Shown one piece after another: positions 1 through 64,000 of a stretch of 64,000 bases of DNA. The notes beneath the pieces were generated by a model. That model worked only from the letters and a program-made list of their open reading frames with translations, was not told the origin of the DNA and made no database searches. Numbering within the stretch: position 1 is the first letter of the stretch; every line of letters begins with the position of its first letter. Source of the stretch: an uncultured virus (IMG/VR IMGVR_UViG_3300031595_000004) (Duplodnaviria; Heunggongvirae; Uroviricota; Caudoviricetes); the IMG/VR virus record IMGVR_UViG_3300031595_000004. One strand, 5' to 3'. The translations under genes and the position numbers were made by a program.

Positions 1-925
1 CATGACCAGATACGTTCGAAGGATCGACGAAGAATGCGGTGATAGTCCACGGTGTCCGAACGCCTGCTAGCGCGACTGCTACTATTCCGGATACGGTAGA
101 CGCAGTTATTCCAGTTCCAGAATCGACCGCGAGAATACCTGTATTGCTTACCGTGGCGACTCCGCTAACAGTGGAAACGCCGATGCCTGCCGCCGCATCG
201 ACCGCAAGCACACCTTCATTATTGACCGTAGGAGTGTCGATGGGTCCAGTGATACCGATTCCTACTCCTGGTAGGACCGCAGTAACGCCGCCACCTCCCC
301 CACTTGGCCACGGAGCTGGCGTAATTCCTTGCCCTGCGAAGTATTCTTCAGATGCAAGAATGAGAGCGATGATAGCTTCTGAGACCGCGGTGAAAGTGCT
401 TGAATTAGTGTTTCTCGCGTTCGCGAGCGTATCCCTGTCTTCCCAAACTGCTTTGCACGTTTTCTCGATAACGAAGACTTGAAGCGTATCAGGAGGATTC
501 GTATCCGGATCTGCCTCCCACGCGAGATCGAAGCTCATCGCAAAGGCGCCAGCAATGCGCGTGAATCCTACGTAATCCGCCGTAGTTGAGTCAAGAAGCC
601 ATCTCGACGAACCGACCAACCCTGAGATAGCCCCAGAGTACGCAGCCGTATAGACCGTAAGATTGACGGGAGTGTATCGGAAGTGGTGAGCTCCCATCTT
701 CTCTTCGGTCGACAACGATGCGCGGATGCCTGTAGACGGTCCGGAGATGGGCGCGATTATCGCTTTCCCTATTTCCGTCGGCCTTCGTGGCGGATAGACA
801 ATTGGGGCGGCAGGAGGAGGAAGCTCTCCACTTTGAAGTACCACGTTTTTCCGTTTGGGCCTAAGTCCGGTGGACGCGGCTGGCGCTACGGCTGCGTACG
901 GACCTGGCTTTTTAGGTGTGGACAT
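1..925 (-). CDS. Fibre/spike protein, family A (runs off window), near-identical paralogue of 1030-3282
   Basis: Hand-translated from ATG at 925: MSTPKKPGP...[28 protein letters not shown] 1-760 closely matches 2304-3140 but lacks one 75-bp repeat unit. Confidence 0.8.
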   Translation of the reverse strand, partial: MSTPKKPGPYAAVAPAASTGLRPKRKNVVLQSGELPPPAAPIVYPPRRPTEIGKAIIAPISGPSTGIRASLSTEEKMGAHHFRYTPVNLTVYTAAYSGAISGLVGSSRWLLDSTTADYVGFTRIAGAFAMSFDLAWEADPDTNPPDTLQVFVIEKTCKAVWEDRDTLANARNTNSSTFTAVSEAIIALILASEEYFAGQGITPAPWPSGGGGGVTAVLPGVGIGITGPIDTPTVNNEGVLAVDAAAGIGVSTVSGVATVSNTGILAVDSGTGITASTVSGIVAVALAGVRTPWTITAFFVDPSNVSGH

Positions 926-1029
926 TTTGCTTTATCCCTTACGCTCCACCAATAATTGACGTATCCTGGACCGACAAAATGCCTGTGTAATCTACAAGCG
1001 AAATTAGTGCGTGAATTACTTGAGTCTCT

Positions 1030-3282
1030 TTAGTTTGGCAAATGTATAATCCCGACAATACTCGCTTCTGTACTGACGTCGTGCGCTTGGTAGTCGAATC
1101 CGCCGGAACCTATAGGAGCTATAAAGTTCGCCCAAGTGGTTGCTCGTGTTGGGACTCCGCCCGCTTCCGTATAAGCTCCTACAGTTTCATTCCACGCTCT
1201 CGCGACGTAGATTTGGCCCGTACTGTCATAGAATGCAAAATCTTGACTTCCAGTAACTGACGGAACATCGCCTACAGTAACTGTGAGTATGCCTCCCGGG
1301 AACATCGTAATACCAGGACCCATATTCCCATTTCCCCATAGAAGCGTATCTGTTGCAAAAATGCCAGCGCTTATAAGCAGTGCCCCTTTAGCATCTTGAA
1401 TATCTTGAAATTGAATTCCGGCGCCGATTCCTGCGAATGTGGTAACATTCGAATAGCTTCCTTGTGAGATAAAGAACGGATCGCCTGTAACGTATACGTC
1501 TCCACTAAGACTGACTAGTCCTTGTGAAAAATCGTCGGCAGTCGTAACGAGAACCCCTGCGTTGATGGGAATGTCTGCGCCACTAAGATTGATAATTCCA
1601 AGACCGAGAAAACAGTGATTAAGATCTGTTGATCCAAAGAATGGAAAGTTACTGAAGCTACATCGAGTGCATATATTAGACAGAAATACACTACTGAAGC
1701 CATCAAATGCGAAGTCCTGAAATGTCACTCCCTGCACATCTGCGCCCAGTACTGGAGTGTAGATTAGAGCAAGACTCAGTGTGCTTCCACGTTGAATTGT
1801 ATACCCGTGTCCGATAGAGATCGTACCGGCCGAAATAGTTTCTGAATCGATGATATGTACTGGTCTACTCATACTTGGACTTGCCGATACTGCGGCACTT
1901 ACAATCCATGCACTATCTCCTGTTACGGAATCCTGTACATAGCAAGGCTGCGAAGCTGTTCCTCCGAGTGAAGGAATGACGTACGGCGTAAAGTCGCTTA
2001 TGTCGCTTGTATGAACGACTTGCCGTTGTCCTCCTCCTGGCGCGCTCGGGTTGATAGCAATCGTACCTGCGTTGATGGTTCCGCCCGTATGAAGGACTTG
2101 CGGTGTTCCTTGGAACGTAAGTGATCCTAAAGTACCAAGTCCGATTGAAACTGTAGACAAGTCGAGCTGGACTTGGCCAATATCGTCGCTCATATAGGTC
2201 ACGATGCAGTCGACCTGGACGTCATGCAAGAATATGCGTTTATTGAATTCGGCGGTAGTCAGAATTGGCGTAGTCGCTGTGAGTCCGTCATTCGAATCGC
2301 TCGCATGACCAGATACGTTCGAAGGATCGACGAAGAATGCGGTGATAGTCCACGGTGTCCGAACGCCTGCTAGCGCGACTGCTACTATTCCGGATACGGT
2401 AGACGCAGTTATTCCAGTTCCAGAATCGACTGCAAGAATACCTGTATTGCTTACCGTGGCGACTCCGCTAACGGTGGAAACGCCGATGCCTGCCGCCGCA
2501 TCGACCGCGAGAATACCTGTATTGCTTACCGTGGCGACTCCGCTAACAGTGGAAACGCCGATGCCTGCCGCCGCATCGACCGCAAGCACACCTTCATTAT
2601 TGACCGTAGGAGTGTCGATGGGTCCAGTGATACCGATTCCTACTCCTGGTAGGACCGCAGTAACGCCGCCACCTCCCCCACTTGGCCACGGAGCTGGCGT
2701 AATCCCCTGCCCTGCGAAGTACTCTTCAGATGCAAGAATGAGCGCGATGATGGCTTCTGAGACCGCGGTGAAAGTGCTTGAATTAGTCGTAGTCGAGTTG
2801 GCAAGGACATCTCTGTCTTCCCAAACGGCCTTACACGTCTTCTCGATGACGAAGACTTGAAGTGTATTGGGAGGGTTCGTGTTTGGGTCGGCCTCCCACG
2901 CAAGATCAAAACTCATTGCGAAGGCGCCCGCAATCCGTGTGAACCCTACGTAGTCCGCAAGAGTCGAGTCGAGAAGCCATCTCGAAGAGCCTACGAGCCC
3001 TGATACCGCTCCCGAATACGCGGCCGTATAGACCGTGAGATTGACGGGAGTGTATCGGAAGTGGTGACCTCCCATCTTCTCTTCTGGCGGCCTCAAAACC
3101 GCCCGAATTCCTGTAGACGGTCCAGAGATGGGCGCAATGGGCGTCTTGTCAATCTCGCTAACCTGACGAGGCGGATACTGAATCGGAACCGCTTGAGGCT
3201 CTACGTTTCCCCTTCGCTTGGGACGAAGTCCGGTAAAGTTCGGGTTGATGATAGACCGACCGCGCGGACCCCGAGACTTCAT
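1030..3282 (-). CDS. Fibre/spike protein, family A, 750 aa
   Basis: Conserved [11 protein letters not shown]...YF..QGITP.PW anchor domain, 25-aa repeats (SNTGILAVDAAAGIGVSTVSGVAT), then FFVDPSN..ASDSNDG and a beta-rich C-terminal region resembling a beta-helix spike. Confidence 0.7.
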   Translation of the reverse strand: MKSRGPRGRSIINPNFTGLRPKRRGNVEPQAVPIQYPPRQVSEIDKTPIAPISGPSTGIRAVLRPPEEKMGGHHFRYTPVNLTVYTAAYSGAVSGLVGSSRWLLDSTLADYVGFTRIAGAFAMSFDLAWEADPNTNPPNTLQVFVIEKTCKAVWEDRDVLANSTTTNSSTFTAVSEAIIALILASEEYFAGQGITPAPWPSGGGGGVTAVLPGVGIGITGPIDTPTVNNEGVLAVDAAAGIGVSTVSGVATVSNTGILAVDAAAGIGVSTVSGVATVSNTGILAVDSGTGITASTVSGIVAVALAGVRTPWTITAFFVDPSNVSGHASDSNDGLTATTPILTTAEFNKRIFLHDVQVDCIVTYMSDDIGQVQLDLSTVSIGLGTLGSLTFQGTPQVLHTGGTINAGTIAINPSAPGGGQRQVVHTSDISDFTPYVIPSLGGTASQPCYVQDSVTGDSAWIVSAAVSASPSMSRPVHIIDSETISAGTISIGHGYTIQRGSTLSLALIYTPVLGADVQGVTFQDFAFDGFSSVFLSNICTRCSFSNFPFFGSTDLNHCFLGLGIINLSGADIPINAGVLVTTADDFSQGLVSLSGDVYVTGDPFFISQGSYSNVTTFAGIGAGIQFQDIQDAKGALLISAGIFATDTLLWGNGNMGPGITMFPGGILTVTVGDVPSVTGSQDFAFYDSTGQIYVARAWNETVGAYTEAGGVPTRATTWANFIAPIGSGGFDYQAHDVSTEASIVGIIHLPN

Positions 3283-3287
3283 GGCTA

Positions 3288-3614
3288 CTAACCCCTTGGT
3301 GGATATGGCCTTGTCGCGATAGCCGGCGGCGTCATGAGCGTCCGGTCAATCTTATCGACCTTTTCGTCTAGCTCTTTCGTTTGGTCTTTTAGCTCTTTTA
3401 GCTTTTCGTTACTCTCACGCGTCGCTCGGTCGAATATCTCGCGCGTGAGAGTGCCTACCCTGAGCGTCCCTATTTCGCCTTCCACAGTATTCATGCGACT
3501 GAGGAGCGATTCAACTTTCATGTACATGCCATTGATGCCGAACGCTTTCTCCAAAAATTCTTTGAGGTCCGTCTCCGCACGTTTCACGCGCGAAAGAAGA
3601 AGACTCCAGACCAA
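3288..3614 (-). CDS. Membrane-anchored coiled-coil protein (true start may be upstream, near 3710)
   Basis: Hydrophobic N-terminal segment followed by heptad-like KLKELKDQTKELDEKVDKIDR. Confidence 0.5.
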   Translation of the reverse strand: MVWSLLLSRVKRAETDLKEFLEKAFGINGMYMKVESLLSRMNTVEGEIGTLRVGTLTREIFDRATRESNEKLKELKDQTKELDEKVDKIDRTLMTPPAIATRPYPPRG

Positions 3615-3706
3615 AAGCGACAGCGCACCAATGCAGGCGCCCCCAGCGCCGATGATAAGGGCGAGAGGGTCTGTGGTACTAGGGACGTCGGCGAGAAGGA
3701 CTAGAT

Positions 3707-4759
3707 TCAGGTAGGGTTCCTATCGAGGTAGCCAAGCCAAAGTTCGACGGCGTTTTTCTGGTGGCGCTGAAGAGCCTTGAGACCGTCTCCCGCGGCTCCA
3801 GGGTCGCTTAGGAGCGCCATCCCGATACGTGCAACGTTATGGGCGTCGTCTGGCGAAGCCTTCCATTCGTCCGGAAGCCACTCGATAGCCTCGCCTCCGA
3901 CGACAGGAACGCCCTCACTGACGGCATCGGCGGCCGTGATGTTGAAGGTCTCCGTGAACGAGACCTGCATCAAGAGATCCATGTGCGCGATGGTCCGTCG
4001 AAAGCTCGCCCAAGACTCCCATGGGGATTCGACAAGACGCGCCCAAGGCAGTCCCTTGAACATGTTCCGGATGGTGGGAAGAACGTCTTTGGCGCCGTTG
4101 GTCTCTTCGCGGCCGACGTTGATCCAGAATTCTAGATCGCAGCGTCTTCGCTTGCCGATGATGAGCGCAGCGGCGGCCGACGTCGTGTGATTCTTTAGAA
4201 GGCGCAGTGCCCCGAATGAGCCGATAACGAGTTTTCGGTGGTCGTGCGCTTCGGAGAGTTTGGTGCTTGGGCGTTCGAGGTCGTAGAGATTCGGCAGATG
4301 CACCGCGCGCCCCTGATAGACGTTCTCGAGAATGTTACTGAGCCGGTCGCTATTGGTCGCGAGCGTGAGATTGAGTTCGACGTCTTGCATGTGCATAAGC
4401 TCACGCAAGATAGAGACTGCGCCCGGTTCGACCTGGAGAAATCCGATTTGAGAGTGCGTGCGGACGACCCAATGGATTTGCGGATTCTCGATGATAAGCT
4501 GAGACATGATATCTACAGGAATCCACGGTGCTTCTATAACGCAGTGGGTACACGTCGGAAAGAGTTTGATGTCTTTCAGAAGCGACTTGGCAGGCCAGAC
4601 ACCTAGCGGATCGCACTGAATACCGTTCTTTCGAAGAACCTTGCACGTGTGCATGGCGTTGACGCCAAGGGCACGGTGAGAGTGCGGGCCCATCTTCTGA
4701 ACATCGCGGTACACGATAACGACGTGAGCGAGATGCTTGTCTGGATTGTGGTAGTGCAT
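3707..4759 (-). CDS. Glycosyltransferase, GT-B/GT4-like
   Basis: C-terminal QVSFTETFNITAADAVSEGVPVVG resembles the GT4 E-x7-E/GxPV signature; also FGALRLLKNH. Confidence 0.75.
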   Translation of the reverse strand: MHYHNPDKHLAHVVIVYRDVQKMGPHSHRALGVNAMHTCKVLRKNGIQCDPLGVWPAKSLLKDIKLFPTCTHCVIEAPWIPVDIMSQLIIENPQIHWVVRTHSQIGFLQVEPGAVSILRELMHMQDVELNLTLATNSDRLSNILENVYQGRAVHLPNLYDLERPSTKLSEAHDHRKLVIGSFGALRLLKNHTTSAAAALIIGKRRRCDLEFWINVGREETNGAKDVLPTIRNMFKGLPWARLVESPWESWASFRRTIAHMDLLMQVSFTETFNITAADAVSEGVPVVGGEAIEWLPDEWKASPDDAHNVARIGMALLSDPGAAGDGLKALQRHQKNAVELWLGYLDRNPT

Positions 4760-4806
4760 GAATTGGCTATCGGCGCTCTTTGAGTTAGAGATACACTTCA
4801 AACATA

Positions 4807-4835
4807 AGTATACACTATTTCGATATAGAAAGCAA
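4807..4835 (-). promoter_or_regulatory. sigma70-type promoter
   Basis: TTGCTT-N17-TATACT on minus strand, upstream of the glycosyltransferase. Confidence 0.6.
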
Positions 4836-4838
4836 GTG

Positions 4839-5102
4839 CTAAGTGTGGTATTTACAAGGAAGCGGCGCTCCGCAAAAGCACGTATTCGCGCGAATGGTCT
4901 TATTACGAAGGTTGAGCCATTCTGGAATCATGAATACGTCGACGGGATAACAATCTGTTTTTCCAAAAAGCTTGACCCAAGTTTCTTTTGCCACTTCTAC
5001 TTGGTAGAGAACGTCTTTACAGATAGTATCACCGTAATCACGGTTTGCTTTGACGACGTCCCCAGGCGAGAAGGCGCTCATAGCCACTGAAGTACTTTCC
5101 AA
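4839..5102 (-). CDS. Small hypothetical protein with C-terminal Cys/His cluster
   Basis: ORF on the coding strand, ends CFCGAPLPCKYH. Confidence 0.45.
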   Translation of the reverse strand: MESTSVAMSAFSPGDVVKANRDYGDTICKDVLYQVEVAKETWVKLFGKTDCYPVDVFMIPEWLNLRNKTIRANTCFCGAPLPCKYHT

Positions 5103-5545
5103 ACGATATACGTGACGCCCGCGACCTGGATGGTCTTTCGAATAACGCGTCCGTAGTCTTGCTCGTAGAGAAGTTCTTCTGCTAACTCCTTGAAGTCCTT
5201 TCTACCTTTTTCACGTTTACTCTCGAGTACAATCCGATTCTGAAACTTGTCCCATGTGACAGGCTCTCCGGCTTGCCACTTATCTCCCAATTCATCAATT
5301 ACCTGCCATGGGACCGCAATCTTGTAGAGTCCAAGTGGGTCGTAGAAGTTCTCAGTGACCGGATCGAATATCCAGGGGTCTCCTCCACCTTGCAAGTAGT
5401 AAAGAAACTGAGACCCGTAAGGCGGATGAAGGTAATCAAGGTCAAACCATCCAGCCGCCTGCCCTGGGTCATTGCTCGTAAAGACGTCTACGTCGAACCA
5501 CGCGCTAGCGCCGGCAACCGAGTAGTCGAAGATGCCGGCGGACAC
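5078..5545 (-). CDS. Hypothetical protein
   Basis: 155-aa ORF packed in the operon. Confidence 0.55.
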   Translation of the reverse strand: MSAGIFDYSVAGASAWFDVDVFTSNDPGQAAGWFDLDYLHPPYGSQFLYYLQGGGDPWIFDPVTENFYDPLGLYKIAVPWQVIDELGDKWQAGEPVTWDKFQNRIVLESKREKGRKDFKELAEELLYEQDYGRVIRKTIQVAGVTYIVWKVLQWL

Positions 5546-5555
5546 GTGGGTAACC

Positions 5556-6191
5556 TTATGCTTGCTTGGTCAAGCGAGCCATCCAATCTACCGTGACATT
5601 CCAGAGCGTTTTGAAGCGCTCCGTTTGCACGTCTTGACTCCGGAGGCCCTCTTCGTTCGGCATCGAATGCGTAACGTCAAGACCGAAGTTACATGTCACT
5701 CGGTAGTGGTCGAGTCCGTTCTGTTTTCGCCATGCGCGTGCGAAGTAGAGAAAGGTCTCCTGCATGAAAAAGCGTCGATGGGTGGGGTCCCAAAAGGCGC
5801 GATTGCTTCTACCGCTCGGGACGATGACTGTCATCCACGTGTCCGGCTTCATGATGCGCCAGCATTCGTCCATGAAGGCGAAGAGCATGTCTGCGCCGAC
5901 GTAGCTATCATCTGCGCCGTCTCCGCCCATGAGGTCTCTAAATTCTACCTCGCGCGCAGGAACGTGTTCAAGAAGATGGGATGCGTGAATCTCGCTTATT
6001 GAATTGTCCTTGAACGGCCAAGGGAATTTGAATAGATCGACCTTGTGTGTTGCCTTATCGCCGTAGAGATCGACACCTTCGAATCCCTCTTTCGGGTTCT
6101 GGCCGCACCCGAGGTCGAGCTTGATAGGTTTGGTGGAGACGGCTTCGACAAGCTTGAGAGGAGCCTTTTTCTTATTGAGTTTCTTGGACAC
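5556..6191 (-). CDS. Class I SAM-dependent methyltransferase
   Basis: KLDLGCG motif I, GVD, HLLEH, WRIMKP, DPTH. Confidence 0.85.
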   Translation of the reverse strand: MSKKLNKKKAPLKLVEAVSTKPIKLDLGCGQNPKEGFEGVDLYGDKATHKVDLFKFPWPFKDNSISEIHASHLLEHVPAREVEFRDLMGGDGADDSYVGADMLFAFMDECWRIMKPDTWMTVIVPSGRSNRAFWDPTHRRFFMQETFLYFARAWRKQNGLDHYRVTCNFGLDVTHSMPNEEGLRSQDVQTERFKTLWNVTVDWMARLTKQA

Positions 6192-6218
6192 TTGAATACC
6201 TCGCGTTTAGTGATTGAA

Positions 6219-6428
6219 TTATTCTTTGCCGATAGTGACCGTGACGCTTGCGTGAGCATTGCACCTTGAGCAAATGATCTCGCATTCGAGAATGTTGTGA
6301 TTGAATGGGCTCACTGCGGGCAAATCCCATTTATGGCCCTTGAGCGCGCACCATTTCTTTTTTAGCGCTTGTTCTTCTGCCAATAGGAGCGTTTCGGCCC
6401 GCGCTACATCTTCTTTACTGAGACCCAT
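6219..6428 (-). CDS. Small Zn-binding hypothetical protein
   Basis: C..GHKW...CSRC pattern. Confidence 0.5.
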   Translation of the reverse strand: MGLSKEDVARAETLLLAEEQALKKKWCALKGHKWDLPAVSPFNHNILECEIICSRCNAHASVTVTIGKE

Positions 6429-6442
6429 TTCGCTTTTACTCC

Positions 6443-7267
6443 TTAGTAAATCGTACCCGATCCGATATCGAGATGGCCGACGTGAACCCGCAGATCAACT
6501 GCTAGTCTTTTACCAGCCATGACGGCTTTTTGGCAGAAGCTCAGGTCTTGTGTCATTCCGACAACGCCCTTGCCAGGCACAAGATCATTGAGCGTTACGT
6601 ACCATGGTGGAGCAATATCCCGAAAAAGACTCATTCTCCAGAGCGCGCACCCCATCGCAATCCCGTTCACGCGCATCACTTGTCCAGCCGCAAGTGCCTC
6701 TCTCACGTCCCTTGGCCGAAAGTCAAGTGCCCCCGTCCTCGTGTACTCGTCCGGGTCCCCATACGCCATAGGCATATTCATTTCGCCCTTGGTGAAGTAA
6801 AGGCCACTGACGGCGTCGTAGTTCCCCCATTCAATTGTTTCGAGAAGCCGGATATGGGCATCGGGCGGAGGGATGTTGTCGTCTTCGAGCGTCATGATAT
6901 ACTTCCAATTCTTGAGCTCCGGATGCTCGAGAATCATCTTAATCATGGCGTCGTAGGCTTTGCCGACTTCGTGACCAGAAGCGAAGAGCATTGCCCGCTT
7001 TTGGTTCATTGGCGAGATGAGTCCCTGCCAGGCACTTACTACTCTGGAAGCGATGAGACCTTCTATCTCTTGCCCGATAGCGTTCTTGTACTTGCCGCGC
7101 GTCGGGATGACGATGACTGTCGAATTGTCTTTGTATGTCGTTCCTACGATGTGCTCGACTCGCTCGAATCCGAGGCCCGGCTTTCTCATCTGCTGGACGA
7201 CGTCACTCACGGCTATCTTGTCGGCGGCAATGTTGAGATTGGTCTTCTTGAGTTTTGTCTTGGCCAT
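6443..7267 (-). CDS. Glycosyltransferase, GT-A/GT2-like
   Basis: VIVIPTRG, LEDD (DxD-like), AVSGLYF, GMGC-like AMGCAL, QDLSFC, VGH. Confidence 0.8.
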   Translation of the reverse strand: MAKTKLKKTNLNIAADKIAVSDVVQQMRKPGLGFERVEHIVGTTYKDNSTVIVIPTRGKYKNAIGQEIEGLIASRVVSAWQGLISPMNQKRAMLFASGHEVGKAYDAMIKMILEHPELKNWKYIMTLEDDNIPPPDAHIRLLETIEWGNYDAVSGLYFTKGEMNMPMAYGDPDEYTRTGALDFRPRDVREALAAGQVMRVNGIAMGCALWRMSLFRDIAPPWYVTLNDLVPGKGVVGMTQDLSFCQKAVMAGKRLAVDLRVHVGHLDIGSGTIY

Positions 7268-7287
7268 TTCCTTGTCCAATTCTTGAA

Positions 7288-9177
7288 TTAGGTACCCTGA
7301 AATAGAAGCCACGGTTGCTGGAATGCGCTAGATCCTGATCGAATGTAACCCGACGTATTCGATACACTAATTGCGGCCGGAAGTCCAGCCGTACTTGCTT
7401 GCGTGAGACCTGGGAAAACAAGGTTAGTGAGCTGATTTGCAAGCGCGACTATCGTATTGAGTTGATAAATTCCGTATAGGGACATGCTTGCAGAGTTCGT
7501 TGTCTGCGCGTTGAAGGCAAATACGTAAAGTCCTGGCGTAAATACCCAGGAGTTGAGACTCATCTGCCGATAGCCGACTCCTGTCTGACTCGAGAAGGCT
7601 GCTCCCGATGTCCACGTATAGGCAGACGTCGAAGAGCTTGCGAGATTGAGCGTTCCTGTCGTACCGCCTGCGAGTGTATAGACTCCAAGACTGAACGAGA
7701 TGACGCCGCTTGAATTGGTAAGTCCAGAAAAGTTGGCGAGCCAGATTGCGTTCGTTGCTGTGATGGCATAGTCCACAACAATTGGGTTGAGACTCAAAAA
7801 ACCGTTACTGGACCTAAACGACGAGACAATTTGCCCGTTACTCCAACTTGAGAACCCTCCGTAGTCGAGTGTGATTACGCTTGAATTACTCATCCCAAAC
7901 GAGAAGCCGTTCGAGTTGGCGAATGATAGGGTCCCACTTCCAATGAATGATTGAGTTCCAGCGACGATAACACCGTACTTTTGAGAAGCGGTAATAACTG
8001 AACCGTTCAGACCGAAGGAGATACCGTTCGAGTTCGAGAACGTGACCGCGTTGAGGTTATTCGAAGTGGTGCCGGCCGAGATGTTGAAATTGTAGGAAGC
8101 GGTGATAACAGAATTGGCATTCTGTATCCCAAAGGAGATGTTGTTTGAATTTGAAAATACAAACTCTGAAGAATAACCGATACCTGTTCCTGCTGATAGG
8201 GCAATTGACGGTTGGACTATTGTAGCAGTGATAACGGCCCCACCGGCCACGTTTGTTGTTAGACCGAATGTAATAGCAGCATTGTTACTAAATGTGAGCT
8301 GGGTTGCGAACTGTTCAAATCCTGGTACGGATATTTCCATTCCAGCATTCGCCGTAATCGTGGAGCCATTCAATCCAAACGAGACGTTGTTCAAGTTCGA
8401 GAATGTGACCGCCGACAGATTATTCGAAGTTGTCCCCGCGCTCACGTTGATGTTCGAAAGCGACGTTGCAATGGATGCAGAAATTGAACCGCCAGTATAC
8501 CCCCAAGAAACGCCATTTGAATTCGCGAATGCAAAATTGGTAGATTCGAGTTGGTTTGCGCCTGCTGAGATTAGAATTGGCGCATAAGCCGTAATCGTTC
8601 CACTGCTTCCAGGACCTCCGCTGAGACCAAAGATAACATTGTAACTACTTGAGAATTCTATCTGCGTTAGACTTCTGGAACCAAGGGCTGGATCTACGAA
8701 TACGATAGGTGCATTTGCCGTAATCGTGGAGCCATTCAATCCAAACGAGACGTTGTTCGAGTTCGAGAACGTGACCGCCGATAGGTTATTGGATGTCGTT
8801 CCCGCCGAGAAGTTGATACTTCCTTGCGCCGCTCCCGCGCTCGCTGTGATGGCGGAGGCTCCGTTGAATCCGAATGACACATTCCCGACGTTCGATAACG
8901 TAACGGCCGACTGATAAAAAGACGTCGTTCCGGCCGACACGAGAATGTTGGTAAGAAGCGTCCCTCCCGACGAAAGTGACCCTGAACCGTTGGGGAACCA
9001 AATCGTTTCGTTATTAGAGTGGGAAGCTCCAATCTGAAGGATGCCGGCTGAATTCGAGAAGCTTTGATAGATCGTGGTCGCAAGAGAATTGCCAATGACG
9101 AACGCTTCGCCCAAGTCATAGAGCGTATCGCCACTAAGCTGTACGAGATCGTTGAAATTGCCGGTTGTATCCGTCAT
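7288..9177 (-). CDS. Fibre-like protein, family B (Ser/Asn/Gly repeats)
   Basis: Repeated SAGTTSNNLSAVTFSNSNNVSFGLNGSTITA units; C-terminal domain shared with the two neighbours. Confidence 0.7.
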   Translation of the reverse strand: MTDTTGNFNDLVQLSGDTLYDLGEAFVIGNSLATTIYQSFSNSAGILQIGASHSNNETIWFPNGSGSLSSGGTLLTNILVSAGTTSFYQSAVTLSNVGNVSFGFNGASAITASAGAAQGSINFSAGTTSNNLSAVTFSNSNNVSFGLNGSTITANAPIVFVDPALGSRSLTQIEFSSSYNVIFGLSGGPGSSGTITAYAPILISAGANQLESTNFAFANSNGVSWGYTGGSISASIATSLSNINVSAGTTSNNLSAVTFSNLNNVSFGLNGSTITANAGMEISVPGFEQFATQLTFSNNAAITFGLTTNVAGGAVITATIVQPSIALSAGTGIGYSSEFVFSNSNNISFGIQNANSVITASYNFNISAGTTSNNLNAVTFSNSNGISFGLNGSVITASQKYGVIVAGTQSFIGSGTLSFANSNGFSFGMSNSSVITLDYGGFSSWSNGQIVSSFRSSNGFLSLNPIVVDYAITATNAIWLANFSGLTNSSGVISFSLGVYTLAGGTTGTLNLASSSTSAYTWTSGAAFSSQTGVGYRQMSLNSWVFTPGLYVFAFNAQTTNSASMSLYGIYQLNTIVALANQLTNLVFPGLTQASTAGLPAAISVSNTSGYIRSGSSAFQQPWLLFQGT

Positions 9178-9178
9178 T

Positions 9179-11071
9179 TCAAGTTCCTTGGAGCATGAAA
9201 ACTATCTGTTCTGCTGCTGTCGCTCCTGTCCGAATATAGTGTGCTGTATCGCTTATTGCGAACGTTGCAGGAAGGGCGTTGGTGGTCGCATTCGAGTAGC
9301 CGTTGACCATGAGGTTACTGAGCCACTGTCCCTGCTGTCCGGAACTGATAGACGGTTGCTGGACGTCTCCGTAATACGAATATCCAATGCCGTTTTGTGT
9401 CGAGATCCACCAGGCGACAAGATACGGAGCCGGCACAAGAGACCAACTATTGAGACTCATCGTCTGGTAGTTGATACCGCTAAAGCTACTGAGCGCTGCG
9501 CCTGAGGTCCACGTGATGTTACTACTACCGCTCGACGCAAGTACAAGTTTGGTCCCTGCGCTAACGGTGTAGAGCCCAATACTTACGCTAAAGCCACCAG
9601 AGCTATTGGAAGCTTGCGTCGAGACAGACTGGAGCCACACCAGATTGGTAGCCGTGAGGTTATAATCGACGATGATCGGTTGAAAGAAAAGTGTCCCCTG
9701 TCCACCTGTCTGAGCTGTTGCAAATCGGCCATTGCTCCAAGACGAGATACCTCCGAGTGCAGCCGTAATAACCGAACCTGCAAGTCCAAACACAATACCG
9801 TTCGAATTTGAGAACGTAAGCGCTGAGACGTTGTTCGATGTCGTACCAGCCGAAACGTTGATACTAGCTTGTGTGCTTACGACAGTGACCGAAGCCGTAA
9901 TGGTCGAACCGTTAAGTCCAAAGGAAACGTTATTGCTATTCGAGAAAACAATGTTCGAAAGATTATTAGACGTTGTTCCGGCCGATACGTTGATAGCTGT
10001 GAGCGACGTCGCTATGGACGCCGTCATTGTCGAACCGTTGAGTCCGAACGAGACGCCATTACTGTTCGAGAAGGTAATGGCTGATAGGTTGTTCGATGTC
10101 GTCCCAGCAGAGAAGTTGACGCTGGCCTGTGTGCTCGCGACCGTGACCGAAGCTGTTACTACCGAACCGTTGAGTCCGAAAGAAACGTTGTTCGAGTTTG
10201 AGAATGTTACAGCGTTTAGATTGTTCGAAGTCGTTCCGGCCGAGATGTTGAAGTTGTAGGAAGCGGTAACCTGTGAAGTCCCGCTCATCCCGAACGTGAT
10301 ATTGTTCGAGTTTACAAAGTTAACCGTGCCGCTTGTGGCCGTTTGCGTGCCTGCACCGATGGCGCCGATAGCTAGAATGTCAGCGTTGAAGCTTGCTGTA
10401 ATAATGCTTGAATTACTCATCCCGAACGTGATGCCGTTCGAGTTGGCGAAGGAAAGCGTTCCGCCCGTGAAGGATTGTGTTCCCGCGACGATGACGTCGT
10501 TCGGTGTGATAGATGCCGTGATTACTGAACCGTTGAGTCCAAACGAAACGCCATTACTGTTACTGAATGTAACAGCGTTCAAATTATTGGACGTAGTCCC
10601 GGCCGAGATATTGAAGTTGTAGGAAGCGGTAATTACCGAACTATTGCTCATCCCGAACGTGATATTGTTCGAGTTCGAATAAACGATAGTTCCGCTTGTG
10701 GCCGTCTGCGTTCCTGCGGCGATAGCTCCGATAGCAAGCGCGCCTGCGTTGACGCTTGCGGTCATCGTCGAGCCGTTCAGACCAAACGAGATTCCGTTAC
10801 TGTTCGAGAATGTGATATTGGATAGAACGTTCGAAGTCGTACCAGCCGAGAAGTTGACTCCGATAATTAGAGTGCCGTTTGTATTCGGCAGCCAGAGAGT
10901 CTCGTTCGAGGTTTGCGAAGCTGCTAGATTGAGGAGGCCCCCAGTATTCGAGAAGCCGTAGGTGACCGTGCTCGCTATCGAGTCTCCCACCTCAAACATC
11001 GGTCCAAGGTGGTAGAGAGTGTCCTGACTGAGCTGGACGAGATCTTGAAAGTTACCTGTTGTAATAGTCAT
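9179..11071 (-). CDS. Fibre-like protein, family B
   Basis: Same repeats; N-terminus MT.TTGNF.DLVQLS.DTLY shared with 7288-9177; ends LQGT. Confidence 0.7.
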   Translation of the reverse strand: MTITTGNFQDLVQLSQDTLYHLGPMFEVGDSIASTVTYGFSNTGGLLNLAASQTSNETLWLPNTNGTLIIGVNFSAGTTSNVLSNITFSNSNGISFGLNGSTMTASVNAGALAIGAIAAGTQTATSGTIVYSNSNNITFGMSNSSVITASYNFNISAGTTSNNLNAVTFSNSNGVSFGLNGSVITASITPNDVIVAGTQSFTGGTLSFANSNGITFGMSNSSIITASFNADILAIGAIGAGTQTATSGTVNFVNSNNITFGMSGTSQVTASYNFNISAGTTSNNLNAVTFSNSNNVSFGLNGSVVTASVTVASTQASVNFSAGTTSNNLSAITFSNSNGVSFGLNGSTMTASIATSLTAINVSAGTTSNNLSNIVFSNSNNVSFGLNGSTITASVTVVSTQASINVSAGTTSNNVSALTFSNSNGIVFGLAGSVITAALGGISSWSNGRFATAQTGGQGTLFFQPIIVDYNLTATNLVWLQSVSTQASNSSGGFSVSIGLYTVSAGTKLVLASSGSSNITWTSGAALSSFSGINYQTMSLNSWSLVPAPYLVAWWISTQNGIGYSYYGDVQQPSISSGQQGQWLSNLMVNGYSNATTNALPATFAISDTAHYIRTGATAAEQIVFMLQGT

Positions 11072-11095
11072 GATCTCAAGTCCTCTCCGATAGAT

Positions 11096-11124
11096 AGTAT
11101 ATCATATTTTGCACTTGAGTTCAA
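11096..11124 (-). promoter_or_regulatory. sigma70-type promoter, extended -10
   Basis: TTGAAC-N17-TATACT with TGn before the -10. Confidence 0.55.
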
Positions 11125-12596
11125 GTGCCTAGTAGGATAATGCCAGGTTGTCTCATGGCAGAAAACCCGGTTCGGACATATCCCGTGTCCGTAGCGACGA
11201 CGCTAACTGGCAATGCTCCGACAGCTACTACTGAGAGACCGTTTAGAAACGTGTCTTCTTCGATGCCGTCGTAGGTGCCGACGATGTTCATTGCGGCGCG
11301 GCCGAAGACGCTTACGTCGTTTCCGTTCGCTGTCGCGACCGCGTAGCCAAATAGGTAGTCCCCAGGCGTCATACTGTAGTTTACTCCGAGCGTACGATAG
11401 CGCGTGCCGCTCGCGCCTCCGAACTGTCCCGAAAGAGCTGTATTGCTACCGCTCGTCCACGAGAAGATGCGCAACGCGGAGCTCGCGAGACTCGCGGTCT
11501 CTCCAGAGAGAGTGTAAACGCCGTGGCTTATCGTGACTGCTCCAGACGAGTTCGAGAAACCTCGGAAGTCTATAATGAGCGCGCATTCGGTTGCGCGAAG
11601 GTTCATCGCGAGACTGAGCTTTTGGAGACTTAGGACGGACTGCACAATAGGAAAGTGCGTCACAAAGTCGGCATCTTGCGAGAACATGCTCACGGTTCCG
11701 ACGCCGATAGCGGACGCCGTCATCGTAGAGCCGTTCAATCCAAACGAGATGCCGTTACTATTGGCAAACGTAATTGCCGAGAGATTGTTGGAAGTGGTCC
11801 CTCCAGAGAAGTTGATACTTCCCTGCGATGAGACCGCGCTCGCCGAAGCGGTAAGTACCGAACCGTTTAGACCGAAGGAAACGTTATTGCTATTCGAGAA
11901 GGTAATGGCCGTAAGATTGTTCGAAGTTGTACCGGCCGATACGTTGATATTGGTGACTCCGGCATTGATGGATCCGGTAATCGTGGAACCGTTGAGACCG
12001 AACGAGATACCGTTTGCGTTACCGAAGGTGAGTGCCGAGAAGTTATTCGATGTCGTTCCGGCCGACAGATTGAAGGCGTAGGAGCCGGTAATTGTTGAAT
12101 TATTGATACCGAACGAGACTCCGTTACTGTTCGAGAACGCAAAGATAGTCGCGTTGTTCGACGTCGTTCCGGCCGAGATAGCGATACTTCCGATGACGGC
12201 AACCGTGCCGCCAGTGACCATGATACGACCTTGATCGTCTATGGTCTCCCAATCGTGGAAGTCGTCATAGTGGATAGTATAGCCGGGCGGAAGATTGAAT
12301 GAATACTTGGTAGATGAAAACGTCCCGTCAAAGACTTTGACCGTGACTTGCTCCGGCGCCACCCCCGCATTGAAGGCGGTAAAGTCTTTGACGTTTCGAA
12401 AGATGCCTACTGGCGTCGCTGGTGGTCCGCCAACGACAACCGTAGTCCCTGGCGTATCGATGAGAAGGCTATGACCGCCCGGAATGAATGTAATCGGAAT
12501 GCCTGGGATTTGATCCACCCAGCTTGTATTGACTTGGATATCCTCGCTGCCTCCGGTGATAACCTGAAGCGCGAAGCCTGGTTTCAGGATTATCAT
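11121..12596 (-). CDS. Fibre-like protein, family B, with a different N-terminal domain
   Basis: Same repeats and C-terminal domain (GYVRTG..A..QP..LLGT). Confidence 0.7.
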   Translation of the reverse strand: MIILKPGFALQVITGGSEDIQVNTSWVDQIPGIPITFIPGGHSLLIDTPGTTVVVGGPPATPVGIFRNVKDFTAFNAGVAPEQVTVKVFDGTFSSTKYSFNLPPGYTIHYDDFHDWETIDDQGRIMVTGGTVAVIGSIAISAGTTSNNATIFAFSNSNGVSFGINNSTITGSYAFNLSAGTTSNNFSALTFGNANGISFGLNGSTITGSINAGVTNINVSAGTTSNNLTAITFSNSNNVSFGLNGSVLTASASAVSSQGSINFSGGTTSNNLSAITFANSNGISFGLNGSTMTASAIGVGTVSMFSQDADFVTHFPIVQSVLSLQKLSLAMNLRATECALIIDFRGFSNSSGAVTISHGVYTLSGETASLASSALRIFSWTSGSNTALSGQFGGASGTRYRTLGVNYSMTPGDYLFGYAVATANGNDVSVFGRAAMNIVGTYDGIEEDTFLNGLSVVAVGALPVSVVATDTGYVRTGFSAMRQPGIILLGT

Positions 12597-12621
12597 GAGA
12601 TGTCGAGGTCAAAAATGCGGC

Positions 12622-13011
12622 TTACGGCTTGGTATCTTCGAGTGAACGTTCTACCCGTTCGATAAGCGCTTTCAGTGAATGCTTTGGATCGTTGTCCCAA
12701 TCGACTGGTTTTGACACGACCTCAAGAATACCTTGAAGCGGGTCTTTCCAGTTCGCACGCATCTCGGTAATTGAATGACCTGTGACCATGAACTTCGCGC
12801 ATCCTGTTGGCACTTCGCGCGCGACGTCGGCTCCAGTGAGAGGGCCGCCAAGTTCCCAATCGAGAAGCGCTATATGAAAGCGATGATGCTGAACGAGGTT
12901 AATGGCTTCTACAGCAGTCTCCGCTTCGAAGACCTCATGACCTTCGTGTTCGATAAGATCTTTTAGACCTTGTCTCATGTCCGAACTGTCGTCGAGAATA
13001 AGAATCCTCAT
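12622..13011 (-). CDS. Single-domain response regulator (CheY-like receiver)
   Basis: MRILILDD, LLDW phosphoacceptor Asp, VTG, SKP are all present. Confidence 0.9.
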   Translation of the reverse strand: MRILILDDSSDMRQGLKDLIEHEGHEVFEAETAVEAINLVQHHRFHIALLDWELGGPLTGADVAREVPTGCAKFMVTGHSITEMRANWKDPLQGILEVVSKPVDWDNDPKHSLKALIERVERSLEDTKP

Positions 13012-13019
13012 AATTACCT

Positions 13020-13373
13020 TTACTGGCATGGGACACTGCAAGATGAAACAGTCCCCCCATCGAACATGCATGCGAGCCATGGCGGCTCCGATGGGTCATT
13101 GTGCTCATCCGTAACAGCCTGAACCCCATCGGACGACGGAGCCAGGCAGTTTGCATTCACAAGTTCGTTATAGACAACCTGCGCTGTAGATACGCATGAA
13201 GAGAAACATCCGAGAATGAAGAAAGTCTTGAGTCCGCACTTGAGACACTCGGTCATCAAGTACACCTTGCCAGTGACCTCGGACCGATACACTTCGAGCC
13301 TGACCCGATTCCAATTGAGTTTGTGCGCGAGCCAATGAACAAGTCCTACAGACCTTATATTCATGGCCCGCAC
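13020..13373 (-). CDS. Cys-rich hypothetical protein, possibly lipoprotein
   Basis: FFILGCFSSC segment followed by several Cys. Confidence 0.45.
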   Translation of the reverse strand: MRAMNIRSVGLVHWLAHKLNWNRVRLEVYRSEVTGKVYLMTECLKCGLKTFFILGCFSSCVSTAQVVYNELVNANCLAPSSDGVQAVTDEHNDPSEPPWLACMFDGGTVSSCSVPCQ

Positions 13374-13408
13374 CTTTCACTAATGATTGAATTGTGGACG
13401 CTTAAGGG

Positions 13409-13437
13409 AGTATACCCTATTTCCCAGTCCTTGTCAA
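13409..13437 (-). promoter_or_regulatory. sigma70-type promoter
   Basis: TTGACA-N17-TATACT on minus strand. Confidence 0.75.
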
Positions 13438-14462
13438 GATTTGGGCCAGTTCGCCGCGAGTCCCGTATTGATGAGTCCAACGGCCGTTTGTCTTGTCAGA
13501 AGTGGATGTCCTCTCACGATGCTTGCCGTCGCCCAGGATTGCGCCTCTGCCAAGGTTACTCCACCGGGGGACGGGGGAGTTGGGACTGGGGACGGTGGAG
13601 CGGGAGGCGAAGGAGACGGTGGCACTGGGATGTTCTTGCCAAAGAGACTATTGAAATCGCTTACGAGATCGGAGAACGCAAAGCCGCTTGGAGTCTTGCC
13701 GGAGTTTTTGATAACCCAATCTGGAGTCACTCGAACTGCGAGTCCTCCTCCGCCAGCGTCCGAAAATAGAGACGCGAGAGCCGCCCAGGTAACCGTTCCG
13801 ATGAGGCCCCAGGTCATCACCTGGACACCTTGATTATTGGAACCGACAACGCGCGTCGAATTGTAGGAAGGAGAACCGATGCAGTGACCGTTATTCGCGT
13901 TTGCGGGCGCAACATCCCAAACGAAACCGTTAGAACTTGGGAAGGTACTAATCCACGCGTCCGGGAGTCCCACCCACATTTTGAGATTGCCGAATGCATT
14001 GATCGCAAACTGCACTTCGGCCTGATTGGTCGCATCCACTTCGGCGTACCCATCGAGCTTGGTGCCGTCCGCGTAGGCGTTCTGGACGAAGTAGTTCATG
14101 CAGACGATGGGGTCTGTACCTTGGTCGGTAGCCGGATTGCCAGGTACGTATCCCGTGATGGCCGAATACGCTGCGACAGTTTGCGCGACCGTGTAGGAAT
14201 AGAGCTGTCCTGCATTGCCCGTCTGGACACCGATGAAATGCGCTTCTTCGGCAAGGACGCAGTCTCCGAGACTGTCATTACCTTCCAAGTTTTGGATGAC
14301 GCTCATTGCGGGCGCGGAGTAGTCGACGGATGGCGGCGAAGGCGGAATAACGAACATGTCGATATAGTTCGACAAGCGAATGCGAGGACGGTGTTTACCT
14401 GGGAGCTTGCAAGCACCGATAACGACGTGTCGACCGAGACGGGGAACGAAGATTCTTTGCAT
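13434..14462 (-). CDS. Papain-like cysteine peptidase (possible endolysin)
   Basis: GND..GDCV.A (Cys), DQG, GHCI (His), TWG; Pro-rich linker and short C-terminal domain. Confidence 0.6.
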   Translation of the reverse strand: MQRIFVPRLGRHVVIGACKLPGKHRPRIRLSNYIDMFVIPPSPPSVDYSAPAMSVIQNLEGNDSLGDCVLAEEAHFIGVQTGNAGQLYSYTVAQTVAAYSAITGYVPGNPATDQGTDPIVCMNYFVQNAYADGTKLDGYAEVDATNQAEVQFAINAFGNLKMWVGLPDAWISTFPSSNGFVWDVAPANANNGHCIGSPSYNSTRVVGSNNQGVQVMTWGLIGTVTWAALASLFSDAGGGGLAVRVTPDWVIKNSGKTPSGFAFSDLVSDFNSLFGKNIPVPPSPSPPAPPSPVPTPPSPGGVTLAEAQSWATASIVRGHPLLTRQTAVGLINTGLAANWPKS

Positions 14463-14489
14463 TTGGTCTCCTTCAGCTAAATTCGTGAA

Positions 14490-14750
14490 TTATAGAAGCG
14501 CTGCGATTCCGAAGACACCCTGAACGGCGCCTGTTATCGGGATAACGAGGTTGGCGAGTTCCGCGCATGTCTTAATGATAGCGATGAAGACTTGCCAACC
14601 ATCTGGACCAGGAACCTTCCCCGCATCCTTGTAGGATTGAACGATGAGTGAGCGCTCATCGTCTGTGCATGCGAGAAAGCCGCGCACGTCTTCTTCGCTC
14701 AAGGTCGGTAGTGCCGTGACGATGGCGACTATCGCTTCGCCTTTCGTCAT
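14490..14750 (-). CDS. Small membrane-associated protein
   Basis: MTKGEAIVAIV...; hydrophobic C-terminus; start overlaps the upstream stop. Confidence 0.55.
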   Translation of the reverse strand: MTKGEAIVAIVTALPTLSEEDVRGFLACTDDERSLIVQSYKDAGKVPGPDGWQVFIAIIKTCAELANLVIPITGAVQGVFGIAALL

Positions 14751-14974
14751 TGACAGTTTATCCCGGAATCGAATGCGTCGAGCTTTTCGTTTCGGATGAC
14801 CGCTTGTAGAGAGCAGTGAGACGCGCGGATGAGCGAAGCCGCCGGAGTATCCGCGTCTTGGTATTTGTACGCAGCGGCTGTCGTTCTCGATGCGTTCTCG
14901 AGATTGGAAACGTCTTCGGCGGGGAGACCACCGGCGCAAGAAGAAAGTAGAATTATGAGCGAGAGTTTCATCAT
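14747..14974 (-). CDS. Small lipoprotein
   Basis: MKLSLIILLSSC signal with lipobox. Confidence 0.6.
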   Translation of the reverse strand: MMKLSLIILLSSCAGGLPAEDVSNLENASRTTAAAYKYQDADTPAASLIRASHCSLQAVIRNEKLDAFDSGINCQ

Positions 14975-15312
14975 CGGTGCGTAATCGTCATAAGAGTAAT
15001 CTTGTAACCTTGCGCGCGCGTGAGCGCATTCGGCGAAAGCGCTCCCGTATCGATGAGGACTGTGATGATGCTCTGCACCAGATCTTCTACGCTCTGAAGT
15101 CCGGGGATGAGCGCGTTCACGTCTGCTTCTATCTGCGGAAGACCATCTCCGGCTTCGAGGTCTGTGAGAACCTTGTTTTCAACGGCTGTAAATAGTGGAC
15201 CGAGGGCGCCTTTGCAACCTGAGATGGCCATTGACGTAGCGACGACAGTTGCCATCGCCGTGCCTGCTGCAAAGACTGAGAAACCTAGAGCGATTGCGAA
15301 TTTTTTGATCAT
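14971..15312 (-). CDS. Lipoprotein or exported protein
   Basis: MIKKFAIALG... signal and ISGC lipobox-like motif. Confidence 0.55.
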   Translation of the reverse strand: MIKKFAIALGFSVFAAGTAMATVVATSMAISGCKGALGPLFTAVENKVLTDLEAGDGLPQIEADVNALIPGLQSVEDLVQSIITVLIDTGALSPNALTRAQGYKITLMTITHR

Positions 15313-15331
15313 GAGCGGGTCACCCTCTTTC

Positions 15332-16723
15332 TTACCAAGTCATAGCGACTACAGTTGCTTGGCCAGGATTATTGACAGCTACTGTGTGACTAAAATTCTC
15401 GTTTGTTGCTCGTACTGAATAGACGTGCGCTCCGGGTCCTGGCGCGTCAAGAAACGTGAGAGATGCCGAAGCATATCCACTTAGACCGTCTGCTTCCACA
15501 AGTGCACTTGGTGTCAATACGAACTCTCCGATTCCAGGATCGCGAACGATTTGAAAAACAACATAGTCGCCTGGCGTAGATGCGGCGACTGTCATTGAAA
15601 CGGTTATAAGGTCAAATGCAGAAGGACCTGTAGTTATACTGACTCCTGGATTGGTTACTTGCCAAACTTGACTTCCTGGGCCGGTTCCCGGTCCAATGCC
15701 GGAAGAATTGGTAACTTGAATACTAGATGTAAAACCCCCTCCTCCGGCCGGTCCCGTGGCTCCCGTCGCTCCGACGCTCCCTGCCCCTCCTGGTCCCGTG
15801 GCTCCCGTGGCGCCAGCGCTGCCGCTGCCGGCAGGTCCCGTCGCTCCCGAGTGCCCCGTCGCGCCGATTGCTCCCGTGGCGCCGCTTCCCGCCGGTCCCG
15901 TAGCTCCCGTTGCTCCCGTGCCCCCTGGACCTGTGGCGCCCGTCGCGCCCGTACTCCCTGCCCCTGGTCCAGTCGGCCCTTGACTGCCCGTTGCGCCCGT
16001 GGCGCCCGCGCCCGTAGCGCCGGTGGCACCTGCGGGTCCCGACGGTCCTAGAGGCCCTGTCGCGCCCGTACTCCCCGCCCCTGGTCCAGTCGCCCCCTGA
16101 CTGCCCGTTGCGCCCGTGGCGCCCGCGCCTGTTGCTCCCGTCGCTCCTACCGTCCCAGTGGCGCCCGTTGCCCCCGCTGGAGCCGTAGCATTGACGATAG
16201 GGTTTTGCAGAGTTCCGGTGATAGTGGTATTCGTTCCTGGTAGGACCGCAAGAACGCCTGTCGCATTGACGACAGGAACGGTTGATATTCCAGTAATGTC
16301 TATTCCTACGCCTGGAAATACAGCTTGCACACCTCCAGATCCTGAAGGCCACGCGTTCGGTGTAATCCCTTGACTTGCGAAGTACGTATCGCCAGCAAGG
16401 ATGCCAGCGATAATGGCGCTGCATTGTTCTGTAAACGTGGATGGATTAATCGTATCTGTCGTAAGTTCGACATCACGACTTTCCCATACCGCTTTACAGA
16501 ATAGCTCAATCGAGAAAACCTGAAGTGTGTTTGGTGGAACGGTATCGGGATTCACCTCCCACGCTTCATCGAAACTTTGAGCGAACGCCCCAGCGATGAC
16601 GGCGTACTTGGAGTAAACAGCCGTGTCCGGATCCGTGAGGAGTCGACCGCTCGCGGCGAATCCGGATAGGACTCCAGAGTAAGCTGCCGTAAAGACCGTC
16701 TTATCGTTGGGTGTATAGCTCAC
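15332..16723 (-). CDS. Collagen-like fibre, family A
   Basis: Family A anchor domain, GAT/GPA triplets at about 15750-16180, beta-rich C-terminal head. Confidence 0.85.
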
Positions 16724-16756
16724 GGTTATTTTCTCCCTGGTTTAGCTTTACCTAAT

Positions 16757-17347
16757 TCACGAATTGGCTTGGTATTGTCGAAAGACCATACCGTTCTGTG
16801 TAAGCCAACCCATGTGATATCCTTCGCCCATAAACTTCATGAAATCCGACGTGGCGTCCGGGTCGAGCCAGTATCCTCGATGATGAAATTTCTTGACCCA
16901 GTAGGCTTTTGGCTGGCAATTAATATGTCCGTGACCGCCTTGTCCAGGACGAGCGGCGCTGAAGTAAACTATCTTCGCAGCCGAGAATTGAATTGAGAGA
17001 ATGTAATCGTCCGCGTAATCTTCAGGCATGTGCTCCCCCACTTCGAGGGAGAGGACGACTTGAAATTCTGTACTGAATGGTTCCTTCAAAGAAAACCGCA
17101 TGAAGTTCGTAATGTCAGCTTGAAGAAACTCTGGGGACTTGGGCAGTCGCGCGTCGCTGTCGATTCCGTAGGCATCGAGTCCAAGTTGCCGCATGGCTTG
17201 GACGTAGATACCAGGGCCGCAACCGACATCGAGAATTCGTGAATTAGGATGCTGATATCGGAGGTATTCCGCAACCCGAATGGCCTGCGGCGTCTCCTCA
17301 CGCGTAATGGTGTCAAAGTCGCAAGGTACGATGACTGGATCGGTCAT
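16757..17347 (-). CDS. Class I SAM-dependent methyltransferase
   Basis: ILDVGCGPG, GID, SLEVGEH, FSAARPGQGGHGHIN. Confidence 0.85.
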   Translation of the reverse strand: MTDPVIVPCDFDTITREETPQAIRVAEYLRYQHPNSRILDVGCGPGIYVQAMRQLGLDAYGIDSDARLPKSPEFLQADITNFMRFSLKEPFSTEFQVVLSLEVGEHMPEDYADDYILSIQFSAAKIVYFSAARPGQGGHGHINCQPKAYWVKKFHHRGYWLDPDATSDFMKFMGEGYHMGWLTQNGMVFRQYQANS

Positions 17348-18489
17348 TTGGGTAGCTCGAGAGTTTCAAGGTCTCTCATTTCATACCAACCGCCAAACCA
17401 ACGAGAATAAAGCCGTGTGAAGTACGCCTCGAACTTGGGAGCGACCGCATCGAAAGACCACTTGGACACGGCCCGCGCTCGGATATACATCCTCTCGTCA
17501 AACGATACGGTTTTGGCTTTGATGCACGCGAGAACGAACTCCTTATGGCTATTGCAGCGCCACGGGTCGAGTACGGTTTCCGCGAAGGCGCCCTGGTCTG
17601 TCGTGATGGAAGGAGTGCCGCAAAGTTGACTTTCGGCTGCCGTCCCCCCGAACGGTTCTCGGAAGAGCGTAGGACATAGAGTTGCAACCGCTCCCTGCAT
17701 TAAGATGTTACGTTCCTCGTTATTCGCATGTCCGAACCGAATGACGTGCGGCGGCAATACTCCCGGGTCGCCTTGACCTGCAATAATGAGCCGTGCTCCG
17801 ATTGCCTGCGTCGCTTCGATGGCAATCTTGTATCCCTTCTCGTGAATGACGCGTCCGATGAAAAGGTAGTACGGCTCGGTCAGATCGACGCCTTTGAGCG
17901 TGTCAGGCTTTTTGACGATAGGAAAATCGCGCATATCCCAGTAATTTGGAACGACGGCGATGTCTGTGTCTTGACCCTTATTGCCCGCGGCGCCCATGAG
18001 CCATTCGGCGTGGGTGTGACTCTCGAAAATCCTGTAGCGACTGAAGGTGCCGTAGTAGCCGCAGAAGGCTTCCACGAAAGCTACGGTCTTTTGCGTTCCT
18101 TGATGACTGCCTGGAAATGAATTCGCGACGGGCTCTGCACAATTGCCGTTCGCGGTAAGAATGAAATCGCCCTTCTTGACGCGCTTCCAGAGTTCACGGA
18201 TGCAGCGGATATTGAACTCTTGCCAGTACGGCTGCGTTTGATTCCAATCGAGGTGGTTGAGTTTTTCCTTATCATGAGAACCGAACCACTGCGCCCGCTC
18301 ACTTTCCGAGAAGATAGTGACGTTTTCGCATGGTACTTCTGCGCCCTCGTTACTATAGAGAGTCATTGAGTGCCCACGCGGAACCATCATGTCTGCAAAT
18401 TTCAAAAGTTTCTGTGAGTAGGCGCAGTAGTTATAGTCCTTATTGATTGCCGTATGAGGTAGACCGAGAACGTGGAACGTGAATTTCAT
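17344..18489 (-). CDS. Glycosyltransferase, GT4 family
   Basis: FIGRVIHEKG, EPFGGTAAESQLCGTPSITTDQGAFAETV. Confidence 0.9.
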   Translation of the reverse strand: MKFTFHVLGLPHTAINKDYNYCAYSQKLLKFADMMVPRGHSMTLYSNEGAEVPCENVTIFSESERAQWFGSHDKEKLNHLDWNQTQPYWQEFNIRCIRELWKRVKKGDFILTANGNCAEPVANSFPGSHQGTQKTVAFVEAFCGYYGTFSRYRIFESHTHAEWLMGAAGNKGQDTDIAVVPNYWDMRDFPIVKKPDTLKGVDLTEPYYLFIGRVIHEKGYKIAIEATQAIGARLIIAGQGDPGVLPPHVIRFGHANNEERNILMQGAVATLCPTLFREPFGGTAAESQLCGTPSITTDQGAFAETVLDPWRCNSHKEFVLACIKAKTVSFDERMYIRARAVSKWSFDAVAPKFEAYFTRLYSRWFGGWYEMRDLETLELPK

Positions 18490-18523
18490 TGGTCGTGAAT
18501 TCTCCTTGATGGTAGTGCGTGAA

Positions 18524-20416
18524 TTAGTTGACGGGTTGAACGATAATATAGGCTTGGCCAGCCGTTACAGTGTCTATAACAGGCAGTCCATTTGCGGCTT
18601 GTACCTGGAGACCGAAACCGAGCGCAATGTTTGGTGTGAGTCCGGTTTCTAGGAAACTAATCATGAAGTAATCGTAATATAGACCGGATTCGTCTTGAGG
18701 AACGAGAGATACCGAAGTTTGATAAATGTTTCCTGCTCCAACCGCGACGGTATACGTATGCGTCGTTCCTGGAGAACCTGTTCCTTCATATTGAAACGGA
18801 CAGAATGCTGTGATTATTACTTTTCCAGCGGCGCCTGTATTGCCAGTCACGGATGCGACTGTGTGATTTGCGCCGTCGGCTAGATTAATAGCGCCACCAG
18901 CAGCTATTACGGACGCAGCGAGTGTAGAACCAGTCGCGCCCGTCGCGCCCACTCCTCCAGTTCCGCCCGTCGGTCCGGTAGGTCCGGTCGCGCCCGTAGT
19001 ACCCGTTGTCCCGTTTGGTCCCGTTGCTCCCGTGTGCCCGGTCGCTCCGACTGCCCCCGCGGCTCCCGTCGCTCCAACTCCTCCCGTCCCTCCGGTTGCG
19101 CCCGTTGGCCCGGTTGCGCCCGTGGCGCCGCTGGTTCCGGTCGTTCCCGTCGGTCCGGTCGCTCCCGTATGTCCGGTCGCTCCGACCGCTCCGGCGGCTC
19201 CGGTCGCGCCTGCCGCGCCTGCGGCCCCCGTCGCTCCGACGCCTCCCGTAGTCCCTGTCGGTCCGGTTGCGCCCGTGGCACCACTGCTTCCGGTTGTTCC
19301 CGTCGGTCCGGTCGCTCCCGTATGACCTGTGGCTCCGACCGCTCCTGCGGCTCCGGTCGCCCCTACCGTACCTGCGGCTCCCGTCGCGCCTGTAGCGCCC
19401 GCGCCCGTAGCTCCTGCCGGTCCCGTGGCTCCGCTCGGTCCCGTGGGTCCCGAAGCGCCTCCTCCTGGTCCCGTCGGCCCCTGCGTGCCCGTAGCGCCCG
19501 TGACGCCCGCTCCCGTGGCGCCCGTTGCGCCCGCGGGTCCAGAAGCGCCCGTCGCACCGCTCGCGCCCGTGACGCCGGCTCCCGTGGCGCCAGTTGCGCC
19601 CGCGGGTCCAGAAGCGCCTGTCGCACCGCTCGCGCCTGTAACGCCGGCTCCCGTGGCGCCAGTTGCGCCCGCGGGTCCCGAAGCGCCCGTGGCCCCCAAA
19701 GGCCCGCTCGCGCCCGTGGCTCCCGATCCGGTTGCGCCCGTCGCGCCCGCGGGTCCCGTGGCGCCCGAAGGTCCCGAGGCGCCCGTAGCTCCCGCTCCTG
19801 GACCCGTCGCGCCTTGGCTACCCGTCGCGCCTTGGCTACCCGTCGCGCCGGTCGCTCCGAATCCGCCTACCGCGTTAATGGTCGGCTCTTGTGGAGTGCC
19901 GCCAAGAGTGATGTTCGTTCCGGCGACAACCATGAGAACGCCGGTATTATTGACCGTGGGGTCAATGGTAGGATCGCCCGTAATCGAAATACCAGGTCCG
20001 GCCGATACCGAAGTAACCGTCCCCGTCCCTCCCCCTCCTCCCCACGGCGGCGGCGTAATCCCTTGACTTTCGAAGTACCCCTCGCCCGCGATAATGAGCG
20101 CAATGATAGCATTGCAAATGGTGGTGAATGAATCCGGGTCGAGCGTTTCTGTCGTAAGCTCGGTGTCGCGCTGTTCCCAAACGGCCTTGCATGCTTTTTC
20201 GATAATGAACACTTCGAGTGTATCGGGCGGGTCCGTATCGGGATTGAGTTCCCAGGCCGTATCGAAACTTGCGGCGAACGATCCTGCGATGACAGCGTTC
20301 TTTCCGTAGTCGCTGACGGTCGGGTCCAAGATGACGCGCCCCGAAGCCGCGAATCCGGAGATGACTCCCGAGTACGCGGCGGTATAGACAAGAACGTTAT
20401 TCGGTGTATAGGCCAT
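18524..20416 (-). CDS. Collagen-like fibre, family A (about 100 Gly-X-Y triplets)
   Basis: Anchor domain; GAT-rich run at about 18930-19860; unique head. Confidence 0.9.
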
Positions 20417-20487
20417 GATTTCCCTCTTCGGCCGAAAATCTCGGCCTATCCTTTCTCGACTTTACGTTGTGACTAATTCTTGGGCCG

Positions 20488-21600
20488 TTATGCGACTGGA
20501 ATAACCGATACGTTGGCTGCGCCAGCCCCAATTTCTGCGACGGTCGGAAGGGGAGGGAATGCCGTAACATTGAATGAAAATGTATGAGAGCCAGGAGTGA
20601 GATCGATAAGAAGTTCGGACCAGGCGAACGTGGTATCGAACCCAACGCCTTCGCCTGCTGTGAATTGAGTGATGGCTACGCTTTGAATGAGCGTAGAGTC
20701 TACGAACATATCGACATCCATATTGTTGTTAAACCCATTGGGCTGGTAGTGAAACGGAAAGAATACGGACATATACGCTTTGCCGCTCGCTCCGACGATG
20801 ACCGAACCGATAGCGACTACCGTGTCCGAACCGCCTGAGAAATCGATGAGGGAACCGTTATCGAATACATTCGAAGCTCCCTGAGATCCGGACGGACCTG
20901 TCGCTCCACTTGCGCCGGTTGCTCCTCCACCTGGACCCGTAGCGCCCTGGGGACCAGTTGCTCCCGTTGCCCCTCCGCCTGGTCCCGTCGCGCCCACGGC
21001 GCCACTTGCTCCCGTGGCTCCCGCTCCCGTGGCGCCCGTAGCTCCGGCGCCACCTACGGCATTGATAATGGGGTTTTGCGCGCTTCCGCCAATGGTAACG
21101 TTCGTCCCTGCCCGAACTGTGAGAACCCCGGTATTATTGACCGTCGGATTGACAGTTGGACTTCCAGAGATCGAAATTCCCGGTCCGGCGGAGACTGACG
21201 TGACAGTTCCACTGCTGCCCGATGGCCACGGTGGAGGGGTAATCCCCTGACTTGTGAAGTATCCCTCGCCCGCAATAATGAGAGCGATGATGGCTTCACA
21301 GATAGTCGTGAAGGATTCTGGAAGTAGCGTTTCGCTCGTAAGCTCGGTGTCGCGGTTCTCCCAAACCGCTTTGCAGGCTTTCTCGATAATGAAGACTTCG
21401 AGCGTATCGGGCGGATCGGTATGGGGATTAATATGCCAGGCTGTATCGAAGCTCGCTGCGAACGCGCCTGCGATGACGGCGTTCTTTCCGTAGTCGCCGA
21501 CAGTCGGGTCGAGAATCACACGTCCTGAAGCCGCGAATCCGGAGATGACTCCGGAGTACGCGGCTGTGTAAACAAGTACATCGTTCGGTACGTAGCTCAT
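20488..21600 (-). CDS. Collagen-like fibre, family A (short shaft)
   Basis: [17 protein letters not shown] anchor nearly identical to 18524-20416; about 20 triplets. Confidence 0.85.
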   Translation of the reverse strand: MSYVPNDVLVYTAAYSGVISGFAASGRVILDPTVGDYGKNAVIAGAFAASFDTAWHINPHTDPPDTLEVFIIEKACKAVWENRDTELTSETLLPESFTTICEAIIALIIAGEGYFTSQGITPPPWPSGSSGTVTSVSAGPGISISGSPTVNPTVNNTGVLTVRAGTNVTIGGSAQNPIINAVGGAGATGATGAGATGASGAVGATGPGGGATGATGPQGATGPGGGATGASGATGPSGSQGASNVFDNGSLIDFSGGSDTVVAIGSVIVGASGKAYMSVFFPFHYQPNGFNNNMDVDMFVDSTLIQSVAITQFTAGEGVGFDTTFAWSELLIDLTPGSHTFSFNVTAFPPLPTVAEIGAGAANVSVIPVA

Positions 21601-21692
21601 GTGCGGTTCTTCTTTCCTCAAGCATTGGTTGTTTGGTAGTTCATGAATTACTGCGGACTTATGAGGAAAGATGAATTATCAAAGCGTAAAGA

Positions 21693-22043
21693 CTATCGGA
21701 AATACGCCTTGGCTCCGAAGTATCCGCCAAGGCCACCGATGAGCGCTCCGGGAGCTCCGAACGCGTAGCCGCCGAGCGCAGCGAGTGTGCCGCCTGCAAG
21801 GAGCGGCTTGTGCGCGGATGCCAAGTGTCTCGCTTCGGAGAGTGGATCCATTCCGAAGTCCGGATCGTCGTAGATGCTCGGATCGTAGCTCGCTTCGTAA
21901 TCGGTCGGATAGGCGTACTCGGGTCCCGTGTAATACGGGTTCCAATTCCAAGGACGCGGCGCAAGTCCGAGACCGGCGTATCCGTATCCGACTCCCGTGT
22001 TGTATCCATGGTTTCGTGGAAAGTGACCAGATCGATTGTGCAT
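21693..22043 (-). CDS. Small membrane protein with glycine-zipper C-terminus
   Basis: GYAGLGLAPRPWNWNPYY module shared with the next two genes; LLAGG.LAALGGYAFG..GALIGGLGGY. Confidence 0.65.
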   Translation of the reverse strand: MHNRSGHFPRNHGYNTGVGYGYAGLGLAPRPWNWNPYYTGPEYAYPTDYEASYDPSIYDDPDFGMDPLSEARHLASAHKPLLAGGTLAALGGYAFGAPGALIGGLGGYFGAKAYFR

Positions 22044-22074
22044 TGGGTACTTCTCCGTGCATGACGAGAGCGGT

Positions 22075-22797
22075 TTAGAAAAGCGAATCGTCGTCTACGA
22101 ATGCGTCCGGGTCGTAGTTCGGATCGACGTCGGTGGGGTAGTAGACATCGTTCGGATAGTACGGATCCCAGTTCCAGGGGCGCGGCGCAAGACCAAGTCC
22201 CGCGTATCCGTATCCGCGTCGGTCGAACATTCGGCCGTAGCTTCCACGCTGCGTCTCCGAGAATTGCCGCGTCGTATTGGGAGGCGTGAAGACCTTCTGA
22301 CGAGCCGCCGCAGGTTGTACGGGAGCGGCAATGGGAGGACCTCCGGCGCCGCGCGCTGCCCCTCCGGCGCCTCCGCGTGCACCTCCTCCGCCCGCTGCCC
22401 CTCCGGCGCCTCCGCGTGCACCTCCTCCGCCCGCTGCCCCTCCTCCGCGTCCTCCGCCGAATCCGGAACTTCCGTCGAACTCCCAGCCGTGCGCACTTGG
22501 ATGTTTTCTTCCGCGTCCTCCGCCGAATCCGGAACTTCCGTCGAACTCCCAGCCGTGCGGAGAGACCGATGTATTGGTGTAATACGGTCGGCAGTTGACG
22601 AGATTGCCGTGCCTGTCCACATCACAGATCATCGTATTGGGACTCGGCAGATCGTCGCCGTGCATGGCTGACGGTCCTCCGTAGGGACGGCAATTGACGA
22701 GATTGCCGCGCCTGTCGACGTCGCAGAGCATGACTGCACTCGGGCGGGGAGCCGGTCCGTCGTCTTCACCACTCATCGGGGGGTAGTAACTGAGCAT
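22075..22797 (-). CDS. Modular low-complexity protein (putative virion precursor)
   Basis: MLSYYPPMSGE leader, 2x CDVDxxGNLVNCRPY, 2x HGWEFDGSSGFGGGRG, Gly/Ala tract. Confidence 0.7.
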   Translation of the reverse strand: MLSYYPPMSGEDDGPAPRPSAVMLCDVDRRGNLVNCRPYGGPSAMHGDDLPSPNTMICDVDRHGNLVNCRPYYTNTSVSPHGWEFDGSSGFGGGRGRKHPSAHGWEFDGSSGFGGGRGGGAAGGGGARGGAGGAAGGGGARGGAGGAARGAGGPPIAAPVQPAAARQKVFTPPNTTRQFSETQRGSYGRMFDRRGYGYAGLGLAPRPWNWDPYYPNDVYYPTDVDPNYDPDAFVDDDSLF

Positions 22798-22833
22798 GGG
22801 GATTATCGTCCTTTCTTGTGGTAAGTGCGTGAA

Positions 22834-23784
22834 CTATCGGAGCCTCTTGGCTCCGTAATATCCTGCGAGACCTCCGAGCGCAGCGCCCTTGAGGCCGAAG
22901 CCGTATCCTCCGAGAACTCCAAGTCCTACTCCGGCTAGTAGCGGATCGATTCCGAAGTCAGGGTCGTCGTACGTATTGGGGTCGTAATCGAAATCGGTTT
23001 CTTCTAGCATGTATTCTGGACCCGTGTAATACGGATTCCAATTCCAGGGCCGTGGGGCTAAGCCCATACCAGCGTAGCCGTGTCCGCGTGGGCTGTGCTG
23101 ACGTGTTGTTAGTGGAGGCGTAAAGACGTGCTGTCGTGAGGCTGCGGCTCTGCCCGGTCCTGCGTATCCGAACGAGTCTACATCCTTCCGTACTGGCATT
23201 TCACGACCCGAAGGGGTGACGTAGATATTAACTGAAGTGGTTGCGCCTGCCCCTGCACCTCCAGTTACGGTAGCCGTAAAGTTGTCGGAGGTATAAGCGT
23301 CTGTGGATGTCGAAGTTGGACTCCTGACTTCCGTAGAAGTTGAAGTTGGACTTCGGACTTCTGTAGACGTTGGACTACGGACTTCGGTGCGCGTACGAGA
23401 AGACGTTGGACTCCTAACTTCCTGACCGTACGGACCATGGTCCCAACCGTGTGGCGAAACGTTGGTGGCTCCGTAGTACGGTCGGCAGTTGACGAGATTG
23501 CCATGTCTGTCCACGTCACAAATCATCGTATTCGGACTTGGTAGATCGTCACCATGCATGGCGGAAGGACCTGCGTAGGGGCGGCAATTATAGAGATTAC
23601 CGCGCTTGTCCACGTCGCAGAGCATGACGGCCGCGCTCGGGCGCTCATCTTCGCCAGCGTAGGTTGGTCTACGCTGTCTACCTGAGATGGCGTAGACTTG
23701 TGAAGATTGCGGATCCAGTTTGGCGAGCGGATCGATTCCGAAGTCGTCATTTTCGCCGCTCATGGGCGGGTAGTAACTGAGCAT
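22834..23784 (-). CDS. Modular protein, paralogue of 22075-22797, with C-terminal glycine-zipper membrane segment
   Basis: Same leader and Cys modules; 4x EVRSPTS repeats; FGIDPLLAGVGLG tail. Confidence 0.7.
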   Translation of the reverse strand: MLSYYPPMSGENDDFGIDPLAKLDPQSSQVYAISGRQRRPTYAGEDERPSAAVMLCDVDKRGNLYNCRPYAGPSAMHGDDLPSPNTMICDVDRHGNLVNCRPYYGATNVSPHGWDHGPYGQEVRSPTSSRTRTEVRSPTSTEVRSPTSTSTEVRSPTSTSTDAYTSDNFTATVTGGAGAGATTSVNIYVTPSGREMPVRKDVDSFGYAGPGRAAASRQHVFTPPLTTRQHSPRGHGYAGMGLAPRPWNWNPYYTGPEYMLEETDFDYDPNTYDDPDFGIDPLLAGVGLGVLGGYGFGLKGAALGGLAGYYGAKRLR

Positions 23785-23813
23785 TGTGGTGGTCTCCCGA
23801 CGTAGTGTGCGAA

Positions 23814-24014
23814 TTATTTCTTCGCCAACCGTCTCGCTTGCAAAAGCTCGATTCCTGCGCGCTTGGTATATCCGCGCTCGTGCGAGTCGCGCGCGAGATT
23901 GAGAATATGGTTGTAAAGTGGAAGGAGCTCTTTTCGAACTTCCTTCTTCATGAGTCTCGTTTTGATGAGGCTCATACGAAACTTGGAACGCTTCTTCTTT
24001 CGTTTTGCTGGCAT
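23814..24014 (-). CDS. Small basic protein (MPAKRKKK...)
   Basis: K/R-rich N-terminus; AGGAG upstream. Confidence 0.65.
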   Translation of the reverse strand: MPAKRKKKRSKFRMSLIKTRLMKKEVRKELLPLYNHILNLARDSHERGYTKRAGIELLQARRLAKK

Positions 24015-24020
24015 GCTGCC

Positions 24021-25472
24021 TTACTCCTTGAAGAATCCGCCGCTGGATAAGACGTACCCAAGTCCCCCACCGATGGCCGCGCCTACGGGGCCGAACAGCA
24101 CAAGTCCAAGACCGCTCGCCCCGAGTGTCCACACGAAAGGCTGATTGACTTCGCTCTCTCCGTGGCGAACGCCTACTTGACTTTCGCGATCGTTGACCGT
24201 GTGAAGGACGTTTTGAGCGATATCGTGCGGCGCGTGACGAGCCCCTATCGCCAGCGCCCGCGCTGCCCTTTGCCTGTGTGTGAGATTGGTCGGATCTTTT
24301 GAGTGACGACGTCCAAGGTGTAGGGCAAGTGCCGTGTCGAACCCGAGCTGGTCATCGCTCCATTTTTTATGTTTTCCCCCTCGATGGTGGCGATGATGAC
24401 GATGGGACTGGTGGATACTGGATTCATAATCTTCTCCTACCGATACCGTCACGGGAGGGCCAAGGGAGTTACGAACGGCCAATAGCTGCGCTTGGGTCAC
24501 TCCAGGAGTATGTACAAGCGCGATGCCTTGATCGAATCCGACGGTTCCTTGACCTGCGAGATTCTTGCGCGCCGAAGCGATGACTGGGTCTTGCTCGGCG
24601 AGCCCCGCGGCCTTATGTGCAAGCTTCTGGTGCGCGTCCGGGGTCGTGACGACCGCCTTCGCTTGAGTCTGAATGTTCTTGGCGTGACTCAATGTCATGC
24701 CGATAGTAAGTCCGTCGAGAATCTCTTTCTTCGTTTTCGCGTCTGCTCCAGGAATGCTATCGATGGCGGACTGAAGAACGACGTCCGCGACATTGATCTT
24801 GCTCCCAGGGTGCATTGCTTCTTGGATGAGAGCCTTCTGAGCCGGTTTCGGTACCATATCGATGGCGCGCTTGACGTCTTGAGCCGCGACGGCCACACCA
24901 TTAATAGTGTCTTGGGCCATCCCTAAACCGTGCACGAGCATATCTTTGGCTTCGTCGGGAATGACGACTCCGAGATTGCTCGCCAGATCCAAGACACCTT
25001 CTTCGATGACTTGGAGCATCGGTTTCTTTTCGATAGCGGCCTTGCCGATATCGTACGCGTCCTTGACGAAGACTCCTCCCGGGATAGCGCCCGCGGTCGC
25101 AGCAAGAAGGACTTCGTCAATGGGCTTTCCTTCCGCAAGCGCGAGACCCCCTCCGATGGCCGCTGCGCACGGAGACCCGATACCAGGGACGAACGATACG
25201 ATGGCTTCCACGTAGGGACCTAGAACACGCGCGGCGTGCATGGCCTTGTGGAGGCCGTCGACCATGGCCCTATCGATACGTTGACCGCGGAGCGTATTGT
25301 ACGCGACCTGATAGGGCCACGTCATCCAATCGACGACGGCTCCAGCCACACCAGACGCAACTTTGCCGACGACCTTGGCAACATTGCCTACGGTGTCGGC
25401 GGCATCGTGAATGAAGTGACCTATGTCTATGCCCACAGCATGCTCTCTATCGCTCTCGTGGGTGGTTCCCAC
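24021..25472 (-). CDS. Putative virion membrane/DNA-delivery protein
   Basis: 483 aa, Ala/Gly-rich helical, VPGIG hydrophobic hairpin, His-rich tract, C-terminal glycine zipper. Confidence 0.55.
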   Translation of the reverse strand: MGTTHESDREHAVGIDIGHFIHDAADTVGNVAKVVGKVASGVAGAVVDWMTWPYQVAYNTLRGQRIDRAMVDGLHKAMHAARVLGPYVEAIVSFVPGIGSPCAAAIGGGLALAEGKPIDEVLLAATAGAIPGGVFVKDAYDIGKAAIEKKPMLQVIEEGVLDLASNLGVVIPDEAKDMLVHGLGMAQDTINGVAVAAQDVKRAIDMVPKPAQKALIQEAMHPGSKINVADVVLQSAIDSIPGADAKTKKEILDGLTIGMTLSHAKNIQTQAKAVVTTPDAHQKLAHKAAGLAEQDPVIASARKNLAGQGTVGFDQGIALVHTPGVTQAQLLAVRNSLGPPVTVSVGEDYESSIHQSHRHHRHHRGGKHKKWSDDQLGFDTALALHLGRRHSKDPTNLTHRQRAARALAIGARHAPHDIAQNVLHTVNDRESQVGVRHGESEVNQPFVWTLGASGLGLVLFGPVGAAIGGGLGYVLSSGGFFKE

Positions 25473-25484
25473 CCAGTGCGTGAA

Positions 25485-25685
25485 TTACTTGACTTGCTTA
25501 ATCTCTATCTTATTGGCTTCTACCCTCTTCAGTCTTGTCGCTACGAGAAGATCGATAAGTTTGGTGAGCTGGTCATCACTGAGGCTATCGGCGATATCCT
25601 GAACGATGCTTTTGCCGCCCGTCTTGAACCCCTTCTCGAGAGTCGACTTGAGGTACATCTTGATAAAGTCGGGAGAGATATCCAT
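25485..25685 (-). CDS. Hypothetical protein
   Basis: 66-aa ORF in the operon. Confidence 0.5.
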   Translation of the reverse strand: MDISPDFIKMYLKSTLEKGFKTGGKSIVQDIADSLSDDQLTKLIDLLVATRLKRVEANKIEIKQVK

Positions 25686-25723
25686 TGAATTATTTTCCTT
25701 TGACGGTCAAAGAGTTCGGATGA

Positions 25724-25834
25724 CTAGCCCTTGCGCTGTCTGATAATGCTTTCCAGACGGTGTTTACGTCTCTCGAGTTCCGCGAGTGGAATCTGCCCCT
25801 TCTTGGTCTTCAGTGATTTCTTCTTCTTGGCCAT
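25724..25834 (-). CDS. Small basic protein, 36 aa (MAKKKKSLKTKK...)
   Basis: Hand-translated; GAGG RBS upstream; below the ORF track cut-off. Confidence 0.55.
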   Translation of the reverse strand: MAKKKKSLKTKKGQIPLAELERRKHRLESIIRQRKG

Positions 25835-25973
25835 GTCGAGTGCCTCCTCTGTCCACGCTATCGTATCGGTTGACGAGTGGTGCTATAAAAACTTCGATTC
25901 CATTTTGCGCCGCCAGAAGGATGTCGATTTGTGCGTGAATCCAATGACGGTCGGCAGAGTTCATCGCGGTACT

Positions 25974-26789
25974 TCAATACCCCGGGTCCGCAGAATTGCT
26001 CGCGACGATTTGCGCGACGGCTGGATCGACGGCGTACTGGAGAGCCGTCAGTGTCTTGGGACCTGCGACGCCGTCCGCTACGAGACCCGACGCAATCTGA
26101 AACGCCTTGATTGCGGCTGTGGTTTTATTGCCGATAATGCCATCAATCTTGAGAGGCGGTTTCGCTCCGAGCGCATTGAGCGCCCGCTGCATACTCGAGA
26201 CATCGCTCACAGGCAATTGGGACGCCGTTTTGGACAAGTGCGCTACCATGTCCGGAGATGCCGTTTGGACAGTCGAGTAAGACGATATCGGACGGCCTGC
26301 CGCTGCCTTGTGACCCAAGGCTATTTCGAGATGCTTTCGCGTGGGCAGATCGGCGACGGCCGTAATGGGTAGTTCGATAGACCGCTGGAACGCGCCGATA
26401 GCCCTTTGTGTAGCGGGCGAGATACGGCCAGAGATAGTGATGGGACCGAAGCCGAGCGTTATCAAGCCTCGCTGGACATCCTCAATCGATTGCATCGAGA
26501 GATTCGTAGCGGCTCCGCTGCGGCTCACAAGGACGGGAGCCGCCTTATTGACGCTTGGACCAGGCTTGTAGGGCGCAGGCTGGTAGATAGCCTGAGGCCC
26601 GTTGTCCGGCAGTGGGGGGACTTCGGTGAGCGACGTGCGCGGATGCTTGTGGTGACTGCGTGTGGGGACGACCACGGTATCGCCGTTTTTGTTGGGCAGT
26701 GCTTGAATTTCCGGCTCTTCGTCCTCCATCGCACCGTAGAGGAAATAGGCGCCTGTACCTCCGATGAGCAGTAAGATTATAGGATGCAT
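25974..26789 (-). CDS. Membrane-anchored peptidoglycan-binding protein (2 PG_binding_1-like domains)
   Basis: N-terminal TM; MQRALNALG..LKIDGIIGNKTTAAIKAFQ..GLVADGVAGPKT. Confidence 0.85.
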   Translation of the reverse strand: MHPIILLLIGGTGAYFLYGAMEDEEPEIQALPNKNGDTVVVPTRSHHKHPRTSLTEVPPLPDNGPQAIYQPAPYKPGPSVNKAAPVLVSRSGAATNLSMQSIEDVQRGLITLGFGPITISGRISPATQRAIGAFQRSIELPITAVADLPTRKHLEIALGHKAAAGRPISSYSTVQTASPDMVAHLSKTASQLPVSDVSSMQRALNALGAKPPLKIDGIIGNKTTAAIKAFQIASGLVADGVAGPKTLTALQYAVDPAVAQIVASNSADPGY

Positions 26790-26797
26790 TCGTCCCT

Positions 26798-27685
26798 CTA
26801 TTGGATTGGCCCACCACTCGCATCGTCTCGTGGATCGATAGAAGACGGAATAAGCTTCTTGGCCTCTTCCTCTTCCATTTGCTTTTTTCGTGTAGCTTCT
26901 TCGAATCGCGCCATGAGAGGACCAAGAAGCTTGGGAGGAATGAGGCCCATGGCCGCCAATTGTTGAATTGCTTCTGGCTTTACTTCTTCGGCCATAGAAT
27001 CGATGAGCGCCGTATCGGAAGTAGACTGAGGGAAGATGTCTCTTCCACTGACGGTGTTGACGAGAGCCGGCACCATGCCCACGAGCGCTTTACGCTCGCT
27101 CGCAGATTGCTTGAACTGAAGTTCGCGCATTCTCTGCTCATGGTTTTCGGTCGCCTTCTGCATCATCATCTCTCGGACGATGCCGTAGGCGTCATTGACC
27201 TCGTCACGAAGGCGTGCTTCGCGTTCGGCCATTGCTTGTTCGCGCTGCAAACTCGTGACAGCTCCCGTCTGAATGAGGTTGACGAGCATTTGGGTAATGT
27301 TTTCGGTATGGCGCATGGCTTGCGCCACAAGCCCTTGACCGTCCGGAGTTTCCTTGACCGTGCGGCCACGGCCCCCTTGCTGGAGCTCGCCCTCCATGAC
27401 CGTGATTGTGTGGTGAAGTCCAGGGGCACTACTGCCGTAAAAAGCTTGCATCTCGAACTGCTGAATACCGCCGAAGTCTTGGGCATACTGTTCGGCCAAG
27501 CCCTGAAAGATCTTCGCAAGGTCTTTGGCGTCGTGACTCTTGCCTTTGAGATTGATGGTCTTGACTTCACGGTTGCCGCCGCCGTGCTTGAGATACATCA
27601 AGGCCATAGCCGTACAGGGGGATTCCCTGTCCGGCTCGGAGAGTGCTTGAGCGATCCATTGCTCGAGAGGTGTGTATTTGGCCAT
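26798..27685 (-). CDS. Hypothetical helical protein, 295 aa
   Basis: Long ORF with coiled-coil-like segments. Confidence 0.65.
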   Translation of the reverse strand: MAKYTPLEQWIAQALSEPDRESPCTAMALMYLKHGGGNREVKTINLKGKSHDAKDLAKIFQGLAEQYAQDFGGIQQFEMQAFYGSSAPGLHHTITVMEGELQQGGRGRTVKETPDGQGLVAQAMRHTENITQMLVNLIQTGAVTSLQREQAMAEREARLRDEVNDAYGIVREMMMQKATENHEQRMRELQFKQSASERKALVGMVPALVNTVSGRDIFPQSTSDTALIDSMAEEVKPEAIQQLAAMGLIPPKLLGPLMARFEEATRKKQMEEEEAKKLIPSSIDPRDDASGGPIQ

Positions 27686-27733
27686 CTGAAAATACCGTGC
27701 GCCACGTTGGCGCGGGAGTCATCAATGATTGAA

Positions 27734-27907
27734 TTACCGTCTTCTTCTTTGGTGTGGGAGTTTGCCACGCGTTGCCAAGTCTACCGTTACTTCAGAAAGT
27801 ATTCGTTTGACATCGTCTTTAAGTTCTTGACGAGTAGGATCACGTCCCAACTTTATAATGAGCGCTTCGTAGATTGTCGGTTTTCGACTCTTTCTACTGT
27901 GAGGCAT
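27734..27907 (-). CDS. Small basic protein (MPHSRKSRK...)
   Basis: MPH-K/R N-terminus; GGGAG RBS. Confidence 0.6.
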   Translation of the reverse strand: MPHSRKSRKPTIYEALIIKLGRDPTRQELKDDVKRILSEVTVDLATRGKLPHQRRRR

Positions 27908-27911
27908 GGCA

Positions 27912-28508
27912 TCACTCCCTCTGCAATTCCGTATCGCCCACGAATTCGAAGTCCGCATCCCTGACCGGAGGCGGATTCTTCGCGATATACTCCCTTACCA
28001 TCCGAAACCGCTCATCGCTCTCCGGAGTCGTATTGCCTGTCTCGCCGATGTATGCGCGCAGGTCTCGATTGCCAGAGAACCGAAGTGCGCGGCGGATCAT
28101 GTGGACGCCCAAGTGAATGCAGACCTTCTCGTCGGCCAAGAGATCGGCGCCCGTAAAGCCGTCTTTCGATGGCGCAATCTCTCGCTCGTCTTCGACAATC
28201 GCAATTCCCGAATTGGTGTGGATTTGCATGTAGCAGAATGCGCGTCCGCTATCGCATTCGCCGCGTTTGCATTTGCCATCTTGGATACGGTCTATAAAGC
28301 GCGATTCGCGCGCGCCCACGGCCGCTACAAGGAGCGCCATATGGGCGTGGGCGTAGTTTCCGCGAAAGGTGACTGGCTCATGGTAAACGACGTCGACAAT
28401 GTCTTCGGCAATGGAGGAAAGTTTGGCGATTCTCTCATCGGATTTCCCTTGCTGGGGAGTCCACGAGAGAATGGCTGCGAATAGCCAGGAGACAATGATT
28501 GAATTCAT
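27912..28508 (-). CDS. Lysozyme-like/lytic transglycosylase with signal peptide
   Basis: ARESRF catalytic-Glu-like motif, CDSGRAFCYMQI, N-terminal signal. Confidence 0.55.
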   Translation of the reverse strand: MNSIIVSWLFAAILSWTPQQGKSDERIAKLSSIAEDIVDVVYHEPVTFRGNYAHAHMALLVAAVGARESRFIDRIQDGKCKRGECDSGRAFCYMQIHTNSGIAIVEDEREIAPSKDGFTGADLLADEKVCIHLGVHMIRRALRFSGNRDLRAYIGETGNTTPESDERFRMVREYIAKNPPPVRDADFEFVGDTELQRE

Positions 28509-28532
28509 GCACGAACCTTTCCGGTTTGAGGT

Positions 28533-28991
28533 TTATCGTCTGACTTGATCAGGACTCTGAGGCGGACTTGGCGGTAATGGTGGAGGAGGTTTACTCGGAT
28601 GCGAGTGTCCGAAAAGTTTGGTGTCGAGGCCGATAGTCGCTTTCGCGTTCACTAGTTCTGGGTCAATGAACGCAATCCAAGAGAGCCAGCTTGGGGCGCC
28701 GTTTGGGTAGATGGCCTTGAAGGCGACTGCGAAAAGCCCCATCGCGCCGAAACTTGCGACAACGCCGTTCCAGACAGCCTTCTGCCAAGGGACGCCGTCA
28801 GTCTCCGCTTGAAGTACCGAGTAGACTTGACCTAGTCCCAAAATCAAGACAGGTTTCCACCTGTCCGGAATCGAGATAGGAAGTTTGCTCGTGTCGCTCA
28901 TCGCAGCGGTTACATAGCTAATGAGGACCATCGCGAGTGGGAGCCATTTTTGACCCGTGAAGTCTTGGATGATTTGCAAAAGTGGATTCAT
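28533..28991 (-). CDS. Holin-like multi-TM protein
   Basis: About 3 hydrophobic segments; adjacent to a muralytic gene. Confidence 0.5.
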   Translation of the reverse strand: MNPLLQIIQDFTGQKWLPLAMVLISYVTAAMSDTSKLPISIPDRWKPVLILGLGQVYSVLQAETDGVPWQKAVWNGVVASFGAMGLFAVAFKAIYPNGAPSWLSWIAFIDPELVNAKATIGLDTKLFGHSHPSKPPPPLPPSPPQSPDQVRR

Positions 28992-28993
28992 GG

Positions 28994-29683
28994 TTATTTC
29001 CTTCGGAGAGATACGATGGCGACTCCGCCCGCGATGATGGCGACAAGCGCCAAGTTTTTCGTAATCCAGTTTGCGCCCGCCGCGAGCTTGTCTTCCGCTT
29101 TCTTGTATGAAGGGGCGTCCGCCGTCCGAGGGACAAGAGCCGGGTCGAGATACGAGACTGCGCCCTTGACCGGATCGGGCGCGTTTCGAGCGGCGGCGTC
29201 AAGCGCCTGATACACCTGACTTGACGGCGGCGTAGCCGGCTGGGGCAAGGGACGCATCGCGAACGGCATTCGGTTGAATAGGTCCTGCGCGTCGCCCTTG
29301 GTCACACGGAGATCGGGATAGGACTGCTGAAGAGTCTTTAGGATGGCGTCGTAGTATTGCTTGGCGGACGTGAACCCTTCGAAGAAGCGGTCAATCCCTT
29401 GGCCGAGAAAACCGCCCGTCCCCGTATCGAGCGCATGCTGCGCGGCGTCTCGCGCGGCTCTATAGCGAGTCTTGAGATTCTGCCAATCCCTCATCCAATC
29501 GGGGTCCACTTTCTTTCCTTGAACATTCGTTTCAATCTGCGCCATCTCATCGTCTTTGGCTTTGATAAGAGCGCGCAAGTCGGCAATTGTCTTTTCTGTA
29601 CTCATTCCGAGGAAAGAACCAAACGTCGCGGGATGCCGATGACGACGATTGATTTCTTGGAAATGAGTCTCCCAGTTTTTCAT
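28994..29683 (-). CDS. Putative virion membrane protein, C-terminal TM
   Basis: Ends LALVAIIAGGVAIVSLRRK; N-terminal leader similar to the next gene. Confidence 0.6.
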   Translation of the reverse strand: MKNWETHFQEINRRHRHPATFGSFLGMSTEKTIADLRALIKAKDDEMAQIETNVQGKKVDPDWMRDWQNLKTRYRAARDAAQHALDTGTGGFLGQGIDRFFEGFTSAKQYYDAILKTLQQSYPDLRVTKGDAQDLFNRMPFAMRPLPQPATPPSSQVYQALDAAARNAPDPVKGAVSYLDPALVPRTADAPSYKKAEDKLAAGANWITKNLALVAIIAGGVAIVSLRRK

Positions 29684-30591
29684 GCGTGCACCTGGGACGA
29701 TAGTGCAAGAATTCCGATGCCAATTGCGATGGCTGCGATGACGATTCCAGTAGAAGCTATAGCTACTGCCCCTACCCCCGGAACCGTGATGTAGCTCTCG
29801 ACCGACGCAAGGACCTGCCGGATTTTCGTTGTGATGTCTTCCTTCGTCACGAACCCTTTTCCAGACACGTCAAAGCCTGCATTCTGCGTATAGATAGTGC
29901 TCGGCGCGTGCCCGAGAATCGCGCTGTCAGGCTTGCCGATAAAGGCCGGATAGAAGACTGCAAGGTACGTATCTTCGAGCGAATGAAGTTTGTCAATGTA
30001 CGGCGCGAAGTACTGCTTGACGAGTTCTAGCTGCTGACTGAATGTCATACCCTTTAGCTTACTTACGGCGTCACTCTCTGTGGAAGTGCCGAGTAGCGCA
30101 CGCGCTGTAGACGGCATGAACTGAATGAGACCTACAGCGCCGCTCCCAGCCGCGTTCTCCACAGTCGGAGAGAACGTCCCTCCGGTCTCGAAGTTGATAA
30201 CGCTCGCGAGCCATGAAGGGTCAATGCCGATAGCTTGCGCCGCGCGAACAAGCGCTTGTTGGTCTGATACTGGCAGACGAAGGAGTCCTGGAAACGCTGG
30301 CAAACTGGCGGCAGGAGGAGACCCTGTAATCCCGAGCTTTGCGAGCGTCGCGCCGTCAATGACGGCCGACTGCGGGATGCCAGCCTGACGCTGGAAAACG
30401 ATGAGCGCGGCGCGCGTAGCGGGCCCCCAAATGCCGTCCTCCTTCAAGCGAGGGTTCGCGCCGTGGCCATTGAGCGCATGTTGAACTGCAAGCGTGTTTG
30501 GGTCTCCACCAAAACTACTCCCGTCGCCTCCGAAGGATGCGGGGTACTTGGCGCGATAGGTAATTCGCTTGAAGTGGGATTCCCAATTCAC
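29680..30591 (-). CDS. PG-binding plus lytic transglycosylase/lysozyme domain, C-terminal TM
   Basis: DGIWGPATRAAL..FQ; INFETGGTFSP...SGAVGLIQFMPSTA; hydrophobic tail. GTG start inferred from similarity to the 29683 leader. Confidence 0.85.
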   Translation of the reverse strand: MNWESHFKRITYRAKYPASFGGDGSSFGGDPNTLAVQHALNGHGANPRLKEDGIWGPATRAALIVFQRQAGIPQSAVIDGATLAKLGITGSPPAASLPAFPGLLRLPVSDQQALVRAAQAIGIDPSWLASVINFETGGTFSPTVENAAGSGAVGLIQFMPSTARALLGTSTESDAVSKLKGMTFSQQLELVKQYFAPYIDKLHSLEDTYLAVFYPAFIGKPDSAILGHAPSTIYTQNAGFDVSGKGFVTKEDITTKIRQVLASVESYITVPGVGAVAIASTGIVIAAIAIGIGILALSSQVHA

Positions 30592-30604
30592 GAATTTAGA
30601 CCGT

Positions 30605-30847
30605 TCAGTTCTCTCTCTTCTCAAACTCTCTTGCTCTAACCATTCTTTCTACCGATTCGACTCCGCTCCTGAAACTAGTCTTGCAAATGTCCAAAAAATC
30701 ACTCTCGGACATTTCGCTTTCGACGGCTCCGAACGTGGCAAGGGATAGTGTTATCGTGATCCCTTCAGTCACGGTCACATTTTCTTCGGCTAGGACATCT
30801 CCAATCCGAAGACCTATCGCCACACATTCTTCTTTGCTTTTAGCCAA
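30605..30847 (-). CDS. Hypothetical protein
   Basis: 80-aa ORF on the coding strand. Confidence 0.5.
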   Translation of the reverse strand: MAKSKEECVAIGLRIGDVLAEENVTVTEGITITLSLATFGAVESEMSESDFLDICKTSFRSGVESVERMVRAREFEKREN

Positions 30848-30853
30848 GAGTTC

Positions 30854-31331
30854 TTTACTCCGCGCTCGCTGTGCGCGATTGTCTTCGGAGACGATGCACT
30901 GGGGGCTTGGCCGTTCCGTTGACCACTTCCGCCTCGTGCTCTTATTACTTCAACCTAATCTAATCCGAAACGGACCTGATTCTCCCCAACGAGATACGCA
31001 CTTGCATTTTCCAAGAGACTTACCACACATTGCGCATGGGCCTATAAATTCACCCATATTGTTGTATCGCTGTTTGATTTTTCTTCGTCGCTTGGCGGCC
31101 ATGTTCCTAGACCCCTGTCGAGATGATTTTCCGAGCTATCCTCTTTGCGCTGGTCATGCTGAGTGCCGTGTTACGCATGAGTGGAGTGCCAGAAGCAGAT
31201 GGACCACTGTAGAGCATCCATTCCACTTGGTTAGAACCAGGTTTACTCCGCGCTCGCTGTGCGCGATTGTCTTCGGAGACGATGCACTGGGGGCTTGGCC
31301 GTTCCGTTGACCACTTCCGCCTCGTGCTCTT
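30854..31331. repeat. 90-bp exact direct repeat (30854-30943 and 31242-31331)
   Basis: Identical sequence TTTACTCCGCGCTCG...CTCGTGCTCTT in both places. Confidence 0.95.
30950..31102 (-). CDS. Small basic Cys-containing protein, 50 aa (MAAKRRRKIK...)
   Basis: Hand-translated; CAMCGKSLGKCKC. Confidence 0.5.
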   Translation of the reverse strand: MAAKRRRKIKQRYNNMGEFIGPCAMCGKSLGKCKCVSRWGESGPFRIRLG

Positions 31332-31845
31332 CTGTCTTTGCGGCCTGAGCTGTCTCCCCAGGGTCATCGGCCGCGACGTGCTCTACTTGGGTATCCTCCC
31401 CAAGGTCTTTCTCGACGTCTTCGTCGGTCGAAGGAGGAGCCGCTCTCTTTTGCATCTTCAGGATGCGAACGTCCTCGGCATGCTTTCGAAGAGCCTTCGC
31501 GGCGCCAGTGGCCGTGATACTCTCGAACGCGTCCGCAAGACGCTCTACAGCGCCAACATCTTCACTTGCCAGACCCTTGTCGAAGGCATCCCTCCGCGCC
31601 CGCTTCTGCTCCGGCGTCTGCTCTCGGAGGTCCGCGCGACGACGGAGCATGGTGGCTTCGACAGCCAAGCCTTGTGCTTCGAAGACGTCGGCGAGTTTCC
31701 GGAGCTCAGAAGGAACGTGAAGCTCCGCGAGCGCGGCCTTGTAGACCTTCTCACGTTCGGGAGTGAGGATGCCTTTCTTTTCGGATTTCTTCCAAGCTCC
31801 GAAGAGAAGGGCGCCGATGGTGATTTCGAGAAGACCGATAGGCAT
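31243..31845 (-). CDS. N-terminal TM protein, paralogue of 38544-39212
   Basis: LTPER..VY...LRKLADVFE..GL...A..LR.RA.L repeated helical motif. Confidence 0.65.
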   Translation of the reverse strand: MPIGLLEITIGALLFGAWKKSEKKGILTPEREKVYKAALAELHVPSELRKLADVFEAQGLAVEATMLRRRADLREQTPEQKRARRDAFDKGLASEDVGAVERLADAFESITATGAAKALRKHAEDVRILKMQKRAAPPSTDEDVEKDLGEDTQVEHVAADDPGETAQAAKTEEHEAEVVNGTAKPPVHRLRRQSRTASAE

Positions 31846-31919
31846 CGGGCGTGTCGATCCTTTATTCTCCACATTGGAGAAGAAGTAACACTTCAATTCA
31901 TGAATTGAGCTAACCGCTT

Positions 31920-31948
31920 ATCCTATCACAGATAATCGGTATTGTCAA
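31920..31948 (-). promoter_or_regulatory. sigma70-type promoter, extended -10
   Basis: TTGACA-N17-TAGGAT with TGn; perfect palindrome AATTCATGAATT at 31895-31906 just downstream. Confidence 0.75.
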
Positions 31949-31949
31949 G

Positions 31950-33191
31950 CTATACGGCTGAGGCTTTGGCGAGAAAGTTCTCGATATGGCTCACGCGCGT
32001 ATTGAGTTTGGCGAGAGTTACTTTGCGCTTGGACTTGTGTTTGGTGGTCTTGCGCTTTTTGCTTGTCTTACGGTGTTTCTTGCTGGCTGCCATGTGGATG
32101 TCCTATTTGGTGTGAGCGTGGTAATTCACGAACTTAGCCGCAGATCTTCAAATTCTCTCGTTTGATGAGCTTTGCAGCGAGTGTTGCAGACGTTCTCGAT
32201 TCTTCCTCTCTCGCGCCTGGGTCGGCCGCAAGATTGATAAGTCTCTCTGCGCGCTCGGACTTGGAGGTCTTCTTACACGACCCTTCTGGTTTCGGAGTGG
32301 AAATAGCCGTGAGATAGTTCTCGGACAGAATGATTCGATTGCGAAGGTTGGCAATACGGCGTTTCATTTTAGCCAAAGTCGGCAGTTTCTTTTTCGCCTT
32401 CTTCGCTTTCGTCTTCATGACTGAATCTTGGACAGAAATGCTTCCACGTGGGCCACGCGACTCTGGAGACTCTTCACTTCGTCCATGAGAGGCTTTATGG
32501 AGGAAGCTGACGGAGCCTTCTTCTTCGGTTTCCTCTTTGCGCTCTTCTTCGCTGTAGCCATAGGAACCCCTAGTTCGATCGAAGATAGTGAAAGAGAACT
32601 ACAAGCAATATGACGACACCGAACCAGGCGACGCCCACGCCGACGATGAGCGGGTCTAGGTCGTAGCCGAGGAAGATCATTGAAGGGTTTTCCTTACTCC
32701 GATCGAAGGAGAATGATGACACAGACCAAAGAAACGGCTACGCTGACAATGAGCGGGTCTAGGTCGTAGCCTAGAAGGCTCATTTCTTATTCGCTCTCAG
32801 AAGTCCCGTCTCTTCTGCGAGCACAGCTTCATCTCCCCAGCCTTTCTTTTCAGCTTCCGAGACAAGCCTGTCCACGTTCGCCTCATGAAACACGGCGTTC
32901 GGAATGAATCCGGCAAGACGAAGGCGAGCCGCAGTTTCTTTCGCGACTCGAATCTTCCGGAGGAGTTGTCCCTTGGGGGAAAGCGATTTCCGTTTGTGAG
33001 GCATCCTACTTCCTCTTGGATTTGCGAAGAGCAGTTTTGTGGACACCAACAAGATTGCCGATATCGGTGTCCGTCATGTATGAAAGTGTTTGATCGGAAA
33101 TTGGAAAGGGATTGTACTTCTTCAAGTACTTGACTCGCATACGACGGAGTCTCTGTTTAGCTTTCCCTGGCCAATGACGTTTGGTAGCCAT
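31950..33191 (-). CDS. Cluster of small basic proteins (31950-32093, 32134-32418, 32415-32561, 32780-33004, 33006-33191) and two TM peptides (32570-32680, 32694-32783)
   Basis: Hand-translated, tightly packed ORFs starting MAASKKHRK, MKTKAKK, MATAKKSAKRK, MPHKRKS, MATKRHW; peptides MIFLGYDLDPL and MSLLGYDLDPL. Confidence 0.6.
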
Positions 33192-33303
33192 TATCTTCTC
33201 GCTTCCTGGAGGCGGCGTTCGAGATTCTTGCAGTGAAGGTCTCCCGTGTAAGACCCGACCGCGAGTCCACCGAGAAACCCGAGTGCCATGTAGAGTAGCC
33301 AGT

Positions 33304-33837
33304 TCATAATACATCCCTACTTCGGCTCATGGTGTCTGCCGAGAGATCTTCGCCGTGATCGTCGTTCGCAACGAATCCGATGGCTCGTCCAAGCGCCACA
33401 ATCCTGAAAGACTTCTTGTGGGCGACAGGGCCAAGGTGAAGGCGCGCTTCTGCTTGATTGTTCGCGTGCATATAGTGAATCTGCGGCTCTCCATCCACTT
33501 CGATGGCGCACGCGTAAAGGTCCTTGTCGTTCCACTTGTCCAAGAAACAAGTGCGTGCGAAAGAACATTTGTTGCAGCGAATGACCGGATGAATCTTACC
33601 TAGCCTATCGAGCGAATGAACTCGGTTGTGGAGAAGGAGATTCGTCCCGCACGCTGGACATGAGATGAGGGCGAGAAGCCAGGGAGGCGCCCCTTCGTAG
33701 GGCATAGTCCATGTGCCGGCAAACCCCTTAACCGTACGGCCTTCGGGCGTGTCTACGTACTCCCATTGGGATTTGCGAAAGACGTAGGTTTCGATGGGAG
33801 AGGCGACGACGGATGCGGTTTGCATGTGAGACTCCAA
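33304..33837 (-). CDS. Zn-ribbon protein
   Basis: CPAC...CNKC pairs. Confidence 0.6.
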   Translation of the reverse strand: MESHMQTASVVASPIETYVFRKSQWEYVDTPEGRTVKGFAGTWTMPYEGAPPWLLALISCPACGTNLLLHNRVHSLDRLGKIHPVIRCNKCSFARTCFLDKWNDKDLYACAIEVDGEPQIHYMHANNQAEARLHLGPVAHKKSFRIVALGRAIGFVANDDHGEDLSADTMSRSRDVL

Positions 33838-33855
33838 AAGCGAATAGTGCGTGAA

Positions 33856-34418
33856 TTACTTCTTCGAGAACTCTTTCATTCGCTCCACTGCGGTAGACCG
33901 AGCTTCGTCCATATACCTGTCGCCCCATACGAGAGCGTGTCCGTACGGACTCATGTCTTGAAGCTTGTACTGAAGACTGTCTGCTCTGCTTCTCAGTCCA
34001 GGTTTTGAAGATTTTGCAGCACGTCTCCACTTGACGTAAAGAACATCCTCTGCCCGAAGCGGTCCGTGGAACTTGTGCTTGCTCTTGCTTCTTCTCTGGT
34101 GTGGCATGGGGGGTACCTTTATTCGAGCATGAAAAAGAGATTTTTCGGCCGTACCCTGGTTTACGGAATTTGCTCGTTTTGCCAAGAACGTATCGCAGCA
34201 TCTGTCGATTTCGTTACCCACTCTTGCGCTCTTGCCTTATTCGTGAAAGTTTTGATCGGTTCTCCTTCGAACATGATCGATGCGTACCCACCTTCAGAGT
34301 CTATGCGGATACCGTGAGTACCAAGATAGTTTTTGCCTTCACTCTCACGCAATGACGCCAGGACTATTGCCTTGACTGTCTTTAGTTTCTTACTCTTACG
34401 TCGACTGGTGAGTTTCAT
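33856..34418 (-). CDS. Two small basic proteins (33856-34107 MPHQRRSKSK; 34161-34418 MKLTSRRKSKK)
   Basis: K/R-rich N-termini, coding strand. Confidence 0.6.
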
Positions 34419-34452
34419 GGTCGGAGCGTTTCCTTTTTTTAGACTACAAGGG

Positions 34453-35295
34453 CTACCCGTCGATTCCGAGCGTCACCGAAAAGATGTAGTTATCGGCCAC
34501 GCTATTATTGAAAAGCTGCGCCGCAAATGCCCCTGGAGGTAGTGGCTGCCACTGAGGACTGTTGCGTGGATCGTAAAGACGTCCGATATTTTGAATGGCC
34601 ACTTGCGCAGCCTGATCGGCAATAGGCGCCCCTCCGACGCTACCGACTGTCACGTGAACGCTCGTAGCGCCGATCTGTTTGACAGTCCCTAGAGCGGTCG
34701 GAAGAGCAGTTTGAGGGCCGCCGGTAAAGAGCGTATTGAGCTGAGGAAAGAAAACGACGAGAGAGCTCGCGGGAGCTACTTGGAATGCGCAAAGTCCGTA
34801 GAACGGATCTGTTTCGTCCGGATTTGGAATGTCCCAGAACGGTTGCTGCGATTGCGCCGCACGAAGACCAGGCGAAACATTGATGGTGATGGCGTAGACC
34901 TGTCCAGGAACACCAACTTCACTCCCAAGAGGGGAAGCGTCGTAGACGTTCACGTTGCAGGCTTCCCCGACTCCAGAGATTGTAGTCCCCGAGATGACGG
35001 ACACCGAACGGCGGACTGCGGTACCATCCACGATCCAAGTGATGTCTGCGAAAACGAGCTGGCCGACTTTGCCAGGCAATTGCGCTTGCTGCGAGACTTC
35101 AAACTGGATCGTATAGACGTCGCACTTGGGAAAGCAGACCTGCATCTTGACGACGCGGCCCCCGGGCGGAGAACCTGGCAAAGGTGCCACGTTTTGACAC
35201 ACCAAGTTGCCCGACTGAGACCAACCAGTCTGAGAGTTCAACTCACGAGCATTGTTCTGCATCATGAGTTTACGTGCGCCAGGAGTCATGTTCAT
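34453..35295 (-). CDS. Beta-rich structural protein (possible minor capsid/penton)
   Basis: 280 aa with alternating hydrophobic beta-strand patterns; function is inferred only. Confidence 0.4.
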   Translation of the reverse strand: MNMTPGARKLMMQNNARELNSQTGWSQSGNLVCQNVAPLPGSPPGGRVVKMQVCFPKCDVYTIQFEVSQQAQLPGKVGQLVFADITWIVDGTAVRRSVSVISGTTISGVGEACNVNVYDASPLGSEVGVPGQVYAITINVSPGLRAAQSQQPFWDIPNPDETDPFYGLCAFQVAPASSLVVFFPQLNTLFTGGPQTALPTALGTVKQIGATSVHVTVGSVGGAPIADQAAQVAIQNIGRLYDPRNSPQWQPLPPGAFAAQLFNNSVADNYIFSVTLGIDG

Positions 35296-35634
35296 GGGAT
35301 GTGCCTATGGGAAAGCTTGGAGAACTTCTTCGCACCGTACTTGCGCCGACCAATCCACGCGGCAAGGGCGTCTGGATTATAGACTCCGCGCGCTTTGAGC
35401 TTCTTCGAAAGTGCCTTGAAGCGCTTGCCAGTGCCTAGTTTGGATTTGCGCTTTTTGGGCACAGACTCACCAATCAATTTTCTTTAGAAGTCTGGCAGCC
35501 GTTTGAACTTCCGGCTTCAGGTACGGATTGCCTTCGCGTGATCCGCGATTGCCAACCGTGTACTCCAGAAGGTTCTCAAGAGCCTTCTTGTATCTGTTTG
35601 GACGAGCTTTCTTCTTTCGACGTTTGGCTGGCAT
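35292..35634 (-). CDS. Two small basic proteins (35292-35462 MPKKRKSK; 35467-35634 MPAKRRKKK)
   Basis: K/R-rich N-termini; starts re-assigned by hand. Confidence 0.6.
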
Positions 35635-35638
35635 CTGG

Positions 35639-36022
35639 TTACTCCACGTCTTCAGGTTTTGAGAATTTCCACGAAGTCTTTCTTTTGAGTCCTTGTATCC
35701 ACGCTTTTCCTTCACTCGATATATTTGATTCTGAAGCGTGACTTACCGATCGAAAGTCTTCCTCTGCTCTCCTAAGTAGTCTGCCTGCCCAACCTTCTCG
35801 GCGATGATCGGGTACGGTATAGACGTTTGCGACCTGAGCATGTTTTCCGTCTCGACTAACTACCTGAAGAACGGAGACTGGTTTCCCACTTGCGTACGCA
35901 ACGTATCGAGAACTACCGTGCGGGCTCTTGTATCGAGCGATCCCGTTACCACTCTTCGGACGACTGCCCTTCTCAGGACCTATGCCTGGAGCGAGTCCGC
36001 GTTCGTTGAGGTAACCTTCCAT
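35639..36022 (-). CDS. GNAT-family acetyltransferase
   Basis: VANVYTVPDHRREGWAGRLL matches the acetyl-CoA binding motif A. Confidence 0.75.
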   Translation of the reverse strand: MEGYLNERGLAPGIGPEKGSRPKSGNGIARYKSPHGSSRYVAYASGKPVSVLQVVSRDGKHAQVANVYTVPDHRREGWAGRLLRRAEEDFRSVSHASESNISSEGKAWIQGLKRKTSWKFSKPEDVE

Positions 36023-36036
36023 GAGCTAACTCGTAT

Positions 36037-36360
36037 TTACAGATCGTTAAATTCTCCACGCTCGAAACGTCTTGCGAGGTCTTCGGCGAGATGCGTCCGA
36101 GTTGCCTTGTCGAATATCGGACTGTCCGCCGAACCGAACTCTTTTTGATACTGCTTGGCGCCTCGGTCCACCCAATGCTGCCATGCCTTGGGCGCCTTGG
36201 ACGGATCGTACTTGCCCTTTGCACGTTTCGCCTTCAAGTTCTGGACGATGGCTTTCTTCATCGGGTAAAGCTCGCCTGTAGTCTGAGTAAAGAGATCAAG
36301 CTCATGAGCCGCCGTAAGGTCAGCCAACCGCTTCTTACTCTTTCTGCGTACGTGGGGCAT
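36037..36360 (-). CDS. Small basic protein (MPHVRRKSKK...)
   Basis: AGGAG RBS; K/R-rich N-terminus. Confidence 0.7.
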   Translation of the reverse strand: MPHVRRKSKKRLADLTAAHELDLFTQTTGELYPMKKAIVQNLKAKRAKGKYDPSKAPKAWQHWVDRGAKQYQKEFGSADSPIFDKATRTHLAEDLARRFERGEFNDL

Positions 36361-36399
36361 CGTCTTCTCCTTGCCTTTTAGTTCGTGAATTATCTAGCC

Positions 36400-37032
36400 C
36401 TAGCCGTGGAGCTCAGAAGGATACGTCGCAGATCGACTGCATCCACCAAGTTCCCACTCCACACCCTTACACAGAATCCCCACGGGCGAGTTCGGGTCCC
36501 GCATAATCTGAATCTTGCGCGCCATCCCAATGCAGTGGCCTGCGCAGAGGTACCCGGCAAGTTCCGGCGGAAGACGGCGCATGGTGGGCTTCATGACCGC
36601 TGGCTCGCCTGCGTTCTCGAGACCCATACGGAATGCCACCTGCGGTGGGGCAGATGGTTCCAGTAGACCGTCTAAAGCGTGGACTCTGGGATTATCCCAA
36701 TCTCGCCCCATCGAGAGAACGACGCACGCGGTCTGAATGAGGTTACTGTCCTCGAAGCGCGGCAAGGCCAGAAGCGTTTCGAAGACGTCTTCGTCGGAGT
36801 TGTCGGGATTCTTCAAGACTCCGATAATACTCGCTCCCTCCTCCCAGTTGGAGATGGGCGCAGGGTGGTCGGCGATATAGCGCGTTACCGCGGCCTGAGC
36901 GGTCTTGGCCTTGGGAGAGCCCTTACGGGCGTTCTCGCCTACCATCTGGAGCATGGCCATGGCGTTCTGGTCACCGGCTCTTGCGCGTTCGACCAATTGT
37001 TCGGCGCCATCTCTTTGGGTGAGGTTGGGCAT
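36400..37032 (-). CDS. Hypothetical protein, 210 aa
   Basis: Coding-strand ORF in the operon. Confidence 0.6.
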   Translation of the reverse strand: MPNLTQRDGAEQLVERARAGDQNAMAMLQMVGENARKGSPKAKTAQAAVTRYIADHPAPISNWEEGASIIGVLKNPDNSDEDVFETLLALPRFEDSNLIQTACVVLSMGRDWDNPRVHALDGLLEPSAPPQVAFRMGLENAGEPAVMKPTMRRLPPELAGYLCAGHCIGMARKIQIMRDPNSPVGILCKGVEWELGGCSRSATYPSELHG

Positions 37033-37034
37033 GG

Positions 37035-38540
37035 TTATCTCGCGAGCGTCTTGAAAGGTTTTCCGCCGATAGCCTCGTCGATCCTATCAGCGCCGATGGC
37101 TCTTGCATGCTCGATAGCATGATGTTTACTTTGAAAGAGACCGTGATACACGCCTTGTTTCATCACTCGGTAGAATCTCGGTTTTCTTGACTTACGACGC
37201 TTGGCAGGCATGTCTACCTCGTCCAGTGCTTTCGTAATGATACCGGAGTACCGAGGATCTTGTACTGCTCATCTTCGAGCTTTCCGATCCTGCTTAGAAT
37301 CTTGGTCCGCTCGCCCGTCTTATAAGCGGGAACCTTTTCAAGAAGGGTCCAGCTACGCTTGATCTGCGCGTGGACAGTCTTGAGTGATCGTTTCTTCTTA
37401 CGACGCTTGGCAGGCATATCTTTACTCCTTCACCACTGAGAAGCTTACCCCACCCATAAGCTTACTCTTCTTCCAAGCCTCGCGAAGGCGTTTCCGCTCC
37501 GCAACTGCCGCTGCCTTACTTTCGAAGGACGTAACAATCTTCGAGTAAGGAGTGTAGACCGTAAGCTTGTGACGCCGCTTGTGAGGCATTGGCTCCTATT
37601 CCTTCTTCGCTGCCATATCACGTTGCTGTTCGAGTTGGGCCAGACGTCGGGATGCGGTCTCGCGAATCTTCTCAGTCTTGCCGGTCGCCATGAGTCTTAC
37701 GTAAAAGAGCTTGAAGTGTTCGTAGGCGAGATTTCTCTTTGGCCTACGAACACTTCTCGCGTAATACGGCATAGGCTTTAGCCGAGGGAGCGCTTGATGG
37801 CCGCCGCAGTAGTACCGGCCTTGCGTGCGGCACGCTTGATAAAGGCTCGGACGCTGCGCTTGGTTGCCTTGGAAACCTTGTGGGTCTTGTGCTTTTTGGC
37901 CATTGACGTGACTCCTGTTTGCTGTTGAAAGAAGACAATTCGTGAACTAAAAACTATTTCTTCATGAAGATCTGTACATACCCCTCGTCCAAGAGCGCTT
38001 GACGTTGACCGTCGGACAGCGGAAGTGCATCAAGGCGAGAGGTTAGCTGCCGCCACTTGTACTGTTGACGTTTCGTGGAGCGGGTTAGAGTTCCAGGCCA
38101 GTAGCGGCCACGCTTGCGCTTCTTGTGAGCCACGGCTACCTAATTCCGTAGAGTTCATCGCTCTTTTTGAGAAGTTTTTTGACTTTTGGATTTGACCACA
38201 AGTTGCCCCTTATCGGAGCGTCTTTTATCGCCTTCAAGAGGCGACGCTCGACGTCTTGAATCCGTTTGTCTTTTTTCAGAAATCCACCGTGGACCTTTGC
38301 ACGGAACTTTCGCATACTGAGCTTTGCACGTTTCTTGCGATTTCGACGCTTCATGGGCTACCTCCCATCTCTTATGAGTCTTAGATCTGTAGATGTAAGA
38401 ACTCCAGGCATCGCAAGATTTACCTTGGTAAGTAAACGCTTCCGCTCACCTAGACTTGATCTTTTACTTATTGCCTGAATGAACTTGTCGAAGGTAACCT
38501 TCGCGCGATTGCGCTGCTTCTTCTTCGTTCGCTTCTTCAT
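37035..38540 (-). CDS. Array of eight small basic proteins (37035-37211, 37214-37417, 37422-37589, 37596-37772, 37778-37903, 37954-38133, 38136-38354, 38358-38540)
   Basis: Hand-translated, head-to-tail ORFs of 41-72 aa starting MPAKRRK, MPAKRRKKK, MPHKRRHK, MPYYARSVRR, MAKKHK, MAHKKRKR, MKRRNRKK, MKKRTKKK. Confidence 0.7.
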
Positions 38541-38543
38541 GGT

Positions 38544-39212
38544 CTAGTAGCTTCCATCATCGGGTGGCGGAGGTGGCGGCGTGGGGTGAGGGTACTGCGA
38601 AGGGATGACCGTGCCAACCCCAAAGTCGCCCCCAGCAGGAGGAGGGCCGCCAAACCCTTCACCGTGCGGCATGGGAGGTACGGGCGCCGCCGTCGCTTCG
38701 AGCGGCACTGGCGCCTGCATCATCTGCCCCGCTTGCGTCGCAGGTGCTTGCCCTTCAGGGTGCTGCAATTGTTCTTCCGGATGCTGCGCCGGAGGATTGG
38801 ACGGCGTAAGCTGAACCGGGGGGATTGGTAAGGCTTGTTCTAGCCCTTGGGCGTAGTCCCTCAAAATTCCGGCTGACGCTCCGGCTCCTTGACTTTCGAA
38901 GACGAGCGCTAATCCGCGAATTGCAACCGGATCGGTGGACGAGAGAGCCTGCTTGAGCGCGGCGGCCCGCGCGAGTTGAACATTGGCGGGGACCGTGGGA
39001 AGTTTGGCGCGGTTACGAAGTGCGCGCGCTTGCTCGAAGAGACCCGCCTCTTTGAACGCGTCGGCAAGCCGGTTCAAGCGCTCCGGATCTTTCTCGAAGG
39101 AGATAGCCATCGAGTAAACCGCTTGGCGCTCAGGCGTCAAGTCGCCCACGTTGGTCTTGTGGGCGTAATAGCGCCAGAGAATGAAGAGTCCTAGCGGAAG
39201 CCAGAGAGCCAT
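38544..39212 (-). CDS. N-terminal TM protein with Pro-rich tail
   Basis: Paralogue of 31243-31845 (LTPERQAVY...RLADAF). Confidence 0.65.
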   Translation of the reverse strand: MALWLPLGLFILWRYYAHKTNVGDLTPERQAVYSMAISFEKDPERLNRLADAFKEAGLFEQARALRNRAKLPTVPANVQLARAAALKQALSSTDPVAIRGLALVFESQGAGASAGILRDYAQGLEQALPIPPVQLTPSNPPAQHPEEQLQHPEGQAPATQAGQMMQAPVPLEATAAPVPPMPHGEGFGGPPPAGGDFGVGTVIPSQYPHPTPPPPPPDDGSY

Positions 39213-39214
39213 GA

Positions 39215-39589
39215 TTATCCCTTCATCCAAATCTCGTCGTACGGTTTCGCGTTGACGATACGAGGCGTCTCATGCCAGAGAGATCCACGTTTCGGCAGTC
39301 TCGCGTCGATCGCCTTATCGGGTCCAACGTGGATAGACGGCGAAATCTGCCACTCTCCGTCTACTATCTTCACAAGACCCCAGCTTCGTCCACCAGGCCC
39401 ATTTTCCGTATAGATACCGTTCGGAATAATTGGAACCGCGAATGAGTGATGAAAACCGTCTGTGCATTTCACATAAAACCAGAAAATCCAATAGCGGATT
39501 CTATTCGGAGTAACGGCTCTGTGGATCGTGCAGTCGTTCTCATTAAGCGCTTCCACATAGACCAAAGAGCGGTACCGGAGCTCCATCAC
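39215..39589 (-). CDS. Hypothetical protein
   Basis: 124-aa ORF overlapping its neighbours. Confidence 0.5.
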
Positions 39590-40746
39590 GAAAGCCGCTT
39601 GATGCTCAAAGTAGCGCTGACCGAATGCGTACCGCCTGCGTCTGTCGTTATCGTGAGCGCTGTGGGGTTACCGGCAGGGTTAATGACTGAAAGGACTTGA
39701 CCAGCGCCGATAGTGACGATGGTATTGCCGCTCCCTTGATTGGTGGTCGTAGCGCGGCCGATGACCGTGTCTGGCAAGCCTGCGCCGTTCAGGGCCAATT
39801 GTAGCTGACCCGCTTCGGTGAAGCTCACCTGCCAAGAAACTTCGTAGTCGCCCGCGTTGACGACGGTAAATGAAAACGCGTCCACGCGCACTGCTATACC
39901 GCCGCTTGCTGGTCCATCTTGCGGGAATGCAACGGGGGCATTGGCTGCTACCGTAGCGGCGTTGTCCCCAGGCATGAGCGCGAAGAAGAGTGCATAGCCA
40001 AGATTGCCACTTGCTCCAGTTGCTCCGCTCGCTCCAGTTGCGCCTGCGCCAGTTGCGCCCGCAGGTCCGCTCGCTCCAGTTGCGCCGGAGCCGGCTACAC
40101 CAGTGGCCCCTACAGGTCCGCTTGCTCCAGTTGCGCCGGCAGGTCCACTTGCTCCAGTGGCGCCAGAACCGGCAGGTCCAGTAGGGCCAGTAGTTCCTGA
40201 ATTACCAGTAGGACCTGTAGCGCCGGTCGCCCCTGAACCGCTAGGTCCTGTAGCGCCAGTAGCACCGCTAGACCCTGTAGCGCCAGATCCAGAACCGCCT
40301 GATCCGGTCGCTCCCGTTGCTCCCGCACTTCCACTAGGACCAACGGGTCCCGTGGCGCCACCCCCATCGATGGGCCACGGATACGGAACGATTGCCTGAT
40401 TGTCGAAATAATCGTCACTCGCCAAAATGAGCGCGATTATCGATTGACAAAGAGTCGTAAAGGACGACGGATCGATTGTCTCTGTCGTAAGCTGGGTAAA
40501 GCGATTCTCCCAGATCGCTTTGCAAGTCTTCTCAATAAGGAAGACTTCGAGTGTGTTGGGGTTCGTATTCGGATCGATTCCCCACGCCTGGTCAAACGAC
40601 GTCGCGAACGCGCCTGCGATGACGGCGCTTTCTTGGTAGATGGCCGCATCCACATTCGTAAGGACCCTACCGCTTGCGGCGAGTCCAGAGACAACTCCGG
40701 CATAGGCCGCTGTGAAAACGGTGGTACTATTGGGGACGTAGGCCAT
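39586..40746 (-). CDS. Collagen-like fibre, family A, with BclA-CTD-like (C1q/TNF fold) head
   Basis: Anchor domain, GAT triplets, head [22 protein letters not shown]...SATLSIKRL. Confidence 0.8.
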
Positions 40747-40758
40747 GGACCAGCCGCC

Positions 40759-41541
40759 TTACGCGATTTGACGAATGTTGAGCGTGGCGCTGACCGAATG
40801 TGTACCGCCGGCCGTTGGCGTGATAGTGAGCGCCGTCGAGTTACCTGCCGGATTGATGAGTGAAAGAACTTGTCCAGCAGTCGCCGTGATGATAGTGTTG
40901 CCCGAGATCTGGTCTGTCCCAGTGGCGCGACCTGTCACGGTATCGGGGAGACCACTGCCGCCGATTGCCAGTTGAAGCTGACCGGCTTCGGTCACGCTCA
41001 CCTGCCACGAGACGGCGTACGTGCCCGTATTCAGCAATGTGAAGGAGTAGTTGTCAACACGCGTCGCAATGGGAGATGCGCTTACGGGCCCCGTCTGCGG
41101 GAACGCGACTGGAGCACCGACAGCAACCGTTGCGCTGTTGTCCCCAGGCATGAGCGCAAAGAACGCGGCGAAACCTCCAACACCTGGAGCGGGGGCAGGG
41201 GGGATGACAACACCAGCTCCCAGGTTCGCAGCCGCGAGCGTATAGAGTTCGAGAATAGACGTCGCGAGAGCGAAGTAGGCATTGGGCAGGGTCAGAGTCG
41301 CGTCCACGAAAGGCCGACCCTCGGTTGCAGCGGCGCAAATGCCTGCAAGGAGAATCTCTTCGTCGATAGTAGTCAATGCGAGAGGAACGGCTGCAAAGAC
41401 GGCTTCGAGCTGAACCGCAAACGCGTTGGCGCCTGCAATCTGTACCGAGTAATCGGCCGCCAGATCCAACCCTTGGATACCGCGACCGTTAAAAACTCCT
41501 TCGACCGCGCCTTGATAGGCCGCATTCTGAGTAACAGACAT
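40759..41541 (-). CDS. Spike protein with BclA-CTD-like head, no collagen shaft
   Basis: Head very similar to 39586-40746; N-terminal domain shared with 41583-42467. Confidence 0.7.
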   Translation of the reverse strand: MSVTQNAAYQGAVEGVFNGRGIQGLDLAADYSVQIAGANAFAVQLEAVFAAVPLALTTIDEEILLAGICAAATEGRPFVDATLTLPNAYFALATSILELYTLAAANLGAGVVIPPAPAPGVGGFAAFFALMPGDNSATVAVGAPVAFPQTGPVSASPIATRVDNYSFTLLNTGTYAVSWQVSVTEAGQLQLAIGGSGLPDTVTGRATGTDQISGNTIITATAGQVLSLINPAGNSTALTITPTAGGTHSVSATLNIRQIA

Positions 41542-41582
41542 TGATATCTCTCCTTTGGTTTTGGGTTAGTGCGTGAACTTAC

Positions 41583-42467
41583 CTAGCCGACTCTGGAAAG
41601 CATGAGCGATCGATTGCAAGAGCCAGCGTCCGCGCCAGTGGCCGCGGGATTGGTGACCGTGACCGTATCGGTAACCGTGTTGGTCCGATTGTGCAGGGTT
41701 ACGCTCGCTCCGGCGGCCAAGTGGATGATACCGTGTCCCCGAACCGTCTGCTGAATTGTTGGATTGAGCGCACCAACGAATTGGTAGGTCCGCGCTACGG
41801 AGGCCCCATTGACATAGAGCTCGAAAACGAGCGGCGTCGTCGCTTGAGCCGCGTGCGTTCCTGTCACGTAAAAGTCAAACTCGTAGTCGCCTGTCGTAGC
41901 AACCACGAACGCCGTGCCCGCAGGAGCCGGAACACTCGAGAAGCCTGCGTTCGGGTAGGGAGTGCCGCCGAGATCGAAAACAACGTCCGCATCTGCGCCA
42001 ATGCTCGTGCTCGATGCGCCGTAGGCCACTCCGTATGCGGGAGTGACTCCACCTCCGCCGCCTGCGCCCGTAGCGCCGGCAGGTCCGGTCGCGCCAGAAG
42101 GGCCCGTCGGTCCCGTTGCGCCTGAGGGCAATACGATTCCGCTTCCGAGGTCGGCGACCGCGACGCTATAAAGTTCGAGGATGGACGTGGCGAGATCGAA
42201 ATACGTATTGGGGAGGGTGAGAGTCCCGTCGACCAAAGGACGCCCTTCGAGGGCGGCTGCACAAATACTCACCAAGAGTAGCTCTTGGTCGAGCGTCGTC
42301 ACGGACACGGAGGCAGTAGCGAAGACGGCTGCAACCTGCGTCGCGAAAGCGTTTGCGCCCGCCACATTGACGTCGTAGTCGGCGGCGAGATCCAATCCTT
42401 GGATACCGCGGCCGTCGAAAGCTCCCTGGATTGCGCCTTCGAAGGCGGCATTCTGTGTAGCGGACAT
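41583..42467 (-). CDS. Spike protein with short collagen and C1q/BclA-like head
   Basis: MS.TQNAA..GA..G.F.GRGIQGLDLAADY N-domain; GDYEFDFYV. Confidence 0.7.
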   Translation of the reverse strand: MSATQNAAFEGAIQGAFDGRGIQGLDLAADYDVNVAGANAFATQVAAVFATASVSVTTLDQELLLVSICAAALEGRPLVDGTLTLPNTYFDLATSILELYSVAVADLGSGIVLPSGATGPTGPSGATGPAGATGAGGGGGVTPAYGVAYGASSTSIGADADVVFDLGGTPYPNAGFSSVPAPAGTAFVVATTGDYEFDFYVTGTHAAQATTPLVFELYVNGASVARTYQFVGALNPTIQQTVRGHGIIHLAAGASVTLHNRTNTVTDTVTVTNPAATGADAGSCNRSLMLSRVG

Positions 42468-42561
42468 GGTACTTCGTACCCTCTCTCTTCCCCCATTTTT
42501 AGAGGGAACTGTCTATCTCTATTCTCTCGCTCTCTTTGCCGCACCATGCGGCAGAGGAATT

Positions 42562-43140
42562 TTATCCTGTCCTCTTGAAGTACGAATTCTCGTTTGCTTC
42601 CATTCCGCACACCTTGCTTGGGTCCTCGAACCCGTGCGGCGTTTGGACGAGAATGTGATAGTTCGTTTGATTGTCTTTCTTGTCGACCATCCAGCGAAAG
42701 ACTGGTTTTGACTTGATCCCTTGCGCTGCGTACTCCGCGATAAGTGCGGCTGTGAGACTCTTACAATCCCCAAAGCCGCGACGGTAGAGCGCTGGAATCG
42801 AGTCCCAGACCTGCGTACGGTCGTAATAGACGCCGCTCTCATAAAGCGGCGCGATGCATCCAGGTCGAAACTGTAAGAAGATAAGATTGATAGCGCCAAG
42901 GCAGTGTAGAAGCGCTTGAAGTGCTTTCGCATTATCGACCGGGTCTGACGCCGAATCGAAACACGAAGGCAAATCAAACGTGACGCAGTACGCCGGACCG
43001 TTTCGAAGGGTGGCGCCACGTTTCCCACAACTGCCTTGTATGGTCTCGGCGGTAGTAACGAGAATGTTTCTCACACGTCGATTCTCCTCAGGATTTGATC
43101 CCTGAGTGAACACATGCGGGATACAGAACTCGATTTGCAC
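42562..43140 (-). CDS. Transglutaminase-like cysteine protease (candidate maturation protease)
   Basis: GDCKSL (Cys), YHILV (His), EDPS (Asp) in transglutaminase-like order. Confidence 0.75.
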   Translation of the reverse strand: MQIEFCIPHVFTQGSNPEENRRVRNILVTTAETIQGSCGKRGATLRNGPAYCVTFDLPSCFDSASDPVDNAKALQALLHCLGAINLIFLQFRPGCIAPLYESGVYYDRTQVWDSIPALYRRGFGDCKSLTAALIAEYAAQGIKSKPVFRWMVDKKDNQTNYHILVQTPHGFEDPSKVCGMEANENSYFKRTG

Positions 43141-43231
43141 GCCTGACCTCCGCTTTTGCCTTTCTCAGCTTAATGGGAGAAAGGTAATTGCCAATACACG
43201 TCCTAGTTCATGAACTAGGGTACGCAGTACC

Positions 43232-43966
43232 TTAGCAGCCGCCGCCGCCGGCGATCGTGCTCGGTCCCTGAACGGTCGCAACGAAGGTGTACGAGAACCC
43301 CGTGGCAAACCCGGGCGGAATGAAGCCCGTGTAGTTTCCGGTGACCGTGAGCCGGTTCGCGGGCTCGAGAGTCGGCAGGTCGAGGGCGACTCCCTGCGCA
43401 AGTGCCGAATACGTGAAAGCGTCTTCCGTGTCGCCGACGAAGGCGTTCACGTTCGCGACTTGCAGGCCACTGAGGAGAACGAAGTTCGGCGCCGGAGCGT
43501 TGAAGACAACGCGCTGGGGACGGATCTTCGTATTGGGCTGCAAGGTCATGTCGACGAGCGGGGTCGGCGTGCCGAGCGTGAAGAGGTTGGTCAAGGAGAA
43601 CGAGTATCGTTCGATCTTGAGCAAGCTGTTCTCGTTCGGGTCGAGTAGTGCCGCACGGGCCGCCGTGTGGCCCATGAGCTGGTGGTGGTGGTGCCACGCC
43701 CGGACCATTTCCGGATGCGCGTGACGGCCAGGGGGAGCCGCGACGGGCGGGGGAGCTCCCTCCGCGCCGTAGTCGTACCCGAACCCGTATCCGAAGTCCG
43801 CAACCTGTCGCGGCATTCGGCGCGGCATTGCCTGACGAGCCTGGGGATACGCAGATCCACGGCCGTAGCCGCGGGGAGCGTAGCCGAAGTCACTGCCCGG
43901 AAGGGCGCCCATGACCGCGGCGAGTGCCGGGTCACGCATCGAGAGCTGAGAAGCGTTCGGTCGCAT
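43232..43966 (-). CDS. Candidate major capsid protein (single jelly-roll with disordered N-terminal leader)
   Basis: About 100-aa low-complexity leader then about 140 aa of beta-strand patterns (QPNTKIRPQRVVF, LQVANVN, LDLPT...LTVTG); strong AGGAG RBS; next to the protease. Confidence 0.5.
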   Translation of the reverse strand: MRPNASQLSMRDPALAAVMGALPGSDFGYAPRGYGRGSAYPQARQAMPRRMPRQVADFGYGFGYDYGAEGAPPPVAAPPGRHAHPEMVRAWHHHHQLMGHTAARAALLDPNENSLLKIERYSFSLTNLFTLGTPTPLVDMTLQPNTKIRPQRVVFNAPAPNFVLLSGLQVANVNAFVGDTEDAFTYSALAQGVALDLPTLEPANRLTVTGNYTGFIPPGFATGFSYTFVATVQGPSTIAGGGGC

Positions 43967-44076
43967 GTGATGATTCTCCTTGGTTATTGCTGCGCAAACT
44001 AGATATCGATTCGTCGTCGACTATATTTGCGTACAACCCAAAGACGCTAAGATAATTCAAGAACTAAGCAAATCTT

Positions 44077-45183
44077 TTAGTACCCTGGATCCCTGTAATA
44101 AGGATTGGCCCGAAGTGCCAACATGTACGCCGTCTGCGCATTGTACGCAGGCGCCAAGGCTGGCCGACCGTAGAGGTCTACGGGCGAATACGATTCGGGG
44201 ATGGGGTACGCGTACTGCCCTGCGTAGTACGGTAGTGGCCGCATCGGTTGCGCGCGCCGATGATGATGCAAAGGACGAGCGAGCATCGAAGGCGGAAGTG
44301 CCGCGGGGGGAGGAGGAGGGGGAGGGGGCGGTCCCTTCGCTGCTGCGATGACGCTGGACGTTCCGGCAGCGACTGCGTTGATTGCGTCGAGAACGCCGCC
44401 AAGACCGCTCGTAGTCGGATTGGCGTCTTGATTGATACGTTGCACGGGCGCTGGGGGAGAAGCCGTGATCGTATCCATCGGCATGACCATCGGATCTCCG
44501 TCGCCAGCGAAGACGCCCCTCGTCGGTGAACGCGACGGATACCGACCCCAATTCGAAAGAATCGGCATTGACAGATCCCCTGCGAAAACACCCTTCAAGG
44601 GAGAGCGCGACGGATACCGACCCCAATTGGAAAGGATCGGCGGCGAGAGGTCTCCACCGAAAACGCCTGGACCGTCATACTCCCAACCGTATTGGGCTGC
44701 CCGCATCTTCGCGTACGCCCCTCCGCATGTTCCGAGCGGATCGCAGCCGAAGTCGTCTTCTTCCTCTCCCATCGGGCGATCATATCCGCTCGTGTAGAGA
44801 TCGGGACCGTACTGGCCGCTCCAACCCGGATCGGGATTGTCGCCGCTCATGGGTGACAGGTGATTGCTATGATAGAGGTCCGGTCCCATGTGACCACGCC
44901 AGCCGATACGGCGCGCGCCTCCAGCTTGACACGAAGCGCAGACTCCGCCGCAGGTGCATTCAGCGCCCATATCTCCTCCGCTATCGTCGTCTCCTCCTCC
45001 ACCGTCTCCTCCACTACCGTCATCCCCTCCGCCGTCGTCTCCTCCGCCGTCATCGGACGGAGGAGCAAAATCTCCGCCTCCTTGATGGCGCCGACGATGG
45101 TGGTGAGAATGGCTATGGCTGGAAGACTTGTGTCCGCCAGCCGCTTTCTTTGCGCCTCCGATGTCAAATCCAAAGCCGTCCAT
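44077..45183 (-). CDS. Low-complexity modular protein (putative virion precursor)
   Basis: His tract, Gly/Asp tract, 2x GDLSxPILSNWGRYPSRSP repeats, poly-Pro. Confidence 0.65.
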   Translation of the reverse strand: MDGFGFDIGGAKKAAGGHKSSSHSHSHHHRRRHQGGGDFAPPSDDGGGDDGGGDDGSGGDGGGGDDDSGGDMGAECTCGGVCASCQAGGARRIGWRGHMGPDLYHSNHLSPMSGDNPDPGWSGQYGPDLYTSGYDRPMGEEEDDFGCDPLGTCGGAYAKMRAAQYGWEYDGPGVFGGDLSPPILSNWGRYPSRSPLKGVFAGDLSMPILSNWGRYPSRSPTRGVFAGDGDPMVMPMDTITASPPAPVQRINQDANPTTSGLGGVLDAINAVAAGTSSVIAAAKGPPPPPPPPPAALPPSMLARPLHHHRRAQPMRPLPYYAGQYAYPIPESYSPVDLYGRPALAPAYNAQTAYMLALRANPYYRDPGY

Positions 45184-45221
45184 GGCTTTTACCCCTTTCG
45201 GGTTTAGTTCGTGAACTAGGG

Positions 45222-46244
45222 CTAGTACGCGCCGATGGCGAGCTGGCCGTTGTGATTCGAAATTCCTTGGCCCGCGCCCGAGGGGTCTGTGACGATAGAC
45301 GTGTGTTGCCAGTTGCCGCTCGTGTCCTTGCAGGTGCAGCGGAGCGTCTGTCCGTCGTAATTGCAGGTGTTGCACGTCTGCTGGTAGCTACCAGGTGGAA
45401 GACCGTATTGCTGTCCAGGAGCGCCCGTTGGCATGGGACCCGTTCCTGGAGTGACTCCTGGCCAGCCGCCTTGTCCTTGCGGACCCCAACCTTGTCCGCC
45501 CTGACCAGGATAGCCGCCACCTTGCGGACCCATCATTGCCTGACCGCCCTGGTGATGGTGATGATGGTGATGACCGCCTTGCGAACCGCGAGGACGGTAG
45601 CCGCCAGGACCGTACCGGAAGTTTGCAGACTGCGGAACGTTCACGAAGTTTTGAGCGGAGTTCGGCCAAACTCCAAACGTGCCCTTGCTCGCTTGGTGCA
45701 AGAGTTCCATCTCGGTACCGACGTCTCCGTGAAAGTGCCGCGCACGCTCGGCCAAGATGCGCCGATAGCGGTCTTGTTCGTAGCGGCTAAGTCGTCCCCA
45801 TGCGAAGGCGTCCCAGCGCCTGTCGCGCGGGTCAAAGCGCGGGTCGAGGTAGAGCGCTTCGGGGTAATGGTGTGGATGCCGACGATGGCGATAGTGAGGC
45901 GCGTACGGCGCGTACGGGATGGGGATAACGGGAGGAGCCGGAGGCATGATGGCGTCTGGAATGCCCTGCGCCACTTGCGCAACGGCGTCGAGTACGCCTC
46001 CTTGACCTCCCTGATCGTCGTCCTGCGGCTGCGACGGATCGTCGGTGTCGTCTTGTCCAAATACACGAAAACCGGGCACGGACGGATCGCATCCGAAATC
46101 GTCCATGTCTGCCATCGGCGCGACCGGAGCGGGGGGACCGAAGTCTCCCCCGTCCGTCTGCCAGGGCGGAATGGGCAAAAACGCGTGATGGTGGTGATGG
46201 TGGCGGAAACGCTCTTGACCGCGATAGCTTCCAAATTCGGACAT
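45222..46244 (-). CDS. His/Gly/Gln-rich protein with C-terminal cyanovirin-N-like (CVNH) domain
   Basis: PPGSYQQTC..C..DG..LRC.C....GNW..TSI.....ISNHNGQL. Confidence 0.65.
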   Translation of the reverse strand: MSEFGSYRGQERFRHHHHHHAFLPIPPWQTDGGDFGPPAPVAPMADMDDFGCDPSVPGFRVFGQDDTDDPSQPQDDDQGGQGGVLDAVAQVAQGIPDAIMPPAPPVIPIPYAPYAPHYRHRRHPHHYPEALYLDPRFDPRDRRWDAFAWGRLSRYEQDRYRRILAERARHFHGDVGTEMELLHQASKGTFGVWPNSAQNFVNVPQSANFRYGPGGYRPRGSQGGHHHHHHHQGGQAMMGPQGGGYPGQGGQGWGPQGQGGWPGVTPGTGPMPTGAPGQQYGLPPGSYQQTCNTCNYDGQTLRCTCKDTSGNWQHTSIVTDPSGAGQGISNHNGQLAIGAY

Positions 46245-46317
46245 GATGTCCTCCCGAAACTTTTTGCTTGGGTTATGGGTTACGGGGGGATTTCACGCGC
46301 CCCGATAGGATTGGCGC

Positions 46318-46755
46318 CTAGCCAAGACGCGCCGCTGCCGCCAAGACCGGGTCGCTATCGATATCGACTTCGCCCGCGTGAGCCGCGACTGCGGGATGCG
46401 GACGGCCCGCACCGAGCATCGGACGCCCACGAAGATGGATGTAGCGCTCGGTCGCGCGGTAGCTCGAGATGGCGAGTCCCGCGACCGAAGCCTGCCGGAC
46501 CAAGTCCCTCGTCGATTTGCTTGCGCTGACGACGAGGGAAAGGCCGAGACCCGCAAGCGATCCTGCGATGTCCAGGGGGACGCGCTTTCGGCCGACGGTC
46601 GCTTCGAGATCGGTCTTGGAGTGAGCAGCGGCGTATCCGATACCGATGCCCGTGGCGGTCGCGACAACGCCGTCGTGAATGATCTCTTTGCCTTCCCCGC
46701 CCTTCCAGCGGCTGGCGGCGAGGTCGTAGTGTTTGCGGATGAAGGATTCGGCCAT
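46318..46755 (-). CDS. Virion membrane protein, paralogue of 48088-48591
   Basis: Hydrophobic helices, VPLD, HAGEVDIDSDPVL tail. Confidence 0.6.
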   Translation of the reverse strand: MAESFIRKHYDLAASRWKGGEGKEIIHDGVVATATGIGIGYAAAHSKTDLEATVGRKRVPLDIAGSLAGLGLSLVVSASKSTRDLVRQASVAGLAISSYRATERYIHLRGRPMLGAGRPHPAVAAHAGEVDIDSDPVLAAAARLG

Positions 46756-46810
46756 TTTCTGTTTTCCTTGTTTGAGCCCATGTTGGGCAGTTTGACTAAT
46801 TCACGAACTT

Positions 46811-47259
46811 TTAGCGATTGAACGGTTCAAAGACGATGGGCGGAACAGTCTTGGGCACTTCTTCGCCATTCAGTCTTCGAAACTCATTCATCGCGTAGGT
46901 CTTCCTGTCCCCCGGAGTCTTGCCGTAACCTTCGAGCTTCATCCACTTTGCAGGGTCCTTGCGATCCTCCGCATAGAAGACGAAGAACAGAGTGACGGTA
47001 CTCGAACCCCAGAGTCGCTTGATGCGGACTCCGCCGTTGTACCGCTCGGTAGAGGAGGCTACGACTTTGCGCATACTCAGATTCCGAGTACTTTTCGCGC
47101 CCTACGCGCAGATACAGAATCTCCTTCTTTCACCTTCTTCAGAAACTCTCTCGTGGTCGCTGCATACTTTTGCATGCGGCTCTTGCCTTCTGCGTCGAGT
47201 CCAAGAGCAGAGATGAGTTCTTTGCGTGTAAACGATCTGCGCTTTCGCTTGTGGGGCAT
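46811..47259 (-). CDS. Two small proteins (46811-47074; 47077-47259 MPHKRKRR)
   Basis: Tightly packed coding-strand ORFs. Confidence 0.6.
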
Positions 47260-47813
47260 TACCTCGTCCTCCGTTCGGCCGCCTGGTCTTCTTGGTAAAG
47301 AGCTTTGTTGTACTCTTTGCCGAGAAACTTCACTTTCGGATCATTCGGTAACTCGCTGATCGTTTTGCCTGGTCGCGAAGGCTTCCTGCACGCCCGCTGT
47401 CGCGCGCACGACCGCTTGCCCGACGACATGGGGTCCCTCACGTAGGGTAAGCCGGAGACCCGGCGCCAGCACGTCCCACGGTGCCTCGTCGACCAGAAAG
47501 CGCAAGCGCGGCTCGTGTCCTGAAAGATCGAGAACCACGCTCCACCCCTCCTGGGCTCCAGTACGCCCAGCAAAGTTGGCGTGGCACACGTAGCGGGCTC
47601 CGGTCGGCGGGCTCGTGCGTCCACCCGAACTCGGCGGCAAGAACTCTATGGAAACGGGCACCCACTTCATGCGAGATCCCAAAAACGCAGGGTTTGGGGC
47701 ATTACCTCGTCCTCCGTTCGGCCGCCTGGTCTTCTCGGTAAAGAGCTTTGTTGTACTCTTTGCCGAGAAACTTCACTTTTCGATCATTCGGTAACTCGCT
47801 GATCGTTTTGCCT
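47252..47813. repeat. 119-bp direct repeat (47252-47370 and 47695-47813, 3 mismatches)
   Basis: Direct comparison of the two copies. Confidence 0.95.
47341..47682 (-). CDS. Inserted GC-rich gene resembling stand-alone EF-Tu domain III
   Basis: GGRTSPP...Y and PG..LTLREG..VVG motifs; lies between the direct repeats. Confidence 0.45.
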   Translation of the reverse strand: MGSRMKWVPVSIEFLPPSSGGRTSPPTGARYVCHANFAGRTGAQEGWSVVLDLSGHEPRLRFLVDEAPWDVLAPGLRLTLREGPHVVGQAVVRATAGVQEAFATRQNDQRVTE

Positions 47814-48078
47814 TTGCGTGCTGCCGAGTTGAGCGCCTTGACGAGTAGTTCATGAATTCGCCAAGACGGCTTGTGTCGTTTCTTTGCGCGGCGCTTGTGC
47901 GGCATAACTACCTCTTACGAAGTAAATAATCGATTTGGTTTTCTATCGCGCGAATCTTTGAAGCATTGGCTGGCGTCTCTTCAACTGAATCCAGTTTATG
48001 GAGAATATGTTTCAGTCTTTCGTTGGTCAACTTACGCTGACCCTTATGCTTCTTCCTTGCGCGTCTCTTGGTAGGCAT
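47702..48078 (-). CDS. Two small basic proteins (47702-47905 MPHKRRAKK; 47908-48078 MPTKRRARKK)
   Basis: K/R-rich N-termini; second ORF hand-translated. Confidence 0.65.
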
Positions 48079-48087
48079 CGCAGTCGC

Positions 48088-48591
48088 CTAACGTCCCACT
48101 CCAAACGCCCGAGACGCTTGAAGCACGGGATCGTCCATATCGATGACGTCGCCGTGCGCGGCGGCGTGTCCGGGAAGCGCTTTTGCTCCCGAGTGAATAC
48201 CCTTGCCCCTTCGGCGCCAATCGCCAGCCTTTCGGTACGCGAGAACCGAAAGAGCCGAGCTTCCGAGATTCCGGAGATCGGCCGAGAGACCCGTCGCGTC
48301 GTTCGCCATCATGACGCTACCGAGTAGACCGACAGCAGCCGCTACACCGTCGATGGGTACGTTGTGCTGGCCCACCTGGACATCGAGGCTTCCACGCTCG
48401 GCTTCCAGAAGGCCAAGCGCCGCGCCCATGAGGCCCGATTCGCCACCCTGACGAACCGCCTGCGCGCCTTCGGTCACGTGACGTCTGATCCCCGCGCCAC
48501 CCCCCATTCCCTCGTACCACCGACGAATGGCACTCTTGGCCGGACGAGACATATTGGACTGGGAGATCTCTTCAGTGATTGCGTCGGCCAT
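48088..48591 (-). CDS. Virion membrane protein; first gene of the putative late operon
   Basis: Hydrophobic helices, VPIDG, HGDVIDMDDPVL tail. Confidence 0.6.
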   Translation of the reverse strand: MADAITEEISQSNMSRPAKSAIRRWYEGMGGGAGIRRHVTEGAQAVRQGGESGLMGAALGLLEAERGSLDVQVGQHNVPIDGVAAAVGLLGSVMMANDATGLSADLRNLGSSALSVLAYRKAGDWRRRGKGIHSGAKALPGHAAAHGDVIDMDDPVLQASRAFGVGR

Positions 48592-48623
48592 GTTGGAAAA
48601 TCCTCAGTGTGAAAATGCACCAA

Positions 48624-48650
48624 ACCCCGCTATCTGAAAGACAGCAGGGT
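48624..48650 (-). terminator. Stem-loop in the late-operon leader
   Basis: Minus strand ACCCTGCTGTCT-TTC-AGATAGCGGGGT, 12-bp stem with G-U pairs; weak U tail. Confidence 0.5.
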
Positions 48651-48696
48651 ATGAGCGGTAATTCTCGGATTGGTGGGAGTTCACACCAGTGTTAGA

Positions 48697-48725
48697 AGGG
48701 TATCATAGTCTCTAGTAGGTGTCAA
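48697..48725 (-). promoter_or_regulatory. sigma70-type promoter ahead of the structural region
   Basis: TTGACA-N17-TACCCT with TGn extended -10. Confidence 0.6.
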
Positions 48726-48736
48726 GTGGGTATTAT

Positions 48737-50270
48737 CTAAGATTTTTTATTCCGGCGAGCTTCTTGTTCGTCCATGACATCTCCCAATGTCTTTTTGCGG
48801 TTCTGGATACCGAAGATTGGTCGAATGAGGCGCATGACTGGCTCTGGAATGTATCTGAGCGGCAGCGGCAAATAGAAAATGAGCATTCGGGTATCCGCCG
48901 TACAGAGACCAGTGTGACCCTTGAGTAGTTCGCATCCGCGCATCTGAAAGGCGAGAGGCTTCTGACAACGAATGACGTTAGGAAGGTTCATTCGTCACCG
49001 TCCGCCTCCTCCTCCTCCCCGAAGTAGGTTTCCAGATCGCTCGAATTGAGATGCACCGTCTTCTGCCCCGTGATGGCGATATGGCGAAGGGCCGCTGCAA
49101 TCTTCCGGATGACTTCTTCGCCCGGTCTCTTTGGAGGTTCGGGGCATCCCGCAAGAACGGCATTCTTCCAGTAAGAATCGCGATATCGATCCCTGTCGAT
49201 CTGAGATCGAAAAATTCGCTCTACGTTCTTCTTTGCGTCATGAACGAGAAACCGGGCGAGCGCTGCTTTCCAGGACTCGAAGTCGCGCGCGTACTTGTCG
49301 AGATCCTTCTTATACTTCGTCTTGAGCTCGGACTGACGTTGACGGAGTTTCTTGGCGAATAAGATTGCGTTCATTGAAGTGTCGAGCATGTGAATCCCAT
49401 TTCCTTAGTTCATGAATTATTGGTTTGGATACTTCTCTCGAAGTCTCTTGAGCTCGGCAAGCTCGCTCGCCCGCGTCTCTCTCTCGAGCCGCGCCACCAT
49501 TTTCGGCAAGATGTCCGTCTCTTCGAGTAGCGAAACGATATCGTCCTCAAGTTTCGCCATCGGAGACTCTTTGTCACTTCGCTCTTTCTTCTTCACGAAG
49601 GAGACCATCCGTTTGAGTGTCCCGACAGCGAGTCCAAGTTCCCCAAATTGGACTAGATAGAATCCGTTCCTATCGGTATGCGCGATATTGTAAAACGTCG
49701 CCGAAAGACAATGATAAAGACTTCGTGTGAAGTCCTCCGCTTTGCATCCGCCCGTAAGAAACGTTTCCCACTTGGGGAGGGCCTTTCGAAGTTCGGCCGC
49801 GTGCTCCAGGGTAGAAGCTTCGGTGATGAGTTTTGCGAGTTCGATAACGCGCGTCCATTTGGCTTGGATGGCATCGATGAGCGTTTGAAAGTCCTTGGGT
49901 TCGATATGCGCAAAGCAATGCGGACACTCGCCGCCCTTCTTCTTATCCCACGCAATCTTGCCCACGTGCCGACCGCAGTCGGGACACGGAAACTGAAAGA
50001 AGTCAATATCGGCCTTGAGCTGTAGCCGTTCGGCTTCGAGAGTAGCTTTGCTCATTTCGGAGGCTCCCGCAGTTTCAGTGTTCGTAAAAGTCGCTGCACT
50101 CCGCCCAGCTCTACTCCTAGTAGATAGAGGGTATGGACCTCGGGGTCTCGCGCGACCTTGAGTTTGCCGAGATGCTTTTCCGCATCGCTCAGGCAATCGA
50201 AGTTCTTTCGATGTCTATCTCGCGCAGCCTTCGTACCGCCGACGATGATGCGGTACTGAGAGTATTGCAT
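48737..50270 (-). CDS. Four hypothetical early genes (48737-48991, 48988-49389, 49417-50055, 50052-50270)
   Basis: Overlapping start/stop codons; 49417-50055 has CPDC..CPHC Zn ribbon. Confidence 0.6.
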
Positions 50271-50277
50271 CGGTCCC

Positions 50278-50502
50278 TCACCCCTTCTTTTCTTTTTCTT
50301 TGCCGCCTCGTTTACCTATCTCGGACATATGCTTCTTGTCCTTCGAGACGGAGAGTCCGCCTTTCCTGCCGGCAATCTTCGCTTGCTCGCTCGTAAACTC
50401 GTGCGCCTTACCTTGAGCATGTGCAGCCTTGCCGCCCTTACTCGCAATGGCCCGCTGCTTTTCCGGATCCATCCCGCGAAAACCGCGATTTTCATTACTC
50501 AT
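50278..50502 (-). CDS. KGG-repeat general stress protein (YciG/GsiB-like)
   Basis: RGF..MDPEKQRAIASKGG, HEFTSE.A..AGRKGG, HMSEIGKRGG. Confidence 0.9.
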   Translation of the reverse strand: MSNENRGFRGMDPEKQRAIASKGGKAAHAQGKAHEFTSEQAKIAGRKGGLSVSKDKKHMSEIGKRGGKEKEKKG

Positions 50503-50969
50503 GATCTTTTTCCTGCGGACGCGTTCGGGTTGGAGACGCAATTCAATAAGTCCCTGGACTCATCGCTGACTTGCGCCGTCACTTGGCTCAATGCATTGTC
50601 AAGAGCTCTAATAATGGCCAAGCCTACAGCTTTCCTAACGGGACTATCCGGCATCTGACCATAAGCCGCAACAAGTGGCGCTATCGGTGCAATCAGTTCG
50701 CAAAGGTTATATGACATTGAAGTGTTCTCCTTCAGACATGAACTTGATCTCACGCTAACCGTCTTTATTCTTCTCTAGGATATGAGCTATCTCCTTCAAG
50801 CGTACGGCGTGCTGAATGTATCCTGCTCCGATGAACTCGTCCGCCATCTTCCGTAATTCTTCCGGATTGTAGGCCGCTTTGAACATAGCCTTGAGATAAC
50901 GAACCTCATAGTCATGTGGCAGCACAGGAGTCGCCCGACGAAGTCTCTGAAAGCGTCTTCGGCGCCACC

Positions 50970-52022
50970 TCATGACTTAGACTCCTTGATTGGCGGAAGC
51001 CTCCTCCACTCACACGAAGGTGTGTCCCCGACCTTGATAGTCCACACATGCCCGTCATTGTCTAACGCGTATAATCGATCGTAGATATCTCCAGAACTGA
51101 GGAGTAGTTCGGTTATCCGAGGTTCACTATTCAGAATCGTCAGAAAAGGTTCCTCCTTTGCTGAGTTCGCTGCTGGAGCCTGCGGCAAGATGACTTGAAC
51201 ATCCGCCCCATGCTTCTCGTAATACGCGCGCACTTCCTCGATGTGTTCCTGAGAAATCTGCGCGGACGGAAGGAGCCTCACAAACCGCGGCATGTTGCTG
51301 GCCGGCTCCAGCCCTGTCGTGAGAGCCGGCAACATCTTCCAAAGAGGATCTTCCGGACCGATCGTGAGAAACCATTCTTTGGACGTCTGTTCGAGTTTCG
51401 CGCGAAGGTCCTTGATGGTGGCGCGCTGGAGAAGGCAGGTGGCCCGCTCTCCTTTGAATTCTCTCAAAAGTTTCGCAATCAAAAGCGGAAGTGGACGTGC
51501 TACCGTCGCTTCACTCACGATTGCTCCTTCTGCCTCTCGAATCAAATCATCGATAGCACTCTTTCCCGACTCCTCCGCCGGACTAGGGACCTCGTCTGCT
51601 GGTGCGGGGGAAGCCTCTGCAACTGCGTTTGGGGCGGACGCGCACTGTCCGCAGTTGAGATCGTATCCGATGTTTTTGCATCCTTGAACCACGTCCTCAT
51701 AGGTCATTGGAGCAGGAACTTTGGTTATAGACTTGCTCGGTCCCGGTTGACCGCACGAACGGCATACAGATAGCCACTCTTTCACGGAGCCGTTGAAGAT
51801 CTTGCAGTTGCCGCAGTTCCAGCCATCGAGAAGGGTCGCCATAGTCCCTCCGCATGAGGGACAGTTGTGAGGACCGGGACGGTCGAGAGGGAGCTTGCAA
51901 AGGCCGCAGGTAAGCAAAAGAATTTTGCGAGACCCGTTACAAGCCGCACATGGTCCAGTACCTAGACAGACTTCGCATGGGAATGAATGTGTTTGATGAG
52001 GAGGATACTGAGATTCAGACAT
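50970..52022 (-). CDS. Multi-Zn-finger hypothetical protein
   Basis: Several CxxC pairs including DnaJ-like CxxCxGxG and RanBP2-like WxCxxCxxxN. Confidence 0.6.
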   Translation of the reverse strand: MSESQYPPHQTHSFPCEVCLGTGPCAACNGSRKILLLTCGLCKLPLDRPGPHNCPSCGGTMATLLDGWNCGNCKIFNGSVKEWLSVCRSCGQPGPSKSITKVPAPMTYEDVVQGCKNIGYDLNCGQCASAPNAVAEASPAPADEVPSPAEESGKSAIDDLIREAEGAIVSEATVARPLPLLIAKLLREFKGERATCLLQRATIKDLRAKLEQTSKEWFLTIGPEDPLWKMLPALTTGLEPASNMPRFVRLLPSAQISQEHIEEVRAYYEKHGADVQVILPQAPAANSAKEEPFLTILNSEPRITELLLSSGDIYDRLYALDNDGHVWTIKVGDTPSCEWRRLPPIKESKS

Positions 52023-52311
52023 TGAGGGCTCCTAATTCGTGAATTAGTTTGGATCAGGGAATGAATTCGACCTTCCCGCCAATCTGCTTGGCAACCTTCT
52101 TCGCGCGGTCTTCCACGAACGGGTACGCAAGAATGAGTACATGCTCGTTTTCGGCTTCGGTCTCGACGTGGAGATAGCAACCTGTCGATAACGGGATGTA
52201 GTGCGCCGGATCAGCCTCGTACTCAGACTCGCGGGCTTTGGTGGGGTAGGCCCAACCGAGGACGATACGGTCGCCTTCTGCGATGACGATGTATTTGGTC
52301 ATAGCTCTTTT

Positions 52312-52524
52312 CAATCGTCACAAGAATCGTCCTTGTCAAGAGCGGGACCATGAAGCGCCATTCTCGCTCTCGAAGCTGTAAAGCTGAACTGTTTTCCTTC
52401 GTCAATCTCGTTTGCGAGAATGGATTCGAGAGCAATCCGAAATTTTTCTTCCTTGTTTTCCGTCTCTCCGCATATGAGACACGGAAGAGGGAGCTCTTGA
52501 CAAGGACGATTCTTGTGACGATTG
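52312..52524. repeat. Perfect 32-bp inverted repeat (52312-52343 and 52493-52524)
   Basis: CAATCGTCACAAGAATCGTCCTTGTCAAGAGC and its exact reverse complement, 149 bp apart. Confidence 0.95.
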
Positions 52525-53079
52525 GCCGAAAGGTTAGGCTCTGTCCAATCGCTTGATCGGGGACCTTTTGATACTTCTGAATACGTAAAGGCGCCGCATC
52601 CCGGACACCAAAGGGTGAGCTTCGGGAGGTTATCACGAACCGTAGAACCGACGATGAGGGGATAGGCGTGAATGCACATGAGGTTTGACCTTTGGTCCTA
52701 TTCTGGAGATTCGCAACTCAAAACGACGTACTCTACACCACCATCGTCGTCCTTATCGATGTAGACGTCCTCTACAGGATCACCGTCAATGGTGACTTCT
52801 AAACTATCGTCGTACGAGGCAAGAAGTGCTTTCAAATCTCCGATGGTCATAGCGGTCCTTCCTTTATGTTGAATCGTTCTTCTCTCATCACTTCTCCACA
52901 GATCCGCCGGACGTCGCGCGTCTCCACGCCTCCATCTGTTCCGCGCATCGATGCGGACATTCACATTTCATGCAAAGCACGACTGCGCACCAAGGACATC
53001 GCGTCACGCGACACCTTGATACGCGCCTAAGGCACACTACGCATGGAGGACCGCTGGCTGCCGGCATCACTTCGCCTCC

Positions 53080-53955
53080 TTATGAAACGTCCTCTGACCC
53101 GAAGCTATTGATAGGTCCGTCATCGAGCTCATCTGTATCATCATCTTGCCTGGGTGACAAGATGAGTTTGCCGGGGTACTCCGGATGGTCTGCCGGCGTC
53201 ATGAGAAGCTTGACGCCCACGGGCGATTCGCCGAAGCGATTCTTCGTCGAGCAAAAGAACCGTTCTCCGTCCGAGTCGTCCTTCTCCAGAAAAAATGTGG
53301 CATCGACCGCGTGCTGAAGCTTCATGATCCCCGCGTGGTCACCGTCTTTGTTGATCTGGTTGACGATAAGGCTGGGGGCTTTAAGCTCGACAGTGTAGCT
53401 CTTTAGCCGTTCGCACACCATGAGCCCGAGGTTTGGGTCGTCGCCCGTCAGTTTCGTCAGAGAATCCAAGATCATAAGACCTGGCTGGTAGCGGAGGATG
53501 AGGGCTCCAAGGTCACTCTTGAGCCCTCCCATCGCTTTGACGACACGAATTTTGACCATGTTCTTGATACGAATGCGGCGAGCGGTTTCCTTGATTTCTT
53601 CCGGTCCTTGCTCGTTCGCGATGAACATGGCTTCTCTACCCGTGATGTCGATGATGGCGTCCGCAAGCTGAAGGAAAAGCGTAGTCTTGCCAGCTCCAGG
53701 AGGACCCGCTACAAGGCTCACGCTCGTTCGCGCCAAGCCTCCGCCGAAGACGACGTCAAGCATTCCTGTCTTATAGCGTTCGATGACGGCAAGTTTGGCG
53801 TCAGAGAGGATGACCGTCTCTTCGTCGTCGGACGTGGAGTTCTTATCAGGGAGGTGCCAATTCTTGCACTTCGGACAACGCATCTTGTCCGAAGGGACTT
53901 GACCTTGACAGAGTTTGCAGGTGTAAGTGCCGATAGAGCCACTAGAGGAGGACAT
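53080..53955 (-). CDS. radA: RadA/Sms-like recombination ATPase lacking the C-terminal Lon-like domain
   Basis: N-terminal C4 Zn finger (CKLC...CPKC..W), GPPGAGKT Walker A, ILDS Walker B, KNRFG. Confidence 0.85.
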   Translation of the reverse strand: MSSSSGSIGTYTCKLCQGQVPSDKMRCPKCKNWHLPDKNSTSDDEETVILSDAKLAVIERYKTGMLDVVFGGGLARTSVSLVAGPPGAGKTTLFLQLADAIIDITGREAMFIANEQGPEEIKETARRIRIKNMVKIRVVKAMGGLKSDLGALILRYQPGLMILDSLTKLTGDDPNLGLMVCERLKSYTVELKAPSLIVNQINKDGDHAGIMKLQHAVDATFFLEKDDSDGERFFCSTKNRFGESPVGVKLLMTPADHPEYPGKLILSPRQDDDTDELDDGPINSFGSEDVS

Positions 53956-53961
53956 GATTGC

Positions 53962-54267
53962 TTACCATTCTAGATCTGGCAAATCAATAATCTGCCCCAC
54001 AAGATCGTGAGAGCAGTCTGGACAATAATGGATCTTACCCTCTGTCATTACAAGGTGACAGCGGCGCTGCTTTGGGTCCGGATGATTCTCGCACGTATTG
54101 AGAAGAGATGGCGTGAAGGACGGAGACTCGAGATTACCATTGAACTCCCAGGTTATTGGGCCAGTTGTGTAGAACACATGGCCACAGTCGCAACCTGGAC
54201 AGTGAAATACCCAACCTTCTACGGAGCCACCGGATAGTGGTTTGAGTTTTTTTGTAAGAGAATTCAC
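53962..54267 (-). CDS. DUF6527-like Cys/His protein
   Basis: FHCPGC..H, W.FNG....P.F.PS, RCH, DCSH.L.G. Confidence 0.65.
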   Translation of the reverse strand: MNSLTKKLKPLSGGSVEGWVFHCPGCDCGHVFYTTGPITWEFNGNLESPSFTPSLLNTCENHPDPKQRRCHLVMTEGKIHYCPDCSHDLVGQIIDLPDLEW

Positions 54268-54687
54268 GAATTGTTATCCTGAGTTTTGAATGCTGCACAC
54301 CACGGACACGAAACCTCATCACATACGCCTCTTTGATGAGCAATCCCTAAAGACGTATTCGTAAATCGTCGTAAATCACCGATAACCCAATTGCAGTACC
54401 CACCATTTTGACATGACGGATCTGCAATATAGCTCGGGCGAATCCGACCGCATTTGTTACAAATCTCACTACTGTCATTGCTCATGTCGGAGTCCCCTTC
54501 CCATTCGAACCGTACTTGCCCGCTCCAAGGTTCGGCCTCTTCGGCAGTCTCTTTATGCTCTCTTGATGTTCAAGGCGCTCTTCTACTTGAGTTCGTCCAC
54601 CAAACGTTCGATACGTAATTCTGGTGGCCTTGTCCGTAACCTCCCAGACTCCTTCTTCTTTAGAGACGGCTGAATGAAACGCTGTCT

Positions 54688-55212
54688 CTATCGCTTCGGA
54701 ATTGTGAGTTGTCCGTCCTTGTTTTCTACCAGCCTCCCGGAGCGAGTGAGCTCTGAGAGAGGCGCCCACGTCCGAGCTTTCTCCTTCGAGTTGGCGTGAG
54801 GATACATCCTTATTATCTGTCCTCTTAGTTGTGGGCCTTTCATTCGGATGATTTCTATAATCTGACTTTTCTTGTCCAGAGTTGGATCTGGCATCCAGTT
54901 CTCTGGAATTGGCGGTAACGCTCCGCTGTGATCCAGATAATCCAATACGGCGCGCGCCTCCATCGCTAGGATTGTTTCTTCTTCGTCGTCTAAAGGGGCA
55001 GATGCCTCTCCCCCGTTCTCTCCTTCGTTCACCTTCTGTCTAGGCTTATACTTCTTAACTCCACCGAGCTTTGCGAGTAATTCGTCGAGCTCTATGATTC
55101 GAGCCATGTACATAGATCGCTCTGCAATAATCTTCGCTTTGAATTCTTCTTGCTTCTCGATGAGAACGCGCGCTTCTTCTTCGAATGAGTTTGGTTTTGA
55201 ATCAGAGTTCAT
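54688..55212 (-). CDS. Coiled-coil plus possible winged-helix DNA-binding protein
   Basis: N-terminal coiled coil; C-terminal IIEIIR..GP...LSELTRSGRLV pattern. Confidence 0.45.
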   Translation of the reverse strand: MNSDSKPNSFEEEARVLIEKQEEFKAKIIAERSMYMARIIELDELLAKLGGVKKYKPRQKVNEGENGGEASAPLDDEEETILAMEARAVLDYLDHSGALPPIPENWMPDPTLDKKSQIIEIIRMKGPQLRGQIIRMYPHANSKEKARTWAPLSELTRSGRLVENKDGQLTIPKR

Positions 55213-55215
55213 GAA

Positions 55216-55446
55216 TTATTCCTCTTTCTCTCTCCCATCTACTGTCGTCCACCCTTCAGACTCTTTGACTTCCGTTTGCACATAAAACGGAGCCGTCTGT
55301 TTCCCATCATCCGGGATGTTGGCATTCACGCAAATGCGGATAGGGCCAATCTTGAATACGATAACGAGCATCTCTCGGTCTTTGGAATTGACCTTGATTT
55401 TTGAGTATCCCCGAAGTTGAATTATCATTGAATTACCTATTGACAA
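55216..55446 (-). CDS. First gene of the left arm, hypothetical
   Basis: ORF directly downstream of the leftward promoter. Confidence 0.5.
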   Translation of the reverse strand: MSIGNSMIIQLRGYSKIKVNSKDREMLVIVFKIGPIRICVNANIPDDGKQTAPFYVQTEVKESEGWTTVDGREKEE

Positions 55447-55468
55447 TCGCCGGGGATTGTAGTAGTTT
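55440..55468 (+). promoter_or_regulatory. Rightward sigma70 promoter
   Basis: TTGACA-N17-TAGTTT. Confidence 0.7.
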
Positions 55469-55491
55469 GCGGGACTCGTCGATTGGATAGG

Positions 55492-55521
55492 AAACTACCA
55501 CAATTCACGGGCAAATGTCAA
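55492..55521 (-). promoter_or_regulatory. Leftward sigma70 promoter
   Basis: TTGACA-N18-TAGTTT with TGn extended -10. Confidence 0.7.
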
Positions 55522-55531
55522 TGAGGGTTTC

Positions 55532-55984
55532 ATGATCGTTCTCGCCCCTAATCACATTTTCAACTGTCATGGGTGCGAACTCTTTCTTCGCAACGTGACC
55601 AAAGCCAACGTCGAATTTCGCGACGGCAAATGTCCTCAGTGTCACGCTCAGATTCGAGACACGGACATTCGATCAGCGGATACAGCCGCTTCGATCGATA
55701 CGCTCAAACTCTTCCCTCCACACGGAATGAGTTTCAAGAACGAACTCGGAAGCGAAGTAACGATCAAGTATCCGCGTGGACGAGAGCTCGAACTCTTTAC
55801 GGAGCTCCAACGTCAACTCCAGAATTGGATTGGTCCCATCGCGGCCAAGCAGCAAAGCGGCTCTACCGGATTCGTGGGAAACGTAACGCGCGCGGCGCGC
55901 ACGATGCCCAAGATTACGGTCGACGAAACCGGAGGCATCGTCATCGAGGAATCGGACGGTCCTCCTGAAGCCGCCAACACATAA
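55532..55984 (+). CDS. Zn-ribbon protein, first gene of the right arm
   Basis: CHGC...CPQC. Confidence 0.6.
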   Translation: MIVLAPNHIFNCHGCELFLRNVTKANVEFRDGKCPQCHAQIRDTDIRSADTAASIDTLKLFPPHGMSFKNELGSEVTIKYPRGRELELFTELQRQLQNWIGPIAAKQQSGSTGFVGNVTRAARTMPKITVDETGGIVIEESDGPPEAANT

Positions 55985-56102
55985 GACTAATTCACGAACT
56001 TTTTACCGACTTATCCTTAGCGTAACGGGCAAGTCACGAGAACGTCGAATAATCGAACCTTCTCGATGATTCGCTCTTCGAATCCAACCAAAAGAGAAAA
56101 CA

Positions 56103-56699
56103 ATGGCCACACCGAACACTGCCAAAAAGCACGACGACGACACAAAAGCACAACCGGCTCCCACCACCCATACGCCAGCGGCAGCGAGTACCAACGGAGG
56201 AGACCGATTCACCAAGATCGAAACCGAACGGTATATGTATAACCCCAACAAGGGTTGCGATACCGTCCTCGTCGGCTACCTACTCAATCTCCTCCCCATG
56301 CCTCCTATGATGATGGGCGGCGAAAACAAAGACTGGAATTGCTTTCTCTTCCGATTGACGGAACCCTGCAAGGTCATCAATCGTGAAGGAAACGTCATCA
56401 CGGTTCCACCGGGAAGCGAAGTCCTCTCGCCCGCTACCCACCAGCTCACGCAATATATCGAGCGGGTATCGAGCCGGCCGGACCTCTGCTTCGAGATGCG
56501 GATTAGTCCCAAGAGCAAGCTCGAGATCGGAAAGGGCCAGACCATGTGGCTCTATGACCTCGGCATCAACATGGGCAGTCCCAAGCCGCGCAAAAGCTTC
56601 GGACCTGCGGCTATGCTCGGCGGACCACCTGCATTGACCGGCGGACAAGGGATCGCAGAGCAGGTAGGCGGACCGGGCGCCGACCAAATCCCGTTCTGA
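56103..56699 (+). CDS. Putative single-stranded DNA-binding protein
   Basis: Beta-rich core, Gly-rich linker, terminal DQIPF tail; replication arm. Confidence 0.55.
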   Translation: MATPNTAKKHDDDTKAQPAPTTHTPAAASTNGGDRFTKIETERYMYNPNKGCDTVLVGYLLNLLPMPPMMMGGENKDWNCFLFRLTEPCKVINREGNVITVPPGSEVLSPATHQLTQYIERVSSRPDLCFEMRISPKSKLEIGKGQTMWLYDLGINMGSPKPRKSFGPAAMLGGPPALTGGQGIAEQVGGPGADQIPF

Positions 56700-56728
56700 G
56701 AGCGAGAGAGAGAAGCGCGTAAGAAAGT

Positions 56729-56769
56729 CCGGGCCACTCGCCACTTTGGTGGATGGCCCGGGATGTTTT
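56729..56769 (+). terminator. Intrinsic terminator-like hairpin
   Basis: CCGGGCCA...CCAC-TTTG-GTGG...TGGCCCGG followed by GATGTTTT. Confidence 0.5.
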
Positions 56770-56784
56770 ATAGGGAAAAGGAAA

Positions 56785-57225
56785 ATGATCAATCCGAAGA
56801 AGAAGAGTGACACGGCGGTTGGATTCGACGTAGAGCTCGGGGGACTCTCGCGCCTACGTGTCGCGCTCAAGACCGACCGAAAGTTGGACAAAGCGCTTGT
56901 CGTCTTGGCCGTCCGACCCTTGGACGTACTCATCGAAGAGATTGGCGTACTTCATGCGGACATTGCTGGACCCGAAAAAGGTCTCTCGTCCTTGAAGAAG
57001 CGCGCCGGAGGACTTGTTCGAAAGAGAGACAATGGCTTCGAGTCCGATATCGGAATGCTCTCCAAACTTCGGACGACCGTACGCATCGATACCTCTCTTC
57101 CAAGAGCCCATGCGGACAAAGCGGTTGCTTCTATCGATGAACTCACCGATGCGCTCTTGAATCTCCACGAGTCCGTGCTCGCTCGCAAGAGCGCAGTTGC
57201 GTCTATTCAGAGAAAGACTGGTTAG
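56785..57225 (+). CDS. Hypothetical protein
   Basis: ATG with AAGGA RBS, 146 aa. Confidence 0.6.
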   Translation: MINPKKKSDTAVGFDVELGGLSRLRVALKTDRKLDKALVVLAVRPLDVLIEEIGVLHADIAGPEKGLSSLKKRAGGLVRKRDNGFESDIGMLSKLRTTVRIDTSLPRAHADKAVASIDELTDALLNLHESVLARKSAVASIQRKTG

Positions 57226-57240
57226 GAGGACACAAACACC

Positions 57241-57322
57241 CAAAAAGGAAACGCCCCACCCCCAGGCTCAATCCGAGGGGTGGGGCTGCCAATGGGTTGT
57301 CGACGACGAAACCGATTACCCG
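57241..57322 (-). ncRNA. Candidate small RNA of about 80 nt
   Basis: Minus-strand TTGACA(57357-57352)-N17-TATGTT promoter, two hairpins and a U-rich tail. Confidence 0.5.
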
Positions 57323-57399
57323 ACTCCCAACATAAGATAGTCTAAAGAGACTGTCAAGAGGGAGTTCGGCCACGAGCGAGGGATTCGCGACATGGCAAA

Positions 57400-58092
57400 T
57401 TGAAGAAGGAAAGTCCGTGGGCGAAGGGAGCCCGGACCAGGAAACGCAATGCTCGCGCTCGTGAGCGCGCCGCACGCGAGAGATCCGCCCGCGCCAAGCA
57501 TGCTGCGCTCGTTCGTTGGTATGGAGAGAAAGGCAAGAAGGGACTCGAAAAGAAGAAGGGACTCGAAAAGAAGAAGGGAGTCGAAAAGAAGAAGGGAGTC
57601 GAAAAGAAGAAGGGACTCGAAAAGAAGAAGGGACTCGAAAAGAAGAAGGGAGTCGGGAAGAAGAAGGTAGTCGGGAAGAAAAAGCCTGGACCCAAACCGA
57701 AATCGAAAAAGGAAGCGGCAATCCAGGCAGAGAATATGAAGCTCAAAAGAGATAATCGGAAACTACTTAAGATAATAGCTGACCAAAACGTACGAGAGCA
57801 GATTACGGAAGCCAATCTCGGAAAAGGAATCATGAAAGAGAGAGGGAAAGGGAAGAATCGAATTTTCGATACGTTGGCAAGGCACGGAGCCAAAGAGCAT
57901 TTGCCTCCAAGGATGCGTCACGAGAGTGACGAAGATTACGCGAAACGCATCATCAAACAACTCATGGGGAAGAAAAACTATACGGTAGAAGCGGGAAATC
58001 TGGCTATGGAGTTTTATCAAGCCATTTCGAACGCTACAGGGGTACAACCTAGAAGGGTGTATACGCTCTTTATGAGTCCAGAAGTTGCGTAG
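57400..58092 (+). CDS. Highly basic protein with KKKG(L/V)E repeats
   Basis: About 8 tandem 18-bp units at 57535-57680. Confidence 0.65.
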   Translation: MKKESPWAKGARTRKRNARARERAARERSARAKHAALVRWYGEKGKKGLEKKKGLEKKKGVEKKKGVEKKKGLEKKKGLEKKKGVGKKKVVGKKKPGPKPKSKKEAAIQAENMKLKRDNRKLLKIIADQNVREQITEANLGKGIMKERGKGKNRIFDTLARHGAKEHLPPRMRHESDEDYAKRIIKQLMGKKNYTVEAGNLAMEFYQAISNATGVQPRRVYTLFMSPEVA

Positions 58093-58125
58093 AATTCATG
58101 CACTAAAGAGGACGGTCAATTCATC

Positions 58126-58353
58126 ATGGGCACCAAGAATGATCCAAGTCAATTCGACTGCTACGCCAACGCAAAACCCGATGAGCCGATGTTCATTTTG
58201 CTTGGCCGCGACCCTGGAGCCGGTTCACTTGTAAGACAGTGGGCAAGCGACCGTGAAGCTCGCGGGGAAGATCCAGCTATCGTAGCGGAAGCGCGCGCGG
58301 TTGCGGATGCGATGGATGATTGGACTCGCGGTCTCGGTAAGAGGCCAAGATGA
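58126..58353 (+). CDS. Conserved phage hypothetical protein
   Basis: FDCY..A.PDEPMFILLGRD motif. Confidence 0.7.
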   Translation: MGTKNDPSQFDCYANAKPDEPMFILLGRDPGAGSLVRQWASDREARGEDPAIVAEARAVADAMDDWTRGLGKRPR

Positions 58354-58706
58354 GCACGGTGCGACCGTGGAGACTCGTCATTATCGAGTCGCCATACGCA
58401 GGCAATCGAGAACTCAATATCGCCTACGCGCGCGCGGCCATGCTCGATTGTCTCAAGCGCGGAGAGGCGCCCATGGTGCCCCATCTTCTCTATACGCAAG
58501 TCTTGGATGACAATGTCATTGCCGAACGGGCACTTGGTATCGAGGCGGGTACGAGTTGGTATTACGCCGCCCAAGCGTGCATTGTCTACGAAGACTTCGG
58601 CATTTCAAAAGGAATGTCTCTCGGCATTATCGCAGCCAAAAAGCACGTTGTACCGATTGAATACCGAAAACTCAATGACCCAATGTGGAAACCGAAAGTG
58701 AAGTAA
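58350..58706 (+). CDS. Nucleoside 2-deoxyribosyltransferase-like phage protein
   Basis: VIIESPYAG, GEAP..PHLLYTQ.LDD, GIS.GM. Confidence 0.65.
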   Translation: MSTVRPWRLVIIESPYAGNRELNIAYARAAMLDCLKRGEAPMVPHLLYTQVLDDNVIAERALGIEAGTSWYYAAQACIVYEDFGISKGMSLGIIAAKKHVVPIEYRKLNDPMWKPKVK

Positions 58707-58710
58707 ACTC

Positions 58711-59716
58711 ATGGCCGCTATCGATTGGCAGAAGAGACCTGCAATACCGACAAAGCCGTACTGTGGCAAGTGTAAGGGGAGCGGCATCTATCGAGAGAGG
58801 TCAAGGAGGGGCGCTTATCACAAATGCAGTTGCGGACGGCTCCCAAACGCGACCGCCGCACTCAAGCTCACCAAACAGGATGTTCTCCTAAAACGTCTCT
58901 CCGAACTCAAAACGAAAGGCTGGTAATGCCCATGGCCGGCTCCGACGATTTACAACTTGCTGCCGACGTCAAGCGAGAGATGCTCACCAAACTCAAAGTG
59001 ATTCAGGAACGGCTAAAAGGAGGATTTCCAACTTCGAGGGAACTACACGACCTCGCCGCCAACCGTTGGAAGGGCGGGGAAGGTAAAGAGATCATCCGGA
59101 TGTCGCTTGTCGAACTCACCGAACTCATTGACATTCTCATCCGGAAAGCGTGAGAGAGTCCCATGTCAAAAGTTCATGAACTGCGCCCTCCTCACTACGT
59201 AACGAAAAAAGACGGAACGCTACTACTCGACAAGGAAACAGGTGCGCCTGTCTGGTGCGGGAGTGCGGCAAGCCGTATCGAGCAATATAAGAGTCAAGCG
59301 GCTCCCGAGCTTACGAAAGAACTCGAGAGAGTCAAAGCGAGACTCGCATACTTCGAAAACAAATACGGTTTTATGGAAACACAAGAGTGGCAAGAAGCTA
59401 TCAAGAAAGACAATGAACTCTATACAAATAGAGTCAGCGGAAAGGCTGTCCCATGATCCATGAAAGTCCAGAAAACTGGCCGAATCACCAAGCGCCGCTC
59501 AATGACGATGAGGCGCTCACGGTCGCCAAACTCATCTTGAACGGTAAACACAAGAGCTACATCGAAGGAGCCAAACGACTCGCGCAGTACGTCATCGCGC
59601 TTCACCAGCAGGCAGAAGACATCGAAAAGCTTCTGGACGATGCAGTCCACGATACGATTCCTGAGATATTTGCAGCCGAGGCGCCGCTCGCTATAGCCGA
59701 ATCTGCCGAGCCGTGA
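58711..59716 (+). CDS. Four small hypothetical genes (58711-58926, 58926-59153, 59163-59456, 59453-59716)
   Basis: Tightly packed or overlapping ORFs. Confidence 0.6.
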
Positions 59717-61974
59717 GACTCTCCTATCACTTTCCGTCTGGAGACCCATGCCGCATCTGTAAACGCCCCGCTTCTTCCCACCGTATTACCCACGCCTCCG
59801 AGGGAAATCCTTGCGCGCGATGCGGCTACGGAGCGGGATATCACACGAGCATTGCGAAACGAGTATTGAGCGACAAAGAATCACCCCAAAACGAATACCT
59901 CGGCATCGACGGAGAGGGACAGGGGCGAGAGGACCACCGCTATATCTTTCTTGCCGTAAGCAGTAGTGACGGCACGCAAAGGTGGTCTATCGACGGCAAA
60001 GTAGAATCGGAGACCGACAAGCGAAGAGTGCGTCTCACGACCAAGGAATCGCTCGATTTCATTCTTTCAATTCCTAAGACCAAACGTACCAAAATCTTCG
60101 CATACGCCTTTCAGTACGATCTCACCAAGATTTTGACCGACGTCGACACTCGGTCCTTGTACCGGCTCTTTAGACCTGAAACGAGAAAACGCCGACCTGA
60201 CGATACGCGCAAGGGCCTTATACCTATCTACTGGCACGGATACGTCATCAATCTTCAGGCGAGCAAGTTTACGGTCAAAAAGGGCCCAAGACGCGCGACC
60301 ATTTGGGATATCTTCAAGTTCTTTCAAGGCCGATTCGTCGCTGCCATCCAAGACTGGAAAGTCGGCACTCCCGCCTTATGGGAGCGGATGGCGCGCATGA
60401 AAGAACAGCGCGCCGACTTTGACAAGCTCGATTGGGACAGTGTCAAGGAATACTGCTACGAAGAATGCGCCTCGATGGCCGCCTTGGCTCAAAAGCTCAC
60501 CGAGGCTCACGAGAAGGCTGGACTCAAACTCAAGAATTATTACGGAGCCGGCTCAAGCGCCGAAGCGATGCTCACTGTAATGGGGATAAAAGCGCGCCTG
60601 AGACCATGTCCAGAAGAACTAAAGGACGTTGCCCAGCGCGCCTTTTTCGGCGGTCGGTTCGAGAATTCAGTCTTGGGGACTATTTCAGGCACTCTCTACG
60701 GATACGATATCTCGAGCGCGTACCCGTACGAGCTATGCTTTTTGCCATGTCTCGAACACGGGAGATGGCAGTGGACTCTGGAGCGAAAGGATCTAGAAGG
60801 TCCCCACGTCACTTGCGCTTTGGTACAATATAAGTTGGGTAGAATAAAAAAGGAGGCAGGGCTGGCAACCGGACACTGGGGGCCATTTCCTTTTCGTGAG
60901 AAAGACGGAAGTATTTGTTTCCCAGTCTCGTCGGGCGGAGGATGGGTGTATCGAGAAGAGTATCTCGTAGGCGAGAGACTTTTCCCCAATACGGAATTTC
61001 ACGGAGCCTGGGTCTATAAAACGACGTGCGACTGCCAACCGTTCAAGAAGATTCCCGGGTACTACACCGAGCGGGTACGAATCGGAAAGGAAGGTCCGGG
61101 AATCGTCATCAAACTTGGATGCAATAGCTGCTATGGAAAGCTCGCGCAATCCGTTGGCGCCGCGCGGTTTCAATCGTGGCTTTGGGCGGGGATGATAACG
61201 AGCGGCACGCGCGCAAAGCTTTTGGAGATGGTGGGACTCGTCAAAGACCGAGCTTCAATTCTAATGATGGCGACGGACGGAATTGTTTCGAGAGAACGAA
61301 TCAGGGCGCCACGTCCCAAGGACACGGGCACGTTTGACGTCGTCAAGATGAAGGACGGAAAACCGGATGGCGATCCAGTCCCGCTCGGCGGATGGGAAGA
61401 GAAAATCAATACCAAAGGGATGTTTTTCGCTCGACCTGGAATCTACTTCCCACTATCCCCAACGGCCAAAGAGGCCAGTAGCGTACGCGGGCGGGGAGTC
61501 GGCCGGAAAGCCATCCTAGAGAACTGGCAAGACATCGTCTCCGGATACGAGCGCCTCAAAGAGGAAAAGAAACTCACCACGGGTACGGTCAAGATATCAG
61601 AAGTGTCGCGGTTCTGCGGAGTCAAGAGTTCGATAACTCCGTCCGATAAGAACGGCAAAAAACTCTATACGCGCGCGTACGGCAAGCCTGACCCCAAACG
61701 CCCAGGCCACCAAACGCCGTCCTACGGGCAATGGATCGTGCGCCCCGTCGAGCTATCCTTCGATCCGATGCCAAAGAGGACCGCGGTCGGAGAGGCAATC
61801 CTTGGACATCTTGCAAGCAGTCTTACCGTACGGAAAGTGAGTCAGAGATTGACGAGCGCCGTGTATGAGAAAGCGCTTGACGAAGAAGGGAAACAACTCA
61901 GGGAAGCAAAAGACGAAGTCGAGGAACAACCGGACTGCGATCTATTCGAAGATGAAAACGAGAGTAATTCATGA
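59713..61974 (+). CDS. polB: Family B DNA polymerase, protein-primed (phi29/PRD1) type
   Basis: ExoI IDGEG, ExoII YDL, FFGGRFE, motif A YDISSAYP, TPR1-like GPFPFR..G.I.FP, motif B KLGCNSCYGK, motif C ATDGI. Confidence 0.9.
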   Translation: MRLSYHFPSGDPCRICKRPASSHRITHASEGNPCARCGYGAGYHTSIAKRVLSDKESPQNEYLGIDGEGQGREDHRYIFLAVSSSDGTQRWSIDGKVESETDKRRVRLTTKESLDFILSIPKTKRTKIFAYAFQYDLTKILTDVDTRSLYRLFRPETRKRRPDDTRKGLIPIYWHGYVINLQASKFTVKKGPRRATIWDIFKFFQGRFVAAIQDWKVGTPALWERMARMKEQRADFDKLDWDSVKEYCYEECASMAALAQKLTEAHEKAGLKLKNYYGAGSSAEAMLTVMGIKARLRPCPEELKDVAQRAFFGGRFENSVLGTISGTLYGYDISSAYPYELCFLPCLEHGRWQWTLERKDLEGPHVTCALVQYKLGRIKKEAGLATGHWGPFPFREKDGSICFPVSSGGGWVYREEYLVGERLFPNTEFHGAWVYKTTCDCQPFKKIPGYYTERVRIGKEGPGIVIKLGCNSCYGKLAQSVGAARFQSWLWAGMITSGTRAKLLEMVGLVKDRASILMMATDGIVSRERIRAPRPKDTGTFDVVKMKDGKPDGDPVPLGGWEEKINTKGMFFARPGIYFPLSPTAKEASSVRGRGVGRKAILENWQDIVSGYERLKEEKKLTTGTVKISEVSRFCGVKSSITPSDKNGKKLYTRAYGKPDPKRPGHQTPSYGQWIVRPVELSFDPMPKRTAVGEAILGHLASSLTVRKVSQRLTSAVYEKALDEEGKQLREAKDEVEEQPDCDLFEDENESNS

Positions 61975-63163
61975 ACTCAACAATCGATTGGTCCTCATTC
62001 GACAAGTACCTCGAATCCAATTGCGAATGCAGTTGCGGCGTCACATTTCAAAGTCACGCCAAAGCGGTTCGAGACGGAATAAGCTGGACGCTCGTGTCAA
62101 GAAAGCCTTGTCCGAAGTGCGGCAAAAGTAGCGGTCTTCGGTCCATTCGTTCGGACTCGGAAAACGGATAGTTCCTATGTCCAAAGACGATAAGAAACTT
62201 CCCATCGTTTACTTCCACGTGGATGTCATATGCCACGAGTGTGCGCGGGTTACGGAATTTATCCTCGACAAGCCCATTGCATTCAAGGAAGAACTTGCCG
62301 AATGGCGGAAGAACATTCCTCTTTGTCAAGAGTGCAAATCTACTCAATCGATAACATCCGAACGTCATATCTGCTATGTGGACGGATGCTTCGACGGAAT
62401 AAAACTCAAACAAACGTGCAAACCACCACTTCATTTCTTGTGTCTCGCGCACGCGCGCTACGTGCGTAAGGAACTTATCCTTGCTCTTGCCAAAGAAAAA
62501 GCCGGCAGTCTTCGCCGTATTGCCGTACGCCACCGAACTCTCGCCGAGGTCACATTTCTTTGCTACGGAGGCGCCGTCGCCAAACCGTATATCGAAGATG
62601 CGGAAAAATGGCGCAAGCGCGCATTCGATAACGACGAGGGAGACCCGCTCGAATATCCGCTATCCAAGTTGCCGCCACCTACGAAGGAGTAAGGGGGATA
62701 CAGAGATGTCCACTGCCACTCCTTCCTCACGGACGGCAATTGGGAATATCAGGAAGACAGTCGACATGAGAGGGATGGGGATAACAGTCCCATTACCAGA
62801 CTTCCCACCAGAAGAAGCGGAGATTTGGTTATGACTCATGAATGTCACGCTCACGGTTGCAATGTTGAAGTACCTCCCAAACTCTTCATGTGTAAACCTC
62901 ATTGGTATTCGCTCCGAAAGAAGATGCGAGACGCCATTTGGGATGAGTACCGCCCAGGTCAAGAGACCGATAAGAATCCTTCGGAACGGTATATGGCAGT
63001 CCAGCAACGTGCCGTCGCCGAAGTCGCTTACCGAGAATTCGGAATATTGGTCGCCAAGCCATACAACGATAACGCAGAGCACTGGCGCGAAGTCGCCATC
63101 GTCCGAGGGATGGGGGATCCGCTCGAAGCACTTTCTAAGCGTATTGTCAAGGAAATTGCGTAG
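61971..63163 (+). CDS. Small Cys/His-rich genes (61971-62171, 62177-62692, 62831-63163)
   Basis: Multiple CxxC/CxxH motifs; 62831 has HEC...GC...VP....MC..HW. Confidence 0.6.
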
Positions 63164-63242
63164 CCTACATTCTACGACCTAATTCAAGAATTATTGCTCC
63201 AGTCCTTCACTTACTCGAAGACCGTCCGTACCATCATGCATC

Positions 63243-63943
63243 ATGCTCAAGGTCATCGTCTCCTCCACCTGGACCCTCTACAGCTCTAACCCTCCGTCCG
63301 GTGTTTCGGAAACTATCCGAGCAACCGAGGCTCCGACACAGCGCGTCTCGTCAGCGCCCACTACGCCGGCTCCCTGCGATGGCACGGATTATGAATCCTG
63401 CAAGATGTACGCAGCCGTAGCAGTCAAGGGCGGCTTGGCTACCTACATGGCATCACAATAATTCACGCACTATCTTTACTTCTTCCGCGATTGGCCGTAC
63501 AAGAAGAAGGGTACACACCATGAAGCAAGCAGACATCAAGATCGGTCAAGTCGTTCTCACCAAGGTCGGCACTGACCTTGTGAAAGTCCGCGTGGACTCA
63601 TGTTCGCTAGCTACGGCGTTTAGTAATCGTACGCGCTTCATCGTGAGCCGTCTCGATAACGGAAAGACACTCCCGAAAGCCCGGACCGCAGCGTCACTTC
63701 GTCCAACCGGATAAGTCTATGACCAACGAAGAGATCCAGTTCATCGTCAGCACCACCAAACTTGTGGCCGAGCGCATTCAGGCCGCGGGCGAGATTTACA
63801 GCGGTCACCTGTACGGCGACCTTTTGGACGTCATGAGTTTCGACGCCTACAAAGCCGCAGTCCACAGTCTCAAGTCCGGCGGACTCGTGACCGAGATGCC
63901 AGGACACCTGCTTGTGTGGCGGGGAATTCCGAAGGGGAAGTGA
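63243..63943 (+). CDS. Three small hypothetical genes (63243-63461, 63520-63714, 63719-63943)
   Basis: Coding-strand ORFs bounded by copies of the 12-bp palindrome. Confidence 0.55.
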
Positions 63944-64000
63944 ATTCATGCACGATCATCGAACCTGCGAAGACGACCAAGACGCAACAAGGATGGCCGA

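Follow-up and report, generated by a model that had tools for sequence, protein, structure and literature searches.

A candidate single jelly-roll capsid protein and a neighbouring transglutaminase-like enzyme in a group of soil viruses with a protein-primed polymerase

[quoted passage not shown] They are a lineage known from two archaeal species (PMC8459092), with SPV1 (Sulfolobus polyhedral virus 1) as the virus of interest here: its circular genome of 20 kb carries no polymerase, and its DNA is wrapped in nucleoprotein inside a membrane (PMC8459092). According to the available excerpt of PMC8812541, SPV1 has one single-jelly-roll hexon gene (VP4) and no FtsK or other packaging ATPase, and it serves as the proposed model for an ancestral jelly-roll virus with a single gene and no motor. 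The same excerpt ascribes two divergent single jelly-roll (SJR) capsid genes and an FtsK-HerA ATPase to the Singelaviria/Helvetiavirae (Sphaerolipoviridae, Simuloviridae, Matsushitaviridae). The Tectiviridae have genomes of 15-18 kb, a double jelly-roll (DJR) capsid and an FtsK-type ATPase. Where DJR viruses have a single jelly-roll protein, it usually forms the penton, as stated in the excerpted text of PMC6048507, which also describes that the clan CE proteases of the virophage Mavirus, adenovirus and ASFV cut after glycine in variable capsid extensions.

The window analysed here, a stretch of 64,000 nucleotides, comprises bases 1-64000 of G000, a single virus record of 73,685 bp that is classed as linear with an estimated completeness of 49% (CheckV). 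As this estimate and a left end that falls inside a paralogue of a fibre gene indicate, the contig is incomplete. Its right end is ambiguous: three of four runs, which may be source samples, stop 23 nt past the end in a 150-nt contig, a second flank converges in two runs and one run extends 799 nt further, so a linear genome with inverted ends is only suggestive for G000 itself. The sequence occurs in 21 DNA runs that bear the label rhizosphere metagenome, and 20 of these are possible sources. Between 1 and 55 kb nearly all genes lie on the minus strand, among them genes for collagen-like and BclA_C fibres, glycosyltransferases, proteins with peptidoglycan-binding and SLT domains and a holin-like protein; these cell-wall genes point to a bacterial host. 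A host search by way of a Fis-type domain gave no match, and the labels of genome bins were not trusted as a guide, the bins with relatives bearing four unrelated ones. Myxococcota are only a lead, from locus L081 together with lipoprotein and Fis-type patterns. Beyond the window, the record encodes an SNF2-type helicase (L085:2377-4422, G000 65876-67921) and a ParB-like protein (L085:6724-7893, G000 70223-71392); ParB-like genes recur in relatives.

A first-pass annotation had singled out a capsid candidate and, next to it, a protease-like gene. Both open reading frames are present, adjacent and on the minus strand:

43232..43966, minus strand: predicted single jelly-roll protein (the barrel protein below), best major capsid candidate (AF2 model, homologues, codon bias, conservation)
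43247..43633, minus strand: jelly-roll domain, about residues 112-240 (AF2 model and structural matches)
43715..43966, minus strand: leader, residues 1-84, with a conserved N-terminal helix (R-D-P-A motif) and a variable Phe/Tyr-Gly-rich linker; candidate propeptide (alignment, AF2)
43976..43981, minus strand: Shine-Dalgarno-like AAGGAG, 9 nt upstream of the barrel gene (sequence)
42562..43140, minus strand: transglutaminase-like cysteine enzyme of 192 aa with C126/H162/D173, likely a maturation protease (PF01841, invariant Cys/His, adjacency)

Relatives of the locus and known virus groups

The locus set comprises 81 loci, 77 from metagenomes (at least 77, as 30 of 64 parts were scanned) and four in genome bins; L079 of genome G002 counts as one row in the locus counts and in the enzyme alignment, and nothing below depends on that row by itself. 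Their common gene order runs from the polymerase through a RadA-like ATPase, the 48088-type gene, barrel, enzyme, fibre and helical proteins to the 34453-type gene, the zinc ribbon, cell-wall enzymes and the 26798-type gene. The corresponding genes flanking the pair in the window are:

48088..48591, minus strand: small conserved protein whose gene usually sits immediately upstream of the barrel gene, with a paralogue at 46318-46755 (family in 50 of 82 records)
39586..42467, minus strand: three fibre-like genes with a common N-terminal domain and BclA_C heads (PF18573; PHROG collagen-like minor tail matches)
38544..39230, minus strand: conserved helical late protein with further family members at 36400-37032 and 31243-31896 (cluster in 41 records)
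33304..33837, minus strand: conserved zinc-ribbon protein of the late module (conserved family)
29680..30624, minus strand: peptidoglycan-binding and SLT transglycosylase protein, likely an entry enzyme; it has a leader of the W-x-x-H-F type, Phe-Gly sites and a tail that is hydrophobic (domains, leader)
28994..29683, minus strand: late protein with a W-x-x-H-F-type leader and a hydrophobic tail (leader)
26798..27685, minus strand: conserved late protein of no known family (cluster in 20 records)
25974..26789, minus strand: protein with two peptidoglycan-binding domains (PF01471, E 2e-27)

Further along the minus-strand block, positions 1030-21621 hold fibre paralogues with a common N-terminal domain, Ser/Asn-rich repeat proteins, glycosyltransferases and methyltransferases, which suggests glycosylated, variable spikes. 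Near-exact direct repeats surround small basic genes (90 nt at 30854-30943/31242-31331 and 119 nt at 47252-47370/47695-47813) and suggest that genes are gained and lost here by recombination; in one contig from an RNA library the sequence jumps from one copy of the 90-nt pair to the other. The start of gene 46318 (46679-46733) recurs in inverted form, over 56 nt and at 91%, at 59041-59095, inside a small gene upstream of the polymerase.

One relative, G001:C100, measures 45,030 bp; its barrel is 43% and its polymerase 50% identical to those of G000. Inverted terminal repeats of about 115 bp, 88% alike over 116 columns, are present at both ends, and the genome is therefore probably complete. 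It lies (as L082-L084) in a bin titled archaeon and carries peptidoglycan genes besides its inverted ends, so it is probably mis-binned. Scans with Pfam and PHROGs over 73 of its 84 selected ORFs (10 likely shadows and one ORF crossing a fetch boundary were left out) and over 67 ORFs of G000 found no terminase, portal, HK97 or DJR capsid and no FtsK-HerA family member, the markers HK97 capsid, portal and terminase being those expected of Caudoviricetes; profile scans cannot exclude a capsid of novel fold. A PHROG labelled portal was hit by one NUDIX protein, over its NUDIX-length part. An FtsK-type ATPase was likewise absent from the ORFs of the 81 loci, and the only true Walker A protein of G001:C100 is the RadA-like ATPase. 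The first-pass annotation had named another major capsid gene outside the window as a way in which its proposal could fail; none was detected in G001:C100 with its two terminal repeats, G000 itself being incomplete.

How does the locus relate to the described groups? To the Portogloboviridae the likeness of the candidate hexon is at the fold level only (Z 7.5 to SPV1 VP4, tied with the cellular enzyme PHM), and no sequence similarity was detected. The two would share a single hexon gene and the lack of an FtsK packaging ATPase, as the excerpt of PMC8812541 has it for SPV1; the capsid proteins would be of similar size once the leader is removed here, and glycosyltransferase and methyltransferase genes occur in both (PMC8459092). 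In contrast to the archaeal, circular SPV1 genome of about 20 kb without a polymerase, our viruses are of bacterial type and linear, span 45 to more than 74 kb and carry a protein-primed family B polymerase (pPolB), a protease-like gene and a long leader; G000 is a 73.7-kb incomplete contig with pPolB, and its relative is linear. From the Singelaviria/Helvetiavirae, HHIV-2, HCIV-1, SH1 and P23-77 VP17 match the barrel at Z 5.9-6.6; beside their two divergent genes and FtsK-HerA ATPase, the incomplete G000 has one barrel gene and no detected FtsK ATPase, with near-identical or diverged extra copies in some relatives. The Tectiviridae (Toil, WheeHeim, Forthebois) have the nearest polymerases among isolated phages, and G001:C100 is, like them, linear with inverted ends. 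Our genomes, however, are three to five times larger and lack a detectable FtsK-type ATPase, and their capsid candidate at 43232 has one barrel; the two domains of 34453 fit PRD1 P3 loosely, at an rmsd of 11.1. With the clan CE maturation proteases the locus shares a putative cysteine protease in the morphogenesis module, for which cuts behind glycine are predicted at several sites of a variable extension of the capsid protein (PMC6048507, excerpted text), but here the enzyme is transglutaminase-like (PF01841) and the extension is N-terminal. As each fails in a tested feature, we did not file the locus under Portogloboviridae, Helvetiavirae or Tectiviridae. The proposal that a single jelly-roll capsid with pPolB would be an unusual pairing is supported, the combination being absent from the known shell families compared. 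The literature that we found does not describe the family, subscription journals and supplements, where metagenomic catalogues could list contigs, lying outside the scope of the search; bioRxiv 2025.08.03.668216 concerns, in its available part, unrelated elements.

The barrel protein, the neighbouring enzyme and the leader

The barrel ORF encodes 244 aa from an ATG start and has no match in Pfam, PHROGs or NCBIfam. Relatives number 227 among 1,676 candidates, and the profile recovers 581 representatives of 50%-identity clusters at E<=0.001, 217 of these at 1e-30; none of barrel or enzyme was found among GenBank phages or in three viral-contig scans, from which near records may have been missing, and profiles of the barrel, the enzyme and 34453 had no meaningful match among the sequences of solved structures. 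In the AlphaFold2 model, built from 118 aligned homologues, residues 1-80 are of low confidence (blocks of ten at pLDDT 44-67), followed by a helix (85-108) and a beta domain at about residues 112-240, with pLDDT mostly above 90. This agrees with the initial description of a beta-rich domain of roughly 140 aa behind a disordered leader: the modelled domain has about 130 aa and one barrel, too short for a double jelly-roll, and its matches are to jelly-rolls. A fold other than a jelly-roll, the second way in which the first-pass proposal could have failed, was therefore not what the model gave.

A wide structural search against 48,161 chains gave 34 at Z 5 or more and none at Z 8, among them PHM (7.3), SPV1 (6.9), HHIV-2 (6.6), EhV capsid (6.3), HCIV-1 (6.2), STIV turret (6.0) and P23-77 VP17 (5.9). 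When the top 991 chains from Foldseek were re-aligned, SPV1 6oj0_A came first (VIA Z 7.5, rmsd 3.0, 116 aligned), and PHM, a cellular jelly-roll enzyme, tied with SPV1 at Z 7.2-7.4. Over both searches, other vertical jelly-roll capsid chains reached Z 5.9-6.8. The closest viral folds are SPV1, HHIV-2, HCIV-1, SH1, P23-77 VP17 and the single barrels of PRD1 P3. The Foldseek top matches in the PDB are Ena2A endospore appendage fibres (E 6e-4) and IBDV VP2; in BFVD, SPV1 VP4 ranks sixth at E 8e-4, and the ESM Atlas neighbours are only unnamed clusters, mostly viral. All Z-scores of the barrel lie below 8, a level that the search tool calls common, and the score published for SPV1 VP4 against P23-77 VP17, in the excerpt of PMC8812541, is likewise Z 7.5. 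We conclude that the fold is predicted to be a single jelly-roll whose viral matches lean to vertical jelly-roll capsids, which supports the proposed capsid reading at the level of fold and context. Since SPV1 ties with a cellular enzyme, the fold match alone is no proof of a capsid role, and since every score stays below 8 that role rests on context.

Incomplete G000 has one barrel copy; extras occur in 8 of the 81 loci inspected, several near-identical in the barrel. Near-identical tandem copies with differing leaders were seen in L009, L016, L024 and L047, and diverged leaderless copies of 128-288 aa in others (L005, L012, L044 and L046). A palindrome after the barrel stop codon was dropped as not conserved (z<-2 in 13 of 55 sites and in 8 of 54 control sites).

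The enzyme gene, with a GTG start and GGAGG upstream, lies 91 nt from the barrel gene. A complete copy follows within 453 nt of the barrel stop codon in 57 of the 81 loci; five more have cut-off copies, 12 end too soon and in five no barrel ORF is complete. Two loci seem to depart from this pattern, one through a leaderless extra barrel copy (L039) and one through the first of a tandem pair at a contig end (L070). Wherever it can be tested, then, the enzyme follows the barrel gene, and the pairing is not chance. An alignment of this copy and 56 of the 57 complete locus copies has the same Cys (C126, within a G-D-C-K-S motif) and the same His (H162) in all 57 rows. The residue at position 173 varies, with Asp in 43 rows and Cys in 14, and the Cys form is scattered over several places in a quick tree. 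The Cys-His-Asp triad noted at first therefore describes this copy (C126, H162, D173) and not the whole family. PF01841 matches 32 of the 57 homologues at E<=1 (best 4.8e-05), this copy scoring E 0.033 and 14.9 bits, below the cut-off of 23, and PF01841 occurs in 13% and 66% of the members of the neighbouring ESM Atlas clusters; by profile match, the enzyme belongs to the transglutaminase-like superfamily.

The leader is rich in a dipeptide that could mark the cleavage sites. Across 118 aligned rows, [FY]G occurs 637 times in leader residues 21-84 against 149 expected (4.3-fold), with at least two in every one of the 118 leaders, and only 33 times against 126 expected (0.26-fold) in the jelly-roll domain; the motif was chosen after the sequences had been inspected. 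G28 is invariant and G67 is present in 110 of 118 rows of an otherwise variable leader, and the last [FY]G site is mostly followed by A/V and then D/E. The product of a cut after G67 would have 177 aa, close to the length of SPV1 VP4 (181 aa). By analogy, not homology, with the virophage, adenovirus and ASFV systems we tentatively regard the repeated Phe/Tyr-Gly motifs as candidate cleavage sites, a reading to which we give slightly less than an even chance.

A second kind of leader, W-x-x-H/R-F, begins 11 of 940 late-strand ORFs and none of 563 others. At least four unrelated families are represented among these 11 proteins, every one of which has [FY]G within 40 residues (one by way of the leader's own Phe); among background windows the figure is 16 of 122. 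This leader, followed by Phe-Gly, was noted in the unrelated late proteins 29680-30624 and 28994-29683 and in L014, L020, L025, L029, L035, L049 and L054; some paralogues begin directly at the folded domain, and the leader is a possible virion-targeting propeptide. The idea that [FY]G sites mark all late proteins found no support at the family level, most other late families being enriched only 0.6-2.3-fold. By eye, a D-P-x-L-x-x-A helix was seen to end the 48088 family (48088-48591, 46318-46755) right after a Gly-Asp/Glu site; a similar helix opens the barrel leader, and the two may be a shared docking peptide.

Rival assignments for shell and enzyme

On this evidence, 43232-43966 is probably the major capsid protein of a tailless bacterial virus. 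The fuller account, in which the neighbouring cysteine enzyme also trims the barrel and other virion proteins during assembly, we consider likely. The main competitor for the shell is a second gene of the late module:

34453..35295, minus strand: two tandem beta-sandwich (jelly-roll-like) domains in 280 aa, likely a vertex, penton or turret protein (AF2, structural fits, identity, presence)

Pfam, PHROGs and NCBIfam give it no name. If it were a DJR-type major capsid protein in place of the barrel, this would suit the tectivirus-like polymerase of the genome, the two beta-sandwich domains of its AF2 model (pLDDT 92) and its whole-length alignments to PRD1 P3 (Z 7.0), STIV MCP (Z 6.7) and phiCjT23 (Z 6.1). 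The usual role of single jelly-rolls in DJR viruses, that of penton, also counts against the barrel as shell protein, 34453 being the gene with two barrels. These fits are loose, however (rmsd 11.1, 5.9 and 6.2; STIV turret A223 aligns at Z 6.5, rmsd 13.8), and its best matches, to GOLD-type barrels at Z 9.5, cover the N-terminal domain only. In all 21 shared loci its conservation falls short of that of the barrel (median identity 29% vs 53%); the gene tolerates long insertions, and was found in 19 of 26 loci with at least 7 kb downstream, neither BLAST nor HMM recovering it in the other seven. C-ending codon bias is generally read as a sign of high expression, and the share of such codons is higher in the barrel than in 34453 in 22 of 23 loci and than in the enzyme in 44 of 47; for Phe/Tyr/Ile/Asn codons the barrel gene leads in 20 of 33 loci and is among the top three in 32. 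Its near-identical tandem duplicates in four loci are a further sign of high copy number. Its median pairwise identity over 17 records is 52%, against 50% for the polymerase. Because the barrel gene was the query by which loci were collected, its frequency and its conservation relative to other genes are inflated; the codon result is less exposed to this. We therefore think it quite unlikely that 34453-35295 is the shell protein. The first-pass annotation had considered it as a second capsid or penton protein: the vertex or penton role is likely, and the figures for identity, presence and codon bias speak against a second major capsid protein, so that a two-barrel vertex or turret protein is the likelier assignment. 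The RNA-library signal was left unused; contigs cover the barrel in three of three runs, as the deepest bin in each, but depth cannot rank genes and DNA carry-over is possible. The barrel could instead form a fibre, sheath or decoration layer, with a conserved helical protein as shell or nucleocapsid of an enveloped or non-icosahedral virion. Ena2A heads the Foldseek PDB matches, cement and turret proteins are among the structural matches too, and several conserved helical late proteins lack assigned roles; yet by full alignment Ena-type chains reach only Z 5.2 against 7.5 for SPV1, and the helical proteins are less conserved and less codon-biased, the barrel standing higher in 34 of 34 loci. 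This arrangement appears very unlikely.

A milder departure keeps the barrel as capsid and leaves its leader uncut, as a sticky low-complexity or membrane-binding extension, with an enzyme that cross-links or acts on a host or cell-wall substrate. The leader is indeed of low complexity with a varying number of repeats, the third residue of the triad varies, and the transglutaminase-like superfamily includes transferases and peptidoglycan peptidases. What speaks for trimming is the near-invariance of G28 and G67, the recurrence of the same motif between leader and folded domain in unrelated proteins, and the position of the enzyme gene, which stays by the capsid gene and not by the lysis genes. 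An uncut leader is thus somewhat unlikely.

Replication, packaging and proposed assembly

Three genes upstream of the barrel bear on replication and packaging:

59713..61974, plus strand: protein-primed family B polymerase, pPolB (PF03175; phage matches Toil, P19 and WheeHeim at about 28%)
57400..58092, plus strand: Lys-rich protein upstream of the polymerase, a terminal-protein lead only (C-terminal motif)
53080..53955, minus strand: RadA/Sms-like ATPase with a zinc finger and without a Lon domain (TIGR00416, E 3e-19)

The polymerase named in the first-pass annotation is real, scoring above the PF03175 cut-off; actinobacterial tectiviruses are its closest isolated phages, at about 28% over 70-78% of its length (18 records matched), and a full ORF is present in 15 of 25 loci with at least 8 kb upstream. 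The Lys-repeat protein 57400-58092 shares a C-terminal Y-x-L-x-x-S-P with nine of nine members of a polymerase-adjoining family, a likeness seen by eye and not by BLAST. The RadA-like ATPase is the only conserved P-loop protein found. It occurs in 21 of 28 loci with at least 7 kb upstream, on the capsid strand in 18 and reversed in three, and was not seen in seven; with this distribution it does not belong invariably to the late module. It could serve recombination or be an unusual packaging motor. Fourteen short Lys/Arg-rich ORFs with basic N-termini lie between 23814 and 50973 (for example at 37035-38540 and 47077-48078), several starting M-P-x-K-R-R, and are possible DNA-condensing core proteins. 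Several late proteins of G000 have hydrophobic tails, which, with the basic ORFs, would fit an SPV1-like plan of nucleoprotein and membrane.

We propose that the barrel would assemble into six-fold capsomers as in SPV1 VP4, with 34453-35295 and the fibres at the vertices. The leader of 65-85 residues may act as a built-in scaffold that is cut after Phe/Tyr-Gly to leave about 177 aa, a step that we hold tentatively, just short of an even chance. Replication of the linear genome by pPolB would start from terminal proteins. Without an FtsK motor, the DNA might be condensed by the small basic proteins and wrapped in the course of assembly, with SPV1 as the precedent, a guess that seems to us evenly balanced; that the RadA-like ATPase instead pumps the DNA is unlikely.

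The group is a large and apparently undescribed set of soil bacterial viruses with a protein-primed polymerase on linear DNA, and possibly a new variety of tailless jelly-roll viruses, maybe of high rank. In its boldest form, which we find doubtful but worth stating, this would be an order- or class-level tailless bacterial lineage that combines a portoglobovirus-type single-barrel shell with a tectivirus-type protein-primed replicon of 45 to more than 74 kb (against 15-20 kb in the relatives compared), FtsK-less packaging and an adenovirus-like maturation of independent origin, in which a protease of transglutaminase fold cuts numerous virion precursors behind Phe/Tyr-Gly. Because neither Pfam nor PHROGs nor NCBIfam recognises the family, its barrel and protease genes would be usable markers for a part of the soil virome that is otherwise hidden. 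If the capsid assignment is true, a diverse soil bacterial family (581 clusters at 50% identity) with the SPV1 capsid plan would greatly widen that lineage, single-barrel shells could hold large linear genomes, and capsid and pPolB modules would have been mixed across realms.
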